From positions 8,459 through 72,458 of the forward strand of contig JAMQHH010000013.1 in assembly GCA_025993875.1 (NCBI GenBank): DNA of 64,000 bases, in the 5' to 3' direction. This document shows, piece after piece, positions 1 to 64,000 of the stretch. The first letter of the stretch is position 1, and every line of letters begins with the position of its first letter. Position numbers and translations under genes: made by a program. Below the pieces are notes generated by a model. That model ran no database searches. It was given only the letters and a program-made list of their open reading frames with translations, and was not told where the DNA came from. This stretch comes from Candidatus Dojkabacteria bacterium (GTDB taxonomy: Bacteria > Patescibacteriota > Dojkabacteria > J137).

Positions 1-317
1 GCGGATTAAATATTGAAGACTGCCTTAACATTACCCATTCACTTGTAAATGAGTTTAAGCTGCTTTTGGCCTCAAGAGGGATAATACTGGAGGTACCTGC
101 AAAGATCGAGGAACTTATTAATAATAACGGATATTCAAAAGAATATGGTGCTCGTAATATAAAAAGATCAATCCAGGAGTATCTCGAAAATCCACTGGCA
201 GAATTCCTAATGGCGATACCTTCAAAAAAACTTGATGCCGCTAAAAATAGAATTAAAACAGTTAGAGCCTATCTTGAAAAAGACGGGAAAACCGTAAAAT
301 TCAAACTTCTGGGATAA
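1..317 (+). CDS. C-terminal fragment of a Clp/Hsp100 AAA+ chaperone (ClpB/ClpC D2-small domain); N-terminus lies upstream of the window
   Basis: The frame is open from nt 3 with no start in the window. The translation ...GYSKEYGARNIKRSIQEYLENPLAEFL... matches the ClpB/ClpC C-terminal D2-small region (GARPLRR-like motif). Confidence 0.6.
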   Translation, partial: GLNIEDCLNITHSLVNEFKLLLASRGIILEVPAKIEELINNNGYSKEYGARNIKRSIQEYLENPLAEFLMAIPSKKLDAAKNRIKTVRAYLEKDGKTVKFKLLG

Positions 318-486
318 CAAGCCTCGAAATTACCCTGCAGGAAAGAATTCCGCTATAAACGCCATGGCAGGCTACACAATAAAGAAAATGTTTCCTGTTT
401 TGGGTAGCATAATTTTTTATACAAAATTATAGCCTACCCAACAAGCGTTATTGGCTGTATTTTCAAATCCTTGAATTATATAGGAC

Positions 487-514
487 TTGACTTTTAAATA
501 TTATAGGGTATAAT
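487..514 (+). promoter_or_regulatory. Candidate sigma70-type promoter (TTGACT, 16-nt spacer, TATAAT) driving a long rho leader
   Basis: TTGACT at 487-492 and TATAAT at 509-514 were read directly. It sits about 340 nt upstream of the rho start. Confidence 0.35.
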
Positions 515-855
515 ATAGATAGTTTAACAATCGAATATATTGTTAGTCGTTCCCAAAGTCTGGTTCGCGTACACTGTGTACCAATGGTACATAGACTTAC
601 TGGACTTTTGGATTGGTTAACAATATATCTTCAGATAAACTTGACAACGGCAAAATTTCATTTTATTTTTAGGTTAGGCTGCTGTGAAGAATTTTAGATA
701 TTCCTTAAATAAATTTCATTTAGTAACTTGGCAGAATCCAATTTTTATTTACAGAAAGCATAATAAAAAGCTTAAGCTAGGCTAATTTTTAACCGGCTTA
801 GAGTATTATTTCAATTTATATTTTTTAAATCACTAATATTTAATTTTTTCACATT

Positions 856-2145
856 ATGACTACAAACAAGGACAATATTGTTAAGTCTACCAGCATTAAA
901 GAGCTGGAGGAACAGACTTTACCTGAACTTAGAAAACACGCTGCAGAACTTTTGATTAAAAATTCACAAGATTTTAAAAAAAACGAGCTGATATTAGCAA
1001 TTTTGGCAGAGGAGACAAAAAGAGGTGGTAATATATTTGCAGAGGGCTTTTTAGAGCTTGTCAAAGATACTCATGGCGTTTTAAGATCCCCAACAATGCT
1101 CCCCGATGAAAACGATGTGTATGTTTCCGGCTCACAAATAAAAAGGTTTAATTTAAGGCAAGGAGACTTTATCTCCGGCCAGGCAAGGCCTCCAAAAGAT
1201 AGTGAGAGGTACTTAAGCCTTTTAAAGATAGAGGCTATAAATGGAATGAGTCCCGAAAAGGCTCTTACCAGAAAAGCCTTTACCTCCATGACTCCAATTT
1301 ACCCCGATAAACAAATTAAGCTTGAAACCGATCAGCATACATTGTCTACCAGGATAATCGACTTAATATCTCCAATAGGAAAAGGACAAAGAGGTATGAT
1401 TGTAGCTCCTCCCAAAGCCGGTAAAACTTGGCTTATGAAGGATATAGCTGCAGGGGTAGCTAAAAATCATCCAGAAATTCATCTTATGGTTGTTTTAGTT
1501 GGCGAAAGACCGGAGGAAGTTACAGATATGCAAAGATTTGTAAAAGGTGAGGTTATTGCAGCCAATTTTGATGAACCTCCAGAATACCATACAAAAATTG
1601 CCGAAATGGCAATAGAAAGAGCAAAAAGACTAGTCGAATACGGAAAAGATGTAGTTCTTTTAATGGATTCCATAACACGTCTAGCCAGAGCATATAACAT
1701 AGTAGAGCCGCCTTCTGGTAGAACACTTTCGGGTGGATTTGATCCTAAAGCAATCTTTCCCCCTAAAAAATTTTTTGGAGCAGCAAGAAATATGGAAGAT
1801 GGTGGAAGTCTTACAATTATAGCCACGGCATTGGTCGATACAGGCAGTAAAATGGACGAGGTTATTTTTGAGGAGTTTAAGGGAACAGGAAACATGGAGG
1901 TAAAATTAGACAGAAAACTAACTGAACGTAGAATTTTCCCTGCAATAGATGTTTCCTCTTCTTACACCAGAAATGAGGATAAACTCTTGGATTCCAATAC
2001 TTTAGCGCAAACATGGAGAGTAGTAAGAATGCTCGATACAATAAAAAACGAAACCAACATGAGTCCAACAGATGTATTATTAGAGCGATTAAAGAAAACA
2101 AAAAACAACGAAGAGTTTCTTGCAACTTTACACGAGAGTATGTAA
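856..2145 (+). CDS. rho: Transcription termination factor Rho
   Basis: The 429-aa product has an N-terminal RNA-binding region followed by a RecA-like ATPase (Walker [10 protein letters not shown] loops). It aligns globally with Rho. Confidence 0.93.
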
Positions 2146-2173
2146 TGCCTTTTGACAATGGTATAATCTGAGT

Positions 2174-3283
2174 ATGCCCAAGGTACTCAAGTCTTTTAGG
2201 AAAATAACAAAAAGAGCTTCTTCAATGCAGGCCGATATAAAGGCAAGGACTGTTTATAAAATGTACTGGGGAAGAACTTCTTTATACAGGTTAATTACCC
2301 ATGTTTTTCTGGTTTTCTTAACATCAACAACGCTTCTAACCGGTATCTATTCTAGATTTAGTAGTTCGCACTCCGACACACTTGTTGCTGGTTTCCTGCC
2401 CGTAGGCAATGTAGACTTGGTAGAACAAGGCGGAAATATCGAGGTATTAAATGTTCAAAATCCCAATATATATTTTAGGGTTTTTGACTATACTGTTTTA
2501 AACGGTGATACTTTAGATACTATAGCCGATAAATATTCCGTTAAAAAAGACACTATAAAATGGGCAAATCCTAAAGTAGATTATTATAGCGAAGTAATTA
2601 TCCCGGGAGATATACTAAGAATTCCCGAAATAAACGGAGTATTATACGAAGTAAAAGAAGGGGATACGCTCGACTCGGTAGCGCAAAAAACTTCTGGGGA
2701 TCGTTTTGTAATAGCAGAATTAAATTACCTTGAGGCTCCGCAATATAATTTAAACCCCGGAAGTAAAATTTTAATTCCAGATGGGTTTTTGCCTCCTCCA
2801 CCAACACCCCCACCTCTAATTCCAATGCAAAATAAATGGAGGGTTCCTACCAACGAAGGGATAAACATTGCTTATGCTTCGGAATATGCCGGAATACCTA
2901 TTGTTAACCCCCTTTCTAACCCCGATTGCACCGGATATATTTTTACAAGGGGCTGGGCAGTTTACTGGGACGGGTTTCATAATGGTCTAGATTTAGCTAA
3001 ATATGGAGGCTGCCCTATTAGGGCTATTGCTTCTGGTACTGTAATTTCGGCTGGCTGGAACTACTGGGGTGGGGGCTATACCGTAGTGATCGATCATGGT
3101 ACAGGCTTGGTTTCTCAATATTTGCACGGCGAAACTATATGGGTATCGGCAGGAGAATATGTATCTGCCGGACAGGAGATTATGTACATGGGAACAACCG
3201 GCAATTCTACAGGTGTTCACCTTCACTTAACCTTAAAAATAGACAATGTAGCTATAGACCCTACAACATATGTACCTTACTAA
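2174..3283 (+). CDS. LysM-domain M23 (lysostaphin-type) peptidoglycan endopeptidase
   Basis: It has an N-terminal TM segment and LysM-like repeats (DTLDTIADKY..., GDTLDSVAQK...). The C-terminal M23 region shows its signatures HNGLDLA ... VIDHG ... GNSTGVHLHL. Confidence 0.85.
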   Translation: MPKVLKSFRKITKRASSMQADIKARTVYKMYWGRTSLYRLITHVFLVFLTSTTLLTGIYSRFSSSHSDTLVAGFLPVGNVDLVEQGGNIEVLNVQNPNIYFRVFDYTVLNGDTLDTIADKYSVKKDTIKWANPKVDYYSEVIIPGDILRIPEINGVLYEVKEGDTLDSVAQKTSGDRFVIAELNYLEAPQYNLNPGSKILIPDGFLPPPPTPPPLIPMQNKWRVPTNEGINIAYASEYAGIPIVNPLSNPDCTGYIFTRGWAVYWDGFHNGLDLAKYGGCPIRAIASGTVISAGWNYWGGGYTVVIDHGTGLVSQYLHGETIWVSAGEYVSAGQEIMYMGTTGNSTGVHLHLTLKIDNVAIDPTTYVPY

Positions 3284-3488
3284 GCCTACACAAAATTAGA
3301 TACGGAAAATTTACGCAAACACAGCTTTTTTAGCTAATATAATAGCTATCTGAAAGCATAAAAAATAGACGCAAATCATTTCTTGTAATAGTTTATCGGT
3401 AAAATTTAATGCAGAAAATGTAAAAAGGTAATATAATTTTACTCTGAGTGGCTTAAACCCAAGCGTTATAGTATAATTTCAAATTAAT

Positions 3489-3561
3489 GCCCTTGTAGCT
3501 CAATGGATAGAGCAATCCCGTCCTAAGGGAGAGGTTGAAGGTTCAACTCCTTCCAAGGGCA
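3489..3561 (+). tRNA. tRNA-Arg (anticodon CCT)
   Basis: A 73-nt cloverleaf: acceptor GCCCTTG/CAAGGGC, D-arm GCTC..GAGC, anticodon loop GTCCTAA, and T-arm GAAGG-TTCAACT-CCTTC. A TATAAT sits at about 3465-3476 upstream. Confidence 0.85.
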
Positions 3562-3591
3562 ATTAGATTTATTTATTATTTCGTTTTTTTT

Positions 3592-4200
3592 ATGAAATCT
3601 TCAACACAGTTTTACGAAAGAACCCTTATTCTTCTAAAACCGGATACTGTTCAAAGAGGTCTAATTGGAGAAATTATTTCGAGGTTCGAAAAAAAAGGAT
3701 TAAAAATAGTAGCAATGAAGATGATATGGCCGACAAAAAAAATGGCCGAAAAACATTACTATTGGTCGGATGAAGAAAAAACGAAAACGGGTAGTAGAAC
3801 AATAGATATTTACAAAGAAAAAGGGCTTCCAATAACTAAAACTGCAATTGAGTATGCTGAAAATGTTCAAAAAAGGCTATCTAAATTTTTAGTTGCCGGG
3901 CCAATAGTAGCCATGGTAATAGAAGGTGCTCATGTTATTCAGCATGTAAGAAAATTAGTAGGACATGGGAGTCCCTTGCAAGCAGATGTTGGCACAATAA
4001 GAGCAGACTTTACAATCGATTCATATCTCCTAGCAGACGAGGCAGATAGAGTCGCAAGAAATTTAGTGCACGCATCGAGCAGTGTAGAAGAAGCGGAAAG
4101 AGAGATTAAAGTTTGGTTTAAAGAGGAGGAGATAAGTGATTATGAACTTGCAATCGAAAGAATTCTTTATTCCAAGGAGTGGGAACAAAAAAACAGCTAA
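3592..4200 (+). CDS. ndk: Nucleoside diphosphate kinase-like protein with an internal insertion and a C-terminal extension
   Basis: NDK hallmarks are present: LILLKPD, the Kpn-loop GTIRADF, and NLVHASSSVEEAEREIKVWF (catalytic His retained). The product is about 200 aa against the usual about 140. The start was moved from the track's 3535, which overlaps the tRNA, to the in-frame Met at 3592. Confidence 0.75.
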   Translation: MKSSTQFYERTLILLKPDTVQRGLIGEIISRFEKKGLKIVAMKMIWPTKKMAEKHYYWSDEEKTKTGSRTIDIYKEKGLPITKTAIEYAENVQKRLSKFLVAGPIVAMVIEGAHVIQHVRKLVGHGSPLQADVGTIRADFTIDSYLLADEADRVARNLVHASSSVEEAEREIKVWFKEEEISDYELAIERILYSKEWEQKNS

Positions 4201-4217
4201 TTGGTTTCTAAAATGAA

Positions 4218-5234
4218 ATGCTTAAATCAATATTCAATCCAAGGCAGTTTGCAATAGATTTTGGCACTGCTAATTGTATTATTATCGAAAAAGGTAAAGG
4301 AATAGTTTTAAGTGAGCCTACAGTTGTTGCAGTCTCCCCAAAAGAAAAAAAAGTAATATCTATTGGGTCTGATGCAAAAGAGATGCTCGGTAAAGTTCCC
4401 GAAGGGCTGGAGGCCAGAAGACCATTAAAAAATGGAGGTATAGCCAATTACAGACTGGCAGAGGCACTTTTAAGAAAATTTTTCGATCGAATACTAGGTC
4501 CTTTGCGAATAGTTCGCCCTGTTGTTATAGTTTCTGTGCCGGCTAGCATGAACTCGGTCGAAGAGAGGGCAATTATTAAGGCGTTAAGATCACTAAGAGT
4601 TGCTAAGATTTACTTATTTCCCGAGCCCGTTGCCGCCGCGGTTGGCGCAAAACTTCCAATACATACTTCATCCGGTAATTTTATTGCTAATCTTGGTGCA
4701 GGAACGGCGGAAATTGCTGTTTTATCTTTAAACGGAATAGTCGCAATGGAATCTCATAGGGGAGCAGGGGATGCAATAAATAGTGAAATAATAAATTATG
4801 TTAAAGGGGCTCATAATCTAATTATCGGTGAACAAACCGCCGAAAAACTTAAAATCGAAATTGGGTATGCCGTGGATCCCAAAGAAAGGTCTTTAGTTGT
4901 TAGCGGGAAAGATGCAAAAAGCGGACAGCCCGAAACCAAGGAGATCTTTGCAAAGGAACTTATAAGGCCGGTTCGAAACGTTCTCGACTATATAGTCGAA
5001 TCTATTAAAAGAGTTTTAGCTAAAACACCTCCGGAACTGGTTTCGGATATAGTTGACAGAGGAATAGTGTTAAGCGGCGGAACTGCGCTAGTTAACAATA
5101 TAGATATCTATTTATCTAATCAATTAGGAATAAATGCACACGTTGTAGACGAACCACTAAAGGCGGTGGTTAAAGGTTTGAACATAGTTCTAGATAACAT
5201 AGACGATTTTAAAAGAAGTGTGAGATATGAATAA
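4218..5234 (+). CDS. Actin-like ATPase, MreB family (paralog 1)
   Basis: The phosphate-1 motif AIDFGTAN is present, along with LSEPTVVAV and the SGGTA adenosine motif. This is the Hsp70/actin fold, matching MreB overall. Confidence 0.8.
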   Translation: MLKSIFNPRQFAIDFGTANCIIIEKGKGIVLSEPTVVAVSPKEKKVISIGSDAKEMLGKVPEGLEARRPLKNGGIANYRLAEALLRKFFDRILGPLRIVRPVVIVSVPASMNSVEERAIIKALRSLRVAKIYLFPEPVAAAVGAKLPIHTSSGNFIANLGAGTAEIAVLSLNGIVAMESHRGAGDAINSEIINYVKGAHNLIIGEQTAEKLKIEIGYAVDPKERSLVVSGKDAKSGQPETKEIFAKELIRPVRNVLDYIVESIKRVLAKTPPELVSDIVDRGIVLSGGTALVNNIDIYLSNQLGINAHVVDEPLKAVVKGLNIVLDNIDDFKRSVRYE

Positions 5235-5250
5235 AAAAATAGCTAACTTT

Positions 5251-6678
5251 TTATTTTTTGCTTGGATCAATTATAAATTTTGTAAGATCTTTTTTCCCAA
5301 TAATAATTTTGTATTCAAGATTTTCTCTTTTACTTGCTGTTGCATTAGAGAAGATTTCTATGCCATCGATAATCATTTTAACATCAATAATTGGTCTTAA
5401 CGAAAAACCGTGTGCAGATTTTACGATTAATCTTGACTTAATAAAATTATTTTCTTTTATATCACCGGATTTAATTTTTAAATCTCTTTCTTCACTAACT
5501 TTTTTTGCGCTTTCAAAACTACTAAAAAGTGGGTAATTAAATGAATTGAAATAGCTTATTGAGTCGGCATATCCTAATTCTATAAGAATATCTTCATTTA
5601 GTGAGGTTCTATCAGCGCCTGTATCAATTTTAGCTGGTACTTCAATTTCTTTGCCGTTAATTCCTATTAATTTTACCTTCTCTATTATCCCAATAACCTT
5701 TTTACCCGAAATCTGTTCAATCTCTTCTTCAATCTCGCCGCCGAAAAGGTCTTTTCCCAGTCTAATACCTTGATCGGTAGATTTCACTTTTAAATTTTTA
5801 GCTTTTTCAAGTCTCCAGAGAAGACCATCGTTATTTGCCAACTGAATAGAAAGTCCCGGTCTAGCATTTAACTCTACAGTAACCGGTCCGTTGTCTCTAT
5901 CAATTAAAAAATCTATTGCACCATAATTAAGATGAGTAATTTTACTTGCCTCAATTGCTAGTCTTAAAATTCTATCCCAATATGGAATTTTTATACCTGA
6001 TAAAGAGAGATTTTTTCCCGGAATAAAATTTATAGCTTTTGATTTTCCAATAATGGCGTGTGTAGTTTTCCCAACAGAAATGTCTATTCCCGCACCTATG
6101 GCCCCTAAATCCAAGTTGGCCTTTCCTTCCGATTCGACAGTTGGAATTCTTATGTAGCTCATTATAGGGATTTTGTTAAAAACAATTATTCTTATATCTG
6201 GGGCTCCCTTATAGGCAAAATTTTTAAAATTTTTATGTGTTTTAACTCTTTCTTCAATAAGGACGTAATCAGACTGGTTAAACAGGGAATACCTTCCATC
6301 TATAATATCCTTGGCTAAAGCTTTAAGATCAGTTATAGTATATTTTTTCCCCGACGCACCGATCCATTTATTTTCTTTATTTCTATTAAAAATTATCTCA
6401 ATGCCTCCGCCTCTGGCACCTTTGGACGGCTTAATAACAAATGATTTAGGAAGAGTTTCAAAATCATAGCTCTCCACATCACTATAATTTTTAAAAACTT
6501 TTATAGTTTTAGGTACTGGAATAGCTGCTTTACTTAGATATTTTTTGCTTAACAGTTTATTATCGGCAATTTTTTTTGCATGCTTAAGATTATAAGGTCT
6601 AATAAAATAGAGCCCTCTTTGGTTTAATCCAAGTATCTCATTTGATCTTTTTATTGCCTTAATTAGTTTCTTAATCAT
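5251..6678 (-). CDS. RimK-like ATP-grasp amidoligase fused to a C-terminal retropepsin-like (RimB/DUF785-type) aspartic-protease domain
   Basis: The N-terminal 300 aa or so have ATP-grasp features (KPSKGARGGGIE, ELNARPG). The C-terminal region (about residues 330-475) carries IEVPAKIDTGADRTSL, a D-T/S-G-A catalytic motif of the retropepsin-like 'ATP-dependent zinc protease' family. Confidence 0.65.
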   Translation of the reverse strand: MIKKLIKAIKRSNEILGLNQRGLYFIRPYNLKHAKKIADNKLLSKKYLSKAAIPVPKTIKVFKNYSDVESYDFETLPKSFVIKPSKGARGGGIEIIFNRNKENKWIGASGKKYTITDLKALAKDIIDGRYSLFNQSDYVLIEERVKTHKNFKNFAYKGAPDIRIIVFNKIPIMSYIRIPTVESEGKANLDLGAIGAGIDISVGKTTHAIIGKSKAINFIPGKNLSLSGIKIPYWDRILRLAIEASKITHLNYGAIDFLIDRDNGPVTVELNARPGLSIQLANNDGLLWRLEKAKNLKVKSTDQGIRLGKDLFGGEIEEEIEQISGKKVIGIIEKVKLIGINGKEIEVPAKIDTGADRTSLNEDILIELGYADSISYFNSFNYPLFSSFESAKKVSEERDLKIKSGDIKENNFIKSRLIVKSAHGFSLRPIIDVKMIIDGIEIFSNATASKRENLEYKIIIGKKDLTKFIIDPSKK

Positions 6679-7372
6679 TTTCCCTAAATATTATCTTTCT
6701 AAATCTAATATATTCAGTTAATCTTAATCCTAAAAATCTCCCAACAACTATATTAAGTAAAATTACTATTAGTATTGATAGAGGCCAGTTATAGAACAAA
6801 TTTGATACAACGTTTATTGATATTATAATGTAACATATTCCACTAGTAATCAGGGTTTCTATTGCTACGATTACAGCAAAGCGCACATTTTTTTTAGCTA
6901 TCATAGCCATAATTGATTCTCCTAGTAGTATTGCTATTACTATCGTTAACGGCCCCGCATAAATAATGTTTGTAACATCAAGATATGCAAAAAACACAAT
7001 TATCAGTACAAAAATCATTGAGAGACCAGTTATGATTAATGATAGTTTAGAAACATAGTGCAGCCTTATACCTTTTGTAAGTAAGTAAAAGATAATTGAA
7101 AAGACGCAAACAGCCAAAAATAGAAAAAGTCCGATAATAAAACCTAAAATAAAGTTTTGCTGTGAAGCAGAAATATAGCTTAATTTAAAAAATACAAAGG
7201 TTAAAAGTAAAGGCGCATATGGAGTTAAAGTTCTTAGACCTACTATATACCTTAAAATACTTATAATTGTTGCAACAACAGGAACTAAAACAATAAATTG
7301 CAACATTTGTCTTACCATTAATGGATCAACCCCCTGTGATCTTTCGATAAAAAAATTTACTATGCTTTCCAT
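6671..7372 (-). CDS. Stand-alone 7-transmembrane protein (7TM partner of an ATP-grasp/protease system); start overlaps the downstream ATP-grasp gene by 8 nt
   Basis: The 233-aa product has seven predicted hydrophobic helices and no soluble domain. It overlaps the next gene by 8 nt, so the two are translationally coupled. Confidence 0.55.
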   Translation of the reverse strand: MESIVNFFIERSQGVDPLMVRQMLQFIVLVPVVATIISILRYIVGLRTLTPYAPLLLTFVFFKLSYISASQQNFILGFIIGLFLFLAVCVFSIIFYLLTKGIRLHYVSKLSLIITGLSMIFVLIIVFFAYLDVTNIIYAGPLTIVIAILLGESIMAMIAKKNVRFAVIVAIETLITSGICYIIISINVVSNLFYNWPLSILIVILLNIVVGRFLGLRLTEYIRFRKIIFREND

Positions 7373-7422
7373 TATTTTTTTATAAAAAATATTTTTAGGT
7401 AAGTTTTCTTATTCTTAAAAAA

Positions 7423-7458
7423 AACAGGATAGAGTAGTGTTAAGCTATCTATCCTGTT
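7423..7458 (-). terminator. Rho-independent terminator downstream of rplL (perfect 11-bp stem, 12-nt loop, U-run on the minus strand)
   Basis: AACAGGATAGA at 7423-7433 pairs with TCTATCCTGTT at 7448-7458. The plus-strand A-run at 7417-7424 gives a U-tract on the minus-strand transcript. Confidence 0.6.
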
Positions 7459-7480
7459 TTGTAATAACGATTAAAATATT

Positions 7481-7873
7481 TTATTTAATCTGCACTTTTG
7501 CGCCTTCGCTCTCTAATTCTTTCTTAAGTGCCTCGGCATCTTCTTTCTTTACTCCCTCTTTTATTGCTTTAGGAGCAGATGGAGAAATTGCATCTACTAG
7601 ATCTTTGGCTTCTTTTAAGCCTAATCCTGTTGCATTTTTTACAACCTTAATAACTCCTATTTTATTGCTTCCTGCATCAGTTAAAACCACATCAAACTCG
7701 GTTTTTTCTTCTACCGGTTCGGCTGAAGCTGCTGCTGGCATCGCTGCCATAGCCATTGGAGCTGCTGCTTTTACATCAAAAGTTTCTTCCAGGGATTTTT
7801 TTAGCTCGAAAGCTTCTACCACTGAAAGCTCTTTTATTGCATCAACAATTTTTTGAACTTTGTCGGTTGCCAT
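7481..7873 (-). CDS. rplL: 50S ribosomal protein L7/L12
   Basis: [21 protein letters not shown]..., an Ala-rich hinge, and the C-terminal domain. The start was trimmed to the internal Met of the track ORF. Confidence 0.9.
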
Positions 7874-7907
7874 TTTTGAATTAATAAGAAATAAATTAAA
7901 ATAATGA

Positions 7908-8438
7908 TTATTTAAAAGACTGATCAATTATAGACATATACCCCCTTACCGGATCTTCTACAACATTTAAAATACTTGTAATTGAGCTTTCCAATATACC
8001 AAGTATTGCAGCAACACTTCCTTTTATATCTGGCATTTCTGCCAATTCACTTGCTTGCAAGGCAGTTAACAGAGCTTTGTTTAATATTCCTGCAACAATT
8101 TGTACTTTTACTCCTCCTTCTTTTGTAGTTGTACCATCAATAAATTTCTTTAGTGCTTTTGAAGGAGTTACAATATCCTCTGTTAAAAATAAAACGGCAT
8201 GCTCTCCAAATTCGAGCGATTCGATAGCAGGTAAATTACTTTCTTCCAGAGCTCTTCGCATAATTGAATTTTTTACAATATTCAATTTAGCATTTAATTT
8301 AGCTATCTCTTTTCTAAATTCTGTAGCTTCCTCTGCAGTTACCCTATTTGGTTTGATTACAATTACTCCTTCTGCTTTGTCCAGGAGTTTTTTATACTCT
8401 TCAAGTAATTTAGTTTTTTGCTTTTTTGTTTTAGCCAC
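7908..8438 (-). CDS. rplJ: 50S ribosomal protein L10
   Basis: The product is L10-like along its full length, and the gene sits in the conserved rplJ-rplL order. Confidence 0.88.
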
Positions 8439-8589
8439 TTTAAGCTTTAATAAAAATTAAAAAGACGCCCCAGGCGCCCTAAACACTCTTTAGTTTTATG
8501 CAATCATTTTACAACTGCACAATTATAACTAAAGACTAATTTTAAGCGTCTCGGTAGGACTTAATCTGCCTACTGTCTTAGACTTGAAA

Positions 8590-9276
8590 TTACAAACTTT
8601 TGATTATACCACTAATGTCCAGTTTTATGCCACTTCCCATTGTAGGTGAAACAGTTATTTTCTTAAAAGGATTAACATTAATTCTTTTTGCTTCAGCGTA
8701 AATTGCCTTTACTGCTTCGAATATATTGGCTGAAATTTGCTCTGGTGCCATATCTAACTTTGCAACCTTTAGCCTAATTACATTTTGATCCTGGGCAGAT
8801 TTAAAATTAGTCTTTCCTGCTTTAAAGCTATGTACTGCCTTTTCAATATCTTCTGTTACTGTTCCATTTTTAGGATTTGGCATTAAACCTTTGGGACCAA
8901 GAGTTTTTCCTAGTTTTACCATTTTAGGCATCATGGAAGGCGTTGCAATTAACACATCAAAATCAATATCGCCTTTCTCAATCTCTTCTACTAAACTTGT
9001 TCCTGCTTTTGATGCGCCAGCAGCAATTGCCCTGGCTTTATCTTTTTCTTCGCATATTACTACAACTTTCTTTTGACTTCCCATTTGGAAAGGAAAATTG
9101 ATGCTTCCTCTAAAAACTTCGTTTTTGCTCTTTTCTTTTAGGTTAAGCACTACATCCAAGTCTACACTCCCTACAAATTTTGAGCGGGATAGCGAAGGGA
9201 GTAATGTACCTGCCTGGTCGATAGAATATGTTTTGTTTAAATCAACTTTCTCTGTGTTGTTTGCTTTATTTTTCAT
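8590..9276 (-). CDS. rplA: 50S ribosomal protein L1
   Basis: Full-length similarity to L1 (228 aa), in the conserved rplK-rplA order. Confidence 0.93.
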   Translation of the reverse strand: MKNKANNTEKVDLNKTYSIDQAGTLLPSLSRSKFVGSVDLDVVLNLKEKSKNEVFRGSINFPFQMGSQKKVVVICEEKDKARAIAAGASKAGTSLVEEIEKGDIDFDVLIATPSMMPKMVKLGKTLGPKGLMPNPKNGTVTEDIEKAVHSFKAGKTNFKSAQDQNVIRLKVAKLDMAPEQISANIFEAVKAIYAEAKRINVNPFKKITVSPTMGSGIKLDISGIIKSL

Positions 9277-9294
9277 AAATTTCTTAAAAATATC

Positions 9295-9720
9295 TTATTT
9301 AATAACTTCTACACCTAAGCTTTTAGCTGTTCCTTCTACAATTTTCAAAGCAGATTCTGGGTTAACTGTATTTAAATCCGGCATTTTCTTTTTGGCAATT
9401 TCTTCTAAATCACTTATTTTTATCTTTCCTACCTTGTCTTTATTGGGAGTTCCAGAACCTTTGGCTAATTTAATTTTTTTCTTTATCATACCTGCAACTG
9501 TTGGTTGTTTTAAAACCATTTTATAAGTTCTGTCTTTAAAAACTGTAACAATTACAGGGATCTCATCTTCTCCCATTGCAGAAGTTTTTGCATTAAACTC
9601 CTGGCAAAACTGTTGGATAGGAATTCCATTTTGGCCTAAAACCGGTCCAATTGGTGGCGCGGGATTAGCTTTTCCAGCTGGAATTTGTAATTTTAAAACA
9701 TTTATTATCTCTTTTGCCAT
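9295..9720 (-). CDS. rplK: 50S ribosomal protein L11
   Basis: MAKEIINVLKLQIPAGKANPAPPIGPVLGQ, the canonical L11 N-terminus. Confidence 0.95.
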   Translation of the reverse strand: MAKEIINVLKLQIPAGKANPAPPIGPVLGQNGIPIQQFCQEFNAKTSAMGEDEIPVIVTVFKDRTYKMVLKQPTVAGMIKKKIKLAKGSGTPNKDKVGKIKISDLEEIAKKKMPDLNTVNPESALKIVEGTAKSLGVEVIK

Positions 9721-9730
9721 ATATTATTAA

Positions 9731-10297
9731 TTAAATTTTATTTACTTGTAAAAAATCTAAAACTACCGGAGTTTCTCTATCAAAAATCGAAAGTAAAACA
9801 GTTACCTGTCCTTTGGATTCGTTAATCTCTTGGATATTTCCTATAAAGTCTTTAAATGGTCCTTCTATAACCTTAACAGCATCTCCCACCGAAAATTTTG
9901 TATTAAAAATAGGAGTTTTTTGAACTTTTGTGTAAGCCAGAATACTTTCGGCCTGTTTTTCGCTTAAAGGAGAAAGGTATTTTGAATTTGAAGTCATTCC
10001 CACAAATCCCAAAATGCCATCGGTATTTCTTATTAAGTGGATAGCCTCGTCGGTTGGGTTCATTTTTACCAAAATGTACCCGGGGAAAATTCGCTCCTCT
10101 ATTGTATGTTTTTTTCCTTGTTTAATCACTACCTTTTCTTGTATCGGTACCAAAACCTCAGTAATAACCGACTCAAGATTATTAGCTTTTATTCGCTGTT
10201 CCAAAAGTAAGGCAGTCCTTTTCTCTTTTGTAGAGGTGCTGCTTATAATGTACCATTTTTGTTCTATTTTATTTTCTACACTATTAGTATTATCCAT
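9731..10297 (-). CDS. nusG: Transcription antitermination/elongation factor NusG
   Basis: An NGN domain (KWYIISSTSTKEK...) plus a C-terminal KOW (VGDAVKVIEGPFKDFIGNIQEI). Confidence 0.9.
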   Translation of the reverse strand: MDNTNSVENKIEQKWYIISSTSTKEKRTALLLEQRIKANNLESVITEVLVPIQEKVVIKQGKKHTIEERIFPGYILVKMNPTDEAIHLIRNTDGILGFVGMTSNSKYLSPLSEKQAESILAYTKVQKTPIFNTKFSVGDAVKVIEGPFKDFIGNIQEINESKGQVTVLLSIFDRETPVVLDFLQVNKI

Positions 10298-10306
10298 TTG
10301 AGTTTT

Positions 10307-10531
10307 TTAAATCCCAAATAATATAAAATTTCTGGCCGAAACAAGTATCTGATCCGCCAAAAGTAAAAAGATAGTTCCTGCTCCCAAAATTATTAGCATT
10401 AAAAAAGCATATCTTAATGTTTTTCCTCTAGAAAGCCATTCTACAAATTTCAATTCTTTAAGAACACTCTTTGCTCCCAAAATTACTAAACTTGGTAAAG
10501 AGATTATTTTTTTTACAATATTTCTTATCAT
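10307..10531 (-). CDS. secE: Preprotein translocase subunit SecE
   Basis: A 74-aa single-TM protein immediately upstream of nusG, with a SecE-like C-terminal TM. Confidence 0.7.
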   Translation of the reverse strand: MIRNIVKKIISLPSLVILGAKSVLKELKFVEWLSRGKTLRYAFLMLIILGAGTIFLLLADQILVSARNFILFGI

Positions 10532-10564
10532 TTTCTTTTTACTGATTTACTATTCAGAGCCACT

Positions 10565-10635
10565 AGGACTCGAACCCAGGCGAAGGGTTTTGGAGACCCT
10601 CATGCTACCACTACATCATGGCTCTACATTGCTTA
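10565..10635 (-). tRNA. tRNA-Trp (anticodon CCA)
   Basis: The reverse complement AGAGCCATGATGTAGTGGTAGCATGAGGGTCTCCAAAACCC...TGGCTCT folds as a cloverleaf with anticodon loop CTCCAAA. It occupies the classical tRNA-Trp position before secE. Confidence 0.8.
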
Positions 10636-10650
10636 CAAACAATTTTAACA

Positions 10651-10839
10651 TTACTTGGCCACTTTTTTTGTTATTTTAAAAGCAACATGCTTTTTAAGCT
10701 TTCGGCTGTATTTCATTATGCTTTTGTCTGTTAATTTCTCAAAAGCGTTTTTTGTTAACCGAATTGTGTAATGCTCGCCTGTTTCCGAATTGTAAAACCT
10801 AAAAACATTTCCTTTTTTCTTTTTACCCGATTTGGCCAT
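10651..10839 (-). CDS. rpmG: 50S ribosomal protein L33
   Basis: A 62-aa basic protein in the rpmG-secE-nusG context, with an L33-like central motif (YTIRLTKN ... KYSRKLKKH). Confidence 0.7.
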   Translation of the reverse strand: MAKSGKKKKGNVFRFYNSETGEHYTIRLTKNAFEKLTDKSIMKYSRKLKKHVAFKITKKVAK

Positions 10840-11008
10840 ATCCCTGTTTACTTAAATAAAATTTAAATCCGAAACCGAACAAAACCTAATCAATGTCGGC
10901 CGAATTTAGCAAACAATTATATCTTTAACTATAAATAATTTCAATGCTTTTTTTGCCCGGCTTTTATATGCTGAGATAAAGTTGCTTTAAAACATATCAT
11001 CTATCGGA

Positions 11009-11899
11009 TTATGGGTAAATTATATATTTGCTGCTGTATTTGGTTAATTTTTCTACTTTTATCGTTAAATTACCAGAAATATCTGTTCTAAAAATTGAGA
11101 CATTGTGAGCGGTAAGTTTTTCGAGTACCTCGTTGGAAGGGTGATTATAGCTGTTATTCTTGCCGGCCGAGATTATAGAATCTTCTGGACGTATTAACTG
11201 TAAAAAGGAGTTACTGGTCGAAAACTTGCTTCCATGGTGGCTTATTTTCAATACATTAATATCCTGGTTTATGTTTTTCGCCAATGTTTCTTCTTCCTGG
11301 GTAGGTAAGTCGCCCATAGCCAGCAATTTAAACCCGCAGTATTCAACCAGTATAGAAATAGAACTGTTGTTAGATTTACCTGTCTCTTCAGACATATTCG
11401 GAGGCCATAAAATTTTAAGTATTACTTCGTCGAGTATAATTTCCGCACCCTTACTAACCGCAAAATTAACGATTTTATGTGCTGCAATTTTTTCTTTTAG
11501 CTTTAACCAAGGCCCTTTTTTTTCTAGGCTCTTGTTTATAAAGATTGATTTAATCTGACAATAATCAATTAAATCTATAAAACCTTCGATATGGTCTTTG
11601 TCTGAGTGAGTAGCAACTGCTAAATCAATACTGCATTTTCTTCCCTCAAATAACTCACCAATTTTTTGAGATATTAAATTTCCCGATCCTGCATCAACTA
11701 AAACAGTTTTGTTAGTCGGGGTTCTTATAAAAAGTGAATCCCCCTGCCCAATATCAATTGCCGTAATCACTAAATTATCATTTATCAATGACCTTAAGTC
11801 GAGGGAAAGATGGTTTAGCAGTGGCACCAAGATAGCTGTAACAACAATTGCTAATTTGCTAAGAAGTTTTAAATTTGATGAGATTTTTTTTAGCTTCAT
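11009..11899 (-). CDS. ComEC/Rec2 C-terminal metallo-beta-lactamase domain protein (separate ORF with its own N-terminal TM)
   Basis: MBL motifs are present: IDIGQGDS, HSDKDHIEG, and ISHHGS with the terminal NHPSNEVL typical of the ComEC MBL domain. It overlaps the upstream ORF by 41 nt in another frame. Confidence 0.8.
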   Translation of the reverse strand: MKLKKISSNLKLLSKLAIVVTAILVPLLNHLSLDLRSLINDNLVITAIDIGQGDSLFIRTPTNKTVLVDAGSGNLISQKIGELFEGRKCSIDLAVATHSDKDHIEGFIDLIDYCQIKSIFINKSLEKKGPWLKLKEKIAAHKIVNFAVSKGAEIILDEVILKILWPPNMSEETGKSNNSSISILVEYCGFKLLAMGDLPTQEEETLAKNINQDINVLKISHHGSKFSTSNSFLQLIRPEDSIISAGKNNSYNHPSNEVLEKLTAHNVSIFRTDISGNLTIKVEKLTKYSSKYIIYP

Positions 11900-13307
11900 T
11901 TCTATTTAAGGCTAAAACAAGTAAAGAAATAAAAATTATAATAATAAGAATTACAATGCTTTTACTTTTGCTAAATTCAAGATCAGAAACAATCTCGGCA
12001 ACTTTAATTACTAACTTAACTAAAAGATTAATCCAAAAAAATATAATGTTGTTTACTAAATCGAATCCTATAAAATCTGCAAGTATACTGATTAGAGATG
12101 CAACTGTTATAAAAGGTAAAAGTGGCAAAACAACAATATTTGTAAGAATTCCTAAAACGGAAAATTCCCCGAAAACTTTGTAAGTAAGAGGAAGTGTAAA
12201 TACGTTAATAGCAGATGTAGTTACAATAATGGACTTAAGGCTATCCCAAAGATTACTTTGAATTTCGTTAGAACTAGTAAATGCTGCAATGCTAATAGTT
12301 GCCCCAATACTTAGTAAAAAACTGACGTTGATAAGAGCATAAGGGAAAAGAATTAGAAAAAGGAACACCACAACTGAAAAGATATCTAATTTAGATATCT
12401 TTCTACCAAAAAACAATGCTACTGAGAAAACAGATAACATTAGCATAGCTCTTAGTGCTGGGAGATTGTGAACGCCAACCAGAAAAAAGTAGAAGGTACA
12501 AGATGATAATGAAAATATCAGATTGATTCTTCTGTTAGTAAATATAAAAACCGAATTAAGAAGGGAGAAAATTAACGAAAAATTAAACCCCGAAACAGAG
12601 ATAATATGGGAGATTCCAGAGTTTTTGAATATCTCTAACATATTTTTATTCATAGCAGAATCCTTTCCAAGTAATATCCCATTAATAAGATCTGAATTTG
12701 GTGGATATAGATATTTTTTAAAAATACCAAAAAGTCTTTCCTTAATATTGCTAATAAAACTAAATGGAGTTTTTTCTAGTTCAACAATTTGTTCTGCCTT
12801 AAAATATCGATTAATTCCCCGGCTTTTTAGATATGAAATATAATCAAAATCGCTTCTGTTTATTATCTCTTTGTATCTTCCATATAAAGTAATTTTATCC
12901 CAGTTATTAATAACAGGGTATGTTGGAAGCTCCACCAGGATATTTATTCCCAATTTATAGGTAATTACTGCCTCGGCAGCATATTCGTTGTTAGTTACTT
13001 CCATAACAATTCCACTTATCTTCTCATATCTCTCTAAGCCAGTAGAATTAAAGTTGTAGCTACTATCAATTAATAACATACTTGTAAAACCTACCACTGT
13101 ACCAGTTAATATAAAAATCGCACTTTTTATTAATTTTCTTTTTAAAAAGGGAAAAAATATTATTAAAAGAAGTGGGTTTTTAAAAAATAAAAGATTTCCC
13201 GAAACTACACCTAGTATAAATAGGGTAGGGTACTTTTCTTTGGCTTTTAGTAATCCATCCAAAAATTTATGCTGTAGGGATTTAATAAAAATCAAAATAG
13301 CTATCAT
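11859..13307 (-). CDS. comEC: ComEC/Rec2 DNA-internalisation channel, membrane 'competence' domain portion
   Basis: Polytopic membrane protein with the ComEC competence-domain signature (SGISHIISVSGFNFSLIF). Confidence 0.8.
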   Translation of the reverse strand: MIAILIFIKSLQHKFLDGLLKAKEKYPTLFILGVVSGNLLFFKNPLLLIIFFPFLKRKLIKSAIFILTGTVVGFTSMLLIDSSYNFNSTGLERYEKISGIVMEVTNNEYAAEAVITYKLGINILVELPTYPVINNWDKITLYGRYKEIINRSDFDYISYLKSRGINRYFKAEQIVELEKTPFSFISNIKERLFGIFKKYLYPPNSDLINGILLGKDSAMNKNMLEIFKNSGISHIISVSGFNFSLIFSLLNSVFIFTNRRINLIFSLSSCTFYFFLVGVHNLPALRAMLMLSVFSVALFFGRKISKLDIFSVVVFLFLILFPYALINVSFLLSIGATISIAAFTSSNEIQSNLWDSLKSIIVTTSAINVFTLPLTYKVFGEFSVLGILTNIVVLPLLPFITVASLISILADFIGFDLVNNIIFFWINLLVKLVIKVAEIVSDLEFSKSKSIVILIIIIFISLLVLALNRNEAKKNLIKFKTS

Positions 13308-13867
13308 ATTTTTACTAGCTCTTTTATTTTTCCATATATTGATTCTCCTATGCCTGATACATCGAGCAAATCTTGTATTGACTCATAAGGTCTGCTATTT
13401 ATTATTTCTTCTGCTAGAGATGGACCTATGCCGGGTAAAGTTTCAATTAAGGCTTTATCGGCAGTGTTTATATTTATTAACGTAGTAACTGTATTGGTGA
13501 TTGAATTCTCTTTTGGAATCTCCGGGAAAAAATATTTTTCCTCATCTTTAAGTTTTGCAGCCAAATTTACATTTTGAGCTATGTGTAGATAATCGGCGTT
13601 TTCGGAAAATCCACCCGCTCGATTGACCAAATTTATCAACCGTTCTCCTTCAAAAATTTGGTACACTCCAGGTCTATTTACTGCGCCGGATACATAGACA
13701 AATTGGTGAAAAATATAATCTTCAATAATATTGTCTGTGGGGTAAGAAAATGGAAGAGACAATTTATCACTTTCAATATTAAAAATATTAAAAATCGAAA
13801 TTAGCACTAGACATAAAATTACAAAAAGTTGGGTAGCAAACAAAAGTTTGTTTTTCATCTTCGACAA
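13304..13867 (-). CDS. comEA: Competence protein ComEA (SLBB + helix-hairpin-helix DNA-binding receptor)
   Basis: An N-terminal TM, an SLBB-like region (GAVNRPGVYQI), and C-terminal tandem HhH (INTADKALIETLPGIGPSLAEEII). It overlaps the comEC start by 4 nt. Confidence 0.85.
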   Translation of the reverse strand: MSKMKNKLLFATQLFVILCLVLISIFNIFNIESDKLSLPFSYPTDNIIEDYIFHQFVYVSGAVNRPGVYQIFEGERLINLVNRAGGFSENADYLHIAQNVNLAAKLKDEEKYFFPEIPKENSITNTVTTLININTADKALIETLPGIGPSLAEEIINSRPYESIQDLLDVSGIGESIYGKIKELVKI

Positions 13868-13880
13868 AAAGGGGAATATC

Positions 13881-14642
13881 TTACTTCTGGGATGTAACTA
13901 TCCTGACCTTATTTATAATAATATTTATAATTGGTCTGGGGTTATTTGGATCGGTAGAATTAAGTTCTACCTTATTTATTTTATCAATTATATCAAATCC
14001 TGAAAAAATTTTCCCTATAACGGTGAATCGTCCGTTTAGATAGTCTATGCGGGCATCATCAAAACTTGCTGTTACTATAAAAAATTGCGAACCGTTAGTA
14101 TCTGCTCCGTCATTTGCCATTGCTACACTATACCTATCTAATTTTTCGCTAACAATATCTGTATCGGATTTAAATCCTAGCCCTTCAAGCTCCTTTTTTT
14201 TACTTTCACCTATCAAAATGCTTTCCCAATTAATTTCGTCTTCAGTAAAATATCCTGGAAACCCTCTACCGTCATTAGAAAGATCCGAATCGACTGAGTT
14301 TCTATCTCCTCCCTGAAACAGTAAATTAGGAATAACTCTGTGTACAAGAGTAGAATTGTAGTAACCAAGATTTGCCAAGTAAACAAAATTGTTAACGTTT
14401 TTTGGGGAATTTTCCTCAAAAAGATCTATTACAACTGTTCCAAGGTTTGTTTCAAGTTCTGCCTTATAATTGAGCTTGGTGTCCAACGAAAAAGAAGGAT
14501 TGGGTAATCGACTCCACTTATCAACTGTATTAAATCCTGAAAAAACAAATGGCACAAAATCTCTTGCAAAGACTAAAAGCACGCCAAACATTATAATTAC
14601 TCCAACAAGATAAATTGCTATATTTGTATTGCCTTTAAACAT
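13881..14642 (-). CDS. Membrane-anchored cyclophilin-type peptidyl-prolyl cis-trans isomerase
   Basis: N-terminal TM, then cyclophilin motifs (HRVIPNLLFQGGD, GSQFFIVT). Confidence 0.8.
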   Translation of the reverse strand: MFKGNTNIAIYLVGVIIMFGVLLVFARDFVPFVFSGFNTVDKWSRLPNPSFSLDTKLNYKAELETNLGTVVIDLFEENSPKNVNNFVYLANLGYYNSTLVHRVIPNLLFQGGDRNSVDSDLSNDGRGFPGYFTEDEINWESILIGESKKKELEGLGFKSDTDIVSEKLDRYSVAMANDGADTNGSQFFIVTASFDDARIDYLNGRFTVIGKIFSGFDIIDKINKVELNSTDPNNPRPIINIIINKVRIVTSQK

Positions 14643-14795
14643 AATTTTTATAATTTACCAGTTCTACAAATTATTATAGCTTATTTTGTATTTGAGTTTT
14701 AGTAGTTAAGTTAGAATAACAAAAAGAATTATTTTGTAAAGTACACCAATAATTACTTAAAGATAAATAACTTTAGCAAATTTTTTAATTTAATC

Positions 14796-15575
14796 TTGTA
14801 TATGATACAATTACCACCAAATAATCGTAAGAAAATATATCTCCCAAAACATTCTATAGATGGAGCTTTTCTAAAGCTTTTTCTTATATATTTTTTGAAA
14901 TATTTAACATTTCTAGCAATAATTATTTTTGGATCTCCATTTTTTGTATGGTTTTACGTAGGAGATAATGCGCTTATGGGTTCCAGTATAAATTTTTTGG
15001 GAGCGGGGTCTTTTTATTTCTTTACCTGGATAATATTTATTTTAGTTTCGTTAAATATTTTAACTGCGAAACTTTTTGCTTTACATTATAGTGACAGAAA
15101 GGGAGCAGATATCAAGACATTGGTGTTATTGATCGAAACAATTCTACAAGGAATTATCATTACTTTGGCAACTCAATTGTATTATAGTAAATTTGGATCA
15201 CTTAGTAATTTTATAGTACTATGGGGATATAATTGGCTTGCTTACCTAATAATTGTTTTGTTTTTTATAACTATTTTCAATGCCACCTATAAAAGAAAAA
15301 ATTTGCTTCCATTTTCTTTGCTAATAATTTTTGTTTTGTTTATTGAGTATTTTGGATCAAAATATTTTTCCTTAAATCGGGGCTTTTTTATTATGGCTTG
15401 TTTTACAGTAATGGGGCCATTAGGAATTATTAAGTACTGGAAGACGCTAAGGCTTGCTTTATCTCAAAAAAAAATTTACCTTGGGGTTCTTTCCTATACG
15501 TTAATCTCGATTATTTTAATTGCAATAATTCTTATTATATTTAATACCTCCTACGTAAGCCCGCCTCGTGGCTGA
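14796..15575 (+). CDS. Hypothetical polytopic membrane protein
   Basis: A 259-aa ORF with six or more hydrophobic segments. I recognise no family. Confidence 0.4.
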   Translation: MYMIQLPPNNRKKIYLPKHSIDGAFLKLFLIYFLKYLTFLAIIIFGSPFFVWFYVGDNALMGSSINFLGAGSFYFFTWIIFILVSLNILTAKLFALHYSDRKGADIKTLVLLIETILQGIIITLATQLYYSKFGSLSNFIVLWGYNWLAYLIIVLFFITIFNATYKRKNLLPFSLLIIFVLFIEYFGSKYFSLNRGFFIMACFTVMGPLGIIKYWKTLRLALSQKKIYLGVLSYTLISIILIAIILIIFNTSYVSPPRG

Positions 15576-15579
15576 AACA

Positions 15580-16311
15580 CTATCTCAAATTGTTGCTCAT
15601 AGCTTTCTGTTTTTGCCTTAAACTTTCGAACATAATAACCGAAGCAGCTACACTCATGTTTAGTGAGTTCACTTTGCCAAACTGGGGAATTTCTACTACA
15701 GAATCACAATTATTTCTAACATTTTCTGATAATGATTTATCTTCGCCACCTATTATAAAAAGAGAAGGAAAGCTAAGCTCCTCATTATAGTATTTTTTCC
15801 CATCTCGTTCTATGCCAATAATTTTAAACCCATTCTTTTTAAAATATCTTATTGCCTGAAAAATTGATTCTTTACAAACAGGAATATGGAAAATACTACC
15901 AGCAGAACTTTTAGCAACAGTTGGAGTTATAGAAACATCGTTAGGTACTATTACTCCCCCAAAACCCGCACATTCAGCCGATCTTATAATAGCGCCAAGG
16001 TTGTGTTCAAATGCAAGCTCGTATATATAGATGTAATTTTTATTAAAATCTTTAACAACCTCATTAAGCTTAGTACTCCAAAATAACTGTACTTTGGCAC
16101 ATACTCCTTGGTGCTCGTCGCTATGTGTTAGAGATTTGATTTTTTTTCGGGAGATAAATTTGTAAGGTAAATTCCTTTTTTTAGCCAAAGAAATTATATC
16201 CAAAATTTTCTGAGAGTTATTAGATGATAAAGATTCTTCTAAAAAAATGTCACTTACACAGCTTGAAGATTTTAGGGCTTCTACTAGTATGTTACGACCA
16301 TAAACGATCAT
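15580..16311 (-). CDS. TrmH/SpoU-family RNA 2'-O-methyltransferase (RlmB-like)
   Basis: An N-terminal substrate-binding subdomain plus a SPOUT core (LGAIIRSAECAGFGGVIV ... IGIE ... GGEDKSLSENV). Confidence 0.8.
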   Translation of the reverse strand: MIVYGRNILVEALKSSSCVSDIFLEESLSSNNSQKILDIISLAKKRNLPYKFISRKKIKSLTHSDEHQGVCAKVQLFWSTKLNEVVKDFNKNYIYIYELAFEHNLGAIIRSAECAGFGGVIVPNDVSITPTVAKSSAGSIFHIPVCKESIFQAIRYFKKNGFKIIGIERDGKKYYNEELSFPSLFIIGGEDKSLSENVRNNCDSVVEIPQFGKVNSLNMSVAASVIMFESLRQKQKAMSNNLR

Positions 16312-16352
16312 AATTGCTTAATTCACACTAAATAATCAAAGATTATTATATA

Positions 16353-16586
16353 CTAATCTGCTTTTGCCATCTGCCTAAGTTTTTTATATGCTTTCATAGA
16401 GACCTTTATTCTTTTGGATTGACCATTTATCTCTACTTTAACCTTTCTTAGGTTTGGTTTCCATTTTCGATTAGTATTTGGTGCTTTGAAAGACCACATA
16501 CCTCCACCACCAGAGGATCCCCTGGCATGTTTTTTGTTGCCTCCAAAAGAAGTTTTTTTACCTGTTATTTCGCACTTTCTTGCCAT
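16353..16586 (-). CDS. rpmB: 50S ribosomal protein L28
   Basis: MARKCEITGKKTSFGGN...SHA..., L28-like with a Gly-rich loop. Confidence 0.8.
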   Translation of the reverse strand: MARKCEITGKKTSFGGNKKHARGSSGGGGMWSFKAPNTNRKWKPNLRKVKVEINGQSKRIKVSMKAYKKLRQMAKAD

Positions 16587-16689
16587 AAATTGATAATAAT
16601 TTGATTAATGCCTTTGTATTTTAAAATATTATCGGTTTTTTTGCAAAGGTATTATTAATTTTGCTATACTTACATGCAAAAAGCAGCCC

Positions 16690-16762
16690 GCCATTTTAGC
16701 TCAGTTGGTAGAGCAACTGTTTTGTAAACAGTAGGTCCTGGGTTCGAGTCCCAGAAATGGCT
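16690..16762 (+). tRNA. tRNA-Thr (anticodon TGT)
   Basis: Cloverleaf with acceptor GCCATTT/AAATGGC, anticodon stem ACTGT/ACAGT, loop TTTGTAA, and a TTCGAGT T-loop. Confidence 0.85.
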
Positions 16763-16765
16763 GTT

Positions 16766-16849
16766 CCGGAGATGGCGGAGTGGTCAATCGCACCTGACTG
16801 TAAATCAGGCGCCCTTAGGGCTTCGGAGGTTCAAATCCTTCTCTCCGGA
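16766..16849 (+). tRNA. tRNA-Tyr (anticodon GTA), class II with long variable arm
   Basis: Anticodon loop CTGTAAA, a long variable arm CGCCCTTAGGGC, and a TTCAAAT T-loop. The acceptor is CCGGAGA/TCTCCGG. Confidence 0.75.
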
Positions 16850-16859
16850 TATATTTTTA

Positions 16860-16932
16860 GCCGCTGTAGCTCAGCTGGTAGAGCACACCCATGGTAAGGG
16901 TGGGGTCTGCGGTTCAAGTCCGCATAGCGGCT
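16860..16932 (+). tRNA. tRNA-Thr (anticodon GGT)
   Basis: Acceptor GCCGCTG / (T)AGCGGC, anticodon stem CACCC/GGGTG, loop ATGGTAA, and a TTCAAGT T-loop. Confidence 0.85.
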
Positions 16933-16990
16933 TTCTTGCAAATTTTAAGCCTCAGATATTTAGTATAATAAGTAAGTTAACCTAAGAATA

Positions 16991-18046
16991 TTGAAAACTC
17001 TTTCACAAATAATACAAGGTCTTTTTAGAGATATTGCAATCGATATAGGCACCACAAATATTAGATCATATCTAAAAAATAGCCCAGAAATTAGATCTGA
17101 ACCTGCAATTGTTGCCATTAATAATTCTACAGGGCAAATACTTGCGGTAGGGCAAAGCGCAAAAGAGATGCAAGGTAAAAACCCTTCAAATATTAATATT
17201 GTGCAACCACTAAAACACGGTGTTGTCTCGGATTTTAATGCTACCGAATCTTTAATACACTATACTTTGGAGAAATTGAAAGATGGGTTTACTCTTTTTG
17301 ACCATCTTTTGGGAGGAAGAGTTACTATCGGTGTGCCATCCGTAATCACAGAGGTAGAGATAAATGCTTTAGTCGATTCTGCTAAATCTGCCGGGGCAAG
17401 AATTGTAAAAGTTGTTGAGCAACCAATGGCTGCCGCTGCAGGAAACGATTTACCTATAGGCGGTAACAATGCCTTAATGGTGGTGGATATAGGAGGAGGC
17501 ACTACAGACATAGCTATTATAGCTATGAACTCAATTATAATTGATAATACAGTAAAAATCGGCGGGGAAACATTTGACGAGGCTATTATCTCTTACGTAA
17601 AAAGTAAATATAATTTACTTATAGGCAAAAGTTCGGCAGAGCAGGTTAAAATTACCCTGGCTACTGCAATTCCTCCTAAAAAAGAGGAAGAACTGGAAAT
17701 AAAGGGGCAAGATATAATTTCCGGCTTACCTAAAACTTTAAAAATTACAAATTCCGAGGTGTACGCTGCTATATTCGAAACGCTGTCTAATATTGCCAAT
17801 TCAGTAAAGGAGGCAGTAGAGAAAGCTCCTCCGGAGATCTTTCCCGATATAATCGACTCCGGTATTTTACTAACAGGTGGGTGCAGCCAAATAAAAGGAA
17901 TAAAAGAATTTTTACAAAACTTCCTAAATATTAAGGTTTCTGTAAGCAACTCGCACTCAAATTCTGTAATGCTTGGCTTAAAAAAAATTATTTTAGACAA
18001 AGCATTATTAGAAAAAATATGTATTAAAGACTTTATCTTAAAGTGA
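16991..18046 (+). CDS. mreB: Rod-shape determining actin-like protein MreB (paralog 2, adjacent to PBP2)
   Basis: IAIDIGTTNI phosphate-1, EPAIVAIN, VVDIGGGTTDIAII phosphate-2, and LTGGCSQIKG. It sits directly upstream of a PBP2 gene, overlapping by 4 nt. Confidence 0.85.
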   Translation: MKTLSQIIQGLFRDIAIDIGTTNIRSYLKNSPEIRSEPAIVAINNSTGQILAVGQSAKEMQGKNPSNINIVQPLKHGVVSDFNATESLIHYTLEKLKDGFTLFDHLLGGRVTIGVPSVITEVEINALVDSAKSAGARIVKVVEQPMAAAAGNDLPIGGNNALMVVDIGGGTTDIAIIAMNSIIIDNTVKIGGETFDEAIISYVKSKYNLLIGKSSAEQVKITLATAIPPKKEEELEIKGQDIISGLPKTLKITNSEVYAAIFETLSNIANSVKEAVEKAPPEIFPDIIDSGILLTGGCSQIKGIKEFLQNFLNIKVSVSNSHSNSVMLGLKKIILDKALLEKICIKDFILK

Positions 18047-19878
18047 AAGAGTTTATTAGAGAGCCCAAAAAACGATCGATAAGGAATGTCCCCATAAACA
18101 CTAACAAGCTATTCTTATCTATTATATTAATCTCCTTATCTATTTTGTTAGCAGGCTCGTTTTTTACAATGGTGATAAATGGGAGTAAATACGATTCGCT
18201 CGGAAAAATTATTAATACAAAAACCGATTATAAAGTTCCTCAACGAGGAATTTTTTTTGATAACAGCTTAGTTTCTTTAGTAGAAAATATACCGGGTTAC
18301 TCTTTATCTTTTAACCCGGTGAAATTAAAAAATATAGACGAGTTAGACAATATTGCTAATATTATAGTTAAAAATTCAAGCGAAGACTTAGCTGAGATAA
18401 AGGATAGAATGGAAAATCTTGTTTATCTAAATCAAATAGGGCTAATTACCAAAATTCTAACATTTGATGATACTTCAAAAATTTTTAGCAATCTAGCCGA
18501 AGTAACTGATAGCCTAGAAATAAAAGAGGTTTTCTTTAGAAAATATAATTACCCCGAATCTTTCTCGCATATATTAGGATATTTAGGAAAGACAACAACA
18601 GAAGAAATTGAATCCGATTCTTTTTATGCTCAGAATGACTTTATCGGAAAGTATAAACTCGAAAGCTCCTTAGAACTTTACCTAAGGGGAGTTAAAGGGA
18701 GAGTTGATACTCAGGATGGAGTAGAAAAATATTCACAACCAATACCCGGTTTTAATATATATTTAAATATTGATTCATCCTGGCAAGATAAGTTATATAA
18801 TATTATAGCTAATCAGGTTTCGGTAGATGGTGCAGAAGGAGGCTCGGGCGTGGTTATGGACATAAATACAGGAAAGATATTAGCTATAACCAGTTATCCT
18901 GGCTTTGATACCAATCAGTTTTCTCCCGAAATAAATGTTAGTTATTATTCTGAATTAGCGCAAAACTCGCAACACCCATTAATAGACAAGGCGCTCAGTG
19001 TTGTAGGACCACCCGGCTCAACCTTTAAAATCATATCTGCAATGCACCTACTAGAAAACCAAAAGATAAATTCTCAAACAACATATTTTTCAAATAGGTG
19101 CATAAATTTAGGAAACTACGAATTTTGTGAATATGGTAAATTTTTTTACGGCTACATGGATTTACCTAGAGCAATATATAAATCCAGCAATCTATTTTTT
19201 TGTGATGCATTTTTAAGAGAAGATAATAGCTTTGTACAATCTCTTTTTGATTTTGCGAAATCACTTGGTCTTGGAGACCTAACTAGTATAGATGTTCCTG
19301 GTGAGATTGCAGGGAATCTTGATTCTCCGGTTTATAAGGAAAAAACTTTGGCAGAATCATGGTATGATGGTGATACATGCAATATGGTTATTGGCCAAGG
19401 AGCTACTCTTGTTACTCCGGTTCAACTAGTTGTGATGATTGCTGCAATAGAAAATGGAGGAAATGTCTTAAAACCTTATGTAATATCTTCTATCGAAGAC
19501 CGGTTTGGGAATATTATACAAACCAATAAAAAAGAGGTTTTACGCAAAGTCAATCTTGACTATAACAATCTAAAACTAGTAGATAAAGGCCTGTACGGTA
19601 ATGTTTTAAACCCCGAAGGAATTGTCTACAGATTTTTGCATGATATTGGAGAAACAATTAGAGTAAAAACAGGTACTGCCGAAGTTGTTGATTATTCTTC
19701 GGGCAGTGCACAAAATAAAACACATGGCTGGATAGTTGGAGCATTTGATTATCAAGGAAACACGTATGCTTTTGTTTTTAACATTAGATTTGGATCGTCC
19801 GGATCTAATGCTTCGATTGTTGCCAGAAAATTTATCCATTGTGTTTATAATAACGCCCCGGGATGTGAAAATATTTAA
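18043..19878 (+). CDS. mrdA: Penicillin-binding protein 2 (class B transpeptidase)
   Basis: N-terminal TM and a PBP dimerisation region. The transpeptidase motifs are present: SxxK (GSTFKII), SxN-like, and KTGTAE. Confidence 0.85.
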   Translation: MKEFIREPKKRSIRNVPINTNKLFLSIILISLSILLAGSFFTMVINGSKYDSLGKIINTKTDYKVPQRGIFFDNSLVSLVENIPGYSLSFNPVKLKNIDELDNIANIIVKNSSEDLAEIKDRMENLVYLNQIGLITKILTFDDTSKIFSNLAEVTDSLEIKEVFFRKYNYPESFSHILGYLGKTTTEEIESDSFYAQNDFIGKYKLESSLELYLRGVKGRVDTQDGVEKYSQPIPGFNIYLNIDSSWQDKLYNIIANQVSVDGAEGGSGVVMDINTGKILAITSYPGFDTNQFSPEINVSYYSELAQNSQHPLIDKALSVVGPPGSTFKIISAMHLLENQKINSQTTYFSNRCINLGNYEFCEYGKFFYGYMDLPRAIYKSSNLFFCDAFLREDNSFVQSLFDFAKSLGLGDLTSIDVPGEIAGNLDSPVYKEKTLAESWYDGDTCNMVIGQGATLVTPVQLVVMIAAIENGGNVLKPYVISSIEDRFGNIIQTNKKEVLRKVNLDYNNLKLVDKGLYGNVLNPEGIVYRFLHDIGETIRVKTGTAEVVDYSSGSAQNKTHGWIVGAFDYQGNTYAFVFNIRFGSSGSNASIVARKFIHCVYNNAPGCENI

Positions 19879-19883
19879 TTAAT

Positions 19884-20984
19884 ATGGAAACAAATTCGGT
19901 AATATTAAGACTCTCATTAACAAAGGGTATAGGTCCAATAACTTTTAAGAAAATTTTACAAAAGTTTGGAACAAAATTTTTTTACAAGTCTGATTTTAAC
20001 GAAAAAGTCTTTCTATTGACACTTTCCAAATATATCAAAAATTTTAGCCAAAATTGGGAAGCTGCAGAAAAAAAGGAGAGAATATGTTTAGAAGAATGCG
20101 AAAAAAATAAAATATCTATTGTGACTATTCTCGATAAAAATTATCCACCACTTTTAAACGAGCTGCCAGATTCTCCTATGGTACTTTTTTTCTATGGAAA
20201 GTTAGAAGAAAAGATATTTGAACAAAAGTTCTGTTCTGTAGTAGGAACAAGAAATAACACAATATACGGCGAAAAGGTAGCAAGGGAAATAGCTAATATT
20301 TTGTCTAAAGAACAGATAATAATCGTTAGCGGTCTAGCTATTGGAATAGATTCCCTAGTACATTTGCAGGCTTTAAAAAAAGATGCGCTTACTGTGGCAG
20401 TTTTGGGTGTTCCTCTTGAAGAGAAGTTTTTAAAAAGAGGGATAATAAATCAAATAATAAAAAAGAATGGAATTATCTTTTCAGAATATCCGCCTGGCGA
20501 AAAAATTGACGCTGGAATGTTTATTCGAAGAAATAGAATAATTGCAGGCCTTTCGAGTCTGACAATAATAATCGAAGCCGGTAAAAAAAGCGGAGCTTTA
20601 TCCACTGCACAATTTGCCCTCGATTATAACCGTGATGTTTTAGCGGTTCCCGGAGAGTTTGGAAAAGAAACTAGTTTTGGAACAAACTGGCTTATAAAAA
20701 ATTCTATGGCAGAGCTTTTATTGACAGAGAATGATATACTTCAAAGTCTTGGTCTATCTACTCTGGAAAGTAAGGGAAGCTTGAAAGAGGAAAAAATTAA
20801 AAATTCTTTGAACGAAAAAGAAAAGGTTATTTATAAACTGTTAAAGGAATTTAACGAGCTTAACTTGGAGGAGATGTCGGTTAAGTCGGGTTATGATATT
20901 ATTGCTTTGTCCAATATCTGTTCAATATTGGAACTTAAAGGTGTTATTATAAAAAATATTGTTGGATATTATTCATTAGTATAA
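19884..20984 (+). CDS. dprA: DNA processing protein DprA (Smf)
   Basis: An N-terminal SAM-like region and a Rossmann DprA core (VVGTRNNTIYG ... IVSGLAIGIDS ... AGKKSGALSTAQFALDYNRDVLAVPG). It sits in the conserved dprA-topA pair. Confidence 0.9.
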   Translation: METNSVILRLSLTKGIGPITFKKILQKFGTKFFYKSDFNEKVFLLTLSKYIKNFSQNWEAAEKKERICLEECEKNKISIVTILDKNYPPLLNELPDSPMVLFFYGKLEEKIFEQKFCSVVGTRNNTIYGEKVAREIANILSKEQIIIVSGLAIGIDSLVHLQALKKDALTVAVLGVPLEEKFLKRGIINQIIKKNGIIFSEYPPGEKIDAGMFIRRNRIIAGLSSLTIIIEAGKKSGALSTAQFALDYNRDVLAVPGEFGKETSFGTNWLIKNSMAELLLTENDILQSLGLSTLESKGSLKEEKIKNSLNEKEKVIYKLLKEFNELNLEEMSVKSGYDIIALSNICSILELKGVIIKNIVGYYSLV

Positions 20985-20987
20985 ATT

Positions 20988-23204
20988 ATGAAACTAGTTA
21001 TAGTTGAGTCGCCATCAAAGGCTAAAACAATAAATAAATATTTAGGCAAAGAGTACGTAGTAAAAGCGTCAAAAGGTCACGTTGTTGATTTGCCAAAATC
21101 TAAGCTTGGAATAGACATCGAAAACGACTTTGCTCCGGAGTATCAGGTTACTAACAGCAAATCATTGCAAGAAATAAAAAAATCATTTAAAGATGCCGAA
21201 GCTTTAATATTGGCTGTGGACTTGGATAGAGAAGGAGAGGCGATAGGCTGGCATATTGCGAAAGAGCTTAATTTAATTGATAACAATGGTAAACCCAAGG
21301 GCAAGAAAAATATCCAAAGAATAGTTTTTAGTGAAATAACTAAAGAGGCTATAAACGAAGCAATAAAAAATCCCAGGGATATAGATATAAATCTAGTTAA
21401 TGCTCAACAGGCCAGAAGAATACTTGATAGACTTGTTGGCTATAAATTATCTCCGCTATTGTGGAAGAAGATAAAATACGGACTCTCTGCTGGAAGGGTT
21501 CAATCTGTTGCATTAAGACTCGTTGTGGAAAGGGAGGAAGAAAGAAATAAATTCAAACCTGAAGAATACTGGAGCGTCGAAACAGATCTAGTAAAAACAC
21601 AAAAACCAAAAAATCCGAAAATTGTTTTAAAAGAGGTAGCGGATAAAAATTCTTCCGATTTTGAACAAAAAAAAGAAGAGATAAAAACTATCGGAACCGT
21701 CTTTGCACTTTCCAAAATAGAAGGAAAAACAGCCAAGGTAAAAACAAAAAACGATGCTTCGAGCATAACTGAGGTAATAGCAAAAGAAAGTATTAAAGTT
21801 GAAAAAGTTCAAGAAGATTTTTCTTCACAAAATCCGAGACCTCCATTTATTACAAGCACATTACAGCAAGCTGGGGTTAATGTACTGGGCTTTTCGGCAA
21901 AAAAAATAATGCAAGTTGCGCAAAAATTGTACGAGTCAGGATACATAACTTATATGAGAACGGACTCATTAAATATGTCTAACATAGCTATAGCCTCGGG
22001 AGAGAAATACATAAAAGAATTATATGGTAGCAAATACCTACCAGAATCGAGAAGATATTATAAAAATAAGAATAAAAACGCTCAGGAAGCTCATGAGTGT
22101 ATCAGGCCCGTCGATTTTTTTTCTAATTCCGCAAAGCTTTCCTTGGATGGTGATGAAAAAAAAGTTTACGATCTAATATGGAAAAGAGCGCTTTCTTCTA
22201 TTATGGCATCAGCACAGGTAAAAAATGTTTCAGTAATTGCAACAGTACAAAACTATGAGCTAAAGGCAACTGGATCGCAAATTGTTTTTGATGGCTATTT
22301 AAAAGTATATCCCGAAAAAATAGGCAACAAAATCCTTCCAGATTTTAAAGAGGGAGAAATGCTATATCCAGACAGCATTGAGGCAAAACAGCATTTTACA
22401 GAGCCGCCAGCAAGATATTCGGAGGCATCTCTTATTAAGAAAATGGAATTTCTGGGAATAGGAAGACCTTCTACATATGCCACAATAATTTCTACAATTA
22501 TTTCAAGAAAATACGTAGAGAGCATAAACAAGTATTTACGACCAACAGATGTTGGAGTGGTGGTTAACAAGCTTTTAACAAAATACTTTACGGACATAGT
22601 AGATTACGATTTTACCAGGACTATGGAGGAAAATTTAGATAATATTGCAGAGGGCAAAATACAGTGGCAGGAGCTTTTGGGAACTTTCTACAAACCATTC
22701 GAAAAAAATATTTTGGAAAAAGAAAAAACAATTGCTAGAAGTGAATTTACCGAATTAGGCGCCAGTGACGAAAAGTGTCCGGAATGTGGTTCCAAAATGG
22801 TTATCAAATTAGGAAAATATGGAAAATTTTTAAGTTGTACACGTTATCCAGAATGTAAGGGGATGAAAACCTTGGAAGAAGAAGATTCTAACGAAAACGG
22901 AGTAGCAGATATTTTGGAAAAGGGGTTTTACGAGGCACCTCCAAAAGCTGAAGACGGTAGATTATATTTACTAAAAAAGGGAAAATACGGTTCATTTTGG
23001 GCTCACCCTGATTATCCAAAGGTTAAGGATGCTAAACCTCTTGTACTAACAAAGGAGGGACTTCTTTCTAAGTATGGCGAAATTCCAAAAACAGATGATG
23101 GAAGAGAGTTTTTGTTAAAAAAAGGAAAATTTGGTGAATTCTGGGCACATCCAGATTACCCCGAAGTAAAAGAAATTAGACGAATAAAAAAAACTAAAAA
23201 ATAA
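20988..23204 (+). CDS. topA: DNA topoisomerase I
   Basis: A Toprim N-terminus (MKLVIVESPSKAKTI), the catalytic Tyr region (YITYMRTDS), and C-terminal Zn-ribbon repeats (CPECGS...C..YPEC). Confidence 0.95.
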   Translation: MKLVIVESPSKAKTINKYLGKEYVVKASKGHVVDLPKSKLGIDIENDFAPEYQVTNSKSLQEIKKSFKDAEALILAVDLDREGEAIGWHIAKELNLIDNNGKPKGKKNIQRIVFSEITKEAINEAIKNPRDIDINLVNAQQARRILDRLVGYKLSPLLWKKIKYGLSAGRVQSVALRLVVEREEERNKFKPEEYWSVETDLVKTQKPKNPKIVLKEVADKNSSDFEQKKEEIKTIGTVFALSKIEGKTAKVKTKNDASSITEVIAKESIKVEKVQEDFSSQNPRPPFITSTLQQAGVNVLGFSAKKIMQVAQKLYESGYITYMRTDSLNMSNIAIASGEKYIKELYGSKYLPESRRYYKNKNKNAQEAHECIRPVDFFSNSAKLSLDGDEKKVYDLIWKRALSSIMASAQVKNVSVIATVQNYELKATGSQIVFDGYLKVYPEKIGNKILPDFKEGEMLYPDSIEAKQHFTEPPARYSEASLIKKMEFLGIGRPSTYATIISTIISRKYVESINKYLRPTDVGVVVNKLLTKYFTDIVDYDFTRTMEENLDNIAEGKIQWQELLGTFYKPFEKNILEKEKTIARSEFTELGASDEKCPECGSKMVIKLGKYGKFLSCTRYPECKGMKTLEEEDSNENGVADILEKGFYEAPPKAEDGRLYLLKKGKYGSFWAHPDYPKVKDAKPLVLTKEGLLSKYGEIPKTDDGREFLLKKGKFGEFWAHPDYPEVKEIRRIKKTKK

Positions 23205-23420
23205 ACTTCGCACTAGCTTGCATCGAATGTATTTTGTAACTACGATTCTTTAAACTGTCCTATTATTTAGAGGATTAGTTATATCCTAATACCTTAGTAA
23301 GAGGTTTTAGCATCGAATTTGTAAATAATCTATGTTATAATCTTTCCAATTCAGCACGCAGATATAAAACCTCTCCTAAGGGAGCATCTGCGGAAGTTTA
23401 ATTATTATAATAAGGTTAAT

Positions 23421-24437
23421 ATGGAAAATAATATTTCCAAAGATCTGGCGGCTATGTCTCTTCAAGATCTCTTAGAGAATGGCATTCACTTTGGCCACGA
23501 GGCAAAAAGGTGGAATCCTAAGATGAGCAGGTTTATTTATGCTCAGAAAAATAACATTCATATTATTGATATCTCCCAAACACTGGAAAGACTAAAGGTT
23601 GCAGCCAAATTTTTGGAGGAAGCAGCGTCACGGGGGAATGTGCTTTTTGTTTCGACAAAAAGACAGGCAGTGGAAATTGTAAGAGATGCAGCAATAAGAT
23701 CAGGTTCTTACTATATGACTGCAAGATGGGTAGGCGGACTGTTAACAAATTTTGCAACAATAAAAAAGAGTTTAAATGCTCTTGTTGAACTCGAAAAATC
23801 CTTTGAGGAGGGAGTATTGGATAGAACAAAATATGAAGTTGCTTTAATGAAAAAAGAATGGGCAAGGCTGTTTAGGCTATATGGTGGAGTTAAATCTCTC
23901 TCGTCTAAACCCACCGCAATTGTTATTCTTGATACAAACTACGAAAAAGCAGCTGTAAAAGAAGCAAGAAAAATAGGAGTACCAGTTGTTGGGATTATTG
24001 ATACAAATTCCGATCCTGAAGACGCGGATTATCCTATCCCAGCTAATGATGACGCTATCAAATCAATAAGATTCTTAATTAATGTTTTAGCCGATGCTGT
24101 AATAAAGGGAAATAAAGGAAACGGCGTAAAGCATTCAATAAAGGATTATAGTAAGATAGAAGTAAAAATAATAAGAAGAGAAGAGGAAAAAGCAAACAAG
24201 GCTGAGGTTATTAATATTATGCCCGAAAAGTCTGTAGAAGCTGTTGTTACTAAACCGGAAGTTAAAAGAACATCATCTAAAGTTAAAGGAATTTTAGAAA
24301 GGGTAAAGGAAGAGGCTCAGAAAAAGGAGACTAAAAAACCTTCTGCTGCGAAAAGTAAAACAATTAAGGCAACAAAGGAGAAGGCTGTAAAATCTGAGGG
24401 CACAAAATCTAAAAAAAAGGTAGCTAAAACAAAATAA
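23421..24437 (+). CDS. rpsB: 30S ribosomal protein S2 with a long Lys/Glu-rich C-terminal extension
   Basis: An S2 core (GIHFGHEAKRWNPKM...) runs to about residue 240. It is followed by a roughly 95-aa highly charged K-rich tail. Confidence 0.93.
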   Translation: MENNISKDLAAMSLQDLLENGIHFGHEAKRWNPKMSRFIYAQKNNIHIIDISQTLERLKVAAKFLEEAASRGNVLFVSTKRQAVEIVRDAAIRSGSYYMTARWVGGLLTNFATIKKSLNALVELEKSFEEGVLDRTKYEVALMKKEWARLFRLYGGVKSLSSKPTAIVILDTNYEKAAVKEARKIGVPVVGIIDTNSDPEDADYPIPANDDAIKSIRFLINVLADAVIKGNKGNGVKHSIKDYSKIEVKIIRREEEKANKAEVINIMPEKSVEAVVTKPEVKRTSSKVKGILERVKEEAQKKETKKPSAAKSKTIKATKEKAVKSEGTKSKKKVAKTK

Positions 24438-24473
24438 ATAAGTAACATTTCAATAATTTTTATAGTTAAACTT

Positions 24474-25085
24474 ATGGTAACAATGGAGCAAATAAAAGAG
24501 CTTAGAAACGCAACTGGAGCAGGTGTAAACGCTGTAAAAGAAGCTTTGGAAATTTCCGGAGGTAACACTGAGGCTGCAATAAAATACTTAAGAGAAAAAG
24601 GTGTAGCTAAGGCAGAGAAAAGAAAAGATAAAATTGCTTCTAATGGAATATTAGGGGTTTATAAACATACAAATTCCAAATTACTTGCTATTGTTGAGGT
24701 TGCCTGCGAAACAGATTTTGCTGCAAAAAGCCCGGATATGGCAAAATTTGCAGATGAAATCGCCTTGCATGTTGCTGCAATTGGACCAAAATATATCTCT
24801 GTTGATACAATAGATCCATCAGAGTTGGAAACAGAAAAAAAGGTATTCGAAGCAGATTTAGAAGGTAAGCCGGAAGAAGTAAAAGCTAAAATTATGGAGG
24901 GAAAACTTTCAAAATTTTATAAAGACACTGTTCTTCTTAAACAATCGTTATTTTCGGACGAAAGCAAACTGGTAGAAGATTATCTAAACGAACTAATTGC
25001 AAAGATTGGCGAAAAAATTGTAATAACAAGATTTTTTAAAGTGCAACTAGGCGAAGAGTTTTTAACAGATCAGGTAAAACTGTAG
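24474..25085 (+). CDS. tsf: Elongation factor Ts (short form)
   Basis: The N-terminal UBA-like motif (IKELRNATGAGVNAVKEAL) and the conserved rpsB-tsf order. Confidence 0.9.
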   Translation: MVTMEQIKELRNATGAGVNAVKEALEISGGNTEAAIKYLREKGVAKAEKRKDKIASNGILGVYKHTNSKLLAIVEVACETDFAAKSPDMAKFADEIALHVAAIGPKYISVDTIDPSELETEKKVFEADLEGKPEEVKAKIMEGKLSKFYKDTVLLKQSLFSDESKLVEDYLNELIAKIGEKIVITRFFKVQLGEEFLTDQVKL

Positions 25086-25134
25086 TAAAATAGAGATAAG
25101 ATATAAATTTAGTAATATTTATTACATTTTTCTT

Positions 25135-25689
25135 ATGCTTTTTGACGAGTCAAATTACAGGAATAGATTAAAAACTGTTGTAGATGAATTTAAGGAGGAT
25201 TTAAAAGGAATAAAAACTGGGCGAGCCAGTAACGACATGTTAAGCAATATAAATGTAGAAGCTTATGGCCAAACAATGCCTTTACACGCAGTTGCAAAAA
25301 TTCAAATTATTAATGCAACAAGAATTGACATAGAAGTGTGGGATACCGGGGTGTTGGCAAATGTAGAAAAAAGCCTAAGAGATTCTAGTTTAGGCTCAGT
25401 CTCGGTAGCGCCCGGTAAAAAGAATCTATTTATTATTAATATAAGCCCACTTACTATGGAGGATAGAGAAAAAAAAGCAGCGGAGATAGAAAAGTGGTTG
25501 GAAGAAAGAAAAATAAAATTAAGGTTAATTCGAGGTGAGTTTAAAGTTCAGGTAGAGTCTATGGAAAAAGTTCCGGAAGATGATCAAAAAAGGAGCAAAG
25601 AAAAAATAGATTCCATTTTAAAAGAGTTTGAAGCTTCTATTACTGAGGTTTGTAAACAAAAAACTGATGAGGTTAAGTCAATCAACTAA
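25135..25689 (+). CDS. frr: Ribosome recycling factor
   Basis: RRF-like throughout (DLKGIKTGRASNDMLSNINVEAYGQTMPL...), 184 aa. Confidence 0.9.
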   Translation: MLFDESNYRNRLKTVVDEFKEDLKGIKTGRASNDMLSNINVEAYGQTMPLHAVAKIQIINATRIDIEVWDTGVLANVEKSLRDSSLGSVSVAPGKKNLFIINISPLTMEDREKKAAEIEKWLEERKIKLRLIRGEFKVQVESMEKVPEDDQKRSKEKIDSILKEFEASITEVCKQKTDEVKSIN

Positions 25690-25694
25690 GGCAT

Positions 25695-26870
25695 ATGGAT
25701 ATTTTATTAACAATCTTCTTCTTTATTTTAATAATCGGTGTTTTGGTTTTAGTTCACGAACTGGGGCATTTTATTGCAGCAAAACTAGGAGGGGTAGATG
25801 TAAAAGAATTTGCAATTGGCTTTGGTAAAACTTTATACAGTAAAAACTTTAATGGCACAAAATACTGCATAAATGTTTTCCCGCTTGGAGGTTATGTTAA
25901 TCTGGAAGGCGAAACCGATACAACCACTGGCCCCAATTCTTTTAGAAATAAGAAATTTAGGATTAAGCTTTTTGTTTTGGTTGCCGGTGTTGCAATGAAT
26001 ATACTATTCGCATCATTGTTGTTTTCAGTTTATTTGGCTTCAAACGGTTATAAATTCAGTATTTTTCCAAAACTTTCAGATTACAGCTTTTCGGGAACTG
26101 AATCGCAAAATGCATATTTCCCGTTAAAAGTTGTAGAAGTAGATAAACAAGGGGTTTCCGCAGGTATATTAAACCCTGGAGATATAATCGTATCTATAAA
26201 TAGTAATGATTTTAGTTCTTTTTCGGAATTTAGGGGGATATTAAAAGATAATTTGAACAAGACTGTAACACTTGGTTTATTGGATTTAGATTCATACTCG
26301 GTTTCTACAATAGATATACCCTTAAAGGAAGAATCTGAAAATGGAGGGATACTAAATGTTACATTCTCTTCGGATAACGTTTCTATTGATCGTGCAATTT
26401 ATTTTTTGAAATATCCACAAAACATATTTTCGGGTATATCTTTAACATACGATTCTATTTTCTATCAAATAAATGCACTTGGTAGGATAATATCGGATTC
26501 TGTAAGTAGCGGAGACTTTCAGGAACTAAGTAACACAGTCGGAGGTTTACCTGCTGTTACAAATCAGATTGGCCAAATAGTTCAATTTAAGGTTTGGGAG
26601 ATTTTAATTCCATTAACGGCTTTGATAAGTGTTTCTTTGGCAGTAGTAAATATTTTGCCTTTTCCTGCCTTGGATGGAGGGCAAATTTTAGTATTTGGCA
26701 TAGAAAAGTTACTAGGCAAAAAGATACCCGACAAAATTCTTGGCAGAATTAATTTAATCGGGTTTGGGCTTTTAATCTTTCTGGCTATAATTATCAATAT
26801 TAAGGATGTAATTCAGCTCGACTGGATTGGCGGTCTTATAAATTTTATAAAAAATATTTTCGGTAGATAA
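25695..26870 (+). CDS. rseP: RseP-type site-2 (M50) zinc metalloprotease with PDZ domain
   Basis: HExxH in TM1 (VHELGHFIAA), a PDZ-like segment, and a C-terminal LDGG motif (ALDGGQIL). Confidence 0.85.
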   Translation: MDILLTIFFFILIIGVLVLVHELGHFIAAKLGGVDVKEFAIGFGKTLYSKNFNGTKYCINVFPLGGYVNLEGETDTTTGPNSFRNKKFRIKLFVLVAGVAMNILFASLLFSVYLASNGYKFSIFPKLSDYSFSGTESQNAYFPLKVVEVDKQGVSAGILNPGDIIVSINSNDFSSFSEFRGILKDNLNKTVTLGLLDLDSYSVSTIDIPLKEESENGGILNVTFSSDNVSIDRAIYFLKYPQNIFSGISLTYDSIFYQINALGRIISDSVSSGDFQELSNTVGGLPAVTNQIGQIVQFKVWEILIPLTALISVSLAVVNILPFPALDGGQILVFGIEKLLGKKIPDKILGRINLIGFGLLIFLAIIINIKDVIQLDWIGGLINFIKNIFGR

Positions 26871-26936
26871 TTTCAAAAATATTTGATAAAATCATCAAGC
26901 TTATTAATTAATTGAGATTAAGAATAACTTAAAATT

Positions 26937-27140
26937 ATGTCAGTAGTAGTACACGATGGAATACCAATAGATTTGGCTTTAAGGCTTCTCTGGAGAGAGG
27001 CTACTCGGGAAGGCGTTATAGAAAAATTAGAAGAAATTAGATATTTTGTTCCTAGAACAAATGTTACCCACATTTCACGAAAAAAGTGGGCGAAAATGAA
27101 AAAAAGAAGAAGGCAAGCTAGTAGAAAGGCTCAAAAATAG
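26937..27140 (+). CDS. rpsU: 30S ribosomal protein S21
   Basis: A 67-aa basic protein: ...LLWREATREGVIEKLEEIRYFV...KKRRRQASRKAQK. Confidence 0.85.
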   Translation: MSVVVHDGIPIDLALRLLWREATREGVIEKLEEIRYFVPRTNVTHISRKKWAKMKKRRRQASRKAQK

Positions 27141-27301
27141 TATTCTCCCTAAGTCTTTGAATAAATAATAAACTAGAGATAGGTTGGTTTGTGGGGTTTC
27201 CCTAAGACATTGCTTTTTTGTAAACACTTTTGGAATAAGTTTTGAATCTCTATTCTTTTGTGTGATAAAATTTCTTTTGTTAAGAAGATTTTCCTTTTGA
27301 T

Positions 27302-28795
27302 ATGAACGATGTTTTATACAGAAAATATAGAGCAGCTACCTTTGCCGAAATAATTGGACAGGAGCATGTTGTTAGTATTTTAAAATCTGCAATACTAAAC
27401 GAAAAAGCATCTCATGCATATCTTTTTGCAGGCCCAAGAGGCACAGGTAAAACTTCAATAGCGCGTCTTTTGGCAAAAGGGGTAAACTGCAGTAATTTTA
27501 AAGAGAAGGGAGATATTTGTAATAATTGTGAAGAGTGTAAACTAATTAATAATGCCGAAGCTCTTGATGTTATAGAGATGGATGCTGCTTCTAATAGAGG
27601 TATTGAAGAGATAAGAAATTTAAAAGAAACGATTAATTTTTTACCTGTAACTTTACGTAAAAAAATTTACATACTTGACGAGGCTCATATGCTTACTAAA
27701 GAAGCTTTTAATGCGTTGTTAAAAACCCTCGAAGAGCCTCCTTCACATGTAATTTTTATTCTGGCCACAACTGAGCCAAATAAAATCCCCCTTACTGTAT
27801 TATCACGAGTCCAAAGATTTGATTTAACTCTTGCTTCATCAATCGAACTTGTCAAAAAATTGGCCTTTATCGTACAAAAAGAGGGTTTTAGATCAGATCC
27901 AAAAGCTCTGGAAAGTATCTTCAAGCTATCAGGAGGAAGCTTTAGAGATGCAGAAAGTCTTTTAGGAAAAGTAATGGTTAATTCAACGGATAAATTTATA
28001 GGCGAAAAAGAGGTTGCTTCTTCCTTGGGGCTGTTAGAAACCGAGCTATTAAACAATTTTATTTTCTCTTTGCTGAGAGGTGATTACGAAGGTTGTATGC
28101 ACAACTTAGCTAAAATTACGGCTGCAAGTGTAAATCTTTCTTATTTTATCGAGCAGCTAATAAAAATATTAAAAGACTTATTGGTTAATGCAGTCAATAA
28201 ATCTTCTACAGAATTCTCCGTAACATCGATTATTAAACTTATAAATGCTGTATTTGAGCTAAAGACCGAGGTAAAAGATTTTTCCGATAAAGAGGCAATT
28301 ATTCAAATATTTGTAATAAAGTATTTACATAACAACAGTGTTACAACATTAGAGCAAAATAATACAGCACAGGTAAAAAAAACCATATCTGCAAGAGTTA
28401 TCTCAAGCACCGATGTCAAAACAGGACCCGAAAATGATCAAGTTGCTAGATTTATAGCAAAATGTGGCGAAGTAAGCCTACGCTTAAAAACAGCTCTGTT
28501 TGATTGTATTATTTCTTTACATGAAAAGGTTCTGCTTATAAAAAACCCGTACAAACATACATTGGCATATTTATCAAAAAGCGAGGTCTTAGAAATAATT
28601 ACAAAAATAGCTAGAGAACTTTTTGGTGATGATTTAACTTTAGATCTAGCGCTTTTAGAAAATATAAATTCGAAAAAAAGCCCAGAGCAAAGAGAAATAG
28701 AGATAGAGGAGGTAGTAACATCAAAATCAGAAGTAAAAGATGATAAAATTTTAGATAACTCTGAACTGGTAGAGAGTATTTTACTTATTAGTTAA
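27302..28795 (+). CDS. dnaX: DNA polymerase III subunit gamma/tau
   Basis: Walker A GPRGTGKTS, a Zn module (CxxC...C..C), DEAHML, and sensor 2. It begins the conserved dnaX-ybaB-recR order. Confidence 0.9.
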   Translation: MNDVLYRKYRAATFAEIIGQEHVVSILKSAILNEKASHAYLFAGPRGTGKTSIARLLAKGVNCSNFKEKGDICNNCEECKLINNAEALDVIEMDAASNRGIEEIRNLKETINFLPVTLRKKIYILDEAHMLTKEAFNALLKTLEEPPSHVIFILATTEPNKIPLTVLSRVQRFDLTLASSIELVKKLAFIVQKEGFRSDPKALESIFKLSGGSFRDAESLLGKVMVNSTDKFIGEKEVASSLGLLETELLNNFIFSLLRGDYEGCMHNLAKITAASVNLSYFIEQLIKILKDLLVNAVNKSSTEFSVTSIIKLINAVFELKTEVKDFSDKEAIIQIFVIKYLHNNSVTTLEQNNTAQVKKTISARVISSTDVKTGPENDQVARFIAKCGEVSLRLKTALFDCIISLHEKVLLIKNPYKHTLAYLSKSEVLEIITKIARELFGDDLTLDLALLENINSKKSPEQREIEIEEVVTSKSEVKDDKILDNSELVESILLIS

Positions 28796-28800
28796 ACTAT

Positions 28801-29127
28801 ATGGGAATTTTAGATAGTGCAAAAATGTTAAGGCAAGCTATGCAAGCCAAAAAGAAGATGAGCCAAATAAAAGGGGTGGGTCAGGCCGGTATTATAAAAG
28901 GAATTATTATTGATGGTTTGTACACAGTTTCGGCTTTAGAAGTAAATAAAGATGAACTAACATCTAGACTTTCTAAATTTGGGTCTACTGAATCTTTAAT
29001 CAACGAAGTTTCTAGATTAATTGAACAAGATACTAAAGCCGCAATGGCAGATGCAAAAAAACATCTGGAAAAACAGATGGCCAGTGCAACAAGCTTAGAC
29101 GATTTAAGATCAATGCTAAGTAATTAA
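28801..29127 (+). CDS. ybaB: YbaB/EbfC family nucleoid-associated protein
   Basis: 108 aa, in the conserved position between dnaX and recR. Confidence 0.8.
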   Translation: MGILDSAKMLRQAMQAKKKMSQIKGVGQAGIIKGIIIDGLYTVSALEVNKDELTSRLSKFGSTESLINEVSRLIEQDTKAAMADAKKHLEKQMASATSLDDLRSMLSN

Positions 29128-29128
29128 A

Positions 29129-29731
29129 ATGAGTTCCCCAGAAGAGCTTTTAAAACTCTCTTATCTAATATCTCAGTTGCCGGGGGTGGGTTCGAGGTTG
29201 GCATCCAAAGCGGCTATTTACCTGGCCTTAAATCCTAATAACTACACTGAAAATTTAGTTGAGGGCATAAAATCCGTAATAGAAAAATTGGGCTCGTGTG
29301 CCAATTGTGGAAATTTATCTAAAAGAGGCGAAAGTTGCAGAATATGCAGGAATAATTTAAGAGTAGAAGACCAGGTAATGGTGGTGCAGGATGTAAGCGG
29401 TTTGAATACAATAGAGGAATCGGGAGCTTACAATGGAAAGTATCACGTTTTGGGGGGAGTTCTATCTCCTTCTAGAGGTATAACTCCAGTAGATTTAAAA
29501 ATTGAAGGGCTGCTAAAAAGGCTAGTAGATGGCACTATAGAGGTAATTTTTGCTCTAAATCCAGATTTGGAAGGAGAAGCAACAATTATGTTTTTAAAAG
29601 ATAAGATAATAAAGATTAACTCCAATGTTAAATTTTCGAGGCTGGCAAGGGGAATCCCTACCGGCTCGGATATAGAGTTTTTGCCGGGGAGAACTCTGGC
29701 TGAATCTATAAAACAACGCACCCTTTTTTAG
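29129..29731 (+). CDS. recR: Recombination protein RecR
   Basis: HhH N-terminus, a C4 zinc finger (CANCGN...CRIC), and Toprim. Confidence 0.9.
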   Translation: MSSPEELLKLSYLISQLPGVGSRLASKAAIYLALNPNNYTENLVEGIKSVIEKLGSCANCGNLSKRGESCRICRNNLRVEDQVMVVQDVSGLNTIEESGAYNGKYHVLGGVLSPSRGITPVDLKIEGLLKRLVDGTIEVIFALNPDLEGEATIMFLKDKIIKINSNVKFSRLARGIPTGSDIEFLPGRTLAESIKQRTLF

Positions 29732-29873
29732 CCAAATTCTTGGTTGAACTTGGAATTCGACCGTTAGTGTTGTATAATTGGAGAGCTAAAAACAGAATTA
29801 AGGAAAAATTCAAATGTGCCTACAGGTTAAGGCAATTTTAGTTTAATATTATTTATTTAAAAATAACTGGTTT

Positions 29874-30161
29874 ATGAAATACGAGTTGATGATACTGGCA
29901 AAGCCACTTACCAACGAAGATGTAAGAGATAAGGTTTTATCGAAAATAGAGAAAAAAATTATTTCCGAAAAAGGTAGTTTTAAGGTAGTAGAATTTATTG
30001 GAAAGAGGCTTTTAGCTTATCCTGTAAAGAAATTTAAGGAGGGAGTATATATTTTATGTAGGGTCGAAATCTCGGCCGAAAAAGCAACTGAATTAAAAAA
30101 AATAATAAGTTTAACGCCAGAGGTTTTAAGATTTTTACTTCTTAAAGAAGAGAATCTTTAA
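29874..30161 (+). CDS. rpsF: 30S ribosomal protein S6
   Basis: MKYELMILAKP..., 95 aa, in the rpsF-ssb-rpsR context. Confidence 0.85.
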   Translation: MKYELMILAKPLTNEDVRDKVLSKIEKKIISEKGSFKVVEFIGKRLLAYPVKKFKEGVYILCRVEISAEKATELKKIISLTPEVLRFLLLKEENL

Positions 30162-30192
30162 TATTAATTTAATTATTTATTATTTTCAATGT

Positions 30193-30672
30193 ATGTCCAA
30201 GGCTAGATCACTGAATAAGGTAATGTTAATAGGTAACCTTACCAGAAATCCTGTTTTAAAAGAGGCAGGAAATAATGTTGTAGTTTGTACTTTTGGAATA
30301 GCTACTAATACCAGCTGGAAAGATAAAGCCGGAACTTTTAAAGAGAGAGCAGAGTACCATAATTTGATAGCTTTTAATAAGCTAGGAGAGATTTGCGCAC
30401 AGGTTTTAGCCACAGGGATGTTAGTTTGGGTTGAAGGTGAATTAAGAACAAGAGTAACCGAAGATGAAACCGGAAAAAAATCCTATAGAACAGAAATAAA
30501 GCTAAATGATATGATTTTAATCGATAGCAAAGGCAAAAAAGGAGTCGGTGCTCAAAGTGTAGAGCCTCAAGAAGCTGATTCCACTTCTTCTGTTGTAGAA
30601 GAGGAGATGACCGATTCACCTGCACACGAAGTTCCTGTAGAAGAGGAATTTAAAAGTGAAGATTTATTTTAA
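30193..30672 (+). CDS. ssb: Single-stranded DNA-binding protein
   Basis: An OB fold (LNKVMLIGNLTRNPVLK...) with an acidic C-terminal tail (EEEFKSEDLF). Confidence 0.9.
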   Translation: MSKARSLNKVMLIGNLTRNPVLKEAGNNVVVCTFGIATNTSWKDKAGTFKERAEYHNLIAFNKLGEICAQVLATGMLVWVEGELRTRVTEDETGKKSYRTEIKLNDMILIDSKGKKGVGAQSVEPQEADSTSSVVEEEMTDSPAHEVPVEEEFKSEDLF

Positions 30673-30688
30673 GAGTTATTAAAGAATT

Positions 30689-30964
30689 ATGACAGTAGGT
30701 TCAAATCAACCATTTAATAAAAATAATAAAAGGAAGAAAGGTAGAAAAATCATTAAACCTACCAATTTAAAATGTCCTTTTAATGGTAAAGCGGAGAAAA
30801 TCGATTATAAAGATATCTCTACGTTAAAAAAATATATCTCGACGAGAGGAAGAATATTCCCTTCTTCGAAAACGGGAGTATCAAGAAAATGCCAAAGAAA
30901 ATTGGCTCTGTCAATAAAGAGAGCCCGTTATATGGCTATGCTTCCATTTGTCCAGTATGTATAA
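30689..30964 (+). CDS. rpsR: 30S ribosomal protein S18
   Basis: CPF..., YISTRGRI, and [17 protein letters not shown]. Confidence 0.9.
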
Positions 30965-30984
30965 AACTGATTTCTAAAACTAAA

Positions 30985-31014
30985 GGCCGAATTCTTGTTC
31001 GGTCTTTATTTTTC
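30985..31014 (+). terminator. Rho-independent terminator after rpsR
   Basis: GGCCGAA (30985-30991) pairs with TTCGGTC (30998-31004), one G-U, 6-nt loop. It is followed by TTTATTTTTC. Confidence 0.5.
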
Positions 31015-31315
31015 AACAATAGCTTAATTCTATACAGATTCATTAGACAGAATTTATCTATAATATACAAAAATAAAGCCAATATTGTAGCTAGTTTCAT
31101 TGATTACAGTAACATTTAAATAATATTAAAATGCAGATAAATTGAACACTCCCTGGTATTCTTTTTTTAAAAAGCGATTGCAATAATTAGGTTGCTTCGA
31201 CAAGTGTATACCGATAAAAACTACCAGTGAACAAGCCTATTAAAGGATTTGAAAAGAATTTTGTTTATAAAACAATTTTTGCTAAACTTTATGGGTATTT
31301 AAATTTTCTTTATTT

Positions 31316-32557
31316 ATGGAAGACAAAAAAACGCCTATACTTTTTACAGCTATAGCAGCTTTAGTTTTGGGTTTCTCGCTAGGAGTGGTGGCATTTGGTG
31401 TATTGTCAACTGCAGGCCTATTTGCAACTTCTAACAATTCTACTGGAAATAACTCCTCAAATACAAATTCATCTTCAATTATCGATCAAACCCTTATTGA
31501 GGAGATTTACCGTAATATTTTAAACAAGTATATAGGCGAGATTCCATCGGATGAGAGTATTGAAGATGGCCTTGCCAAAGGTTTGGTAGCAGCTTTAGAA
31601 GATCCATATGCTTCTTATCTTAATTCTGCAGAAACAAAGCAATACATGGAGAGTAGAAATCCAGACTTCGAAGGAATTGGAATAACCTTAAGATTTAATG
31701 GCGAAAACACAGAGGTTGAGAGCGTTTTAGAGGGAAATCCTGCCGAAAAAGCTGGAATAATGCCCGGAGACATTGTTTCTAAAATAGATAAAATAAATTT
31801 TTTGGGGAGCAATCCTTCTACTGTTGCTGCAAACATTCGTGGGCCTAAAGGCTCGGAGGTTGTTTTAGAGATAATACGGCTCGAAAATAATGAATATATT
31901 ACCAAAGAGATTTCGATTATTAGGGATAAAATTGAAGTTGAGAATATATCATATAAAGATTTGGGAAACGGGATTTTTAAGATAGATATAAGTCAGTTTA
32001 TAGATACCGATCCTTTTGTCTTTAACAGTAACTGGGATGATGTTGTTACACAAATACTTAGTACTAATGCAAACCCCAAAGGAATTATATTAGATTTAAG
32101 AAATAATCCTGGCGGTTATGTATATAGTGTTAGATATGTGGCTGAGGAATTTTTAGAGAATGGAGAAATTATTATGATGGAAGAAACAAGGCAAGCCGAC
32201 AGACAAGTATATAAAGATTTTCGAAAAGGCAGGCTTGAAAGTGTAGCTTTAGTTGTTTTAATAAACGAAGGGAGCGCATCTGCTTCGGAGATTTTTGCTG
32301 CAGCGATGCAAGATAACCAAAGGGCAGAAATTCTTGGTATGCCAAGTGTGGGTAAGGGAGTGGAGCAGGAGGTAATAAGCGATTTACATGGAGGTGGAAC
32401 TCTTATTTTGCCGTTCCAAAAATGGCTTACCCCGGCGGGGAATAACATATCAGGCGATTCTCCAATAGAACCAGACAAAATTGTAGATCTTGATATTGAA
32501 AGGTTTCAAAAAGAGAAATATGATTCCCAGATGGAGGCAGCTTTAGAGGCATTATAA
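31316..32557 (+). CDS. S41-family C-terminal processing (tail-specific) peptidase with PDZ domain
   Basis: N-terminal TM, a PDZ region, and S41 signatures (LDLRNNPGGY ... NEGSASASEIFAAAMQD). Confidence 0.85.
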   Translation: MEDKKTPILFTAIAALVLGFSLGVVAFGVLSTAGLFATSNNSTGNNSSNTNSSSIIDQTLIEEIYRNILNKYIGEIPSDESIEDGLAKGLVAALEDPYASYLNSAETKQYMESRNPDFEGIGITLRFNGENTEVESVLEGNPAEKAGIMPGDIVSKIDKINFLGSNPSTVAANIRGPKGSEVVLEIIRLENNEYITKEISIIRDKIEVENISYKDLGNGIFKIDISQFIDTDPFVFNSNWDDVVTQILSTNANPKGIILDLRNNPGGYVYSVRYVAEEFLENGEIIMMEETRQADRQVYKDFRKGRLESVALVVLINEGSASASEIFAAAMQDNQRAEILGMPSVGKGVEQEVISDLHGGGTLILPFQKWLTPAGNNISGDSPIEPDKIVDLDIERFQKEKYDSQMEAALEAL

Positions 32558-32576
32558 GGTTTCTTTAAACCTGTTA

Positions 32577-33668
32577 TTAGTTAAGCTTTCGAAGCTCTAT
32601 ACCGCTTTCTTCGACGATATCACCGATTCCGCCCGCCATAACCTCGTTAATGTTAAACCAGCTTTTGCCAATACGATGATCGGTAATTCTGGATTGGGGA
32701 AAATTATATGTTCTTATTTTAGCTGATCTATCTCCTCCCTGAATTGAATCTAATCTAATGTTCTTTTCTTTAACCTGTTTCTTTGCAAGTTCAATCTCGT
32801 AAAGCCTGCTTTTTAAAACCGACATGGCAAACTCCTTGTTTTTATGCTGTGATTTGCTGTTTTGACAGGTTACAGTTATTTTAGAAGGAAGATGAGTTAT
32901 TCTAACTGCCGAATCGGTTGTATTAACAGACTGCCCACCGGGACCAGTTGCCCTATAAACATCTATTCTTAAATCTGATGGTTCTATTTTGATATCAATA
33001 TTATCAAATTGAGGCATAACAACAATACTTGCAGTAGAGGTATGAATCCTTCCTAAGGTCTCTGTGGATGGAACTCTTTGAACTCTATGAACACCACCTT
33101 CAAACCTAAGCAGGCCAAACGATCCAGGCAAATCAACTAAAAATATAGCTAAGTTTATTCCTCCTTCAACATTGTAATCAATAGTGTATACTTCAATTTT
33201 TATTCCAGATTTCGAAAAACTAGCCAGGTATGCTTTAAAAAGGTCCTCAGCAAATAATGCCGCCTCTACTCCTCCTACTCCTGGGCGAATCTCAATAATG
33301 GCTTTCGAATCATCGTTATCTAGTTTTTTAACATTTAGCTTTTCGAGTTCGGCTAGTTTAGAAGTAGCCTCTTGCTCAAGCTTTTTTATATCATCTTTGG
33401 CGAGACCACCAAGTTCCAAATCAGTTAAAAGGTTTTCTGTGGAATCCAGATCGGCTAACAGGATTTTTAATGAGTTTATAAGCCCTAATTTTTTTTGTAG
33501 CTTTTCCACCTCTTTACTAATTTTGCCATACTCGGCAGAATTAAAATTTTTACTGTCGGAAAGTGATTTTTCTCCCAATAGGGATAGCCTATCCAGCTCT
33601 TCTTTTGTAAACGATTCGTCCGAGATTTCGAGCTCTTTTAGAACTCTTTCTTTTAATGAAGTGTTCAT
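32577..33668 (-). CDS. prfA: Peptide chain release factor 1
   Basis: GGQ motif (GPGGQSVN) and a PxT-type codon-recognition motif (VPSTE) rather than SPF. There is no programmed frameshift. Confidence 0.8.
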   Translation of the reverse strand: MNTSLKERVLKELEISDESFTKEELDRLSLLGEKSLSDSKNFNSAEYGKISKEVEKLQKKLGLINSLKILLADLDSTENLLTDLELGGLAKDDIKKLEQEATSKLAELEKLNVKKLDNDDSKAIIEIRPGVGGVEAALFAEDLFKAYLASFSKSGIKIEVYTIDYNVEGGINLAIFLVDLPGSFGLLRFEGGVHRVQRVPSTETLGRIHTSTASIVVMPQFDNIDIKIEPSDLRIDVYRATGPGGQSVNTTDSAVRITHLPSKITVTCQNSKSQHKNKEFAMSVLKSRLYEIELAKKQVKEKNIRLDSIQGGDRSAKIRTYNFPQSRITDHRIGKSWFNINEVMAGGIGDIVEESGIELRKLN

Positions 33669-33676
33669 TACTTGAA

Positions 33677-33988
33677 CTATTTTATTTTATCGAGCATGTC
33701 CTTAAGAGTTAACGCGCCGGTGCTTGATGCTTTTTTCTCTTTACGTTTTTCTATTCTGTCTTTTTTGGATAGAACAGGAACTGCTTTTGCAGTTTGGACT
33801 TTTTTATTGAATTTATCAACAAGGTTATCTACATCTACCAGTACTTCTTTGCCAGAGATATATGGGTGATTTCCTGCCCATATTTCTACATTCATTTCAT
33901 CAGATGTTGAGCCAACCGTCATTATAACTTTACCGTTTAAAAGCACCTTTGCTTCTTTGTTCCATTTGGGATGAATGCTCTTTTTCAT
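33677..33988 (-). CDS. rpmE: 50S ribosomal protein L31 with C-terminal basic extension
   Basis: MKKSIHPKW...HPYISGK, an L31 core of about 65 aa plus a roughly 35-aa K-rich tail. Confidence 0.8.
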   Translation of the reverse strand: MKKSIHPKWNKEAKVLLNGKVIMTVGSTSDEMNVEIWAGNHPYISGKEVLVDVDNLVDKFNKKVQTAKAVPVLSKKDRIEKRKEKKASSTGALTLKDMLDKIK

Positions 33989-34132
33989 ACTAAAAATTAC
34001 TTATTTAAGCAGGTAATTATAGCAGTTTAGTCTGTCAAAAACCAGTATATTTGCTATAATTTTATGCTAATATTAAATACATTTTTTATCCGATAGACGG
34101 GATATTTTTCTTATTTATTTCTACCCTTTATT

Positions 34133-34678
34133 ATGAATTTAAAAATTCTCGATTCAAAAAGCTTTTTAGCAGAAAAATCCGATGGAAGAGCTAAACTGAT
34201 GGTTATATTTTCTGATGGGCATATTTCTTTCTCTGTAGTTACTTCGGAGGGGACACTAGAGGCCACAACACCAGGCGAATTTGAGAAGGGCGGAATCTCT
34301 CTTAATAGTGTAGAGACTCCAATTGATAATAGTAATTACCTTGGCCTGCCAAATTTTCTACTTGTAAGGTGTGAAAATATTAAATGCGGTGTAATAACCG
34401 ATGCGACTATTTTAAAACACGAAAATTTAAAGGGTATAGAAGATGTCGATCTGCTAATAGCTCCTCAAATGGAAATGGAAAGGGTAAAGGCAGCTGTGGG
34501 CTTTTTTGAGCCCTCCAAATTAGCTATTTTATCTAAAATCGGAAAGGATGCATTTGTAACATTATCGGATCTTGCGAAAATCTTCCCCTTTTCGGAAGAA
34601 GTTTCTTCCTTTAAGGTAAAAGATAGCGATTTTTCCCAGGAATCGCCCGTTCAAACGAAAGTTTATTTTATAAAGTAA
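34133..34678 (+). CDS. Hypothetical protein (181 aa)
   Basis: A clean ORF abutting dnaB with a 1-nt gap. I recognise no family. Confidence 0.3.
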   Translation: MNLKILDSKSFLAEKSDGRAKLMVIFSDGHISFSVVTSEGTLEATTPGEFEKGGISLNSVETPIDNSNYLGLPNFLLVRCENIKCGVITDATILKHENLKGIEDVDLLIAPQMEMERVKAAVGFFEPSKLAILSKIGKDAFVTLSDLAKIFPFSEEVSSFKVKDSDFSQESPVQTKVYFIK

Positions 34679-34679
34679 A

Positions 34680-36017
34680 ATGAATAGTTCTAAAAGAGTT
34701 CCACCTCAAAATTTAGAAGCGGAAACAGCATTGTTAAGCTCTATTTTAGTTGATAGCGCAGCACTTCCAAGAGTTATCGACTTGTTGGAACCCCAATACT
34801 TTTACGATTTAAGAAATGCTATACTTTTTGAGCATATAAAGGCAATCTATAAAGAAAACAGACCGGTTGATGTAATAACACTAACTTCCAGACTAAAAAA
34901 ACTTTCCTTGCTAAAACAAGCCGGAGGAACTACATATTTAACTGAGATAATATCGGAAGTTCCTACTTCGGCAAATGTAGAGGAATACGCATATTTAGTT
35001 AGAGATGCAGCGATAAGAAGGCAACTAATTAGCCTTGCAGGCGAAATTGATTCTGTAAGTAGAGAGGAGCAAAGAGAGTTACCCGATATTGTAGACGAGA
35101 TCCAAAAAAAAATTCTAAGTGTATCTTCTGAAAATGTTCAACAGGATTTTTTTGATTCGCAAACACTATTAGAGATGCAAATGGAGCGGGCAGATGAATA
35201 TGCCCGTAATCCGGAATCTCTACGAGGACTTTCTACAGGAATTAACTCTTTAGACGAAAAATTGCAGGGATTGCATAAATCAGATTTAATAATAGTGGCA
35301 GCGCGGCCAAGTGTAGGAAAAAGTGCGTTTGTTTTTGATATTGCAAGATATATTGCTGTGTCTGATAAAAAAACAGTTGCAATATTCTCACTAGAAATGC
35401 CCGGGGTTCAGGTTATAGAAAGAATGATAGCCCAAGAATCGAGAATTAATCTGTGGAATATTAGAATGGCTAATTTACGGGAGAATGAATATAAAAGATA
35501 CAACGAAGGAGTGGCAAAGCTTTCGGAATCTAAAATCTTTATCGATGAAACATCGGGTATTAACATTATGCAAATAAGGTCTAAAGCTAGAAAACTTAAA
35601 ATGGAACATGGGCTTGATCTTCTTGTAATTGATTACTTGCAGCTTATGCAAGGTAGAGCAAATATCGAAAATAGAGCTCAAGAGATTGCCGAAATTTCCA
35701 GATCTTTAAAAATTCTTGCAAGAGAACTTAATATTCCTATTGTAGCTTTATCACAGCTTAACAGAGCTGTAGAAAATAGAATGGATAAAATCCCTCAATT
35801 ATCTGATCTGAGGGAGTCTGGATCTATAGAGCAAGATGCAGATATTGTAATCTTTTTAGGAAGGGATGTGGTTGCCGATGAGGAGATAGACCCCTCTAAT
35901 GTAAAAGTAGACGTTTTTATAGCTAAACATAGAAATGGACCAACAGGGAGGTTTCAATTATCTTTTGTTAGTCCGCAAACTAAGTTTTTGGATATCGAAC
36001 AAGCAGCTTCGAGCTGA
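34680..36017 (+). CDS. dnaB: Replicative DNA helicase DnaB
   Basis: NLEAETALLSSIL N-terminus, a RecA-like core with Walker A ARPSVGKSAF, and Walker B DLLVIDYLQLM. Confidence 0.95.
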   Translation: MNSSKRVPPQNLEAETALLSSILVDSAALPRVIDLLEPQYFYDLRNAILFEHIKAIYKENRPVDVITLTSRLKKLSLLKQAGGTTYLTEIISEVPTSANVEEYAYLVRDAAIRRQLISLAGEIDSVSREEQRELPDIVDEIQKKILSVSSENVQQDFFDSQTLLEMQMERADEYARNPESLRGLSTGINSLDEKLQGLHKSDLIIVAARPSVGKSAFVFDIARYIAVSDKKTVAIFSLEMPGVQVIERMIAQESRINLWNIRMANLRENEYKRYNEGVAKLSESKIFIDETSGINIMQIRSKARKLKMEHGLDLLVIDYLQLMQGRANIENRAQEIAEISRSLKILARELNIPIVALSQLNRAVENRMDKIPQLSDLRESGSIEQDADIVIFLGRDVVADEEIDPSNVKVDVFIAKHRNGPTGRFQLSFVSPQTKFLDIEQAASS

Positions 36018-36071
36018 TTCTTACTAGATTAATTTAATAAGGTAAATTATAATTAGGCAAGCATTAAGCTT

Positions 36072-36157
36072 GTCGAAGTGGTGGAACTGGTAGACACGTC
36101 AGACTCAAAATCTGGTGCCTTTAAAAAGGCGTGAGGGTTCAAGTCCCTCCTTCGATA
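36072..36157 (+). tRNA. tRNA-Leu (anticodon CAA), class II
   Basis: GTCGAAGTGGTGGAACTGGTAGACAC..., anticodon loop CTCAAAA, a long variable arm, and a TTCAAGT T-loop. The exact 5' end is uncertain because the 1:72 pair is G-T. Confidence 0.7.
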
Positions 36158-36185
36158 ATTTAAATACTTTTTATAGCCCAAATAT

Positions 36186-36833
36186 ATGTTGGATTCAATC
36201 CTTTCCTTATTAAACGGTAGCATCAATTACACAGTGATAACAGGTATTATAATTCTCTATTTTGCTTCGCTCTGGATTATTCTAACAATATGGGTTTTTG
36301 CTGATTCAAAGAAGAGATTTAACACTTTACTATGGCCTATTGTCTTTACTGTTGCAGTTTTACCTTTAAACATTCCTGTTTTAGTTCTATATCTGGTAAT
36401 GAGGCCTGAACTTGAAGATGAAAATGTTGTTTATCTAAAAGGTGATAGCCAACAAATCAAACCCGCAGGAGGAGTAAATTTACCAATAGTAAATTTTGTA
36501 GATTCTGAGGGAGATGCTGTTTTGAGTCTGGAAATAAAGGTTAGCAAAAAGCCCTCTGAACTTCACGACGCAAAATTAGAATTGGAATGGGTTTCTAAAA
36601 AAGAGTCATTTAAAACTGTAGAAATGGAATCTCCAAAAGAAGCTGGGACTGAGGTCGTTTTAGATGATGACTTTTCTGAAACTGATAAAACAAAAAAGGA
36701 TCCATTTTCTGTAAAAAATGAAGTGCTTTTTTGGAAGAGTGGTGTTGGCAAATCAGTGCGTCATGCTAAGCATCTTTTTAAAAAAACTTTTAAAAGGAAG
36801 GCTTCTAGCGCACTAGGTAATGAAAAGGTATAG
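36186..36833 (+). CDS. Membrane protein with N-terminal PLDc_N-like two-helix domain and a soluble C-terminal region
   Basis: LWIILTIWVFADSKKRFNTLLWPIVF...YLVMRPE resembles the PLD-nuclease N-terminal (W..D..R / YL..R) membrane domain. Confidence 0.4.
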   Translation: MLDSILSLLNGSINYTVITGIIILYFASLWIILTIWVFADSKKRFNTLLWPIVFTVAVLPLNIPVLVLYLVMRPELEDENVVYLKGDSQQIKPAGGVNLPIVNFVDSEGDAVLSLEIKVSKKPSELHDAKLELEWVSKKESFKTVEMESPKEAGTEVVLDDDFSETDKTKKDPFSVKNEVLFWKSGVGKSVRHAKHLFKKTFKRKASSALGNEKV

Positions 36834-36949
36834 TAGATATTTGAATAGCCAAAATAAGCTAAATCCAAATTACAGAAATAATTTGAGATAAACGCATTGC
36901 TGATTGGCTAAAAGGCACTTAATACTATTTTTCTTCATTTTAAATTGAG

Positions 36950-38296
36950 GTGAACCTAAAAAAACAGCTGTCAAAAATTTCAATTTTTATTTATACTTTT
37001 CCTCCATATCTTTGGCTGGTAAGGTATAAAAGAGGAGTTGTAAGAGCAAAAGCGAAAATAAGTAAAAAAGACAAGTTCTCGAGCATTAAAATGTCTAATT
37101 TAGCTATAATCAATTTAGCTAGAAAATACAGATTTGCATTGATCATTACGACAATCGCTGCAGTTTTCGTAACTCATATAAAACTAATTACAGATATTGA
37201 TTTAAAAACTTACGAGTTTTACAATAATACGAGTTTTTCTGAGCAGGAAAAATTTTTTGCACCTATTTACCCTAAGTCAAATTTAAATACAGTTATATTG
37301 GTAACCGAAAACGATTATTTAAAAAGTTTAAAATTTTTAAAAGTTGCATATCTATTTTCTATAAACAAAAAAAACTCATCTGTTAAATCTATTTCATTAA
37401 ATCCTAACTTTTTGATTGATTACGGTGGCGAAAACACTACGCTTTATGACCTTTTAAATAAGGATGATGTTACTATAGAGAAAATTATCTCCTCTTTAAG
37501 TAGTCTTATAGGGCTTAGGATAGATAGATACATAGTAATCTCAGAATCGGAGATTATTGCTAACGCCTATAACTGGGGGCTTACTCTTAAGGTTGCTTAT
37601 TCTGAAGGAATTGAAAATTACGACTACAACAAAATTCTAAACACCGACGAGGTTTTAAACCTAATTGTAAATACTAAGTCTTCGTTTACAAATGATAACC
37701 TCTCGAAAATATATCTGGACTTGTTTAACTCCAACTTTGAAAAATTTAAAAATATTCTGTTTTTATATAGACTTATCTGGGAGGGAAAAAATATTGCAGA
37801 TCTTTTAGAAACTAATTTTTCGAGGGACGAAGTTTTTAATCTTATACTAACACTTAATAATTCTGATTTAATAATCAACTCAACATATCTTGGAAAAAAT
37901 GAGGGTAAAGAATCTGAATCTTTGCTTGATGTTTTAGAACCGAATTACAAAGAAATTGATAATAAAGTATCACAAACTTTTTTTTCGCTGGACTCTGTAA
38001 AGGAGCAAGCAAGAATAGAAATTTTTAATGCTACTTTACAAACTGGTCTGGCTGCGAGGGCTAAAAGGTTGTTAAAAAATAAGGGATTAACAATTGTAAA
38101 AGAAGGAAATTATTTTGAGCAACTCGAAGAGACAATAATCTTTTTTCCCGGCACAAATACAGCTGATTTTCCTAACACCCTGGTAGATATTGGCGAGGAG
38201 CTTTTCCAGAATTATAAGTTGGAGCAGGAGACTTACTCCAATAATTATTCGGGTGATATTATAGTGGTACTAGGTAAACAAAGTATTGGAATATAA
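36950..38296 (+). CDS. LytR-CpsA-Psr (LCP)-family protein with LytR_C C-terminal domain
   Basis: Single TM, an LCP core-like segment (IDRYIVISESEIIANAYNWGLTLKV), and a C-terminal LytR_C-like region (RIEIFNATLQTGLAARAKRLL). Confidence 0.5.
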   Translation: MNLKKQLSKISIFIYTFPPYLWLVRYKRGVVRAKAKISKKDKFSSIKMSNLAIINLARKYRFALIITTIAAVFVTHIKLITDIDLKTYEFYNNTSFSEQEKFFAPIYPKSNLNTVILVTENDYLKSLKFLKVAYLFSINKKNSSVKSISLNPNFLIDYGGENTTLYDLLNKDDVTIEKIISSLSSLIGLRIDRYIVISESEIIANAYNWGLTLKVAYSEGIENYDYNKILNTDEVLNLIVNTKSSFTNDNLSKIYLDLFNSNFEKFKNILFLYRLIWEGKNIADLLETNFSRDEVFNLILTLNNSDLIINSTYLGKNEGKESESLLDVLEPNYKEIDNKVSQTFFSLDSVKEQARIEIFNATLQTGLAARAKRLLKNKGLTIVKEGNYFEQLEETIIFFPGTNTADFPNTLVDIGEELFQNYKLEQETYSNNYSGDIIVVLGKQSIGI

Positions 38297-38301
38297 AAAA
38301 T

Positions 38302-39036
38302 ATGGCAGGGCATTCTAAGTGGTCAAAAGTGAAAAGAATAAAAGAGATAAAGGATGTAAAAAAATCTTCCCTACTAACAAAAGCTTCGAGGGATATCTTT
38401 AATGCTGTAAAAATTGGCTTAAGTGGTGATCCGGATTTTAACCCATTATTGAAGATCGCCATACAATCTGCAAAAATTGCCAATTTACCTGGAGACAGAA
38501 TTGAAAAAGCAATAAAAACCGCTCTTGGAGAAAAAGAAGAGGGAAGCATTACGCAAACTAAAGTATACGAGTTTTTGGGACCTAATCAAGAAAATATTTT
38601 AGTCGAATTGGAAACCGATAATTCTAACAGAACTTTATTTGAACTTAGAACATGGGCATATAAGCATAATTTTAAGATTCTTCCGGAAGGCTCGATATCG
38701 TGGAAATTTGAAACCCATGGGCAGATACTTATTGAAAATAATAATAAATTTGATATAGAGCAATTACTATTGGATATTATGAGTTGTGAAGGTGTAGAAG
38801 ATGTCCAAGTCTTAAACGATTCGTGTTTGATAACTACAACTAAAGATTTTTTAAAACAAACTGTTGAACTCCTAGCCAATATCAATAATGTAAAAATAAA
38901 AGGTGCAGGAATTATTAGAGAGGCTTTAACTAAAATAAGAATTACAGATAAAAATTTAGATAACTTGAAAAGTTTTAAGGAGGAATTAGAGAGAAATTTT
39001 GATATTATTAATATCTGGTCAAATCTAATTTTATGA
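38302..39036 (+). CDS. yebC: YebC/PmpR-family transcriptional regulator
   Basis: MAGHSKWSKVKRIK... N-terminus, in the conserved yebC-ruvC order. Confidence 0.9.
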   Translation: MAGHSKWSKVKRIKEIKDVKKSSLLTKASRDIFNAVKIGLSGDPDFNPLLKIAIQSAKIANLPGDRIEKAIKTALGEKEEGSITQTKVYEFLGPNQENILVELETDNSNRTLFELRTWAYKHNFKILPEGSISWKFETHGQILIENNNKFDIEQLLLDIMSCEGVEDVQVLNDSCLITTTKDFLKQTVELLANINNVKIKGAGIIREALTKIRITDKNLDNLKSFKEELERNFDIINIWSNLIL

Positions 39037-39506
39037 AAGTTTTAGGAATAGATGTAGGTTTTGCTATTACAGGCTGGAGTATTGTCGAAAAAGAGAGGGG
39101 AGTTCTTTCGATTATTGATTATGGAGTTATCACAACATCGCCAAAAGAAAGCTTACCTGCAAGACTTTACGAAATATATGACGGTTTAAAGCATATAATA
39201 AAAAAATATAAACCTGATCATTGCGCAGTAGAAAGCCTATTTTATTTTAAAAATCAAAAAACAGTGATAGATGTTGCACAGGTTAGAGGGATAATTTTGC
39301 TTGCTGCACAAGAAAAAAAACTGAATATTTTCAATTATACCCCTCTTCAGGTTAAAATAGCTGTAACCGGTTATGGTAGAGCAGAGAAAAAGCAGGTTCA
39401 GGAGATGGTAAAGAAAATTTTTAATCTTTTGGAAATTCCAAAACCCGACGATGCTGCCGATGCTATTGCGGTTAGTTTTTGTCATTTAAACTCAATAAAA
39501 ACATGA
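39033..39506 (+). CDS. ruvC: Holliday junction resolvase RuvC
   Basis: MKVLGIDVGFAITGWSIV... RNase H-like fold with catalytic acidic residues. Confidence 0.9.
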   Translation: MKVLGIDVGFAITGWSIVEKERGVLSIIDYGVITTSPKESLPARLYEIYDGLKHIIKKYKPDHCAVESLFYFKNQKTVIDVAQVRGIILLAAQEKKLNIFNYTPLQVKIAVTGYGRAEKKQVQEMVKKIFNLLEIPKPDDAADAIAVSFCHLNSIKT

Positions 39507-40093
39507 TAGGATATTTAAAAGGAGAGATAATGTTAAAAAAAGAAGGCCTATTGGTAGTTGTAACACATGGAGTAGGGTGGAGAGTAAACTCAACTTATTT
39601 CCAGTCATTTTCGAAAGGCGACACAGTAGAAATTTTTGTTTATACGAGTGTAAAAGAAAACGAAATAAGCTTGTGGGGGTTTGAAAATGAAATTGATTTG
39701 AGAGTATTTGAACTGTTACTGGGAGTGAACGGAGTAGGAAATAGAACTGCACAACAACTGATTGCTGCTAAAGGCACATTAAACATCCTTAAAGCAATAA
39801 AATCTGGTAATTTAGAACAACTAAAAATATCTGGCGTAGGTACAAAAACGTTACAAAAAATACAAATTGATCTAACATCAAAAGTAGCTAAGTTAGATAT
39901 AGATATACCTGATTTGGAAGAGAACAATTCTACCAAAGAAGAAAAAAACATTCTTTCCCAGGTAGAGGAAGGATTGTCTGCTTTAGGATATTCTTTAAGT
40001 GAAATAGAGAGGGCAATAAAAAGTATTGATAAATCAAAGATTTCAACAAAAAATCTTCAGTCATTAATAAAAGAAGCGCTCAAAAATATATGA
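39503..40093 (+). CDS. ruvA: Holliday junction DNA helicase RuvA
   Basis: MIGYLKGEI N-terminus, HhH motifs (VNGVGNRTAQ, ISGVGTKT), and a C-terminal domain III. The start was moved to the internal Met, giving a 4-nt overlap with ruvC. Confidence 0.85.
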   Translation: MIGYLKGEIMLKKEGLLVVVTHGVGWRVNSTYFQSFSKGDTVEIFVYTSVKENEISLWGFENEIDLRVFELLLGVNGVGNRTAQQLIAAKGTLNILKAIKSGNLEQLKISGVGTKTLQKIQIDLTSKVAKLDIDIPDLEENNSTKEEKNILSQVEEGLSALGYSLSEIERAIKSIDKSKISTKNLQSLIKEALKNI

Positions 40094-41103
40094 TAAAAAG
40101 TACCTTAGAGGAAAAAAAAGGTTTGCTAAATCCTGAGAAAAAAGTAAGTGAAGAGGGACTTGAAAGGTCTTTGAGACCAAGCTCTTTTAGCGAAATGATA
40201 GGAAGGAAAAAGGAAAAGCATAATCTCTCCATAATGATAGAATCTGCAAAAAAAAGAAAGGCCTCTTTGGACCATATTCTTTTTCATGGTCCACCCGGTC
40301 TTGGAAAAACCAGTTTTGCACATGTAATAGCCCGCGAACTAAATGCGCCAATGTATGTTACCAATGGTTCAGCGATTGAACGAAGCGGGGATTTAGCTGC
40401 AATATTAACCGGATTGGAGCCATTCTCTGTGGTTTTTATCGATGAAATACATAGACTAAGAATAAATATAGAAGAAATGCTTTATCCCGTTATGGAGGAC
40501 AGCGCATTAGATATAGTTATAGGAAAAGGTCCCAGTGCAAAAACAATTAGGCTTGATCTACCTCAAATTACAATTATTGGCGCAACCACAAAAATGGCAT
40601 CGATAAGTTCCCCTTTAAGAGACAGATTTGGCATGCACATTAGATTGGATTTTTATAATGACGACGAGCTATTCTTGATGATTAATCAAAAGGCTAAAAT
40701 TTTGAGGATAGGAATTACCGAAGATGCTTCGTACGAAATTGCAAAACGTTCTAGAATGACTGCAAGGATCGCTATAAGAATTTTAAAAAGAGTTAGAGAT
40801 TATGCGGTAGTTAATAATTCTGTCATAATAAGCACAGAGATGGTAAGATTTGTTTTAGATTTAATGGGGATAGATCAAATTGGGCTAGACGAAACCGACC
40901 GAGAGATTTTGAAAATAATTGTAAGTCAATTTGAAAACAAACCTGTTGGCTTAAACACTTTGGCAGTTGCCACTGCAGAGGACGAAAACACAATAGAAAA
41001 TGTTTATGAGCCATTTTTAATAAAGAAGGGTCTGCTAAAAAGAACTCCAAGGGGTAGAGTAGTAACTGCAACAGGAATAGAGATTATTGGAAAAAAAATA
41101 TAA
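40090..41103 (+). CDS. ruvB: Holliday junction ATPase RuvB
   Basis: AAA+ motifs: Walker A GPPGLGKTS, DEIHRL, and sensor residues. Confidence 0.95.
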   Translation: MIKSTLEEKKGLLNPEKKVSEEGLERSLRPSSFSEMIGRKKEKHNLSIMIESAKKRKASLDHILFHGPPGLGKTSFAHVIARELNAPMYVTNGSAIERSGDLAAILTGLEPFSVVFIDEIHRLRINIEEMLYPVMEDSALDIVIGKGPSAKTIRLDLPQITIIGATTKMASISSPLRDRFGMHIRLDFYNDDELFLMINQKAKILRIGITEDASYEIAKRSRMTARIAIRILKRVRDYAVVNNSVIISTEMVRFVLDLMGIDQIGLDETDREILKIIVSQFENKPVGLNTLAVATAEDENTIENVYEPFLIKKGLLKRTPRGRVVTATGIEIIGKKI

Positions 41104-41112
41104 AATTTCTTT

Positions 41113-42288
41113 ATGAAATATTTAAAACAGCTAGGAACAAGGCAAAGAACAATAATTGCTACAGCAATTTGTTCTATTGCTATTTTTTTGTTTACAAACC
41201 CTATTATATCGAGAATAGGGGATTACGTTTTGCCTCCCTCTGCGCCGGTTAACGTAACAGTAAGGGTTGAAAACAATAGGGTATCAGTATCCTGGAATGC
41301 TCCTAATAATAGCGATTTGTACGGTTACAATATTTCGTACAAAGTGGGAGCAATTTCCAATTTGGCCGTAGTAACTGCAAGTGAATACTTTATTGATTTT
41401 GATGAGACAGAAATAGGGGAGAGCACATACATCGAAATAAAAGTCTCCTCTTTAGATAATTCAGGATTGTCTTCCTCAGAGATAGATATTAACGAAAAAT
41501 TTAAAGAGATAAAGAATTTTGGGATAAAAAAATATAATATAAAAGATAACGCCTTAAGTAATTTTTTGTACACTGAGACATTTGCTATTGTCTTAGCGGT
41601 ATTATTAGCTTTATTGAACCTTTGGGTTTTATTTTACAAGGTTGACTTAATCAGCTTTTTTACAATTGCAATATTTCCTTCTGCAGTAATAATCCCATTT
41701 TCGATATTTTCATTAACATATGCCTTAAGTTTGAATGCATTTATTACGAAATTTGTCTTTTCTTTGGCAATATCCTTTGCAGGAGGCATTTTAACGTATT
41801 TTATTATTCTTACATCAAATATTTTAAATGGTGCAAGATATAAAAAACTACCATTAGAGCAGGCAGCTAAGGCTTCTCACTTTATTTTCTCGTTAATTTC
41901 TGTGTATTTGGCAGTTATTTATGTATACGCACTTAACATAAACATAATTTTTAAGATAATTGCTATTTTTAGTATCTCGTTTTATTTTAGTTTTGCGGCT
42001 GTTTTTTTTGTTACAAGTGCCAAGCGGGTTTTAAAAGCACTCGTTAAAGGCACGACAATTTCATTAACTTTGGTTTTATCAATTCTTGTTCTTTCTGTTT
42101 GGCCAATACAAACAACATATATGGTTTTATCTATTGCAATTATCTATTACGTTTTATTAAATATTGCTTTAGAAACAAGAACAATTTTAAGTAAGTATAT
42201 ATATATCGAATTTATTATTTTACTTTTGTTGGTGTTTATAACTATAGGGGCCACAGCTGTGTGGGGTATAATGGGTACGCTTTTATAA
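41113..42288 (+). CDS. Membrane protein: N-terminal signal-anchor, fibronectin type III-like ectodomain, then ~8 transmembrane helices
   Basis: PSAPVNVTVRVENNRVSVSWNAPNNSDLYGYNISYKV is a classic FN3 signature. The C-terminal 230 aa are extremely hydrophobic. Confidence 0.5.
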   Translation: MKYLKQLGTRQRTIIATAICSIAIFLFTNPIISRIGDYVLPPSAPVNVTVRVENNRVSVSWNAPNNSDLYGYNISYKVGAISNLAVVTASEYFIDFDETEIGESTYIEIKVSSLDNSGLSSSEIDINEKFKEIKNFGIKKYNIKDNALSNFLYTETFAIVLAVLLALLNLWVLFYKVDLISFFTIAIFPSAVIIPFSIFSLTYALSLNAFITKFVFSLAISFAGGILTYFIILTSNILNGARYKKLPLEQAAKASHFIFSLISVYLAVIYVYALNINIIFKIIAIFSISFYFSFAAVFFVTSAKRVLKALVKGTTISLTLVLSILVLSVWPIQTTYMVLSIAIIYYVLLNIALETRTILSKYIYIEFIILLLLVFITIGATAVWGIMGTLL

Positions 42289-42768
42289 AATATCTCCTTT
42301 AAAACGCATTACAGCTCCAAATTTACGAATCAGTTTAGTGTATATGGTTTTCGTGGCTGCAAATATTATCTGCTTCTGCGAGATAGAGTAATCTTCAAAT
42401 ATTACATGGTTTTTTAAATGAGCAATAAAAAACCCTCGGTAGGACAGGAACTAAGGAAAATTAAAAGAATAAAAAAATGGACTATACTAAATATAAGGGT
42501 GATTATACTCAGTAACCTGTAAAAGTTTAATATTTTAATTAGCTCTCTATTCCCCTCTGCTTTTGTAGAATTATAATAAAACATAAAATTTTTAATATTT
42601 AGTTTTAAATTCTCCATTTAGAATAAAATAGAATTTAATTTAACTTAATTACAAAAAAATAATTTTTAACTTTTTAGGTGGGTTAAATTCTCTCCTGTTT
42701 TACAATAAAGCCCTTCTACTCTACTAATCCGAAGATGGTGAGTTTAAAAGAGTGGTAAAAGTAGAGTA

Positions 42769-43026
42769 CTAAATTTCTTTGTTTATAATAGAACTTATAT
42801 TTTTAGAAGCATTTTCTTTATCAGGTCTTTCTAAAAGCGTTTTTAATGTTTCGAAAATTGCTGTAACACCCCCTACCATAACGGAAAGCTGGGCAATGTT
42901 ATAAAGTAATTCCGATAAATCTTGGTTTACCAAATAAATGTTATAGGTAAAAATAAGCCATTCGGCTATTACTAAATATCTAGATGTTGAGAAAAGTTCA
43001 GAAGTATTTTTTGGTAGTACTTGCAT
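42769..43026 (-). CDS. Possible small protein (85 aa) immediately downstream of gyrA
   Basis: The ORF starts 14 nt after the gyrA stop and has one hydrophobic segment. A stem-loop lies at its 3' end. Coding status is uncertain. Confidence 0.25.
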   Translation of the reverse strand: MQVLPKNTSELFSTSRYLVIAEWLIFTYNIYLVNQDLSELLYNIAQLSVMVGGVTAIFETLKTLLERPDKENASKNISSIINKEI

Positions 43027-43039
43027 GGTTAAAACAAGA

Positions 43040-45637
43040 CTATATTATTGCTACAGCCGAAACATCATCACCATCTTTTAATCTCATAAGTATTACTCCT
43101 GATGTTTGTCTTCCCCGTAATGGAAGATCTTTAGTTGGAATTTTAACCGCTTGTCCCTTAGAACTTATAATTAACAGCTCTTTGTTGGGATGATCCAGCA
43201 ACCTGGCAATTTTTAGGTCGTGCGTTTTTTTATTTACTCGTGCAGCAAAAATTCCCGAACCTCCGCGGTTTTGTACACCAAATTCCTTAAGTTCTGTCAT
43301 TTTTCCAAATCCCTTTAAAGATACTGTTAGCAGAAAATTTTCGGTATTTCTTACAATATCCATAGAAATAACCTCGTCTCCTGGCTTTAGTTTTATTCCT
43401 CTAACTCCCTGTGAAGAACGACCTGTTTCTCTAACATCTTCTTCTTTAAATCTTATTGACTTGGCTTTTTGTGTTACAAGCATTACTTCGTCTTCTCCGG
43501 TTGTAGGTTTAACCCAAATTAATTCGTCGTTATCCTGTAGTGTTAATGCAATTAGCCCGTTAGATCTTATGCTTTCAAACTCGGAGATTAAAGTTTTCTT
43601 TACTGTTCCTAGCTTTGTGGTCATAAACAAAAATTTGTAGAGTTTACCTTGTTTTTCTGACTCTTGCTCCCCTTCTTGTTTTATATCTTCGTCTAAAATG
43701 TTTCCGCTTTCAGATCTTGTTAAAACACTGGTAATAAGTTCTCCCTGAGAAATGTTAATAATATTAACTATCGGAGTTCCCTTTGCTGTTCTTTGAAATT
43801 CAGGAATTTCATAAACTTTTAAACTGTAGACTTTGCCTTTGTTTGTAAAAAACAAAATTTGGTCGTGAGTTTGGCAACTAAAAACATGTCTTACAGAATC
43901 ATCATCTTTGGTTGACATTGTTTTTACCCCCGATCCTCCTCTATTTTGCACTTTATAAGTATCGGTTTTGAGCCTTTTAATGTATCCCTGAGTGCTTATT
44001 GTTACAAAGGTGGCTTCGTTTGGAACTAGATCTTCTTCCGAAATTTCGTCTATATTACCTTTGTGGATTTTTGTTTTTCTTTCGTCTCCAAATTTTTCTT
44101 TAACCGATAACATCTCGGTTTTTACAATTTCTAAAACTTTTTGTGGTGTGTTTAGAATTAAAATTATCTCTTTTATGCGATTAACAATTGAAGAATACTC
44201 ATCTTCAATCTTTTTTCGTTCTAAAGCCGCCAGTTTTCTTAACTGCATATCTAAAATTGCCTGTGCCTGAATTTCCGAAAGTTTAAATTTTTTAATAAGC
44301 CCTGCCTTTGCTTCCTCCGCATCGCTTGCTGCTCTTATCAATTTAATTATTTCGTCTATGTGGTCTAAGGCAATTAAAAGACCTTCTAAAATATGTTCCC
44401 GTTCTCTATTTTCACCCAATTCGTTTTCGAGCCTTCTACTTACTATTTCCTGCCTGTGCGAGATAAAATACTCAATCATCTCTAAAATACTTAGGAGCTT
44501 TGGTTCTCCGTTTACCAGTGCTAAAGAATTAACATTAAATGTTTTTTGAAGTTCAGTATACTTAAATAACTGGTTTTCAACTGTTTTAGGTTTTGCTTCT
44601 CTTTTTAGTTCGACTACTACCCTAATTCCATGCTTGTTAGATTCATCTCTTAAATCCGAAATTCCTTCTATTTTTTTGTCTTTAACTAGCTGTGCTATTT
44701 TAGCCAATAAAGTAGCTTTGTTAACCTGAAAAGGAAGCTCCGTAACTATTATTCTAAATTTTCCACCCTTTACTTCTTCTATTTCGCTTACTGCTCGCAT
44801 TAATATCCCTCCTCTACCTGTTTGGTAAATTGTACCGATCTCTTTTTGATTATAAATATGAGCCCCTGTAGGAAAATCCGGACCTTTAATCTCTTTTAGC
44901 ACCTCTTTTATCTCAATATCAGTTCTAAATTGGTAAAATCTGGTTTTGGGTAATTTTGCAATGTCCTCTACCCTTCTAATATCGTTTTCGTAATTAATTT
45001 TTAATTTTTTTATCTCTTTATCGTCCCAAATATTTCCATTATCTATAACTTTTACACACCCGTTTACTACCTCGGTAAGATTGTGAGGAGGAAGCTTTGT
45101 TGCCATACCTACCGCAATTCCTTCTCCACCATTAATTAAGATATTTGGAACAGCTGAGGGAAGTACTACAGGTTCTGTTTCGTTTCCATCATAATTGGCA
45201 ATAAAATCTACTGTTTTTTCTACATCATCCAGCATAGAGGCACCTGTTTTGGAAAGCCGAGCTTCGATATACCTTGCTGCGGCAGCAGGATCACCATCTA
45301 TAGAGCCAAAATTTCCCTGCCCCGATATTAAGGGATATCTAAGGCTAAAATCTTGAGCCATTCGCACTAGAGCGTCGTTGATAGCAATGTCTCCGTGAGG
45401 GTGGTATTTACCCATTGTTTCGCCACTTATTCTTGCAACTTTTTTGGGTGCACCGCCCGGGGTTATGCCCATTTTGTGCATTGCATATAAAATCCTTCTT
45501 TGAACGGGTTTTAATCCATCTCGAACATCGGGTAGCGCTCTGGCAACAATTACACTCATTGCGTAATTAATGTAGCTTTGTTTAAGTTCGGATACAATAT
45601 CCTGATTAATACTATTTACGTCTTCGATTTTATCCAT
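43040..45637 (-). CDS. gyrA: DNA gyrase subunit A
   Basis: [23 protein letters not shown] with the catalytic Tyr region, a GyrA-box, and C-terminal beta-pinwheel repeats. Confidence 0.95.
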
Positions 45638-45656
45638 ATATTATAAAGATCTCAAT

Positions 45657-47621
<1,965 letters not shown>

Positions 47622-47762
47622 TTAGTGCCATTTATTAACTTTATAATTTCAAGGGATACCCGGTATGTATTGCGTCATTAAAGAAATTTAAATAGCCCGG
47701 TTTTTCTAACCACTTATTGCCTGTTACCGGCAGTTGTTAGTGTTATATAGCAGTTGAAATCC

Positions 47763-48155
47763 TTATTTTGTTATTATATTAAGTTCAAATTCGGGAGAGT
47801 TTAATGCTCCCAATAATTGGTTAAACTGCTCCTTTGATCTTTCGGTATCCATTATCGCTGGCATAAAAGATATTGTTCCATCGGGGTTTTTTAGTAAAGA
47901 AAAATATCCTTCATTAATATCTTCGGGACTTAACACATCCTCAGTTTGAAAGTTGATCTTTTTTAGGACATCGTAATGAAAAACAAAGCTGGGAAAAATC
48001 CAGGCTGCATTCTGTTGTGGGATAATAATGAATTTGAATAAGTAAGCAGATCTTTCTTTTCTTTTTGCAAGCACATAATCACTATTCATGACATCCCACA
48101 GCCTTCTCTTTTCTTCCTCCAGGTTTATAAACTTTTGTGCCTCCTTTTTCCACAT
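47763..48155 (-). CDS. Hypothetical protein (130 aa)
   Basis: The ORF abuts the upstream gene with a 1-nt junction. No family recognised. Confidence 0.35.
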   Translation of the reverse strand: MWKKEAQKFINLEEEKRRLWDVMNSDYVLAKRKERSAYLFKFIIIPQQNAAWIFPSFVFHYDVLKKINFQTEDVLSPEDINEGYFSLLKNPDGTISFMPAIMDTERSKEQFNQLLGALNSPEFELNIITK

Positions 48156-48676
48156 TATATTTTATTCTTTTTTCTACCGGCTTGTATTCTATGCTTAATG
48201 CCAATCTCCAACTCTCCTATAGCTGGAATACTATATACAACAATGGCAGTTAATAAGATAGCAATAACGCTCACTAAAACATCTTTTAATTCCGGAGATC
48301 TATTTGCAATAGAATTATTTAAAACTGCCAGGTATTGAGAGTATTGTTCGAATACCGAAAACAGTGTTGAAGCTAAGATGGTAATGATAATGGATAACGT
48401 TTCTATTATCAAAACAAATTCTTCATCGTCCATTTTTTCGTTTTTACTTCTCCATTTGGCGAGCCTCTCTACCGAGCTTTTTAAAGTAATTATTAAAGAC
48501 CTGTAAAAAAGTATAAAAAAGATTGCATAAAGAGTCATTCTAAAAAGAATTTTTACCAGCTCGTCGGTTACTCTATCCCCTGCACTAAGATAAGGAATTG
48601 TAGCAAGCCAATAAATAAAGGCCGCCATTAAAAAGGTGCTTCCCCAGGCATATATTAAAAAGGCTAGCTTTTTCAT
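48155..48676 (-). CDS. Hypothetical 4-TM membrane protein (possibly VanZ-like)
   Basis: Four hydrophobic helices in 173 aa. The weak VanZ-like resemblance is my own impression only. Confidence 0.35.
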   Translation of the reverse strand: MKKLAFLIYAWGSTFLMAAFIYWLATIPYLSAGDRVTDELVKILFRMTLYAIFFILFYRSLIITLKSSVERLAKWRSKNEKMDDEEFVLIIETLSIIITILASTLFSVFEQYSQYLAVLNNSIANRSPELKDVLVSVIAILLTAIVVYSIPAIGELEIGIKHRIQAGRKKNKI

Positions 48677-48694
48677 AAAGGTAAATATAATATT

Positions 48695-49321
48695 TTAAAT
48701 GCTATAGGCTAAAAATTCTAAAACCTGTTTTACATTACCTTTTTTACTTAACGCTTTGTAAGCAAGTCTTAGATTTTCTAGAGCCTCAATATTGTTAAAA
48801 GTTTTTGGACTTATCTCCAGTAAATTTCCTATCAAAATTTCTGCTTCGATTTTAGCTTCATCTTCTAATAACATATTATCAATAATTCTTAATCTTTCAA
48901 GCAAATTTGCTTCTAAAAAATTTTTTGTCTTTTCTAAAGAGATTTTAACGGATTTTTCGGGGTCAATAAAAATTTCTATTCGGGAAAGAATTGTGGGAAG
49001 TAAAAGATCCGCATTAACCGAAACTAAAACTATAATGGTAAATTCAGGCGGCTCCTCTAAAAGTTTTAGCAAAGCATTTTGAGCTTCGATGGTAAGTTTT
49101 TGACTATTTAATATTATTGCCAGTTCCTTTTCGGTTTTTTTTAGATACGCCCATTCTGTAAGTTCCGAAATCTCCGAGATACCAATAGAATCTTTTTCTT
49201 TATTTGAAAAAAATTTTATTTTTATAGATAAGAGATCCAGTTTTAAAATCTTCTCAATTTTTTTTAAAATTTTTTCCTGTTCTTTCTCTTTTGTGATAAA
49301 TAGTTTAGGTTGAATTTTCAT
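48695..49321 (-). CDS. holB: DNA polymerase III delta-prime-like subunit (short, no Walker A)
   Basis: LKLLEEPPEFTIIVLVSVNADLLLPTILSRIEIF matches the clamp-loader delta' box VII/sensor region. It is only 208 aa. Confidence 0.65.
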   Translation of the reverse strand: MKIQPKLFITKEKEQEKILKKIEKILKLDLLSIKIKFFSNKEKDSIGISEISELTEWAYLKKTEKELAIILNSQKLTIEAQNALLKLLEEPPEFTIIVLVSVNADLLLPTILSRIEIFIDPEKSVKISLEKTKNFLEANLLERLRIIDNMLLEDEAKIEAEILIGNLLEISPKTFNNIEALENLRLAYKALSKKGNVKQVLEFLAYSI

Positions 49322-49414
49322 ATAAACTCCTATTGATAATTCTTTATAAAAAGTTCATACTGATTTATAAAATAACTTTTCTATAATTATAATTTATAAA
49401 TTGGAATTTGGATA

Positions 49415-51292
49415 ATGAACTCTTCTGCTTCAGATAATAATCAAAAAGATCTTGCGCAAAAGGCTAAGGAATACCTTTTAAATAAGACGGGAGATTCCCA
49501 TCAGAGCGATACATCGGGAGCGAGCGATTCTGCTTCGCAGAAAGTTCGGGGGCTAACCAATATTCTGGACGCGCTTTTGGTTAAGGGAAAAATCTCTACG
49601 GAGCAATACAATACATTGAAATTTGAAAGTGTAAATACCTCCAAATCGGTCGAAACTTTACTTATTGAGCAAGGTATTTTAAACAATTCACAAATTACCG
49701 AGATAATTGCGGAAATGAAGGGAATTGCTTTTGTAACCTTACGGGATTATGAAATTCCTACACCACTTTTAAATAAATTTCCCAAAGAAGTTGCCGAATC
49801 TACCATGGCGGTACCTTTTATGGAAAGTGATCTTAGGGTAAAGGTAGGGATGAAAGATCCTCTTGATTTGCAAAAAATTAAATACATTGAATCTGTTGTA
49901 GGAAAAAAAGTGGATGCGTATTTTGCACCAGAGGCAGAGATAAAAACAATTATTGAAACAAGGTACGGAGCACAGATTGGCAAAGAAGTGTCTGAAGCCC
50001 TAGCTGCTGTTGGTAATTTTACGTTGCTTGATATCGATAAGGCAGATTCTACCGAATCTATGGCAGATATAGAGAGTGCCCCATTAATAAAAGTTGTAAA
50101 CATGATTTTAAATTATGGTATTTCCCACAAATCTTCGGATATACACATTGAACCAAGAGAAAATATTATAAGTGTTAGATTTCGCAATTCCGGTATACTA
50201 GCCGAAAAACTTACCTTGCCTAAAAAATTACTGCCTTCGATTGTTACCCGTATAAAAATTCTTTCAAACGCAAAAATTGATGAGCACAGAGTACCTCAGG
50301 ATGGAAGGTTTCAGGTTAAGGATAAAAATAGCATTGTAGATGTAAGGGTATCTATTATCCCTTCTGTGTATGGTGAAAAAATTGCTTTAAGGCTTTTGGA
50401 AAAAACATACGGTATAAAAAATATGGAAGAACTTGGAATAAGAGGGATAAGCTATGCAAGATTAAACGATGCTTTAAAGAAAACACAAGGAATAATTTTG
50501 GTTACAGGTCCAACCGGTAGTGGTAAAACACAAACGCTTGCCAGTTCGCTTAAGATTTTAAATACAACGGCTGTAAATATTCTAACGCTGGAAGACCCTG
50601 TAGAAATAAGAATGGATGGTGTTACACAGGTTCAGGTTAATTCTCAAATAGGGCTTACTTTTGCCAATGGGTTAAGATCTTTTTTAAGACAGGACCCCGA
50701 TATTATAATGGTAGGTGAGATTAGAGATTCTGAAACTGCAAGTCTGGCTGTCCAGGCAGCTTTGGTAGGAAGACTTGTTTTATCAACAGTACACACCAAT
50801 AGTGCTGCTGGAGCATTTGTAAGATTAACAGATATGGGAGTAGAACCTTTTTTACTCTCTTCTACTGTTAACATTGTTTTAGCTCAAAGGCTTGTTAGAG
50901 TTTTGTGTGACTGTAAAGAACCATATAATGCAGCTTCCGAGCAGCTTAGCGAGTTGCATACCCACCTCGATGCTTTGCATGGAGTTGCGCTTTATGATGA
51001 AAATGATAAATTAAAATTGGAGTTTAAAACCGATACCCAAAACGTTACCTTATATAAAAAGGTTGGGTGCCCAAAATGCAACCAAACCGGTTATATAGGT
51101 AGGACCGGAATCTTTGAAGCACTTAAAATGTCCGAAAAAATTTCCTCTCTGGTAATGAAAAAGGCATCTATTTCGGAAATAAACAAAAAAGCTATAGAGG
51201 AAGGGATGGTAACATTAATCCAGGATGGTTATATAAAAGCTTTAGAGGGTATTACAACTTTAGAGGAGGTAGTAAGAGTAAAAAACGAATAA
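49415..51292 (+). CDS. pilB: Type IV pilus assembly ATPase PilB (GspE family) with N-terminal GSPII_E_N domain
   Basis: Walker A GPTGSGKT, Asp/His boxes, and the tetracysteine motif (CDC...C..C). Confidence 0.9.
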   Translation: MNSSASDNNQKDLAQKAKEYLLNKTGDSHQSDTSGASDSASQKVRGLTNILDALLVKGKISTEQYNTLKFESVNTSKSVETLLIEQGILNNSQITEIIAEMKGIAFVTLRDYEIPTPLLNKFPKEVAESTMAVPFMESDLRVKVGMKDPLDLQKIKYIESVVGKKVDAYFAPEAEIKTIIETRYGAQIGKEVSEALAAVGNFTLLDIDKADSTESMADIESAPLIKVVNMILNYGISHKSSDIHIEPRENIISVRFRNSGILAEKLTLPKKLLPSIVTRIKILSNAKIDEHRVPQDGRFQVKDKNSIVDVRVSIIPSVYGEKIALRLLEKTYGIKNMEELGIRGISYARLNDALKKTQGIILVTGPTGSGKTQTLASSLKILNTTAVNILTLEDPVEIRMDGVTQVQVNSQIGLTFANGLRSFLRQDPDIIMVGEIRDSETASLAVQAALVGRLVLSTVHTNSAAGAFVRLTDMGVEPFLLSSTVNIVLAQRLVRVLCDCKEPYNAASEQLSELHTHLDALHGVALYDENDKLKLEFKTDTQNVTLYKKVGCPKCNQTGYIGRTGIFEALKMSEKISSLVMKKASISEINKKAIEEGMVTLIQDGYIKALEGITTLEEVVRVKNE

Positions 51293-51309
51293 TTAATACA
51301 AACAATATT

Positions 51310-52530
51310 ATGGCATTTATAAATCTTACAAATAATGAAAAACCAAATGTGATCCCAAGCAGCAATATTTCGACTTCTGCTGTTTCGGGTAACGTTAACT
51401 CGTCTCAAAGTAGTATAGACGACTTAAATGCTCAGGCGTCTTCCATACTTAATAATGTGGACTCCAATTTGGTTGAATTGGAGAAACTTTTGGCAACGGC
51501 AGTTAACTTAAAGGCCTCTGATTTACACTTAAATACTGATTATCGTCCATATGTAAGAGTGGATGGAAAACTTGAACAACTAAATTTTCCGATACTTAAC
51601 AAAGAACAGATAGAAAATTTTGTTAAACAGCTTCTCCAAAGTAGAAAAGAGGTTAACTTATCTGAACTTTTTGAGTACGATATGACATTTGAGGCAATAA
51701 ACAGAAGGTTTAGGGTAAATATTTTTAGGGAGATGGGACATTTTTCTATTGTTTTAAGATTAATTCCGGAATCTATTCTTTCGTTAGACGATTTAGACCT
51801 GCCAGTTGTTTTAAAGGAGCTAATAAATTTTGCTAATGGACTGGTTTTGGTAACCGGTCCCACAGGGAGTGGAAAATCGACAACAATAGCTTCTTTGTTA
51901 AATCTTATAAACCTTACACAAAAAAAACATATTGTAACTTTAGAGGATCCTATCGAATTTGTTTTTCCTAAAGGACAAGGGCTTGTCGATCAAAGGGAAT
52001 TCAGCATTGATTTTAAAAACTGGGACGATGCCCTAAAATCAGTTTTAAGGCAGGATCCTGATGTGGTTATGATAGGCGAGATGCGTGATCTAGAAACTAT
52101 TGAGTCGGCTATTCAAATTGCCGAGACCGGGCATTTAGTTTTTGCAACCTTACACACAAACAGCGCCTCTCAAAGTATCGATAGAATTATTGATATCTTT
52201 CCTTCGGAGAAGCAATCACAGATAAAATTACAACTTTCCAATGTTATAAGAGCAATTGTTTCTCAGAGGCTTGTGCCAATAACTGGCGGAGGAAGAAAAG
52301 CTGCATGCGAAATTTTAATAGCGACACCTGCAGTTAAAAATTCTATAAGGGAAAATACTGCCAGCCAGATCGATAATTTAATTCAGACAGGTTCTGATGT
52401 AGGCATGATTTCGATGGAAAGGGCTTTAGTAAGGCTGGTGGAAGAAGGGCTAATTTCAGAAGAAACAGCTAAATCTTTTAGCATAAAGCCTGCAGAAATT
52501 GATACACTTTTATCTAAAAGACTTTTTTAA
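51310..52530 (+). CDS. pilT: Type IV pilus retraction ATPase PilT
   Basis: GPTGSGKSTT Walker A, and a PilT-like length and motifs (AIRAIVSQRLV). Confidence 0.88.
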   Translation: MAFINLTNNEKPNVIPSSNISTSAVSGNVNSSQSSIDDLNAQASSILNNVDSNLVELEKLLATAVNLKASDLHLNTDYRPYVRVDGKLEQLNFPILNKEQIENFVKQLLQSRKEVNLSELFEYDMTFEAINRRFRVNIFREMGHFSIVLRLIPESILSLDDLDLPVVLKELINFANGLVLVTGPTGSGKSTTIASLLNLINLTQKKHIVTLEDPIEFVFPKGQGLVDQREFSIDFKNWDDALKSVLRQDPDVVMIGEMRDLETIESAIQIAETGHLVFATLHTNSASQSIDRIIDIFPSEKQSQIKLQLSNVIRAIVSQRLVPITGGGRKAACEILIATPAVKNSIRENTASQIDNLIQTGSDVGMISMERALVRLVEEGLISEETAKSFSIKPAEIDTLLSKRLF

Positions 52531-52533
52531 AAA

Positions 52534-53760
52534 ATGGAGTTTAACTATGTTGTAATAAATTCTCGGGGAGAACGTATATCGGGAAAAAAAGAAGCCGAGC
52601 AAAAGGAAGATGTATTTAACTTCCTTATGTCTAAAGGCTTTACTGTTATCTCATTAACCGAGGCTATTAATATAGATCTTTCAACTTTTGTCAGTACAGA
52701 TTTAGGTGGGATACCTTTAAAGGAAAAGGTTTTGGTAATTAAACAGCTTGCAACAATGATTTCGGCAGGAATTCCAATTATCCAGGCTCTGGATTTACTT
52801 GTAAAGCAGACAGAAAAACCATCATTACAAAAAAAATTAAACGAAATTTATAAAGCGGTAGAAAGAGGTCTAACTTTAACTGAGGCTTTTGGAAGCCAGT
52901 CCGGAATATTATCCGAGGTTCAAATAAACCTTTTGGCTGCAGGCGAGAAAAGTGGAAATTTGGTGCAGATACTGGGAAAAATAGCTTTAGATATGGAAAA
53001 AAGCAAAACATTAAGAGGGCAGGTTATTGGTGCACTTATATACCCGGCAGTTATTTTTGTTGCAATGATTGCCGTTATAGTAATTTTAATTTTATTTATG
53101 GTTCCGCAGGTAAAAGATTTATATGCTTCGTTTGGAAGAAATGATTTGCCTTTTGCTACAACTATTTTAATCGAGATAAGTAATTTTTTTTCAAACTCTT
53201 TTTCAATAGTTGTGCTTTTAATTTTAGGTTTAACTGTTTATTTTGCATTAAGATATACAAACTCTACCTATAAAGGTAGAAGATTTTTAGATAAATTAAA
53301 ACTTAGGATTCCTGTTTGGGGAACACTTCTAAAAAAAATGGAAGTGGTTCAATTTTGCAGAATTTTTAATATGTTGCTCTCCAGCGGGCTCCCTATTACA
53401 GATTCGGTGGAAATTGTAGCCAAAGCCTTATCCAATAAAAATTTTAGTGATGTTCTTCTTTTTGCAAGGGATGATATTATAAAAGGTACTCCGCTCTCTT
53501 TGGCATTAGCCAAACACAATAAAAATACAATCTACCCTTTGGTATTAATAAAAATAATTTCGGTAGGAGAGGAATCGGGCAAAATTGAAAAAGTGTTGGA
53601 AGATATGACATCTTTTTACGAAATTGAAGTAAACCAGATGACTGCAAATTTGACAAAGCTTATAGAGCCTTTTATTATGTTAATAGCAGGAGGCTTGGTA
53701 ATGTTTTTGGCACTAGCCATTTACACTCCTACTTTGCAAATTGTGCAAAACATAAGTTAA
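52534..53760 (+). CDS. pilC: Type IV pilus inner-membrane platform protein PilC (GspF family)
   Basis: Two GspF repeats, three TMs, 408 aa. Confidence 0.88.
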   Translation: MEFNYVVINSRGERISGKKEAEQKEDVFNFLMSKGFTVISLTEAINIDLSTFVSTDLGGIPLKEKVLVIKQLATMISAGIPIIQALDLLVKQTEKPSLQKKLNEIYKAVERGLTLTEAFGSQSGILSEVQINLLAAGEKSGNLVQILGKIALDMEKSKTLRGQVIGALIYPAVIFVAMIAVIVILILFMVPQVKDLYASFGRNDLPFATTILIEISNFFSNSFSIVVLLILGLTVYFALRYTNSTYKGRRFLDKLKLRIPVWGTLLKKMEVVQFCRIFNMLLSSGLPITDSVEIVAKALSNKNFSDVLLFARDDIIKGTPLSLALAKHNKNTIYPLVLIKIISVGEESGKIEKVLEDMTSFYEIEVNQMTANLTKLIEPFIMLIAGGLVMFLALAIYTPTLQIVQNIS

Positions 53761-53772
53761 TTTATTTTTTAT

Positions 53773-54309
53773 TTGGTTCTTATGACCAAAAAATCCGCTT
53801 TCTTAAAGGGTTTTACAATCCTGGAACTTATAATAGGTATGGCAATCGTTGCTGTACTTATGGGGCTAGGTATTGCAGGAGTGTCAACCCTGCAGCAATC
53901 TACTCGAAATACAGAAAGAAGAACGGCCTTGCAGGCAGTTTATACCGAGGTAGAGGCAATGAGAGGAGACTTTGGCGCATATCCAGAGCAGATAAAGGTA
54001 GTAACATATTCTTCCAGCTCTACGACTTTGGTATTATGCCAAAAGTCTGGATCAGGAACTTCCTGTGGGACAGGAGGCTCTCGAAATGTAACTCTTTCGA
54101 ACTCTGCTTATGTTGTTCAAAACAGCACCGAAGCTGCCTCAACAACAACAGAGAGCGTTTATTGCTACTCCAGGCCAAGCAGTACAAGTTTTAGCCTTGC
54201 AGTATCTTTAGAGGGAGGATCAGCTCCATACGCTTATGGAAGTGCAACAGAATGTTGGGATACAGCCAATAACACTATTCCAGTAGCCAGTGCAAATAGA
54301 ATAAAATAA
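53773..54309 (+). CDS. Type IV (major) pilin with class III prepilin signal and C-terminal disulfide pair
   Basis: KG|FTILELIIGMAIVAVL is a prepilin peptidase site with Glu+5. The C-terminal half is Ser/Thr-rich and carries a Cys pair. Confidence 0.8.
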   Translation: MVLMTKKSAFLKGFTILELIIGMAIVAVLMGLGIAGVSTLQQSTRNTERRTALQAVYTEVEAMRGDFGAYPEQIKVVTYSSSSTTLVLCQKSGSGTSCGTGGSRNVTLSNSAYVVQNSTEAASTTTESVYCYSRPSSTSFSLAVSLEGGSAPYAYGSATECWDTANNTIPVASANRIK

Positions 54310-55089
54310 ATGCTTACTTCATTTGAGCTTTTATTAATACTCCCGGCTTTGATTGCCGGGAGTTTTATTGGATCAATTTTGATTTTTATTTTAGCAGGGG
54401 TTAACCCAGAAAAAATTCTAGCTAATATAACTATAAAATTTCTACTTTCATTATTTTTACCTTTGGGGTTTTCTACCAGTATTTTACTTACAACTAAATC
54501 TCCAATAACATTTTACAACAGGCAAGTTATCAATTTAATAAAAGTAGTGTCTTCTATTAATTTTGTTGTAGTGATAATTTTGTCTATTGAGCTTATTGGT
54601 CAGAAATATTTTCCTTTAGTTATTGGCTTGCTTTTTATAATCTTCATTTTTTTTGTAATTGTAATAATAGATATCTGGAAAAAAAACACTAATGGCTATG
54701 AAATTTTTATCTTTGTTTTTCTTGCTGTTTTACTAAATGTAATCGGGGCAATAAATAATTTAGCTATAAAATCAGCTAATTTATTTGGTATAGGAAGTGT
54801 TGAAAACCTTCTAACAGGAGTATTTATAGTGTTTGTTTTCTTTTTAGTTTTAATGATTTTGGGTTCTAAAAATTTTGATAGCAGATATTTTTTTATTTTG
54901 GTATCTATAGGATTATGTTTAGGACCATTTCACTTTTTGCTTAATCTTGTGCTGGCAGTTTTTTTAGAATTATCTATAGGTTTGATGGTAAAGATTTTCG
55001 GCGATGAACTTTACAAAAATCTTTTTTCTTTTACATTATTTTTATACGTAGGATTTTTAATCTCGGTACTTAGCATGTTATTTAGTTAA
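54310..55089 (+). CDS. Polytopic membrane protein, possible prepilin peptidase (A24-like)
   Basis: Eight hydrophobic helices. Its position between pilin genes and a GDELYK segment hint at PilD, but the canonical motifs are not clear. Confidence 0.3.
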   Translation: MLTSFELLLILPALIAGSFIGSILIFILAGVNPEKILANITIKFLLSLFLPLGFSTSILLTTKSPITFYNRQVINLIKVVSSINFVVVIILSIELIGQKYFPLVIGLLFIIFIFFVIVIIDIWKKNTNGYEIFIFVFLAVLLNVIGAINNLAIKSANLFGIGSVENLLTGVFIVFVFFLVLMILGSKNFDSRYFFILVSIGLCLGPFHFLLNLVLAVFLELSIGLMVKIFGDELYKNLFSFTLFLYVGFLISVLSMLFS

Positions 55090-55153
55090 AAATCTTTCCT
55101 ACCTGCATAGAAATTGCATATAAGCTGCATATAATGTAAGCTGTTGTTAGAGT

Positions 55154-55735
55154 TTGCATATTATGAAAAAATTCTTTTCTGCATTTACTGTACTCGAACT
55201 AATAGTTGTTTTAGGCGCAATAGCAATCTTACTAACTTTGGGAATAGAGTTTATTTTAAGGTTTAGATCGAATGTCGAAATTCAAACGTCGTATTCCGAA
55301 GTGGTTAGTGCAATTAAGACTCTGCAAAATGCAGCAAGAAATTCACTAAAGATATTTGATTCTTCTGACCAGACTGATATTTACGCCTTTATACCATCGG
55401 CAGAACAAAAGAGCTATATTTTTGAGGGGTGTTTTTGGGATTCAGGTTCTTCTTTAAATGCAACCTGCCTACCTGCCGAGATTGCCATAACTACAATTAA
55501 GGGGTTGCCTGCCGAAATGCTTTTGTTTGGAGAATACTCTACCCCCGAAGGAGTGGTATCTAAAGGATTTTGCGGGTTTGAGAGAAAAACAGGAAAAGTA
55601 TTTGGGTTTACGTATAATGCGAGTAATTTAGATGTGTATAATAGTGGCACATGCATTTACACATTGCGAAACGAAAAGACAGGAGAGGAAAAACGGGTTA
55701 ATATGGATATAGGAAAAAGTACAATAATCATTTAA
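55154..55735 (+). CDS. Minor pilin / pseudopilin-like protein
   Basis: N-terminal SAFTVLELIVVLGAIAIL prepilin-like helix (Ala at -1). Confidence 0.5.
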   Translation: MHIMKKFFSAFTVLELIVVLGAIAILLTLGIEFILRFRSNVEIQTSYSEVVSAIKTLQNAARNSLKIFDSSDQTDIYAFIPSAEQKSYIFEGCFWDSGSSLNATCLPAEIAITTIKGLPAEMLLFGEYSTPEGVVSKGFCGFERKTGKVFGFTYNASNLDVYNSGTCIYTLRNEKTGEEKRVNMDIGKSTIII

Positions 55736-55736
55736 T

Positions 55737-56264
55737 ATGAAAAGAAAGCTCTTAGCATACTCACTGTTGGAGGTACTTGTTGCCTTAATAATTATTTCTA
55801 CTGCTATGGTTTCTTCGGTAGCAATACTGGTTAAACCATTTAGAATTGTTAGAGAGAATGAGATCAAAAGCTATATTGATAGTATAACTATTCGAGCTTT
55901 TGAATTCTTAAAATCCAAACTGGAGATCCCGGTTCAAGGCGATATAGTATCAATAGGAACAGATCAGAACCAGTACTTTTCTTTAGGCGAAGACCCTGTA
56001 ACAAAAAAACTCTTTTTAAAGCCCGAGTATTCACCTATTACAGATGATTGTATAAATAATGATCTTGATAGTTATTTTTACACAACCCAGAATATTGAAC
56101 TAAGTGGCTCATCAAAAATCAAAATCTGTCTTGGAATTAATGTGGTTAAAGGTGTTGGAGAGATTTACACTATAACAGTTTTAACAAAATATCCTAATAA
56201 TGAAGGAGAGATATTAACCGAAACAATAAAAACAGTAAGAAAAAGCGGATTTTATGAAAAATAA
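55737..56264 (+). CDS. Minor pilin / pseudopilin-like protein
   Basis: N-terminal AYSLLEVLVALIIISTAMV prepilin-like helix. Confidence 0.5.
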   Translation: MKRKLLAYSLLEVLVALIIISTAMVSSVAILVKPFRIVRENEIKSYIDSITIRAFEFLKSKLEIPVQGDIVSIGTDQNQYFSLGEDPVTKKLFLKPEYSPITDDCINNDLDSYFYTTQNIELSGSSKIKICLGINVVKGVGEIYTITVLTKYPNNEGEILTETIKTVRKSGFYEK

Positions 56265-56820
56265 TTTTAGAAAACAAAGATTAAAAGGCTACTCTATTAT
56301 CGAACTTATAATAAGCATGGGAATTATTGCTGTAGCTACAGGAGCTCTTTTATCATCATTAATTTATGGATTTAGGTTAAACGTAAATGCAATAGCCAGG
56401 TCTTTTGTTAGGGAGGAGATAGCAAATGTGGCTAGCTTAATAGTAAAAGATATCCGAAACTCTGATAGATTAATTCTTTGCTCCGGTGAATTTAATATTG
56501 GAGAAGTTCTAAGTGACTATGGAAGATGCAGGTTTGTAAGTAACGGAAAGATTTACGATTGGACAGTTTGCGACGAAACCACCGGTTCGCCTTCACTCTG
56601 CAAGTATTATCTTGATTTGAACTTTAATGTGGTTAATATTGAATACAAGGCTTCCTCTAATATTCTAGTACAAAAACTTATTTTTGAATCTACCCTTAAT
56701 TCCAACTCAAAAGATGGTAATATATTAGTAACTATTGTTGGAGCCCATGCTAACGCCAACTTGGAGATCTTTAATATATTTAGCCAGTTATCGGCATCCA
56801 CAAGGAATTTTGAAATTTAA
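56254..56820 (+). CDS. Minor pilin with canonical prepilin signal
   Basis: KG|YSIIELIISMGIIAVATGA. Confidence 0.65.
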   Translation: MKNNFRKQRLKGYSIIELIISMGIIAVATGALLSSLIYGFRLNVNAIARSFVREEIANVASLIVKDIRNSDRLILCSGEFNIGEVLSDYGRCRFVSNGKIYDWTVCDETTGSPSLCKYYLDLNFNVVNIEYKASSNILVQKLIFESTLNSNSKDGNILVTIVGAHANANLEIFNIFSQLSASTRNFEI

Positions 56821-56823
56821 CAT

Positions 56824-57684
56824 ATGCGAATAAAAGGCCAGATACTTATAACAACTCTACTCTCTTTAACAATTATATCCTTATTGGTTGCGTCATTAAC
56901 TATGATTGCAGGTAGAGATGTTGTTCAGCTTGCAACATCAGAAAGGTACGAAGAATTTTATAATATTGCAGAAACTGAATTAAGAAATCACATCGATCAA
57001 ATAGGTATTAGTTCGGCTCTGGGCAGCTTTTTTGAGGAAGGTGAATGTATTGATGCTTTTTGGTGCCAAAAAAATATATCAAGTAATTTTACACCGGAAG
57101 ATATTTTAACAAACACTTTATTAGTTGTTAGAGATACAAGGGAGATTAAAGAGATGGAGATAAAAAAAGATAGTTCTTTTAATATAAAACTAAATTCAAA
57201 TTATACAGGCTCAATAATATTTGATTGGGATTATGATCCATCGCAGGTTGATATAGCATTTGAAGTTTCACTTTTGGTAAACAATGGAGGGAAAAAAGAG
57301 GTTTTAAGGGATGTATATAATCCTTCAAATATTTTGGGCGTTGGAGTATCGGGTGTTTTATTTCCAATAGGTTTCTCCCAGGCTAACAAAACTCATTTCG
57401 TTATTGATTTAAGCGCAATAATTTTGAATAAGGAAGCTTTATGGGTTACTCCACGTATTCTTTCGCCAGGAAGCGATTCAGACTATGTAATACTAAAAAG
57501 CGCCACATTTAGCGATTTAAGTAACGTGCCTTATCAAATTAGAGAATATATCTCCGAAACTTCTCAGACAGGGATAGAAAGTTCTCCTGTAGCAAAAGTT
57601 ATTTCCAGAATTCCTTTAACACCCCAAATAGGATCTTTGTTTGATTATGTTTTGTTGACAGATGGGCAGCTGAAGCTTGATTAA
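56824..57684 (+). CDS. PilX-like minor pilin / pilus-associated protein
   Basis: N-terminal KGQILITTLLSLTIISLLVASL hydrophobic helix, followed by a 250-aa soluble region. Confidence 0.4.
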   Translation: MRIKGQILITTLLSLTIISLLVASLTMIAGRDVVQLATSERYEEFYNIAETELRNHIDQIGISSALGSFFEEGECIDAFWCQKNISSNFTPEDILTNTLLVVRDTREIKEMEIKKDSSFNIKLNSNYTGSIIFDWDYDPSQVDIAFEVSLLVNNGGKKEVLRDVYNPSNILGVGVSGVLFPIGFSQANKTHFVIDLSAIILNKEALWVTPRILSPGSDSDYVILKSATFSDLSNVPYQIREYISETSQTGIESSPVAKVISRIPLTPQIGSLFDYVLLTDGQLKLD

Positions 57685-57746
57685 AGAATTTTGGTTGTTC
57701 TATTCTAGTTAATACTTTATTATATTTATAGTTAAATTTACTCGAA

Positions 57747-58796
57747 ATGGCTGGGAATATAGATTTTGTAGGATTAAATATTGGTCATAGCTCAATAAAA
57801 CTAGCAAGTATAGGCAAAGCAAAAGACGGCTCGTTAGAACTTTTAGGATTAAGTAATACACCTACATCTTTAGATTTTTCATCCGATAGATCTGCTGTAA
57901 ATTCAGAAAAACTTGCTTCGGAACTTCAGCTAGCTTTTAAAAATTCTAAATTTAGAACAAAAAACATTGTTATATCTATGTCCGAAACAGAGGTTTTCTC
58001 CCGCCTACTTACTCTTCCTGCTGTTGCGGAGCCTGAAATTTCCGAAGCTATAAATTGGGCGTTAAAACCAATGGTTCCTATTTCGATGGATAGTTTAAAT
58101 ATCTCATTTATGGAGATTGACCGGAAAAAAAATGCTAATTCTGAAATGGTTAATTGGTATGTGGTAGCAGCACCTAAAGAGAGGGTAAATCAGTATGTAG
58201 AGATTTTTTCTAAGGCAGGATTAGCGATTTTAGCTGTTGAAACTGAATCACTTGCTTTGTGCAGAGTTATACAACATAGCTATAAAATTTCTTCAAGTGA
58301 AGATGTATTTATTATGGATCTAGGTGCTGAAAACACGAATGTTATTTTGGCAAGGGGTGGAGTACCTATTTTTTCGCAATCAATAAGTACAGGTTCTGAT
58401 GCCCTAACAAAGGTTATTGCTTCAGATTTTGGAATTGATGTGCAAAAGGCGGAGGAATACAAAATTCAATATGGTATTTTAATGGAAAAAGATGGTGAAA
58501 AAATAGGGCGATCGATTCTTCCAATTTTAGATTTGGTAACAGGCGAATCACTACGAATATTAAGATACTATAATGAGAAAATAAAAGGCCAGGGTATTAA
58601 AAGGGCTTTTATAACAGGGGGAGGTTCTGCTTTAAAGGGAATAGCTCCTTATTTCCAAAATAAGTCTGGACTAACAACAGAAATAGCTAATTTGTTAACT
58701 AATATAAAATCAAATATTGTTTTAGAGGATAATAAAAAAAACATTATGAATAGCTTTAATGTAGCTTTTGGACTTGCTTTAAAGGGATTTATTTAA
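57747..58796 (+). CDS. pilM: Type IV pilus assembly protein PilM (actin-like ATPase)
   Basis: VGLNIGHSSIKLA N-terminus and an actin/FtsA fold throughout. Confidence 0.85.
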   Translation: MAGNIDFVGLNIGHSSIKLASIGKAKDGSLELLGLSNTPTSLDFSSDRSAVNSEKLASELQLAFKNSKFRTKNIVISMSETEVFSRLLTLPAVAEPEISEAINWALKPMVPISMDSLNISFMEIDRKKNANSEMVNWYVVAAPKERVNQYVEIFSKAGLAILAVETESLALCRVIQHSYKISSSEDVFIMDLGAENTNVILARGGVPIFSQSISTGSDALTKVIASDFGIDVQKAEEYKIQYGILMEKDGEKIGRSILPILDLVTGESLRILRYYNEKIKGQGIKRAFITGGGSALKGIAPYFQNKSGLTTEIANLLTNIKSNIVLEDNKKNIMNSFNVAFGLALKGFI

Positions 58797-58799
58797 TAT

Positions 58800-59366
58800 A
58801 TGGCTCAGGATAAACAAAGAAATTTTTATTCATTTAATCTGCTTACTCCGCCAACAGAGGAAGAAAAGGTTATAGCCTTTGAAAAAGACAACACTGTTTT
58901 TTACTCTGTTGTGCTAATTTTTATTGCCTTCATTATCTTTATTATGTTTTCGATAATTCACCTGATTGTTGTTCTGCCAAAAAAAAATGAAACAATAAGT
59001 AGAATTAGTAAACTAGACGAACAGATAAGAACATTTGATGAAATAAAGGCTCAGAATGGTGAACTATACATAAAATCACAAATTTTAGAGCCAATTCTTA
59101 GAGAAGATATAAAAATTGCTGAGCTTCTCGATATTGCCTCCCGTTTAGTGGAAAATATAAACACTGTCGAGATAAAAAGCTACTCCCGTAAAAGTGACGG
59201 TGATTTTATCGTTTTACTAGACATGCAATCATTTTTGGAGATTAATAAGGTTATTGAAAATTCTAAATTAATTAAGGAAGTTCAAAACGTTTTTGTAACA
59301 AGATTAACAAAAAATTATTCTACCAATATTGTAGAAGGAGCACTTACTTTTAGTGTGGTATTATAA
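58800..59366 (+). CDS. pilN: PilN-like bitopic pilus assembly protein
   Basis: Single TM after a short cytoplasmic N-terminus, then a coiled-coil. It sits immediately after pilM. Confidence 0.55.
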   Translation: MAQDKQRNFYSFNLLTPPTEEEKVIAFEKDNTVFYSVVLIFIAFIIFIMFSIIHLIVVLPKKNETISRISKLDEQIRTFDEIKAQNGELYIKSQILEPILREDIKIAELLDIASRLVENINTVEIKSYSRKSDGDFIVLLDMQSFLEINKVIENSKLIKEVQNVFVTRLTKNYSTNIVEGALTFSVVL

Positions 59367-59372
59367 AGCTTT

Positions 59373-60083
59373 ATGAAAAAAATTAGAATTAATGAAATTT
59401 TTCCATTTATAAAAAACAATCTTTTGCCTATTGCAACATTAACGGGCTTTATTATTATAGTTTTAGTCCTGTTGATACCAAAACTTTCACAAATCTTTGG
59501 AGATATAGAGGTAATAACACAAAATAATCAGATAATTAAAGAAAAAAACAGTGAACTTTTAACGCTTTCGGCTCTTAAAGATTCTTATCCCCAAATTGCA
59601 ACAAATTTGAACTTGATTAACACTATTGCTCCCAGTGGGGTTACGCAGGTTTTAGGTTTTAGAGATAAAATTACCGAGCTTGCCGAAACTAATTCATTAA
59701 TTGTAACCTCTCAATCATTTAGTGAGAATGAAATAATAAACAATCTGTCACAAATATATAGGGATTCTTCGGGAAATGTTTTAATGATACAATCAATCCC
59801 TTCCCTTTTTTCGATAGAAGGAAAATACGATGATATTATTAGATTTATAAAGGGTTTAGATTTAATTGGCGATTTTGTGGTAATTAAACAGATGGATTTT
59901 ATAGTAAAAGATAGACTTAACCCTTTAGCTACTCCCAAAACAGAGATTCGTTTTGATAAATTTCTTTTTAATTCAACAAACGCAGAACTTCTTAGAGAAA
60001 GCTATCTGCAAATTCCTTCAACATTGAGACCTTCCGAAGAGTTTTTAGAATATATAAATACCCGTTATAAGGATCTACTTTAA
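59373..60083 (+). CDS. pilO: PilO-like bitopic pilus assembly protein
   Basis: Single N-terminal TM. The call rests on position after pilN and on topology. Confidence 0.45.
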   Translation: MKKIRINEIFPFIKNNLLPIATLTGFIIIVLVLLIPKLSQIFGDIEVITQNNQIIKEKNSELLTLSALKDSYPQIATNLNLINTIAPSGVTQVLGFRDKITELAETNSLIVTSQSFSENEIINNLSQIYRDSSGNVLMIQSIPSLFSIEGKYDDIIRFIKGLDLIGDFVVIKQMDFIVKDRLNPLATPKTEIRFDKFLFNSTNAELLRESYLQIPSTLRPSEEFLEYINTRYKDLL

Positions 60084-60090
60084 AATAAGA

Positions 60091-60396
60091 CTATTTAGCT
60101 TTAGATCTCTCCTCTGTTTTCTTGCCAGGTTTTTTAGCAAATTTTCTTATAAAATTGGCCGGTTTGAGTATAGACTTTTTTATAAGAATTCTTCTAACGG
60201 TTTCTGTAGGTTGTGCTCCAACTGATAGCCAATACTTTACCCTCTCCTCGTTTAAATTGATCTCCTTTTTTATTGGAGAATAGTTACCTACAATCTCTAG
60301 GTTTTTTGTCTCTCGTTTTTCTCTTGCCGGCACTACAACTACCCTGTACGAAGGAAGATTTTTTCTTCCTGTTCTAGATAACCTAATTTTTACCAT
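60091..60396 (-). CDS. rpsP: 30S ribosomal protein S16
   Basis: MVKIRLSRTGRKNLPSYRVVV... The start was trimmed to an internal Met of the track ORF. Confidence 0.85.
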   Translation of the reverse strand: MVKIRLSRTGRKNLPSYRVVVVPAREKRETKNLEIVGNYSPIKKEINLNEERVKYWLSVGAQPTETVRRILIKKSILKPANFIRKFAKKPGKKTEERSKAK

Positions 60397-60494
60397 TTTT
60401 CTTATCTTAACTAAATAATAAAGATGTATTCCACCATTGGGAATCAGCTTAAATAATAGCAAAAATACGGTAATTTGTCATTATAATAATTTTG

Positions 60495-61211
60495 CTATTT
60501 AAAGTGTAATTGAATCATCTCGTCCCAGTTATTTAGCGCATCTACTGCCGCCTGTTGCTCAGCTTCCTGTTTGCTTTTTCCTTCCCCTTTTCCAAACTCA
60601 AAATTTTCAACTATTGCCGACATCTCGAAGGTTTTATTATGATCAGGGCCCGTTGCCGAGATAAGCTTATAAACCGGGGTTATCCTTAACTTTTCCTGTG
60701 CCAGTTCCTGCAGCTTAGTTTTTGCATCAATATCTTCCCTGCCAGCAATAATTCGTTCAATCTTATAGCAAAGCTCTCTAAGTATAAATTCTGAACACAA
60801 AGATAGCCCGTTTTTAGGATTATCCATGTAAATTGCACCTATTAATGCTTCAAATGTGTTAGCAAGGATATATGGCCTTGTTCTGCCACCCGAGCTTTCC
60901 TCTCCCTTGCTTAGGTATAGAAATTCGTAAAGAGCAAGTCTTTTGGCTTCGTAAGCTAATGATTCTGTTTTTACCAAAGCGGCTCTAAAACTTGTTAGAT
61001 CGCCTTCTTTATAGTCTGGAAAATTTTTAAATAAAAAGTCCGATACAACAAGTTCTAATACTGCATCGCCTAAAAATTCCAACCTCTCATTGTTTCGAAG
61101 TCCTTCTGATGTATTTTCGTTTACAAAAGATCGGTGAGTAAAAGCTTCTTTATAAAAAAGCGGGTTGTTAATTTTTATTCCTGTTATTTTTTCTATTCTA
61201 TCCATAATCAC
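60495..61211 (-). CDS. rnc: Ribonuclease III
   Basis: RNase III signature ERLEFLGDAV plus a C-terminal dsRBD. Confidence 0.9.
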   Translation of the reverse strand: MIMDRIEKITGIKINNPLFYKEAFTHRSFVNENTSEGLRNNERLEFLGDAVLELVVSDFLFKNFPDYKEGDLTSFRAALVKTESLAYEAKRLALYEFLYLSKGEESSGGRTRPYILANTFEALIGAIYMDNPKNGLSLCSEFILRELCYKIERIIAGREDIDAKTKLQELAQEKLRITPVYKLISATGPDHNKTFEMSAIVENFEFGKGEGKSKQEAEQQAAVDALNNWDEMIQLHFK

Positions 61212-61642
61212 TCCTGGGTTATTTTTCCCAGCACTCCGTTAATAAATTTGGCAGAACCTTCATCACTTAATTCTTTTGTTAATTCTATGGCTTCGTTTAT
61301 AACTACTTTAAAAGGGCTGCCTTTTTTAAATTTTATTTCCCAGATTGCAATTCTTAAAATAGCTAGATTAACCGGCTTAAGTTCGGATAAAGGCCATTCG
61401 GGAGCATTATCGGTAATAACTTTATCTAACTCTTCATGATTTGCTAATACACCTTCTATTATTTCCTGGTACAACTTTCTATTAAATCGCCTTTCTTGCA
61501 GCTCATTTAACAAGCTTTCGGTCTCAAAAAACTCAGTTTTAAATTTATTATTACTGGCTGCTGTATAAAGGTACTGAACAGCAAGCATTCTTGCCACGTG
61601 TCGCTTGTCGTGAAGAGGTTTTTTACCTTCACCTGTATTCAT
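61208..61642 (-). CDS. nusB: Transcription antitermination factor NusB
   Basis: RHVARMLAVQYLY... all-helical NusB fold, with a 4-nt overlap with rnc. Confidence 0.85.
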   Translation of the reverse strand: MNTGEGKKPLHDKRHVARMLAVQYLYTAASNNKFKTEFFETESLLNELQERRFNRKLYQEIIEGVLANHEELDKVITDNAPEWPLSELKPVNLAILRIAIWEIKFKKGSPFKVVINEAIELTKELSDEGSAKFINGVLGKITQE

Positions 61643-61646
61643 ATCT

Positions 61647-61874
61647 TTACTTCTTTTTTTTAGAAGAGATAACTTTTATCCCTTTATAAACTGGATTTTC
61701 TTTTGTAACTGTATGTGGTGGAACCTTTTTGCCCGATTCTTTGTCTAAAACCAAAAAGCTACCACCATTCTTTTTAAGAATTCTTACTTTGTTTAGCAAA
61801 ACATCGTGTCTATTTGCTGCTCTGGTTGTTTTTCGTCTTCTCGAAGACCTTCTGTGTTTTGGTGTTGCTGCCAT
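61647..61874 (-). CDS. rpmF: 50S ribosomal protein L32 with C-terminal extension
   Basis: MAATPKHRRSSRRR...HTVTKENPVYKGIKVI, L32-like. Confidence 0.75.
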   Translation of the reverse strand: MAATPKHRRSSRRRKTTRAANRHDVLLNKVRILKKNGGSFLVLDKESGKKVPPHTVTKENPVYKGIKVISSKKKK

Positions 61875-61942
61875 CTTTTAAATTATAAAAAACTATTAAA
61901 TGCAGGGTCATTTTAACATAGTTTACTTACTTTTACCTCTAA

Positions 61943-62500
61943 TTATTGGGAAATTTTACTTTTCAAAAAAATAAGGGTATTCTCCCCAATTTTTTCTAGC
62001 CTTATTAGATTAAATACTTTTAGCGAATTAAGTTGTGATAGATTTACACCAGTCGGTATTTTAATGACAATAACCCCATCTTTTACAATTTTATCCTTAA
62101 GCTTGTATAGTGGAATACTGGTAATTAAATTAAATGGCGGATCGGCTATTATAAGATCAAAGGTGTTATTGGGCGACTTTCTTAAGAAACGGTCAAAATC
62201 ATAATTATATATATAATAGCTATCTTCGCTAACTTGAGCTTTGTGTAAATTTTCGAGGATTATCTTTACAGAGTCGCTATCACTCTCCAAAAACGTTACA
62301 TGTGTTGCTCTTCTACTTAATGCCTCTATGCCGATGTTTCCTGAGCCGCTAAATAGATCGGCCACAAACTTATAACTGTAGTTATTATCTAGAATATCAA
62401 AAAGTGTAGTTTTTACTCTTTCTGTTATTGGCCTTATTCCTAAAGGAATTTTAAGCTTTAGGTTTTTATATTTTCCTGCAATTATTCTTGGACTATTCAT
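61943..62500 (-). CDS. rsmD: 16S rRNA (guanine966-N2)-methyltransferase RsmD-like
   Basis: DLFSGSGNIGIEALSRRA, the DPPF motif (IIADPPFN), 185 aa. Confidence 0.85.
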   Translation of the reverse strand: MNSPRIIAGKYKNLKLKIPLGIRPITERVKTTLFDILDNNYSYKFVADLFSGSGNIGIEALSRRATHVTFLESDSDSVKIILENLHKAQVSEDSYYIYNYDFDRFLRKSPNNTFDLIIADPPFNLITSIPLYKLKDKIVKDGVIVIKIPTGVNLSQLNSLKVFNLIRLEKIGENTLIFLKSKISQ

Positions 62501-62951
62501 TTAAAATTAAGTAATATAAAACAATACCTACAGTTGTTGCTATATTTAGGGAGTTTTTTTTACCTTTCATTGGTAGTTCAACAGTTATATCGCTTAATTC
62601 TACTATTTCCTCTGCAACTCCCGCAATTTCGTTACCAAAAATAAGAGCTAGTTTTGTAAAATTTTCTAGAAAATTTACTGGTTTAGCATTTTGTGACTGC
62701 TCTACAGCGCAAATTTGAAATCCCTTTTTCTTTAAAATATTTATTGCATCGCGCGTGTTGCTGTAATAACTGGTTTTTACATAATTTTCGGCTCCGATAG
62801 CTGTCTTTTTTACTCTGGGGTGCCCTGCCTGAGGGGTTATTCCACATAGATATAATTCCAATACTCCAGCTCCATCACATGTTCTTAAAATAGCTCCAAC
62901 ATTTAGTGCCGATCTTACATTATCCAAAACAACAGCTATATCCTTTTTCAT
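62493..62951 (-). CDS. Small SPOUT (TrmH/TrmL-like) RNA 2'-O-methyltransferase
   Basis: 152 aa with SPOUT motifs (NVGAILRTCDGAG, IFGNEIAGV, SLNIATTVGIVLY). Confidence 0.75.
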   Translation of the reverse strand: MKKDIAVVLDNVRSALNVGAILRTCDGAGVLELYLCGITPQAGHPRVKKTAIGAENYVKTSYYSNTRDAINILKKKGFQICAVEQSQNAKPVNFLENFTKLALIFGNEIAGVAEEIVELSDITVELPMKGKKNSLNIATTVGIVLYYLILNE

Positions 62952-62956
62952 ATAAG

Positions 62957-64000
62957 TTATTCGAATAAAGATATATTTTTTATATTAAGTCTGTAAAGCT
63001 TTTCTGCGAGTATTTTACTAGCTTCCAGCTGATTAATAAAGTTCTCAACTTTTGCAATTTTGAACAAAGGTACTCCACTTTGCATTACACCATATATTTC
63101 ACCTGGTCCTCTTAACTTTAAATCAAATTCCGAAATTTTAAACCCATCGGTATTATCTTTTAAAAACTCAAGCCTTTTTTGTGCTGTGTCCGAAATCTTG
63201 TCCGAATAAAATAAAAAGCACCAGCTTTCTTTGCTTGATCTCCCTACTCTACCTCGTATTTGGTGCAATTGAGCCAATCCAAATCTCTCCGAATTTTCAA
63301 CAATAACTATATTTGCATTGGGAACATCCACTCCTACTTCTATAACTGTTGTTGCCAATAAAATTTGAGTTTTATTTTCTATAAACCTTTTAAAAACCGA
63401 TTCCTTGTTTTTTATTTTTCCGTGTAAAAAATCAATATTAAATTCTGCGAAGCTCTCTTTTAGTATTTTGTATGTTCTTTCTACCGATTTAAGCTCGGCT
63501 TTATTGTTATCGTTTATTGTTGGGCAGATCCAAAATATTTGATCTCCTAATTTTATTCTTTCTTTTAACCATTTTATAGAAGCATCTCGTTTTTCCTCTT
63601 TTACAACAAAGGTTTTAATTGGCTTTCTTCCAATTGGTTTGGTTTTAATATCTATAACTTCTAAATCCCCAAAAAAAGCTTGAGCAACTGTTCGAGGGAT
63701 AGGTGTGGCGGTAAGATTTAGAAAATGCGGAGTACTGCCTAAAATAAATGGCTTTAAAAGCTCCTCTCTTTGAGTAACTCCAAATCTATGTTGTTCGTCT
63801 ACTATAACAGCCCCGATTTTTGAAAAAAGTTTAAATTTGCGTTTTAATAATGCGGTTGTTCCAATGTAAGTTGTAGCCTTCTCGATTTTTTTTTCTTTGC
63901 CTGTTACTAATACTGTTTTTAACCCCCATTTACCTAGAATTTTACCGAAAGTATTTAAGTGTTGTTCTGCTAATATAGTTGTTGGACATAGTACAACTGT
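62957..64000 (-). CDS. recG: ATP-dependent DNA helicase RecG (C-terminal ~350 aa; N-terminus beyond window end)
   Basis: The minus-strand frame is open from 63358 to the window edge. Manual translation gives VIVDEQHRFGVTQRE (DExH box), LTATPIPRT, and the helicase C-terminal HQIRGRVGRS. The track ORF start at 63358 is only the first in-frame TTG. Confidence 0.85.
   Translation of the reverse strand, partial: TVVLCPTTILAEQHLNTFGKILGKWGLKTVLVTGKEKKIEKATTYIGTTALLKRKFKLFSKIGAVIVDEQHRFGVTQREELLKPFILGSTPHFLNLTATPIPRTVAQAFFGDLEVIDIKTKPIGRKPIKTFVVKEEKRDASIKWLKERIKLGDQIFWICPTINDNNKAELKSVERTYKILKESFAEFNIDFLHGKIKNKESVFKRFIENKTQILLATTVIEVGVDVPNANIVIVENSERFGLAQLHQIRGRVGRSSKESWCFLFYSDKISDTAQKRLEFLKDNTDGFKISEFDLKLRGPGEIYGVMQSGVPLFKIAKVENFINQLEASKILAEKLYRLNIKNISLFE

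Follow-up and report, generated by a model that had tools for sequence, protein, structure and literature searches.

Two overlapping genes on the reverse strand were examined in the window, the 64,000-nucleotide stretch of DNA that was analysed, which comes from a small-genome bacterium of the Dojkabacteria, a lineage within the CPR. The upstream gene (positions 6671..7372) encodes a stand-alone membrane protein of 233 amino acids (aa), referred to here as the 7TM protein, and the downstream gene (5251..6678) encodes a bifunctional protein of 475 aa in which an ATP-grasp ligase is joined to a retropepsin-like protease. The 8 nt overlap recorded in the initial annotation (ATGATTAA; 6671..6678, reverse strand) was seen when the sequence was read directly, with the start codon of the fusion gene lying inside the 3′ end of the 7TM gene, and suggests that the two genes are translationally coupled. 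Start and stop codons overlap or are a few nucleotides apart in most of 77 related loci. As both ORFs are long for DNA of 33% GC, give strong HMM scores and are conserved in more than 100 genomes, a chance origin is excluded.

The 233 aa protein matched PF14402 (7TM_transglut) in Pfam with a score of 54.1 bits (cut-off 25), and hydropathy analysis identified the seven transmembrane segments expected from the initial annotation, with every K/R-rich loop on the same side of the membrane. The predicted topology places the N-terminus outside and the C-terminus in the cytoplasm. The protein begins about 20 residues ahead of TM1 and aligns with positions 298–506 of the 508-position RloB model NF052267, which is the 7TM part only, and with aa 305–500 of Legionella RloB (22% identity, E 6e-9), with which it has the tail motif G-x-R-L-x-E-x-x-R-F in common. 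PF14400 (inactive transglutaminase) was not matched in the 233 aa protein in Pfam, and the window membrane protein is thus the 7TM module of RloB minus the periplasmic inactive-transglutaminase domain. A homologue search yielded at least 23 close homologues, and the survey of the 7TM protein was based mainly on 80 genomic loci; all of these close homologues and 73 locus homologues carry PF14402 alone in proteins of 209–277 aa. A tblastn search with a single query, the N-terminal 300 aa of Legionella RloB, which has low sensitivity, detected no transglutaminase-like sequence, either in the window or at 83 related loci. Conserved residues of the 7TM protein cluster in the K/R-rich loops and in the C-terminal tail, and the intramembrane residue E152 is always acidic among homologues. 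The cytoplasmic tail was considered as an acceptor of glutamate and rejected, as the extreme C-terminus is variable (ending in K, Q, D, L or other residues) and not acidic.

The ligase domain of the fusion (aa 1–312; 5743..6678, reverse strand) matched PF14397 (ATPgrasp_ST) over aa 24–293 (E 7.8e-56; 189.7 bits against a cut-off of 31.4), and aligned end to end with Legionella RloC (37% identity, E 2e-61), which stops at the residues aligned to KDLF312. The score against TIGR02291 was 245.4 bits, under the hypothetical-equivalog cut-off of 314.2, and the function of the ligase may therefore have diverged. The initial annotation had placed this domain in the RimK/alpha-L-glutamate-ligase type. 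It is an ATP-grasp amidoligase, but not a RimK proper, scoring 47.6 bits against rimK_fam (TIGR00768; cut-off 143.4), and it belongs instead with RloC, TIGR02291 and PF14397. In a Foldseek search with the AlphaFold2 model of the whole fusion (mean pLDDT 93.0), the best matches were ArgX/LysX, RimK and cyanophycin synthetase; only ATP-grasp matches were among the best 50 listed, and the retropepsin matches described below came from a separate model of the protease domain. Homologues of the full-length fusion formed more than 120 clusters with 50–90% identity, and the ATP-grasp residues K83, D256, E269, N271 and R273 were invariant in 121 sequences. As these residues are invariant, and ArgX/LysX and RimK, which are C-terminal-Glu ligases, have the most similar fold, the ligase is probably active. 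With the partner protease and the family resemblance as the sole guides, its amino acid would be glutamate. The fusion protein has no transmembrane segment and no signal peptide (maximum 19-residue hydropathy 1.09), and because it lacks a hydrophobic segment and the ligase needs ATP, it is likely to be cytoplasmic.

The retropepsin-like aspartic protease domain (aa 327–475; 5254..5700, reverse strand) belongs to the RloA/RimB family, PF05618 (Zn_protease/RimB-like). This model scored 25.0 bits on the full-length 475 aa, below the cut-off of 27, and 29.7 bits (E 7e-07), above the cut-off, on the isolated C-terminal 155 aa. It matched all 22 family members examined, 16 of which also matched gag-asp_proteas. 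A family profile searched against PDB sequences identified RloA 9g58 (E 1.5e-6), together with 9g59 and 2pma, and hhalign to Legionella RloA gave a probability of 97.6% (E 2.8e-12). A single-sequence search of representatives with aa 301–475 gave 368 matches (79 with E at or below 1e-10), a mix of fragments, ~470 aa fusions, long forms of 690–930 aa and stand-alone proteases. The top Foldseek matches of the domain model (pLDDT 94.7) were 9g58 RloA, 2pma and 9g59, followed by the HIV-1 and foamy-virus (SFV) proteases, with RloA, Lpg0085, HIV-1 and SFV at probability 1.00. Structure prediction therefore confirmed the retropepsin fold, with RloA, Lpg0085 and HIV-1 protease as the best PDB matches.

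The D-T-G-A motif on which the initial annotation had based its identification of this domain forms part of the active-site motif K350-I-D352-T-G-A355 (5614..5631, reverse strand), which translates as KIDTGA. D-[TS]-G-A was kept in 120 of 120 homologues, K350, D352, G354 and A355 were invariant in 121 sequences, and D352 is the predicted catalytic Asp. The features of clan AA retropepsin-like peptidases are present, namely a single-lobe beta-rich fold, the D-T/S-G-A active-site loop and, as the conserved I-I-G461-K, the C-terminal hydrophobic-hydrophobic-Gly motif. In RloA of P. aeruginosa, residues K46, R114 and R137 coordinate polyGlu, and the R114A and R137A substitutions abolish function. 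R428 and R451 of the window protein, also invariant in the 121 sequences, are 23 residues apart, which is the spacing of R114 and R137, and K350, R428 and R451 align with the K-x-D-T-G, x-R-P and D/N-R-x motifs of the RloA structures, making them the predicted counterparts of K46, R114 and R137. As D352-T-G-A is invariant, and K350, R428 and R451 fit the RloA residues by motif and spacing, the protease is probably active with a specificity for acidic sequences. A two-helix insert of 43 residues (aa 362–404), specific to CPR and absent from RloA, could alter this specificity.

Ligase and protease are separated by a fusion-specific, Glu-rich linker (GGEIEEEIEQISGK; aa 313–326; 5701..5742, reverse strand) that is not present in stand-alone RloC, as judged from the Legionella protein. 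G313, G314 and I316 are invariant, and E315, E317, E318 and E321 are at least 90% conserved, among the 121 sequences, and the linker is the sole region of reduced pLDDT (65–72), predicting flexibility. Retroviral proteases release themselves from Gag-Pol, and the retropepsin could in the same way cut the linker to free the ligase and the protease from each other. The acidic character of the linker GGEIEEEIE, its near invariance, its restriction to the fusions and its predicted flexibility would all suit such autoprocessing, as would the preference of the protease family for Glu-rich sequences. However, RimB requires 5–6 contiguous Glu and RloA 8, with interruptions abolishing cleavage, and the linker has at most three. 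Moreover, the protease would be cytoplasmic whether freed or not, so that its function would be little changed. Given the published requirement for 5–8 contiguous Glu, self-cleavage at the linker is unlikely, and polyprotein-style autoprocessing is regarded as a very improbable account of the fusion.

The initial annotation related the locus to an association of an ATP-grasp ligase, a retropepsin and a 7TM-transglutaminase protein, which was reportedly first described by Iyer et al. in 2009 using comparative genomics, and the same three families were recognised here by Pfam, NCBIfam and fold. The association has since been named RloABC, a three-gene system of P. aeruginosa and other Gammaproteobacteria (Lormand et al., mBio 2025, PMC12239564), in which RloA cuts runs of at least 8 Glu in vitro and deletion of rloB or rloC suppresses the hypo-osmotic lethality caused by loss of the protease (PMC12239564). 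The earlier statement that no substrate or product had been defined is therefore partly outdated.

Using the locus on Legionella adelaidensis plasmid NZ_LR134414 (locus L084) as the canonical example, the window pair was found to resemble RloABC in its PF14397/TIGR02291 ATP-grasp, in its PF14402 7TM protein with the same cytoplasmic tail motif, in its PF05618 protease with K-x-D-T-G-A and two Arg, and in having the gene for the membrane protein followed by the ligase gene with stop and start overlapping. However, RloA is secreted as a protein of its own, comes from an upstream gene and carries, in Legionella, a signal peptide (MRLVLFFIFSWTFLCGSTMA), whereas the CPR protease is on the C-terminus of the ligase, internal to a soluble 475 aa protein that is without a signal peptide and cytoplasmic. 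The N-terminal transmembrane helix and periplasmic PF14400 domain of RloB are absent from the CPR protein, and the CPR systems differ further in their hosts, in the helical insert of the protease and in the extra ligases encoded at many loci. The pair therefore represents a variant of Rlo (RloB/RloC/RloA) that has two genes and extends across the CPR, and not a new kind of system; this stripped-down form is previously undescribed. The description of the architecture as minimal, with the protease fused to the ligase and the 7TM protein lacking a transglutaminase domain, was borne out. A surface or secreted substrate, which had also been put forward, is not favoured, given that the protease lacks a signal peptide and forms a single chain with a ligase that is cytoplasmic and depends on ATP.

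Whether the module is common beyond the Proteobacteria, where 96% of RloB matches have been reported to lie (PMC12239564), had been left as a question. It is widespread across CPR, and a 7TM-ligase fusion is found in haloarchaea. The pair is present in Dojkabacteria, Moranbacteria, Paceibacteria and Woese-/Roizmanbacteria, and the 7TM gene was directly upstream of the fusion gene on the same strand in all 77 assessable loci, which represent several CPR phyla with differing flanking genes; the partnership of the two proteins appears to be obligate. In a rough neighbour-joining tree of the ATP-grasp sequences, the CPR fusions formed one clade, apart from stand-alone RloC and the haloarchaeal fusions, and they probably have a single origin. 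A compact two-gene module in contexts that differ between phyla, with a related gene on a Halobacterium plasmid beside transposases, might serve in defence against phages or be carried as cargo by mobile elements, with no part in housekeeping physiology. However, the position of the pair is stable within lineages, the ATP-grasp tree is clade-consistent, and the window has no GC anomaly and no flanking integrase or transposase. PADLOC gave no match, so a defence system was rejected, and this explanation is almost certainly wrong.

The pair comes after secE-nusG-rplK-rplA-rplJ-rplL in at least 30 loci of the Dojkabacteria type, and the usual occupant of the site after rplL is rpoBC. In other CPR phyla, the pair was found after ruvC or beside suf-like genes, and in the window it adjoins mreB. 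The position after rplKAJL would be explained if the enzyme modified ribosomes in the manner of RimK and RimB, polyglutamylating S6 or another ribosomal protein and trimming the tail. The protease is cytoplasmic like RimB, a RimBK ligase-protease fusion is known, and RimK was among the best structural matches. However, the ribosomal-gene synteny is confined to one lineage, and a strong terminator- or attenuator-like hairpin followed by U8 (7417..7460, reverse strand; -17.6 kcal/mol, z = -7.0 against shuffles) parts rplL from the 7TM gene and may insulate the pair, at least in part, from the ribosomal-protein operon. This hairpin was found by direct reading and folding; a simple promoter and terminator scan reported no terminator, most likely overlooking the hairpin because of its loop. 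A hairpin of -8 kcal/mol or lower before at least 6 T was detected in the 160 nt preceding the 7TM gene in 13 of 72 loci, about ten of which resemble clean hairpin-plus-T-run sites. Furthermore, the ligase is of the RloC type, with a score far from the RimK cut-off as given above, and no Rim system includes an obligate 7TM partner. The S6 protein encoded in the window (rpsF, 29874–30161) is short (95 aa), ends in ...LLKEENL and lacks the acidic Glu-Glu C-terminus that RimK extends, so that an S6 target of this kind is not available in the genome and S6 was rejected as an unlikely substrate. A genome-encoded poly-acidic substrate nearby was also rejected, as no ORF in the 64 kb window has a run of at least 5 D/E or an acidic tail.

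The Rim enzymes remain instructive for comparison, as they also combine an ATP-grasp Glu ligase with a retropepsin-like endopeptidase in the cytoplasm. RimB shortens Glu tails and gives a four-fold stimulation of RimK. The RimBK hybrid, with RimB at residues 1–163, is a natural single polypeptide that is proteolytically active (Little et al., JBC 2025, PMC11957791). However, in RimBK the protease is N-terminal on a true RimK, whereas in the CPR protein it is C-terminal on an RloC-type ligase, and the opposite domain order and different ligase type indicate that the fusion arose independently of RimBK. Ribosome modification of the RimK/RimB type is therefore considered highly unlikely.

The preferred explanation is that the pair is a CPR variant of Rlo in which a membrane-docked Glu ligase with a built-in protease performs its chemistry in the cytoplasm, and this explanation as a whole is given an even chance of being correct. 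The 7TM protein would sit with its N-terminus out and C-terminus in, and its conserved cytoplasmic loops and G-L-R-x-x-E-Y-x-R-F tail would serve to dock the enzyme on the inner side of the membrane. At the expense of ATP, the ATP-grasp domain would build alpha-linked, glutamate-rich chains, either free or on an acceptor, and the retropepsin domain, as a putative homodimer, would cut poly-Glu stretches, thereby erasing the product or controlling chain length from within the same polypeptide, and possibly activating the ligase as RimB does RimK. All of the chemistry would be cytoplasmic, unlike in Pseudomonas, where the protease is secreted. The 7TM protein may then pass the product outward or, alternatively, may gate the enzyme according to the state of the membrane or the osmotic conditions. 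As the only genetic model has a periplasmic protease removing the product of RloB and RloC, the move of the protease to the cytoplasm breaks that model, and the CPR system may work differently.

Docking of the enzyme on the cytoplasmic face of the 7TM protein is suggested by the concentration of conservation on the K/R-rich loops and the tail, by the presence of the tail motif in proteobacterial RloB, and by the existence of 7TM-ligase fusions in haloarchaea. In about 70 haloarchaeal protein clusters, including those of Haloarcula salina, Natronorubrum sediminis and Halobacterium sp. DL1 (plasmid CP007061), the C-terminus of the 7TM module is fused straight to the N-terminus of a ligase of the same family. 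These 7TM_transglut::ATPgrasp_ST proteins are like the CPR pair in lacking a transglutaminase domain, and retain the tail R-L-K-E-Y-Y-R-F and the N-terminal motif of the ligase. However, 7TM module and ligase are one polypeptide, the gene is followed by a small membrane ORF, and no retropepsin or other peptidase was found within the fusions or adjacent to them at the loci examined, indicating that the peptidase is not universally required.

Long CPR variants, in which the retropepsin is degenerate (A-L-I-D-T-S-R), have a MATCAP/QEGLA metallocarboxypeptidase domain appended. The addition of MATCAP where the retropepsin is degenerate, the trimming of Glu tails and stimulation of RimK by RimB, and the suppression of RloA loss by loss of rloB or rloC together support a ligase that works with an opposing peptidase. 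The eukaryotic TTL/TTLL ligases and MATCAP similarly pair an ATP-grasp amino-acid ligase with a peptidase that removes the added residue. However, these are separate enzymes with cytoskeletal substrates and no membrane partner, and the window protein has a retropepsin and not MATCAP.

The window carries the minimal core, to which many CPR relatives add RimK-family ligases (148.2 bits, passing the family cut-off) and ligases similar to the M domain of cyanophycin synthetase, pointing to a more elaborate polyamide in those genomes. In CphA1 an ATP-grasp likewise extends a poly-amino-acid backbone and is accompanied by a Mur-ligase-like M domain, and the extended CPR loci encode a separate protein matching this M domain beside the RimK-family ligases. 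However, CphA1 is a single soluble enzyme with no protease or 7TM partner, and the window has no M-domain gene.

As the accessory ligases resemble Mur as well as cyanophycin-synthetase M domains, the system could instead modify an envelope polymer, with the 7TM protein binding a lipid-linked sugar, peptidoglycan or exopolysaccharide precursor, the ATP-grasp adding amino acids and the protease editing the peptide before export. The Pfam family name of the ligase, 'Sugar-transfer associated ATP-grasp', the GT2 glycosyltransferase found in 5 CPR loci, the class A PBP downstream in Moranbacteria and the adjacency to mreB in the window are consistent with this, and the cell-shape, beta-lactam and osmotic phenotypes of Pseudomonas Rlo mutants fit effects on the cell wall. 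However, minimal loci, including the window, have no glycosyltransferase or Mur-like gene, and neither the PBP nor mreB is a conserved neighbour, as flanking genes vary between CPR phyla. The Mur-like accessory gene is far nearer to the cyanophycin-synthetase M domain (253 bits) than to MurE (124 bits), and the protease retains the residues predicted to bind polyGlu. Modification of an envelope polymer is therefore thought unlikely.

More speculatively, the pair may be sufficient to make and translocate a non-ribosomal acidic polyamide, as a synthase-translocase in which the 7TM protein would be the export channel and the retropepsin would release the chain. The product would be poly-alpha-glutamate in the minimal form and branched and cyanophycin-like where ligases are added. 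This proposal is held to be rather doubtful. If it is true, CPR bacteria have a polymer, in the envelope or outside the cell, that has not been recognised before, and the inactive-transglutaminase domain of Proteobacteria exists to partner the secreted protease, as both periplasmic parts were lost or moved together.

In Pseudomonas, the Rlo system has effects on tolerance of osmotic stress, on biofilm formation, on cell shape and on sensitivity to beta-lactams, and the CPR pair could help to reveal what the system makes. As there are two proteins, with ligase and protease in one soluble polypeptide, the pair is convenient for reconstitution from one enzyme and one membrane partner, and the retention of the module in bacteria with ~1 Mb genomes argues for a basic physiological role. 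The architectures form a series, from a secreted protease, a transglutaminase-7TM protein and a ligase in Proteobacteria, through 7TM and ligase-protease in CPR and 7TM and ligase-degenerate protease-MATCAP in CPR variants, to the 7TM-ligase fusion in haloarchaea. This series predicts, in a form that can be tested, that the functional core consists of the 7TM module together with the ligase, in contact on the cytoplasmic side, that the peptidase is an exchangeable antagonist, and that the transglutaminase-like domain accompanies a periplasmic protease.

The gene for the 7TM protein (6671–7372, minus strand; 233 aa) and the ligase-protease fusion gene (5251–6678, minus strand; 475 aa) were both found as open reading frames where the initial annotation had placed them, and the 8-nt overlap claimed there was read in the sequence as the octamer ATGATTAA, which is common to both. 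In Pfam searches, aa 24–293 of the fusion protein matched ATPgrasp_ST (PF14397; E 7.8e-56) and the 233-aa protein matched 7TM_transglut (PF14402; 54.1 bits against a cut-off of 25), bearing out the similarity proposed for it. The full-length fusion protein scored 25.0 bits with PF05618, slightly below the 27-bit cut-off, and its C-terminal 155 residues by themselves scored 29.7 bits; all 22 aligned family members matched PF05618, and 16 of these also matched gag-asp_proteas. When compared with NCBIfam models, aa 323–475 matched the RloA1/2/3 retropepsins, and the active-site motif KIDTGA, which contains the D-T-G-A noted previously, is encoded at 5614–5631 (minus strand). The best match of the ligase was TIGR02291 ('alpha-L-glutamate ligase-like'), at 245 bits, but it scored 47.6 bits with RimK proper, where the cut-off is 143.4, and thus the earlier description as RimK or alpha-L-glutamate-ligase type holds only for the latter. 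The 7TM protein covered only positions 298–506 of the 508-position RloB model, corresponding to the 7TM part, which upholds the claim that it lacks a transglutaminase domain, and no such domain was found in any of the CPR loci searched.

The association of an ATP-grasp ligase, a retropepsin and a 7TM-transglutaminase protein is known, as had been stated, and is now named RloABC. In Pseudomonas aeruginosa, RloA is a secreted retropepsin, RloB consists of an inactive transglutaminase and a 7TM module, and RloC is a cytoplasmic ATP-grasp protein, and the system governs how well cells tolerate hypo-osmotic conditions, as well as biofilm, cell shape and sensitivity to beta-lactams (PMC12239564). 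Loss of the three RloA paralogues together is lethal, an effect that deletion of rloB or rloC suppresses, and in vitro RloA cuts runs of at least 8 Glu via K46, R114 and R137 (PMC12239564), so the statement that no substrate had been biochemically defined now holds only in part. A locus on a Legionella adelaidensis plasmid was used as the canonical comparator, and encodes RloA (170 aa, including a signal peptide), RloB (508 aa; PF14400 and PF14402) and RloC (314 aa). The window ligase (aa 1–312) shares 37% identity with this RloC, the end of which coincides exactly with the start of the acidic linker in the fusion protein, and the 7TM protein aligns to aa 305–500 of this RloB, with the tail motif G-x-R-L-x-E-x-x-R-F common to both. 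The window protease profile matched the Legionella RloA with 97.6% probability. The families are therefore identical to those of Rlo, but two defining features, the secreted protease and the transglutaminase domain, are missing. No mention of the architecture or its families in CPR was found in the literature searched, and the proteins bear automatic names only. The RloABC families are thus known, and what is new here is the ligase-protease fusion, the loss of two features and the phylogenetic range.

An AlphaFold2 model of the fusion protein, built as a monomer, like the other models, from 121 sequences, had a mean pLDDT of 93, with aa 311–330 the sole soft region, and in a fold search its ATP-grasp half resembled ArgX/LysX, RimK and cyanophycin synthetase. 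The family profile matched the PDB sequences of RloA (9g58; E 1.5e-6, aa 325–469; also 9g59) and Legionella Lpg0085 (2pma), and a separate model of aa 321–475 (pLDDT 94.7) gave RloA, Lpg0085 and RloA2, followed by the HIV-1 and simian foamy virus proteases, as the best PDB folds, all with probability 1.00. These matches confirm the predicted retropepsin fold and catalytic Asp. The TM-scores were moderate (0.47–0.70), for which a two-helix insert (aa 362–404) and disordered flaps in the crystal structures are a plausible explanation. Both sets of catalytic residues are intact, with K83, D256, E269, N271 and R273 of the ATP-grasp domain and K350, D352, G354, A355, R428, R451 and G461 of the protease domain invariant in the family alignment. 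In alignments with RloA, R428 falls in its x-R-P motif and R451 in its D-R-x motif, and the spacing of 23 residues between them equals that between R114 and R137 in RloA, which argues that the protease domain has kept a preference for acidic peptides. As no hydrophobic segment was detected in the fusion protein by hydropathy, and the ligase needs ATP, the protein is cytoplasmic and its protease must act there. The linker, GGEIEEEIEQISGK (consensus G-G-E-I-E-E-E-I-E-x-I-S-G-K), is flexible (low pLDDT), exclusive to the fusion and nearly invariant across fusions; self-cleavage at this site would conflict with the published requirement for 5–8 contiguous Glu.

The K/R-rich loops of the 7TM protein were all found on one side by hydropathy, predicting an N-out/C-in topology. 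This would agree with RloB, where the periplasmic domain lies ahead of the 7TM module, and with a haloarchaeal fusion in which the 7TM C-terminus runs into the ligase. Among 73 sequences, conservation was centred on the cytoplasmic loops (R41, G45, R47, Y106, K109, K161) and the tail (G211, G215, R217, E220, R223, F224), and the intramembrane position E152 was acidic in every case. The evidence best supports a ligase that is docked at the membrane and carries its own antagonist peptidase. We infer that the ligase would make alpha-linked Glu-rich chains while docked on the cytoplasmic side of the 7TM protein, that a dimeric retropepsin would trim or release these chains, and that the 7TM protein may serve in export or gating. 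A less likely alternative is that the pair modifies a glycan of the envelope or a precursor of the cell wall, and a defence role found no support. The proteobacterial Rlo has two periplasmic elements, a secreted protease and a transglutaminase-like domain, and in CPR both are absent or have been moved together, which suggests that they may work as a pair, and this joint loss or relocation may help the field.

Whether the module is common outside Proteobacteria had been left open. A protein search with the fusion returned 3,221 matches, and the best 120 clusters were all of 460–509 aa with 50–90% identity, retained D-[TS]-G-A (120/120) and, where named, belonged to Candidatus Dojkabacteria/WS6 or Patescibacteria. 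The exact protein was found again, with identical neighbours, in 30 blocks of public assemblies. A scan with two peptide patterns, using one genome per species and hence giving lower bounds, found the fusion in at least 114 genomes, and the 80 loci retained were labelled Dojkabacteria, Moranbacteria, Paceibacteria/Parcubacteria, Woesebacteria, Roizmanbacteria and Minisyncoccia. These names are the labels of public records, and a few MAG labels are evidently unreliable. Many MAG contigs (comparison loci L002, L004, L009, L035, L047, L075 and others) are labelled 'uncultured Candidatus Saccharibacteria', 'Gammaproteobacteria' or 'Bdellovibrionales' and have CPR-type synteny, as in Dojkabacteria, Woesebacteria or Moranbacteria loci; their labels are probably unreliable. 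In 77 of the 80 loci, the 7TM gene (213–253 aa product when complete; a few were cut by contig ends) directly precedes the fusion gene in the same orientation, and in the remaining 3 the ligase gene is at the contig edge. The conservation of the 7TM gene beside the ligase in relatives, proposed as a check, was thus found, and the partnership is obligate. A second copy of the fusion gene, at times truncated or on the opposite strand, was seen in the extended loci L007, L011, L069 and L072, indicating local duplication.

In Dojkabacteria the order is secE-nusG-rplK-rplA-rplJ-rplL-7TM-fusion, and in the window this ribosomal cluster (7481–10531, minus strand) is followed by the pair in place of rpoB-rpoC, as in L001–L033, with at least 30 loci of this Dojkabacteria type. 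A convergent mreB directly follows the window's fusion gene and that of 11 other loci. The Moranbacteria order is ruvC-7TM-fusion-(RimK-like)n-PBP1, and in Paceibacteria the pair adjoins suf-like genes. The flanks are lineage-specific, and therefore the pair travels as a unit. In Rim systems, cytoplasmic RimB trims the poly-Glu tails added to S6 by RimK and also stimulates RimK four-fold, and RimB-RimK hybrids with an N-terminal protease occur in Flavobacteriales, Rhodobacterales and Desulfotalea (PMC11957791); the window fusion, with the opposite domain order, is an independent one. That the pair is itself an S6-modifying Rim system is unlikely, as the ligase falls outside the RimK family, the pair never lacks its 7TM member where the locus is complete, the ribosomal-protein synteny is confined to a particular lineage, a strong hairpin followed by U8 (7417–7460, minus strand; RNA fold −17.6 kcal/mol, z −7.0) lies directly after rplL and before the pair, and the S6 of the window (29874–30161, plus strand) is a short 95-aa form that ends in LLKEENL and has no acidic C-terminal extension. 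The hairpin occupies the place of the classical rplL-rpoB attenuator, and was overlooked by a simple terminator scan, most likely owing to its loop.

Downstream of the pair, 43 of the 80 loci have between one and three ligases of the RimK family (TIGR00768; at 148 bits they pass the cut-off), and 7 loci additionally carry a stand-alone Mur-type ligase with the cyanophycin synthetase M domain as best match (253 bits). DUF3541 and GT2 genes likewise occur downstream in some loci (examples of accessory genes are L006:7811–9079, L018:7413–8339 and L071:5244–6206). Taken as a set, these genes resemble a cyanophycin-synthetase-like toolkit that has been split up, and none of them accompanies the window's pair. 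A longer fusion protein (779–816 aa) was encoded in three loci (L037:5995–8334, L048:5995–8340 and L078:644–3094), and several further database proteins are also longer, at about 780–930 aa. In the three long variants inspected the retropepsin is degenerate (A-L-I-D-T-S-R, with the basic residues gone) and a MATCAP/QEGLA metallocarboxypeptidase domain (PF08014, TIGR02421) that contains HExxH and EEGLA has been added at the C-terminus.

When plasmids were searched with tblastn, a 584-aa ORF emerged in which the 7TM module is joined directly to the ligase (7TM_transglut::ATPgrasp_ST; L085:3170–4924, plus strand) in Halobacterium sp. DL1 plasmid CP007061. Further examples are L086:6001–7752 and L087:6001–8070, and about 70 haloarchaeal protein clusters, including Haloarcula, Natronorubrum, Salinigranum and Halomarina, contain this fusion, always without a transglutaminase or protease domain and with no adjoining peptidase gene at the loci examined. 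In a rough, distance-based NJ tree of the ATP-grasp core, the CPR fusions, stand-alone RloC including that of Legionella, and the haloarchaeal fusions formed three clean clades, and the long MATCAP variant nested within the Dojkabacteria clade. The CP007061 ORF is absent from the PLSDB gene table and has transposases alongside. A small overlapping ORF (77–123 aa) always follows the haloarchaeal fusion; the one translated was hydrophobic, and two with domain calls had no Pfam match.

Elsewhere in the window, a gene (2174–3283, plus strand) for a LysM and M23 peptidase whose linker, PPPPTPPP, is rich in proline lies near rho, ndk and mreB, and in other Dojkabacteria loci homologues (cluster c17) again lie close to the pair. 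ComEC is seemingly split into two overlapping ORFs (11009–13307, minus strand), one for a protein of 482 aa with the Competence domain and one for a protein of 296 aa with the metallo-beta-lactamase domain. At 16690–16933 (plus strand) three tRNAs, Thr(TGT)-Tyr(GTA)-Thr(GGT), are tightly clustered, and the last of them, Thr(GGT), scored only 41.6 bits with Rfam in a partial alignment covering model positions 5–66.

Follow-up and report, generated by a model that had tools for sequence, protein, structure and literature searches.

The locus at 49415-60083 raises two questions: whether a type IV pilus gene cluster that shares a stretch of DNA with comEA, comEC and dprA serves natural transformation, as an earlier note on this DNA had proposed, and whether the polytopic protein encoded within the cluster is the peptidase that processes its pilins. 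The whole stretch analysed, 64,000 nucleotides long, is referred to here as the window. In this study, we report that the cluster probably encodes a type IVa-like pilus machine belonging to the core genome of a Dojkabacteria-like member of the CPR (Patescibacteria), and that the peptidase homologue in its midst has lost the GxGD catalytic aspartate of its family.

Gene content and order of the pilus cluster

Twelve closely packed genes, all on the forward strand, make up the cluster. Every ORF boundary given earlier was reproduced and the existence of the cluster was confirmed; the earlier count of 11 genes was corrected to 12 from the ORF list. The genes are as follows, the slash in each pilin leader marking the predicted cleavage site.

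49415-51292, +, pilB, extension ATPase, 625 aa, MshEN domain at the N-terminus, CxxC...CxxC motif at the C-terminus
51310-52530, +, pilT, retraction ATPase, 406 aa, TIGR01420
52534-53760, +, pilC, platform protein, 408 aa, PF00482
53782-54309, +, major pilin, 175 aa when started at the ATG (ORF open from TTG 53773), leader MTKKSAFLKG/FTILELI
54310-55089, +, pilD-like gene, 259 aa, about 8 TM helices, divergent A24 prepilin-peptidase homologue
55163-55735, +, minor pilin 1, 190 aa, leader MKKFFSA/FTVLELI
55737-56264, +, minor pilin 2, 175 aa, leader MKRKLLA/YSLLEVL
56254-56820, +, minor pilin 3, 188 aa, leader ...RLKG/YSIIELI
56824-57684, +, minor pilin 4, 286 aa, leader MRIKG/QILITT without Glu5, read from the translation
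57747-58796, +, pilM, actin-like cytoplasmic alignment protein, 349 aa, PF11104 and TIGR01175
58800-59366, +, pilN, 188 aa, one TM helix, assigned by leave-out HMM
59373-60083, +, pilO, 236 aa, one TM helix, assigned by leave-out HMM

PilB matched PF00437 (T2SSE, 8e-123) and PF05157 (MshEN, 1e-13), and TIGR02538 at 4e-159, under the equivalog cutoff; its CxxC...CxxC motif was read off the translation. PilT scored 425.9 bits (1.2e-127) against a cutoff of 319.1 for TIGR01420 (PilT/PilU family), PilC contains two T2SSF (PF00482) repeats (1e-51), and PilM matched PF11104 (6e-38) and TIGR01175 (169.4 bits, cutoff 133). PilN and PilO had no direct match in Pfam or NCBIfam. PilN was matched at 4.4e-6 by a leave-out HMM built from 11 distant syntenic PilNs, and PilO at 9.1e-10 by one from distant syntenic orthologues. 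PF05137 was matched by 8 of 15 PilN orthologues and PF04350 by 6 of 17 PilO orthologues, and the family profiles matched the Myxococcus proteins in PDB 3jc8 (PilN, 2.6e-6; PilO, 4.8e-10) and, for PilO, also 2rjz (7.9e-6). In PilN, the PilM-binding motif INLLP appears at the N-terminus in the variant form FNLLTP.

Cleavage-type leaders are present in all five pilins, as had been proposed, with minor pilin 4 lacking Glu5. The major pilin scored 21.8 bits against TIGR02532 (cutoff 16.3) and is 95% identical to its counterpart in lineage L097 (dN/dS 0.04). Minor pilin 1 (dN/dS 0.08) gave weak N-terminal matches to ComGC, ComGD and PpdA-type models, minor pilin 2 matched N_methyl at 0.002 and PilV and ComGE at its N-terminus, and minor pilin 3 reached 21.2 bits with N_methyl, equal to the cutoff. 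The leaders of the major pilin and of minor pilins 2 and 3 are kept in relatives, and the leader of minor pilin 4, together with its missing Glu5, recurs in L097, L014 and L016. We take the large size of this protein and its lack of Glu5 to resemble GspK/PilX-type tip subunits.

The identical 12-gene order was found in L014, L015 (AP024679.1, named Dojkabacteria), L016 and L097, and in these relatives, as in the window, the operon is flanked by gyrAB-holB on one side and rpsP-rnc-nusB on the other. The nearest homologues of PilC carry the name Candidatus Dojkabacteria (T2SS F family proteins). Relative to L097, the pilus genes show dN/dS of 0.03-0.09, indicating strong purifying selection. Outside the operon, a 711-bp tract (62457-63167) is 100% identical to L097/L098 over a background of 84-90%, which points to recent homologous exchange between lineages.

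No secretin or further A24 peptidase was found among the larger window ORFs with Pfam and NCBIfam, nor in approximately 7-10 kb past either window end, and a custom PilD HMM run on all six-frame window ORFs of at least 80 aa detected no other A24 peptidase; the region covered for a second A24 gene, window and both flanks, was roughly 80 kb. The family assignments bear out the earlier description of a complete, secretin-less, PilT-bearing type IV pilus cluster.

Most likely, PilB would drive pilin polymerisation on the platform protein PilC and PilT the reverse reaction, with PilM, PilN and PilO as a putative alignment complex. The major pilin would build the fibre together with the four minor ones, three with Glu5 and one large, tip-subunit-like and without it. 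A secretin would not be needed since the envelope presumably has no outer membrane; this monoderm envelope is suggested by the CPR literature, not by the genome in hand.

Competence genes and the role of the pilus

The following competence genes are encoded in the same window.

11009-11899, -, metallo-beta-lactamase (MBL) part of comEC, 296 aa, Lactamase_B 1e-8
11859-13307, -, channel part of comEC, 482 aa, Competence domain, PF03772 2.5e-43
11884-11891, -, A8 homopolymer where the two comEC frames meet
13304-13867, -, comEA, membrane anchor with SLBB and HhH domains
19884-20984, +, dprA, PF02481 2.4e-64

Domain matches confirmed the earlier positions of comEA, the split comEC and dprA; those of ComEA were to HHH_3 (5e-15), SLBB (1e-10) and TIGR01259 (1.4e-18). 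Also as claimed, pyrH is missing between tsf and frr, rpsB-tsf-frr being adjacent; comEA, comEC and dprA do co-reside with the pilus cluster in an organism showing CPR-like gene loss. The channel ORF of comEC spans TIGR00361 model positions 74-413 and the MBL ORF, which overlaps it by 41 nt and has its own ATG and TM helix, positions 440-663. One A fewer in the A8 run would give a fused ComEC of 765 aa (a conceptual fusion), and the frameshift is fixed in nine independent assemblies (L100-L106, L108), that is, in every assembly examined. In the published CPR set, ComEC is usually unfused to an MBL domain (PMC6744442). The window differs in that its MBL module directly follows the channel ORF, and loss of a single A from A8 would bring the two into one frame.

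A primarily natural-transformation or DNA-scavenging apparatus, in which the pilus binds DNA, PilT retracts it, ComEA, ComEC and DprA import it and the 259-aa protein is a working peptidase, is a reading with some points in its favour, although we consider it unlikely. The three competence genes lie within the same 64 kb as a pilus with PilT, CPR bacteria lack nucleotide synthesis, the model of a secretin-less pilus with com genes and DNA scavenging is already in print (PMC6744442), Saccharibacteria are naturally transformable via ComEC (PMC10633639), and the 711-bp identical tract speaks for recent exchange. However, the com genes are outside the operon, 36 kb away and on the opposite strand, comEC carries its frameshift in every assembly examined, the in-operon peptidase homologue lacks the GxGD aspartate, and no DNA-binding minor pilin was recognisable in the cluster. 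Experimental tests in CPR bacteria come solely from Saccharibacteria, where comEC is necessary for transformation but not for fitness, and where epibiotic growth requires the pilT-bearing pilus whatever the state of comEC (PMC10633639); mutants of a second pilus, T4P-2, retain wild-type competence (PMC11623550). The dispensability of comEC for fitness counts against the nucleotide-scavenging role suggested in the earlier note. Of the DNA-uptake apparatus proposed there, the co-resident gene set stands, and the specific link between pilus and DNA uptake is not supported, given the distance and strand of the com genes. A dedicated transformation function is thus only partly supported, and a pilus for DNA uptake is itself the published CPR model and not a new proposal.

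In Saccharibacteria, the pilT-bearing T4P-1 is essential and tied to twitching and host contact (PMC11623550, PMC10633639), and by this analogy the main role of the window's pilus is probably host-cell contact and twitching. It may in addition capture DNA that feeds ComEA, ComEC and DprA.

A divergent prepilin-peptidase homologue without the GxGD aspartate

The PilD-like protein had no match in Pfam, NCBIfam or PDB, and a search of 1.84 billion representative proteins yielded just two relatives. The syntenic gene of L016 belongs to PF01478. An HMM of 30 canonical CPR PilDs matched the L014 protein at 8e-10 and the window protein at E = 0.012, its best match after L014 outside the profile members. 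In hhalign comparisons with the PilD profile, the window protein and its nearest homologue, P0001, gave 92.4% (5e-7), rising to 97.2% (4.5e-11) when L014 was added; probabilities across runs were 89-97%, and all controls (reversed, shuffled, unrelated polytopic) gave at most 1.7%. Judged by these profiles, the 259-aa protein is a true, very divergent homologue of the A24 prepilin peptidases.

The catalytic core, residues ~113-254, is homologous to that of the A24 prepilin and preflagellin peptidases (PilD, TcpJ, FlaK; GxGD-type di-aspartyl membrane proteases), with which the protein shares D121 and the downstream G-x-x-L-G and F-x-x-F-L motifs. Unlike them, it has no N-terminal 4-Cys motif, falls under every curated family threshold and evolves at an accelerated rate. 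D...GxGD is present in all 30 canonical CPR PilDs, whereas the window protein has D121 and D190-S-R-Y193: Tyr193 occupies the position of the GxGD aspartate and both glycines are also lost. P0001 has E at the first catalytic position and N-N-R-Y in place of GxGD, Asp121 being Glu in both nearest relatives (D, E, E). Only 13 of 37 family-conserved columns remain. Structure prediction was of low confidence, with pLDDT values of 43 and 51. Compared with L097, the gene shows 64.9% identity, dN 0.20, dN/dS 0.28 and zero indels, while its neighbours are 88-97% identical; it evolves approximately 4-10 times faster than they do (dN/dS 0.28 against 0.03-0.09).

Both aspartates and the GxGD motif are necessary in this protease class, and mutation of either Asp inactivates the enzyme (PMC4985597). 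The suggestion that 54310-55089 encodes a candidate peptidase holds for its A24 descent and fails for the conserved Asp pair. Since the GxGD Asp and the 4-Cys motif are lost and constraint is relaxed but present, the protein is most likely proteolytically dead, a probable pseudo-enzyme; the dN/dS of 0.28 and the gapless 259-codon ORF indicate that the gene is still under selection. Lineages with the degenerate gene keep their pilin leaders. As all five pilins retain canonical cleavage motifs under strong purifying selection, an active A24 peptidase encoded elsewhere in the genome probably cleaves them.

The protein could instead be an active prepilin peptidase whose acidic pair is non-canonical; D/E121 might, for instance, act with Glu165, the clade-specific invariant Glu of a G-x-x-E-N-L-L-T-G motif. 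Its ORF is intact and gapless with dN/dS below 1, the first catalytic position is acidic in the protein and its two nearest relatives, the acidic residue of the D/E-N-L motif is invariant in five of five Dojkabacteria-clade sequences, no other A24 gene was found in the ~80 kb covered, and the cleavage motifs of the pilins are conserved. We nevertheless regard such activity as improbable, because residues invariant in all canonical CPR PilDs are gone, either-Asp mutants of this class are inactive (PMC4985597), few family-conserved columns are kept, and the excess of non-synonymous change over the neighbouring genes is typical of lost enzymatic constraint.

Hairpin and promoter-like site at the pilin gene

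Two further features border the major pilin gene.

53650-53678, +, promoter-like TTGACA-17-TATTAT within pilC, at its 3' end, ~100 nt ahead of the pilin start
54339-54363, +, GC-rich hairpin with U-tract, 30 nt past the stop codon of the pilin gene, in the 5' part of the pilD-like ORF

The hairpin stem has 9 bp, including 7 GC pairs, with a fold z-score of -5.5. In L014 it carries two compensating changes, G>A and C>T, each of them synonymous, and strong hairpins occur at the matching place 3' of the pilin gene in L016 and L015. This conserved hairpin is a probable pilin terminator or attenuator. The promoter-like site is the best consensus match of the region (11 of 12 positions) in AT-rich DNA, and such sites were not enriched over shuffles in the region; it hints weakly at a promoter ahead of the pilin gene. 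It appears that the pilin gene forms a separate, highly expressed unit that terminates at the conserved hairpin.

Relation to known systems

With the ComG pseudopilus of Bacillus and Streptococcus, the cluster shares class III signal-peptide pilins in a monoderm and a possible role upstream of ComEA/ComEC. ComG systems have no PilT or PilM/N/O and use a dedicated peptidase, ComC. A type II secretion-like or ComG-like pseudopilus instead of a true surface pilus is very unlikely here: PilB and PilC do score similarly on GspE/GspF and PilB/PilC models, and the pilins give weak N-terminal matches to GspG and ComG models, but PilT exceeds its curated cutoff, PilM (PilM_2) is present rather than GspL, these two together with PilN and PilO are hallmarks of type IVa pili, and there is no GspC or GspD. 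It is hardly credible that the cluster no longer functions and is decaying, with PilD loss as the first step of pseudogenisation, even in a reductive genome with a degenerate PilD: the other 11 genes are all intact, keep their synteny across five lineages and are strongly constrained (dN/dS 0.03-0.09 at dS ~0.7).

The preferred reading, a type IVa-like pilus, agrees with the secretin-less type IVa pili of monoderm Firmicutes (Streptococcus sanguinis, Clostridium; PMC6916266, PMC6497953), which likewise combine PilT and PilMNO with a single major pilin and several minor ones; those systems differ in their canonical PilD, and sequence identity to the window is low. T4P-1 of Saccharibacteria (Nanosynbacter lyticus TM7x, Southlakia epibionticum; PMC11623550, PMC10633639) is also secretin-less and has a matching gene inventory, with PilB/T/C, PilM/N/O, PilD and five pilins, among them a large one without a PilD-type leader. 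Unlike T4P-1, the window system belongs to a Dojkabacteria-like lineage, has a degenerate PilD homologue and is known from sequence alone. The pilus and competence set that Meheust et al. 2019 describe as widespread among CPR bacteria (PMC6744442) has PilB/T/C/M/N/O/D and pilins co-localised, no PilQ, and ComEC, DprA and ComEA, as here, whereas the in-operon PilD of the window is without the GxGD catalytic Asp.

A secretin-less type IV pilus cluster of a tiny-genome CPR bacterium is thus of an ordinary, already described kind. New here are the degenerate A24 homologue, the conserved hairpin 3' of the pilin gene and the comEC split at an A8 run.

Gene content of the type IV pilus cluster

The window has a GC content of ~33%, and its housekeeping genes are those of a reduced genome; the rpsB-tsf-frr run was without pyrH, as had been described. 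The type IV pilus (T4P) genes form a series of 12 ORFs on the + strand, separated by -11 to +73 nt; the earlier note had spoken of eleven genes, and its own list counts 12. The features concerned are:

49415-60083, + strand, pilus gene cluster
53782-54309, + strand, major pilin gene
54310-55089, + strand, pilD-like gene, encoding a 259-aa polytopic protein

Pilus proteins and the signals (slash, cleavage site) or family matches on which they were assigned
PilB: extension ATPase; PF00437 (T2SSE) 8e-123 and an MshEN domain; TIGR02538 4e-159, under the equivalog cutoff
PilT: retraction ATPase; TIGR01420 425.9 bits (cutoff 319.1)
PilC: platform protein; PF00482 (T2SSF), two repeats, 1e-51
PilM: PilM_2 6e-38; TIGR01175 over the curated cutoff
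Major pilin: class III signal peptide KG/FTILELI; TIGR02532 over the curated cutoff
Minor pilin 1: class III signal peptide SA/FTVLELI
Minor pilin 2: class III signal peptide LA/YSLLEVL
Minor pilin 3: class III signal peptide KG/YSIIELI
Minor pilin 4: class III signal peptide KG/QILITT; Glu5 missing

Examination of the predicted prepilin signals thus gave class III leaders in five ORFs, with Glu5 absent from one minor pilin. The last two ORFs, the candidates for PilN and PilO, had no match in Pfam or NCBIfam. The genes following pilM in 15-17 syntenic loci were used as the test set, in which 8 of 15 PilN orthologues matched Pfam PilN and 6 of 17 PilO orthologues matched Pfam PilO. When compared with the PDB, the two family profiles matched Myxococcus PilN (2.6e-6) and PilO (4.8e-10), both in entry 3jc8, and the PilO profile also matched 2rjz. 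With the window sequence and the three relatives nearest to it left out of the HMMs, these still selected exactly the two window ORFs (PilN 4.4e-6, PilO 9.1e-10). In the PilN candidate, the INLLP motif of the PilN N-terminus occurs in the variant form FNLLTP.

No secretin or PilP was found in the window or within ~7-10 kb past each of its ends, and PilQ has been reported absent from candidate phyla radiation (CPR) bacteria generally (PMC6744442). With PilB, PilT, PilC, the pilins and PilM/N/O assigned, the description of a complete secretin-less pilus operon was upheld.

Conservation of the operon among relatives

Among named PilC homologues, the nearest ones have 41-51% identity and nearly all bear the label Candidatus Dojkabacteria (WS6), a lineage of the CPR/Patescibacteria, as does the syntenic genome AP024679.1; the window itself contains no rRNA gene. 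Identical proteins were found in dozens of independent public assemblies. The gene order gyrA-gyrB-x-holB, then pilB to pilO, then rpsP-rnc-nusB was complete in four other lineages.

Lineages sharing the gene order, with PilC identity to the window
L097: 97%
L014: 76%
L015 (AP024679.1): 51%
L016: 48%

Between the window and L097, dS was ~0.7, and dN/dS was 0.03-0.09 for the pilus genes other than the pilD-like gene. The low dN/dS and the kept synteny therefore indicate that the pilus machine is vertically inherited and strongly selected, and is no remnant. The loci recovered by a contig search with PilB were all betaproteobacterial and MshE/PilB-like, at 37% identity; they had no adjoining pilC or pilD and were of no help for taxonomy or for collecting PilDs. 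A search of a phage collection gave no match. The cluster is a genuine CPR operon for type IV pili, both complete and strongly conserved.

Upstream of the operon, a fast-evolving 130-aa ORF (47763-48155) lies between gyrB and a conserved 173-aa membrane protein gene. It is 72% identical to L097 over 69 aa, is represented there by small broken ORFs, and is absent from L014-L016.

Ancestry of the pilD-like protein

The 259-aa protein had no Pfam or NCBIfam match at E up to 0.1, including PF01478, and a PDB profile search was empty. Among 1.84 billion representative proteins, searched exhaustively, there were only two relatives; a word-indexed search gave one homologue, and a search with a five-sequence bridge alignment added only four more proteins, all of them canonical A24 prepilin peptidases. 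At the same operon position, L016 carries a PF01478 Peptidase_A24 gene, and the L015 gene has canonical VFDIL and GMGD motifs.

A PilD profile was constructed from 30 canonical PilDs of CPR pilus operons, with the clade of the window left out. It matched the L014 protein at 8e-10 and the window protein at E = 0.012, the latter being the best match after L014, the profile's own member sequences aside. Using hhalign, the window protein gave a probability of 89.4% alone, 92.4% (5e-7) together with P0001, its nearest homologue, and 97.2% (4.5e-11) when L014 was also added. All controls, comprising the reversed template, seven other polytopic window proteins and 20 shuffles, remained at or below 1.7% probability. 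The profile scores and clean controls show that the 259-aa protein is a descendant of an A24 peptidase, its homology being remote.

Structure prediction with AlphaFold2 gave unusable models (pLDDT 43 with a 2-sequence alignment; pLDDT 50.6 and pTM 0.42 with a 6-sequence alignment), and Foldseek against the PDB with the better model returned noise only. Two putative paralogues were rejected. The second polytopic orphan of 259 aa in the window (14796-15575), which has no family match and adjoins the cyclophilin-comEA-comEC block, gave a BLASTP E of only 0.011 over 42 residues, and P0124 is the PilD from the pilus operon of a different CPR organism.

Catalytic motifs and evolution of the pilD-like protein

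The earlier note had proposed this protein as the candidate peptidase. The proposal stood in so far as the protein is an A24 homologue with the first invariant catalytic Asp (D121), and failed at the GxGD motif, whose Asp is missing and replaced by Tyr193. The hhalign alignment spans both catalytic motifs. P0001 and L014 have Glu in place of the first Asp. In the position of the invariant G-x-G-D, the window has D190-S-R-Y193, P0001 has N-N-R-Y and L014 has D-F-F-D. The full D...GxGD pattern was present in 30/30 canonical CPR PilDs, and this class of protease needs both aspartates and the GxGD motif (PMC4985597). Only 13 of 37 family-conserved columns are retained in the window protein. At the four Cys columns, conserved in at least 90% of canonical sequences, the window protein has L, I, S and a gap, and the N-terminal 4-Cys motif is missing throughout the Dojkabacteria clade, L015 and L016 included. 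This region corresponds to PF06750 and is associated with N-methyltransferase activity.

The pilD-like protein is 64.9% identical between the window and L097, against 88-97% for its neighbours, and its dN is 0.20 against 0.02-0.06, with a dN/dS of 0.28. Nucleotide identity to L097 falls to 68% in this gene and is 84-90% elsewhere; all 259 codons align without an indel. We read this as the pattern of an enzyme that would have lost its catalytic constraint yet is retained for some function. The pilin leaders stay canonical in exactly the lineages with a degenerate pilD-like gene, from which we presume that they still have to be cleaved.

The simplest explanation would be an active A24 enzyme encoded elsewhere in the genome. 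No other A24 peptidase was detected among six-frame ORFs of at least 80 aa in the window searched with the PilD HMM, among the other polytopic window ORFs compared with Pfam, or within ~7-10 kb past each window end. Less probable, and in our view rather doubtful, is a dead 'pseudo-PilD' kept by selection in an essential pilus operon, with another job or with pilin maturation proceeding unconventionally. Two candidates for a displaced catalytic motif were dismissed: FGDE (230-233) aligns with a non-catalytic 'K-F-R/K-D/E' stretch that stands upstream of the C-terminal PF-x-PF motif in canonical PilDs, and D190 is Asn in P0001 and lies three residues out of the register set by the downstream G-x-x-L-G motif.

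Putative expression signals of the major pilin

A hairpin of 9 bp with 7 GC pairs, followed by UUUUAUU (z-score -5.5), is located at 54339-54363, starting 30 nt past the pilin stop and within the first codons of the pilD-like ORF. It is unchanged in L097, and in L014 it shows a compensatory pair of synonymous changes; L016 and L015 have a strong hairpin at the same post-pilin position, there in an intergenic spacer. The best promoter-like site in the region, TTGACA-17-TATTAT, lies ~100 nt upstream of the pilin start and is a weak call, such sites being no commoner than in shuffles. The hairpin and the promoter-like site suggest, and in part lead us to infer, a highly expressed pilin unit with read-through downstream, which would be the usual arrangement.

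Competence genes and probable DNA exchange

The genes comEA, comEC (as two ORFs) and dprA were located as described, 29-38 kb from the pilus cluster, with comEA and comEC on the opposite strand. ComEA has HHH_3 and SLBB domains and a TM anchor, and DprA matches PF02481 at 2.4e-64. No ComF domain (ComFA/ComFC) appeared in the general Pfam/NCBIfam results on window ORFs. The two comEC ORFs are:

11859-13307, - strand, channel ORF (482 aa) with an intact Competence domain
11009-11899, - strand, ORF with the metallo-beta-lactamase (MBL) domain, in the +1 frame

The ORFs overlap by 41 nt across a run of eight A (A8; 11884-11891, - strand), and removal of one A yields a fused ComEC of 765 aa. Nine independent assemblies have the identical A8 run, so that it represents a fixed state rather than an assembly error. 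Three states are compatible with the sequence: a ComEC of two subunits, given that the MBL ORF starts with an ATG of its own and encodes a TM helix; rescue by slippage at A8; and inactivation of the nuclease module. Competence-only ComEC proteins are known from transformable bacteria (PMC6299819), and CPR bacteria rarely have a fused ComEC (PMC6744442).

Over a tract of 711 bp (62457-63167), the window is 100% identical to the relative L097/L098; the next longest identical run is 82 bp, and the rest of the 18-kb collinear region shows 84-90% identity. The 711-bp tract comprises the 3' ends of rsmD and recG and a whole spoU-type methylase gene. The tract looks like a recent import by homologous recombination between diverged lineages and is an indirect point in favour of ongoing DNA exchange.

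Other features of the window and its relatives

Ribosomal protein S2 (23421-24437) has 338 aa with a C-terminal extension of ~100 aa, and matches the NCBIfam 'sunset domain variant' S2 model at 2.4e-68, under the model cutoff. The longest nucleoside diphosphate kinase ORF (3535-4200, starting at TTG 3535) overlaps tRNA-Arg(CCT) at 3488-3562. Gene callers choose a later start, giving 202 aa in L110, another assembly of the same organism, and the Pfam NDK match is split in two stretches, which suggests an insertion. At 5251-7372 (- strand), an ATPgrasp_ST gene (8e-56) and a gene for a 7TM_transglut membrane protein overlap by 8 nt, a pair kept in L110. L110 also carries, at 1925-2819, ~5 kb upstream of the window start, a DUF6922/AbiEii toxin-antitoxin-like pair beside rpsA and clpB. 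Directly 3' of ruvB, a 391-aa ORF (41113-42288) has at least 10 predicted TM segments and a weak N-terminal fn3 match. In the closed L015 sequence (AP024679.1, 2577-4488), gyrB is called as a 331-aa ATPase ORF and a 276-aa Toprim/C-terminal ORF, another split essential gene in the Dojkabacteria clade.

Discussion

Co-localisation of PilB, PilT, PilC, PilM, PilN, PilO, PilD and pilins in CPR bacteria was reported by Meheust et al. in 2019, in a survey which also recorded the absence of PilQ and the presence of com genes, and proposed DNA scavenging (PMC6744442). The pilus-competence interpretation has thus already been published, and there is nothing new in the idea: a secretin-less T4P with com genes is a textbook CPR feature, the operon adds no new concept, and the roles of these systems are already under genetic dissection in Saccharibacteria. 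In that group, comEC is required for natural transformation and makes no contribution to fitness, and the pilT-bearing T4P-1 is essential irrespective of comEC (PMC10633639). T4P-1 powers twitching (PMC11623550, PMC10633639), and T4P-2 mutants remain competent (PMC11623550). By analogy with these results, the most likely role of the present pilus would be in motility and in contact with a host; DNA capture may come in addition. The earlier reading of a natural-transformation apparatus is borne out for the gene set and only in part for a dedicated DNA-uptake role.

Three corrections were gained: an annotation of the 259-aa protein as a functional PilD is to be avoided, comEC is frameshifted at a homopolymer, and PilN and PilO are real, though curated models miss both. 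Worth recording are the degenerate but maintained PilD homologue, the embedded hairpin, the A8-split comEC and the recombination tract; the post-pilin hairpin and the 711-bp tract offer handles for the study of pilin expression control and of gene flow, respectively, in an uncultivated lineage.

If the 259-aa protein is a pseudo-PilD, it would have a non-catalytic job, for example as a prepilin holdase/chaperone or a platform accessory, a non-catalytic descendant of a protease comparable to the iRhoms among rhomboid proteases; alternatively, if the genome has no other A24 gene, pilin maturation would proceed by an unconventional active site or a non-A24 enzyme. Interest would grow if the genome had no other A24 peptidase. 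As a retained pseudo-enzyme, or as the sole A24 homologue, the protein would be a rare natural case, which could show the non-catalytic contribution of a prepilin peptidase or an alternative route of pilin maturation.
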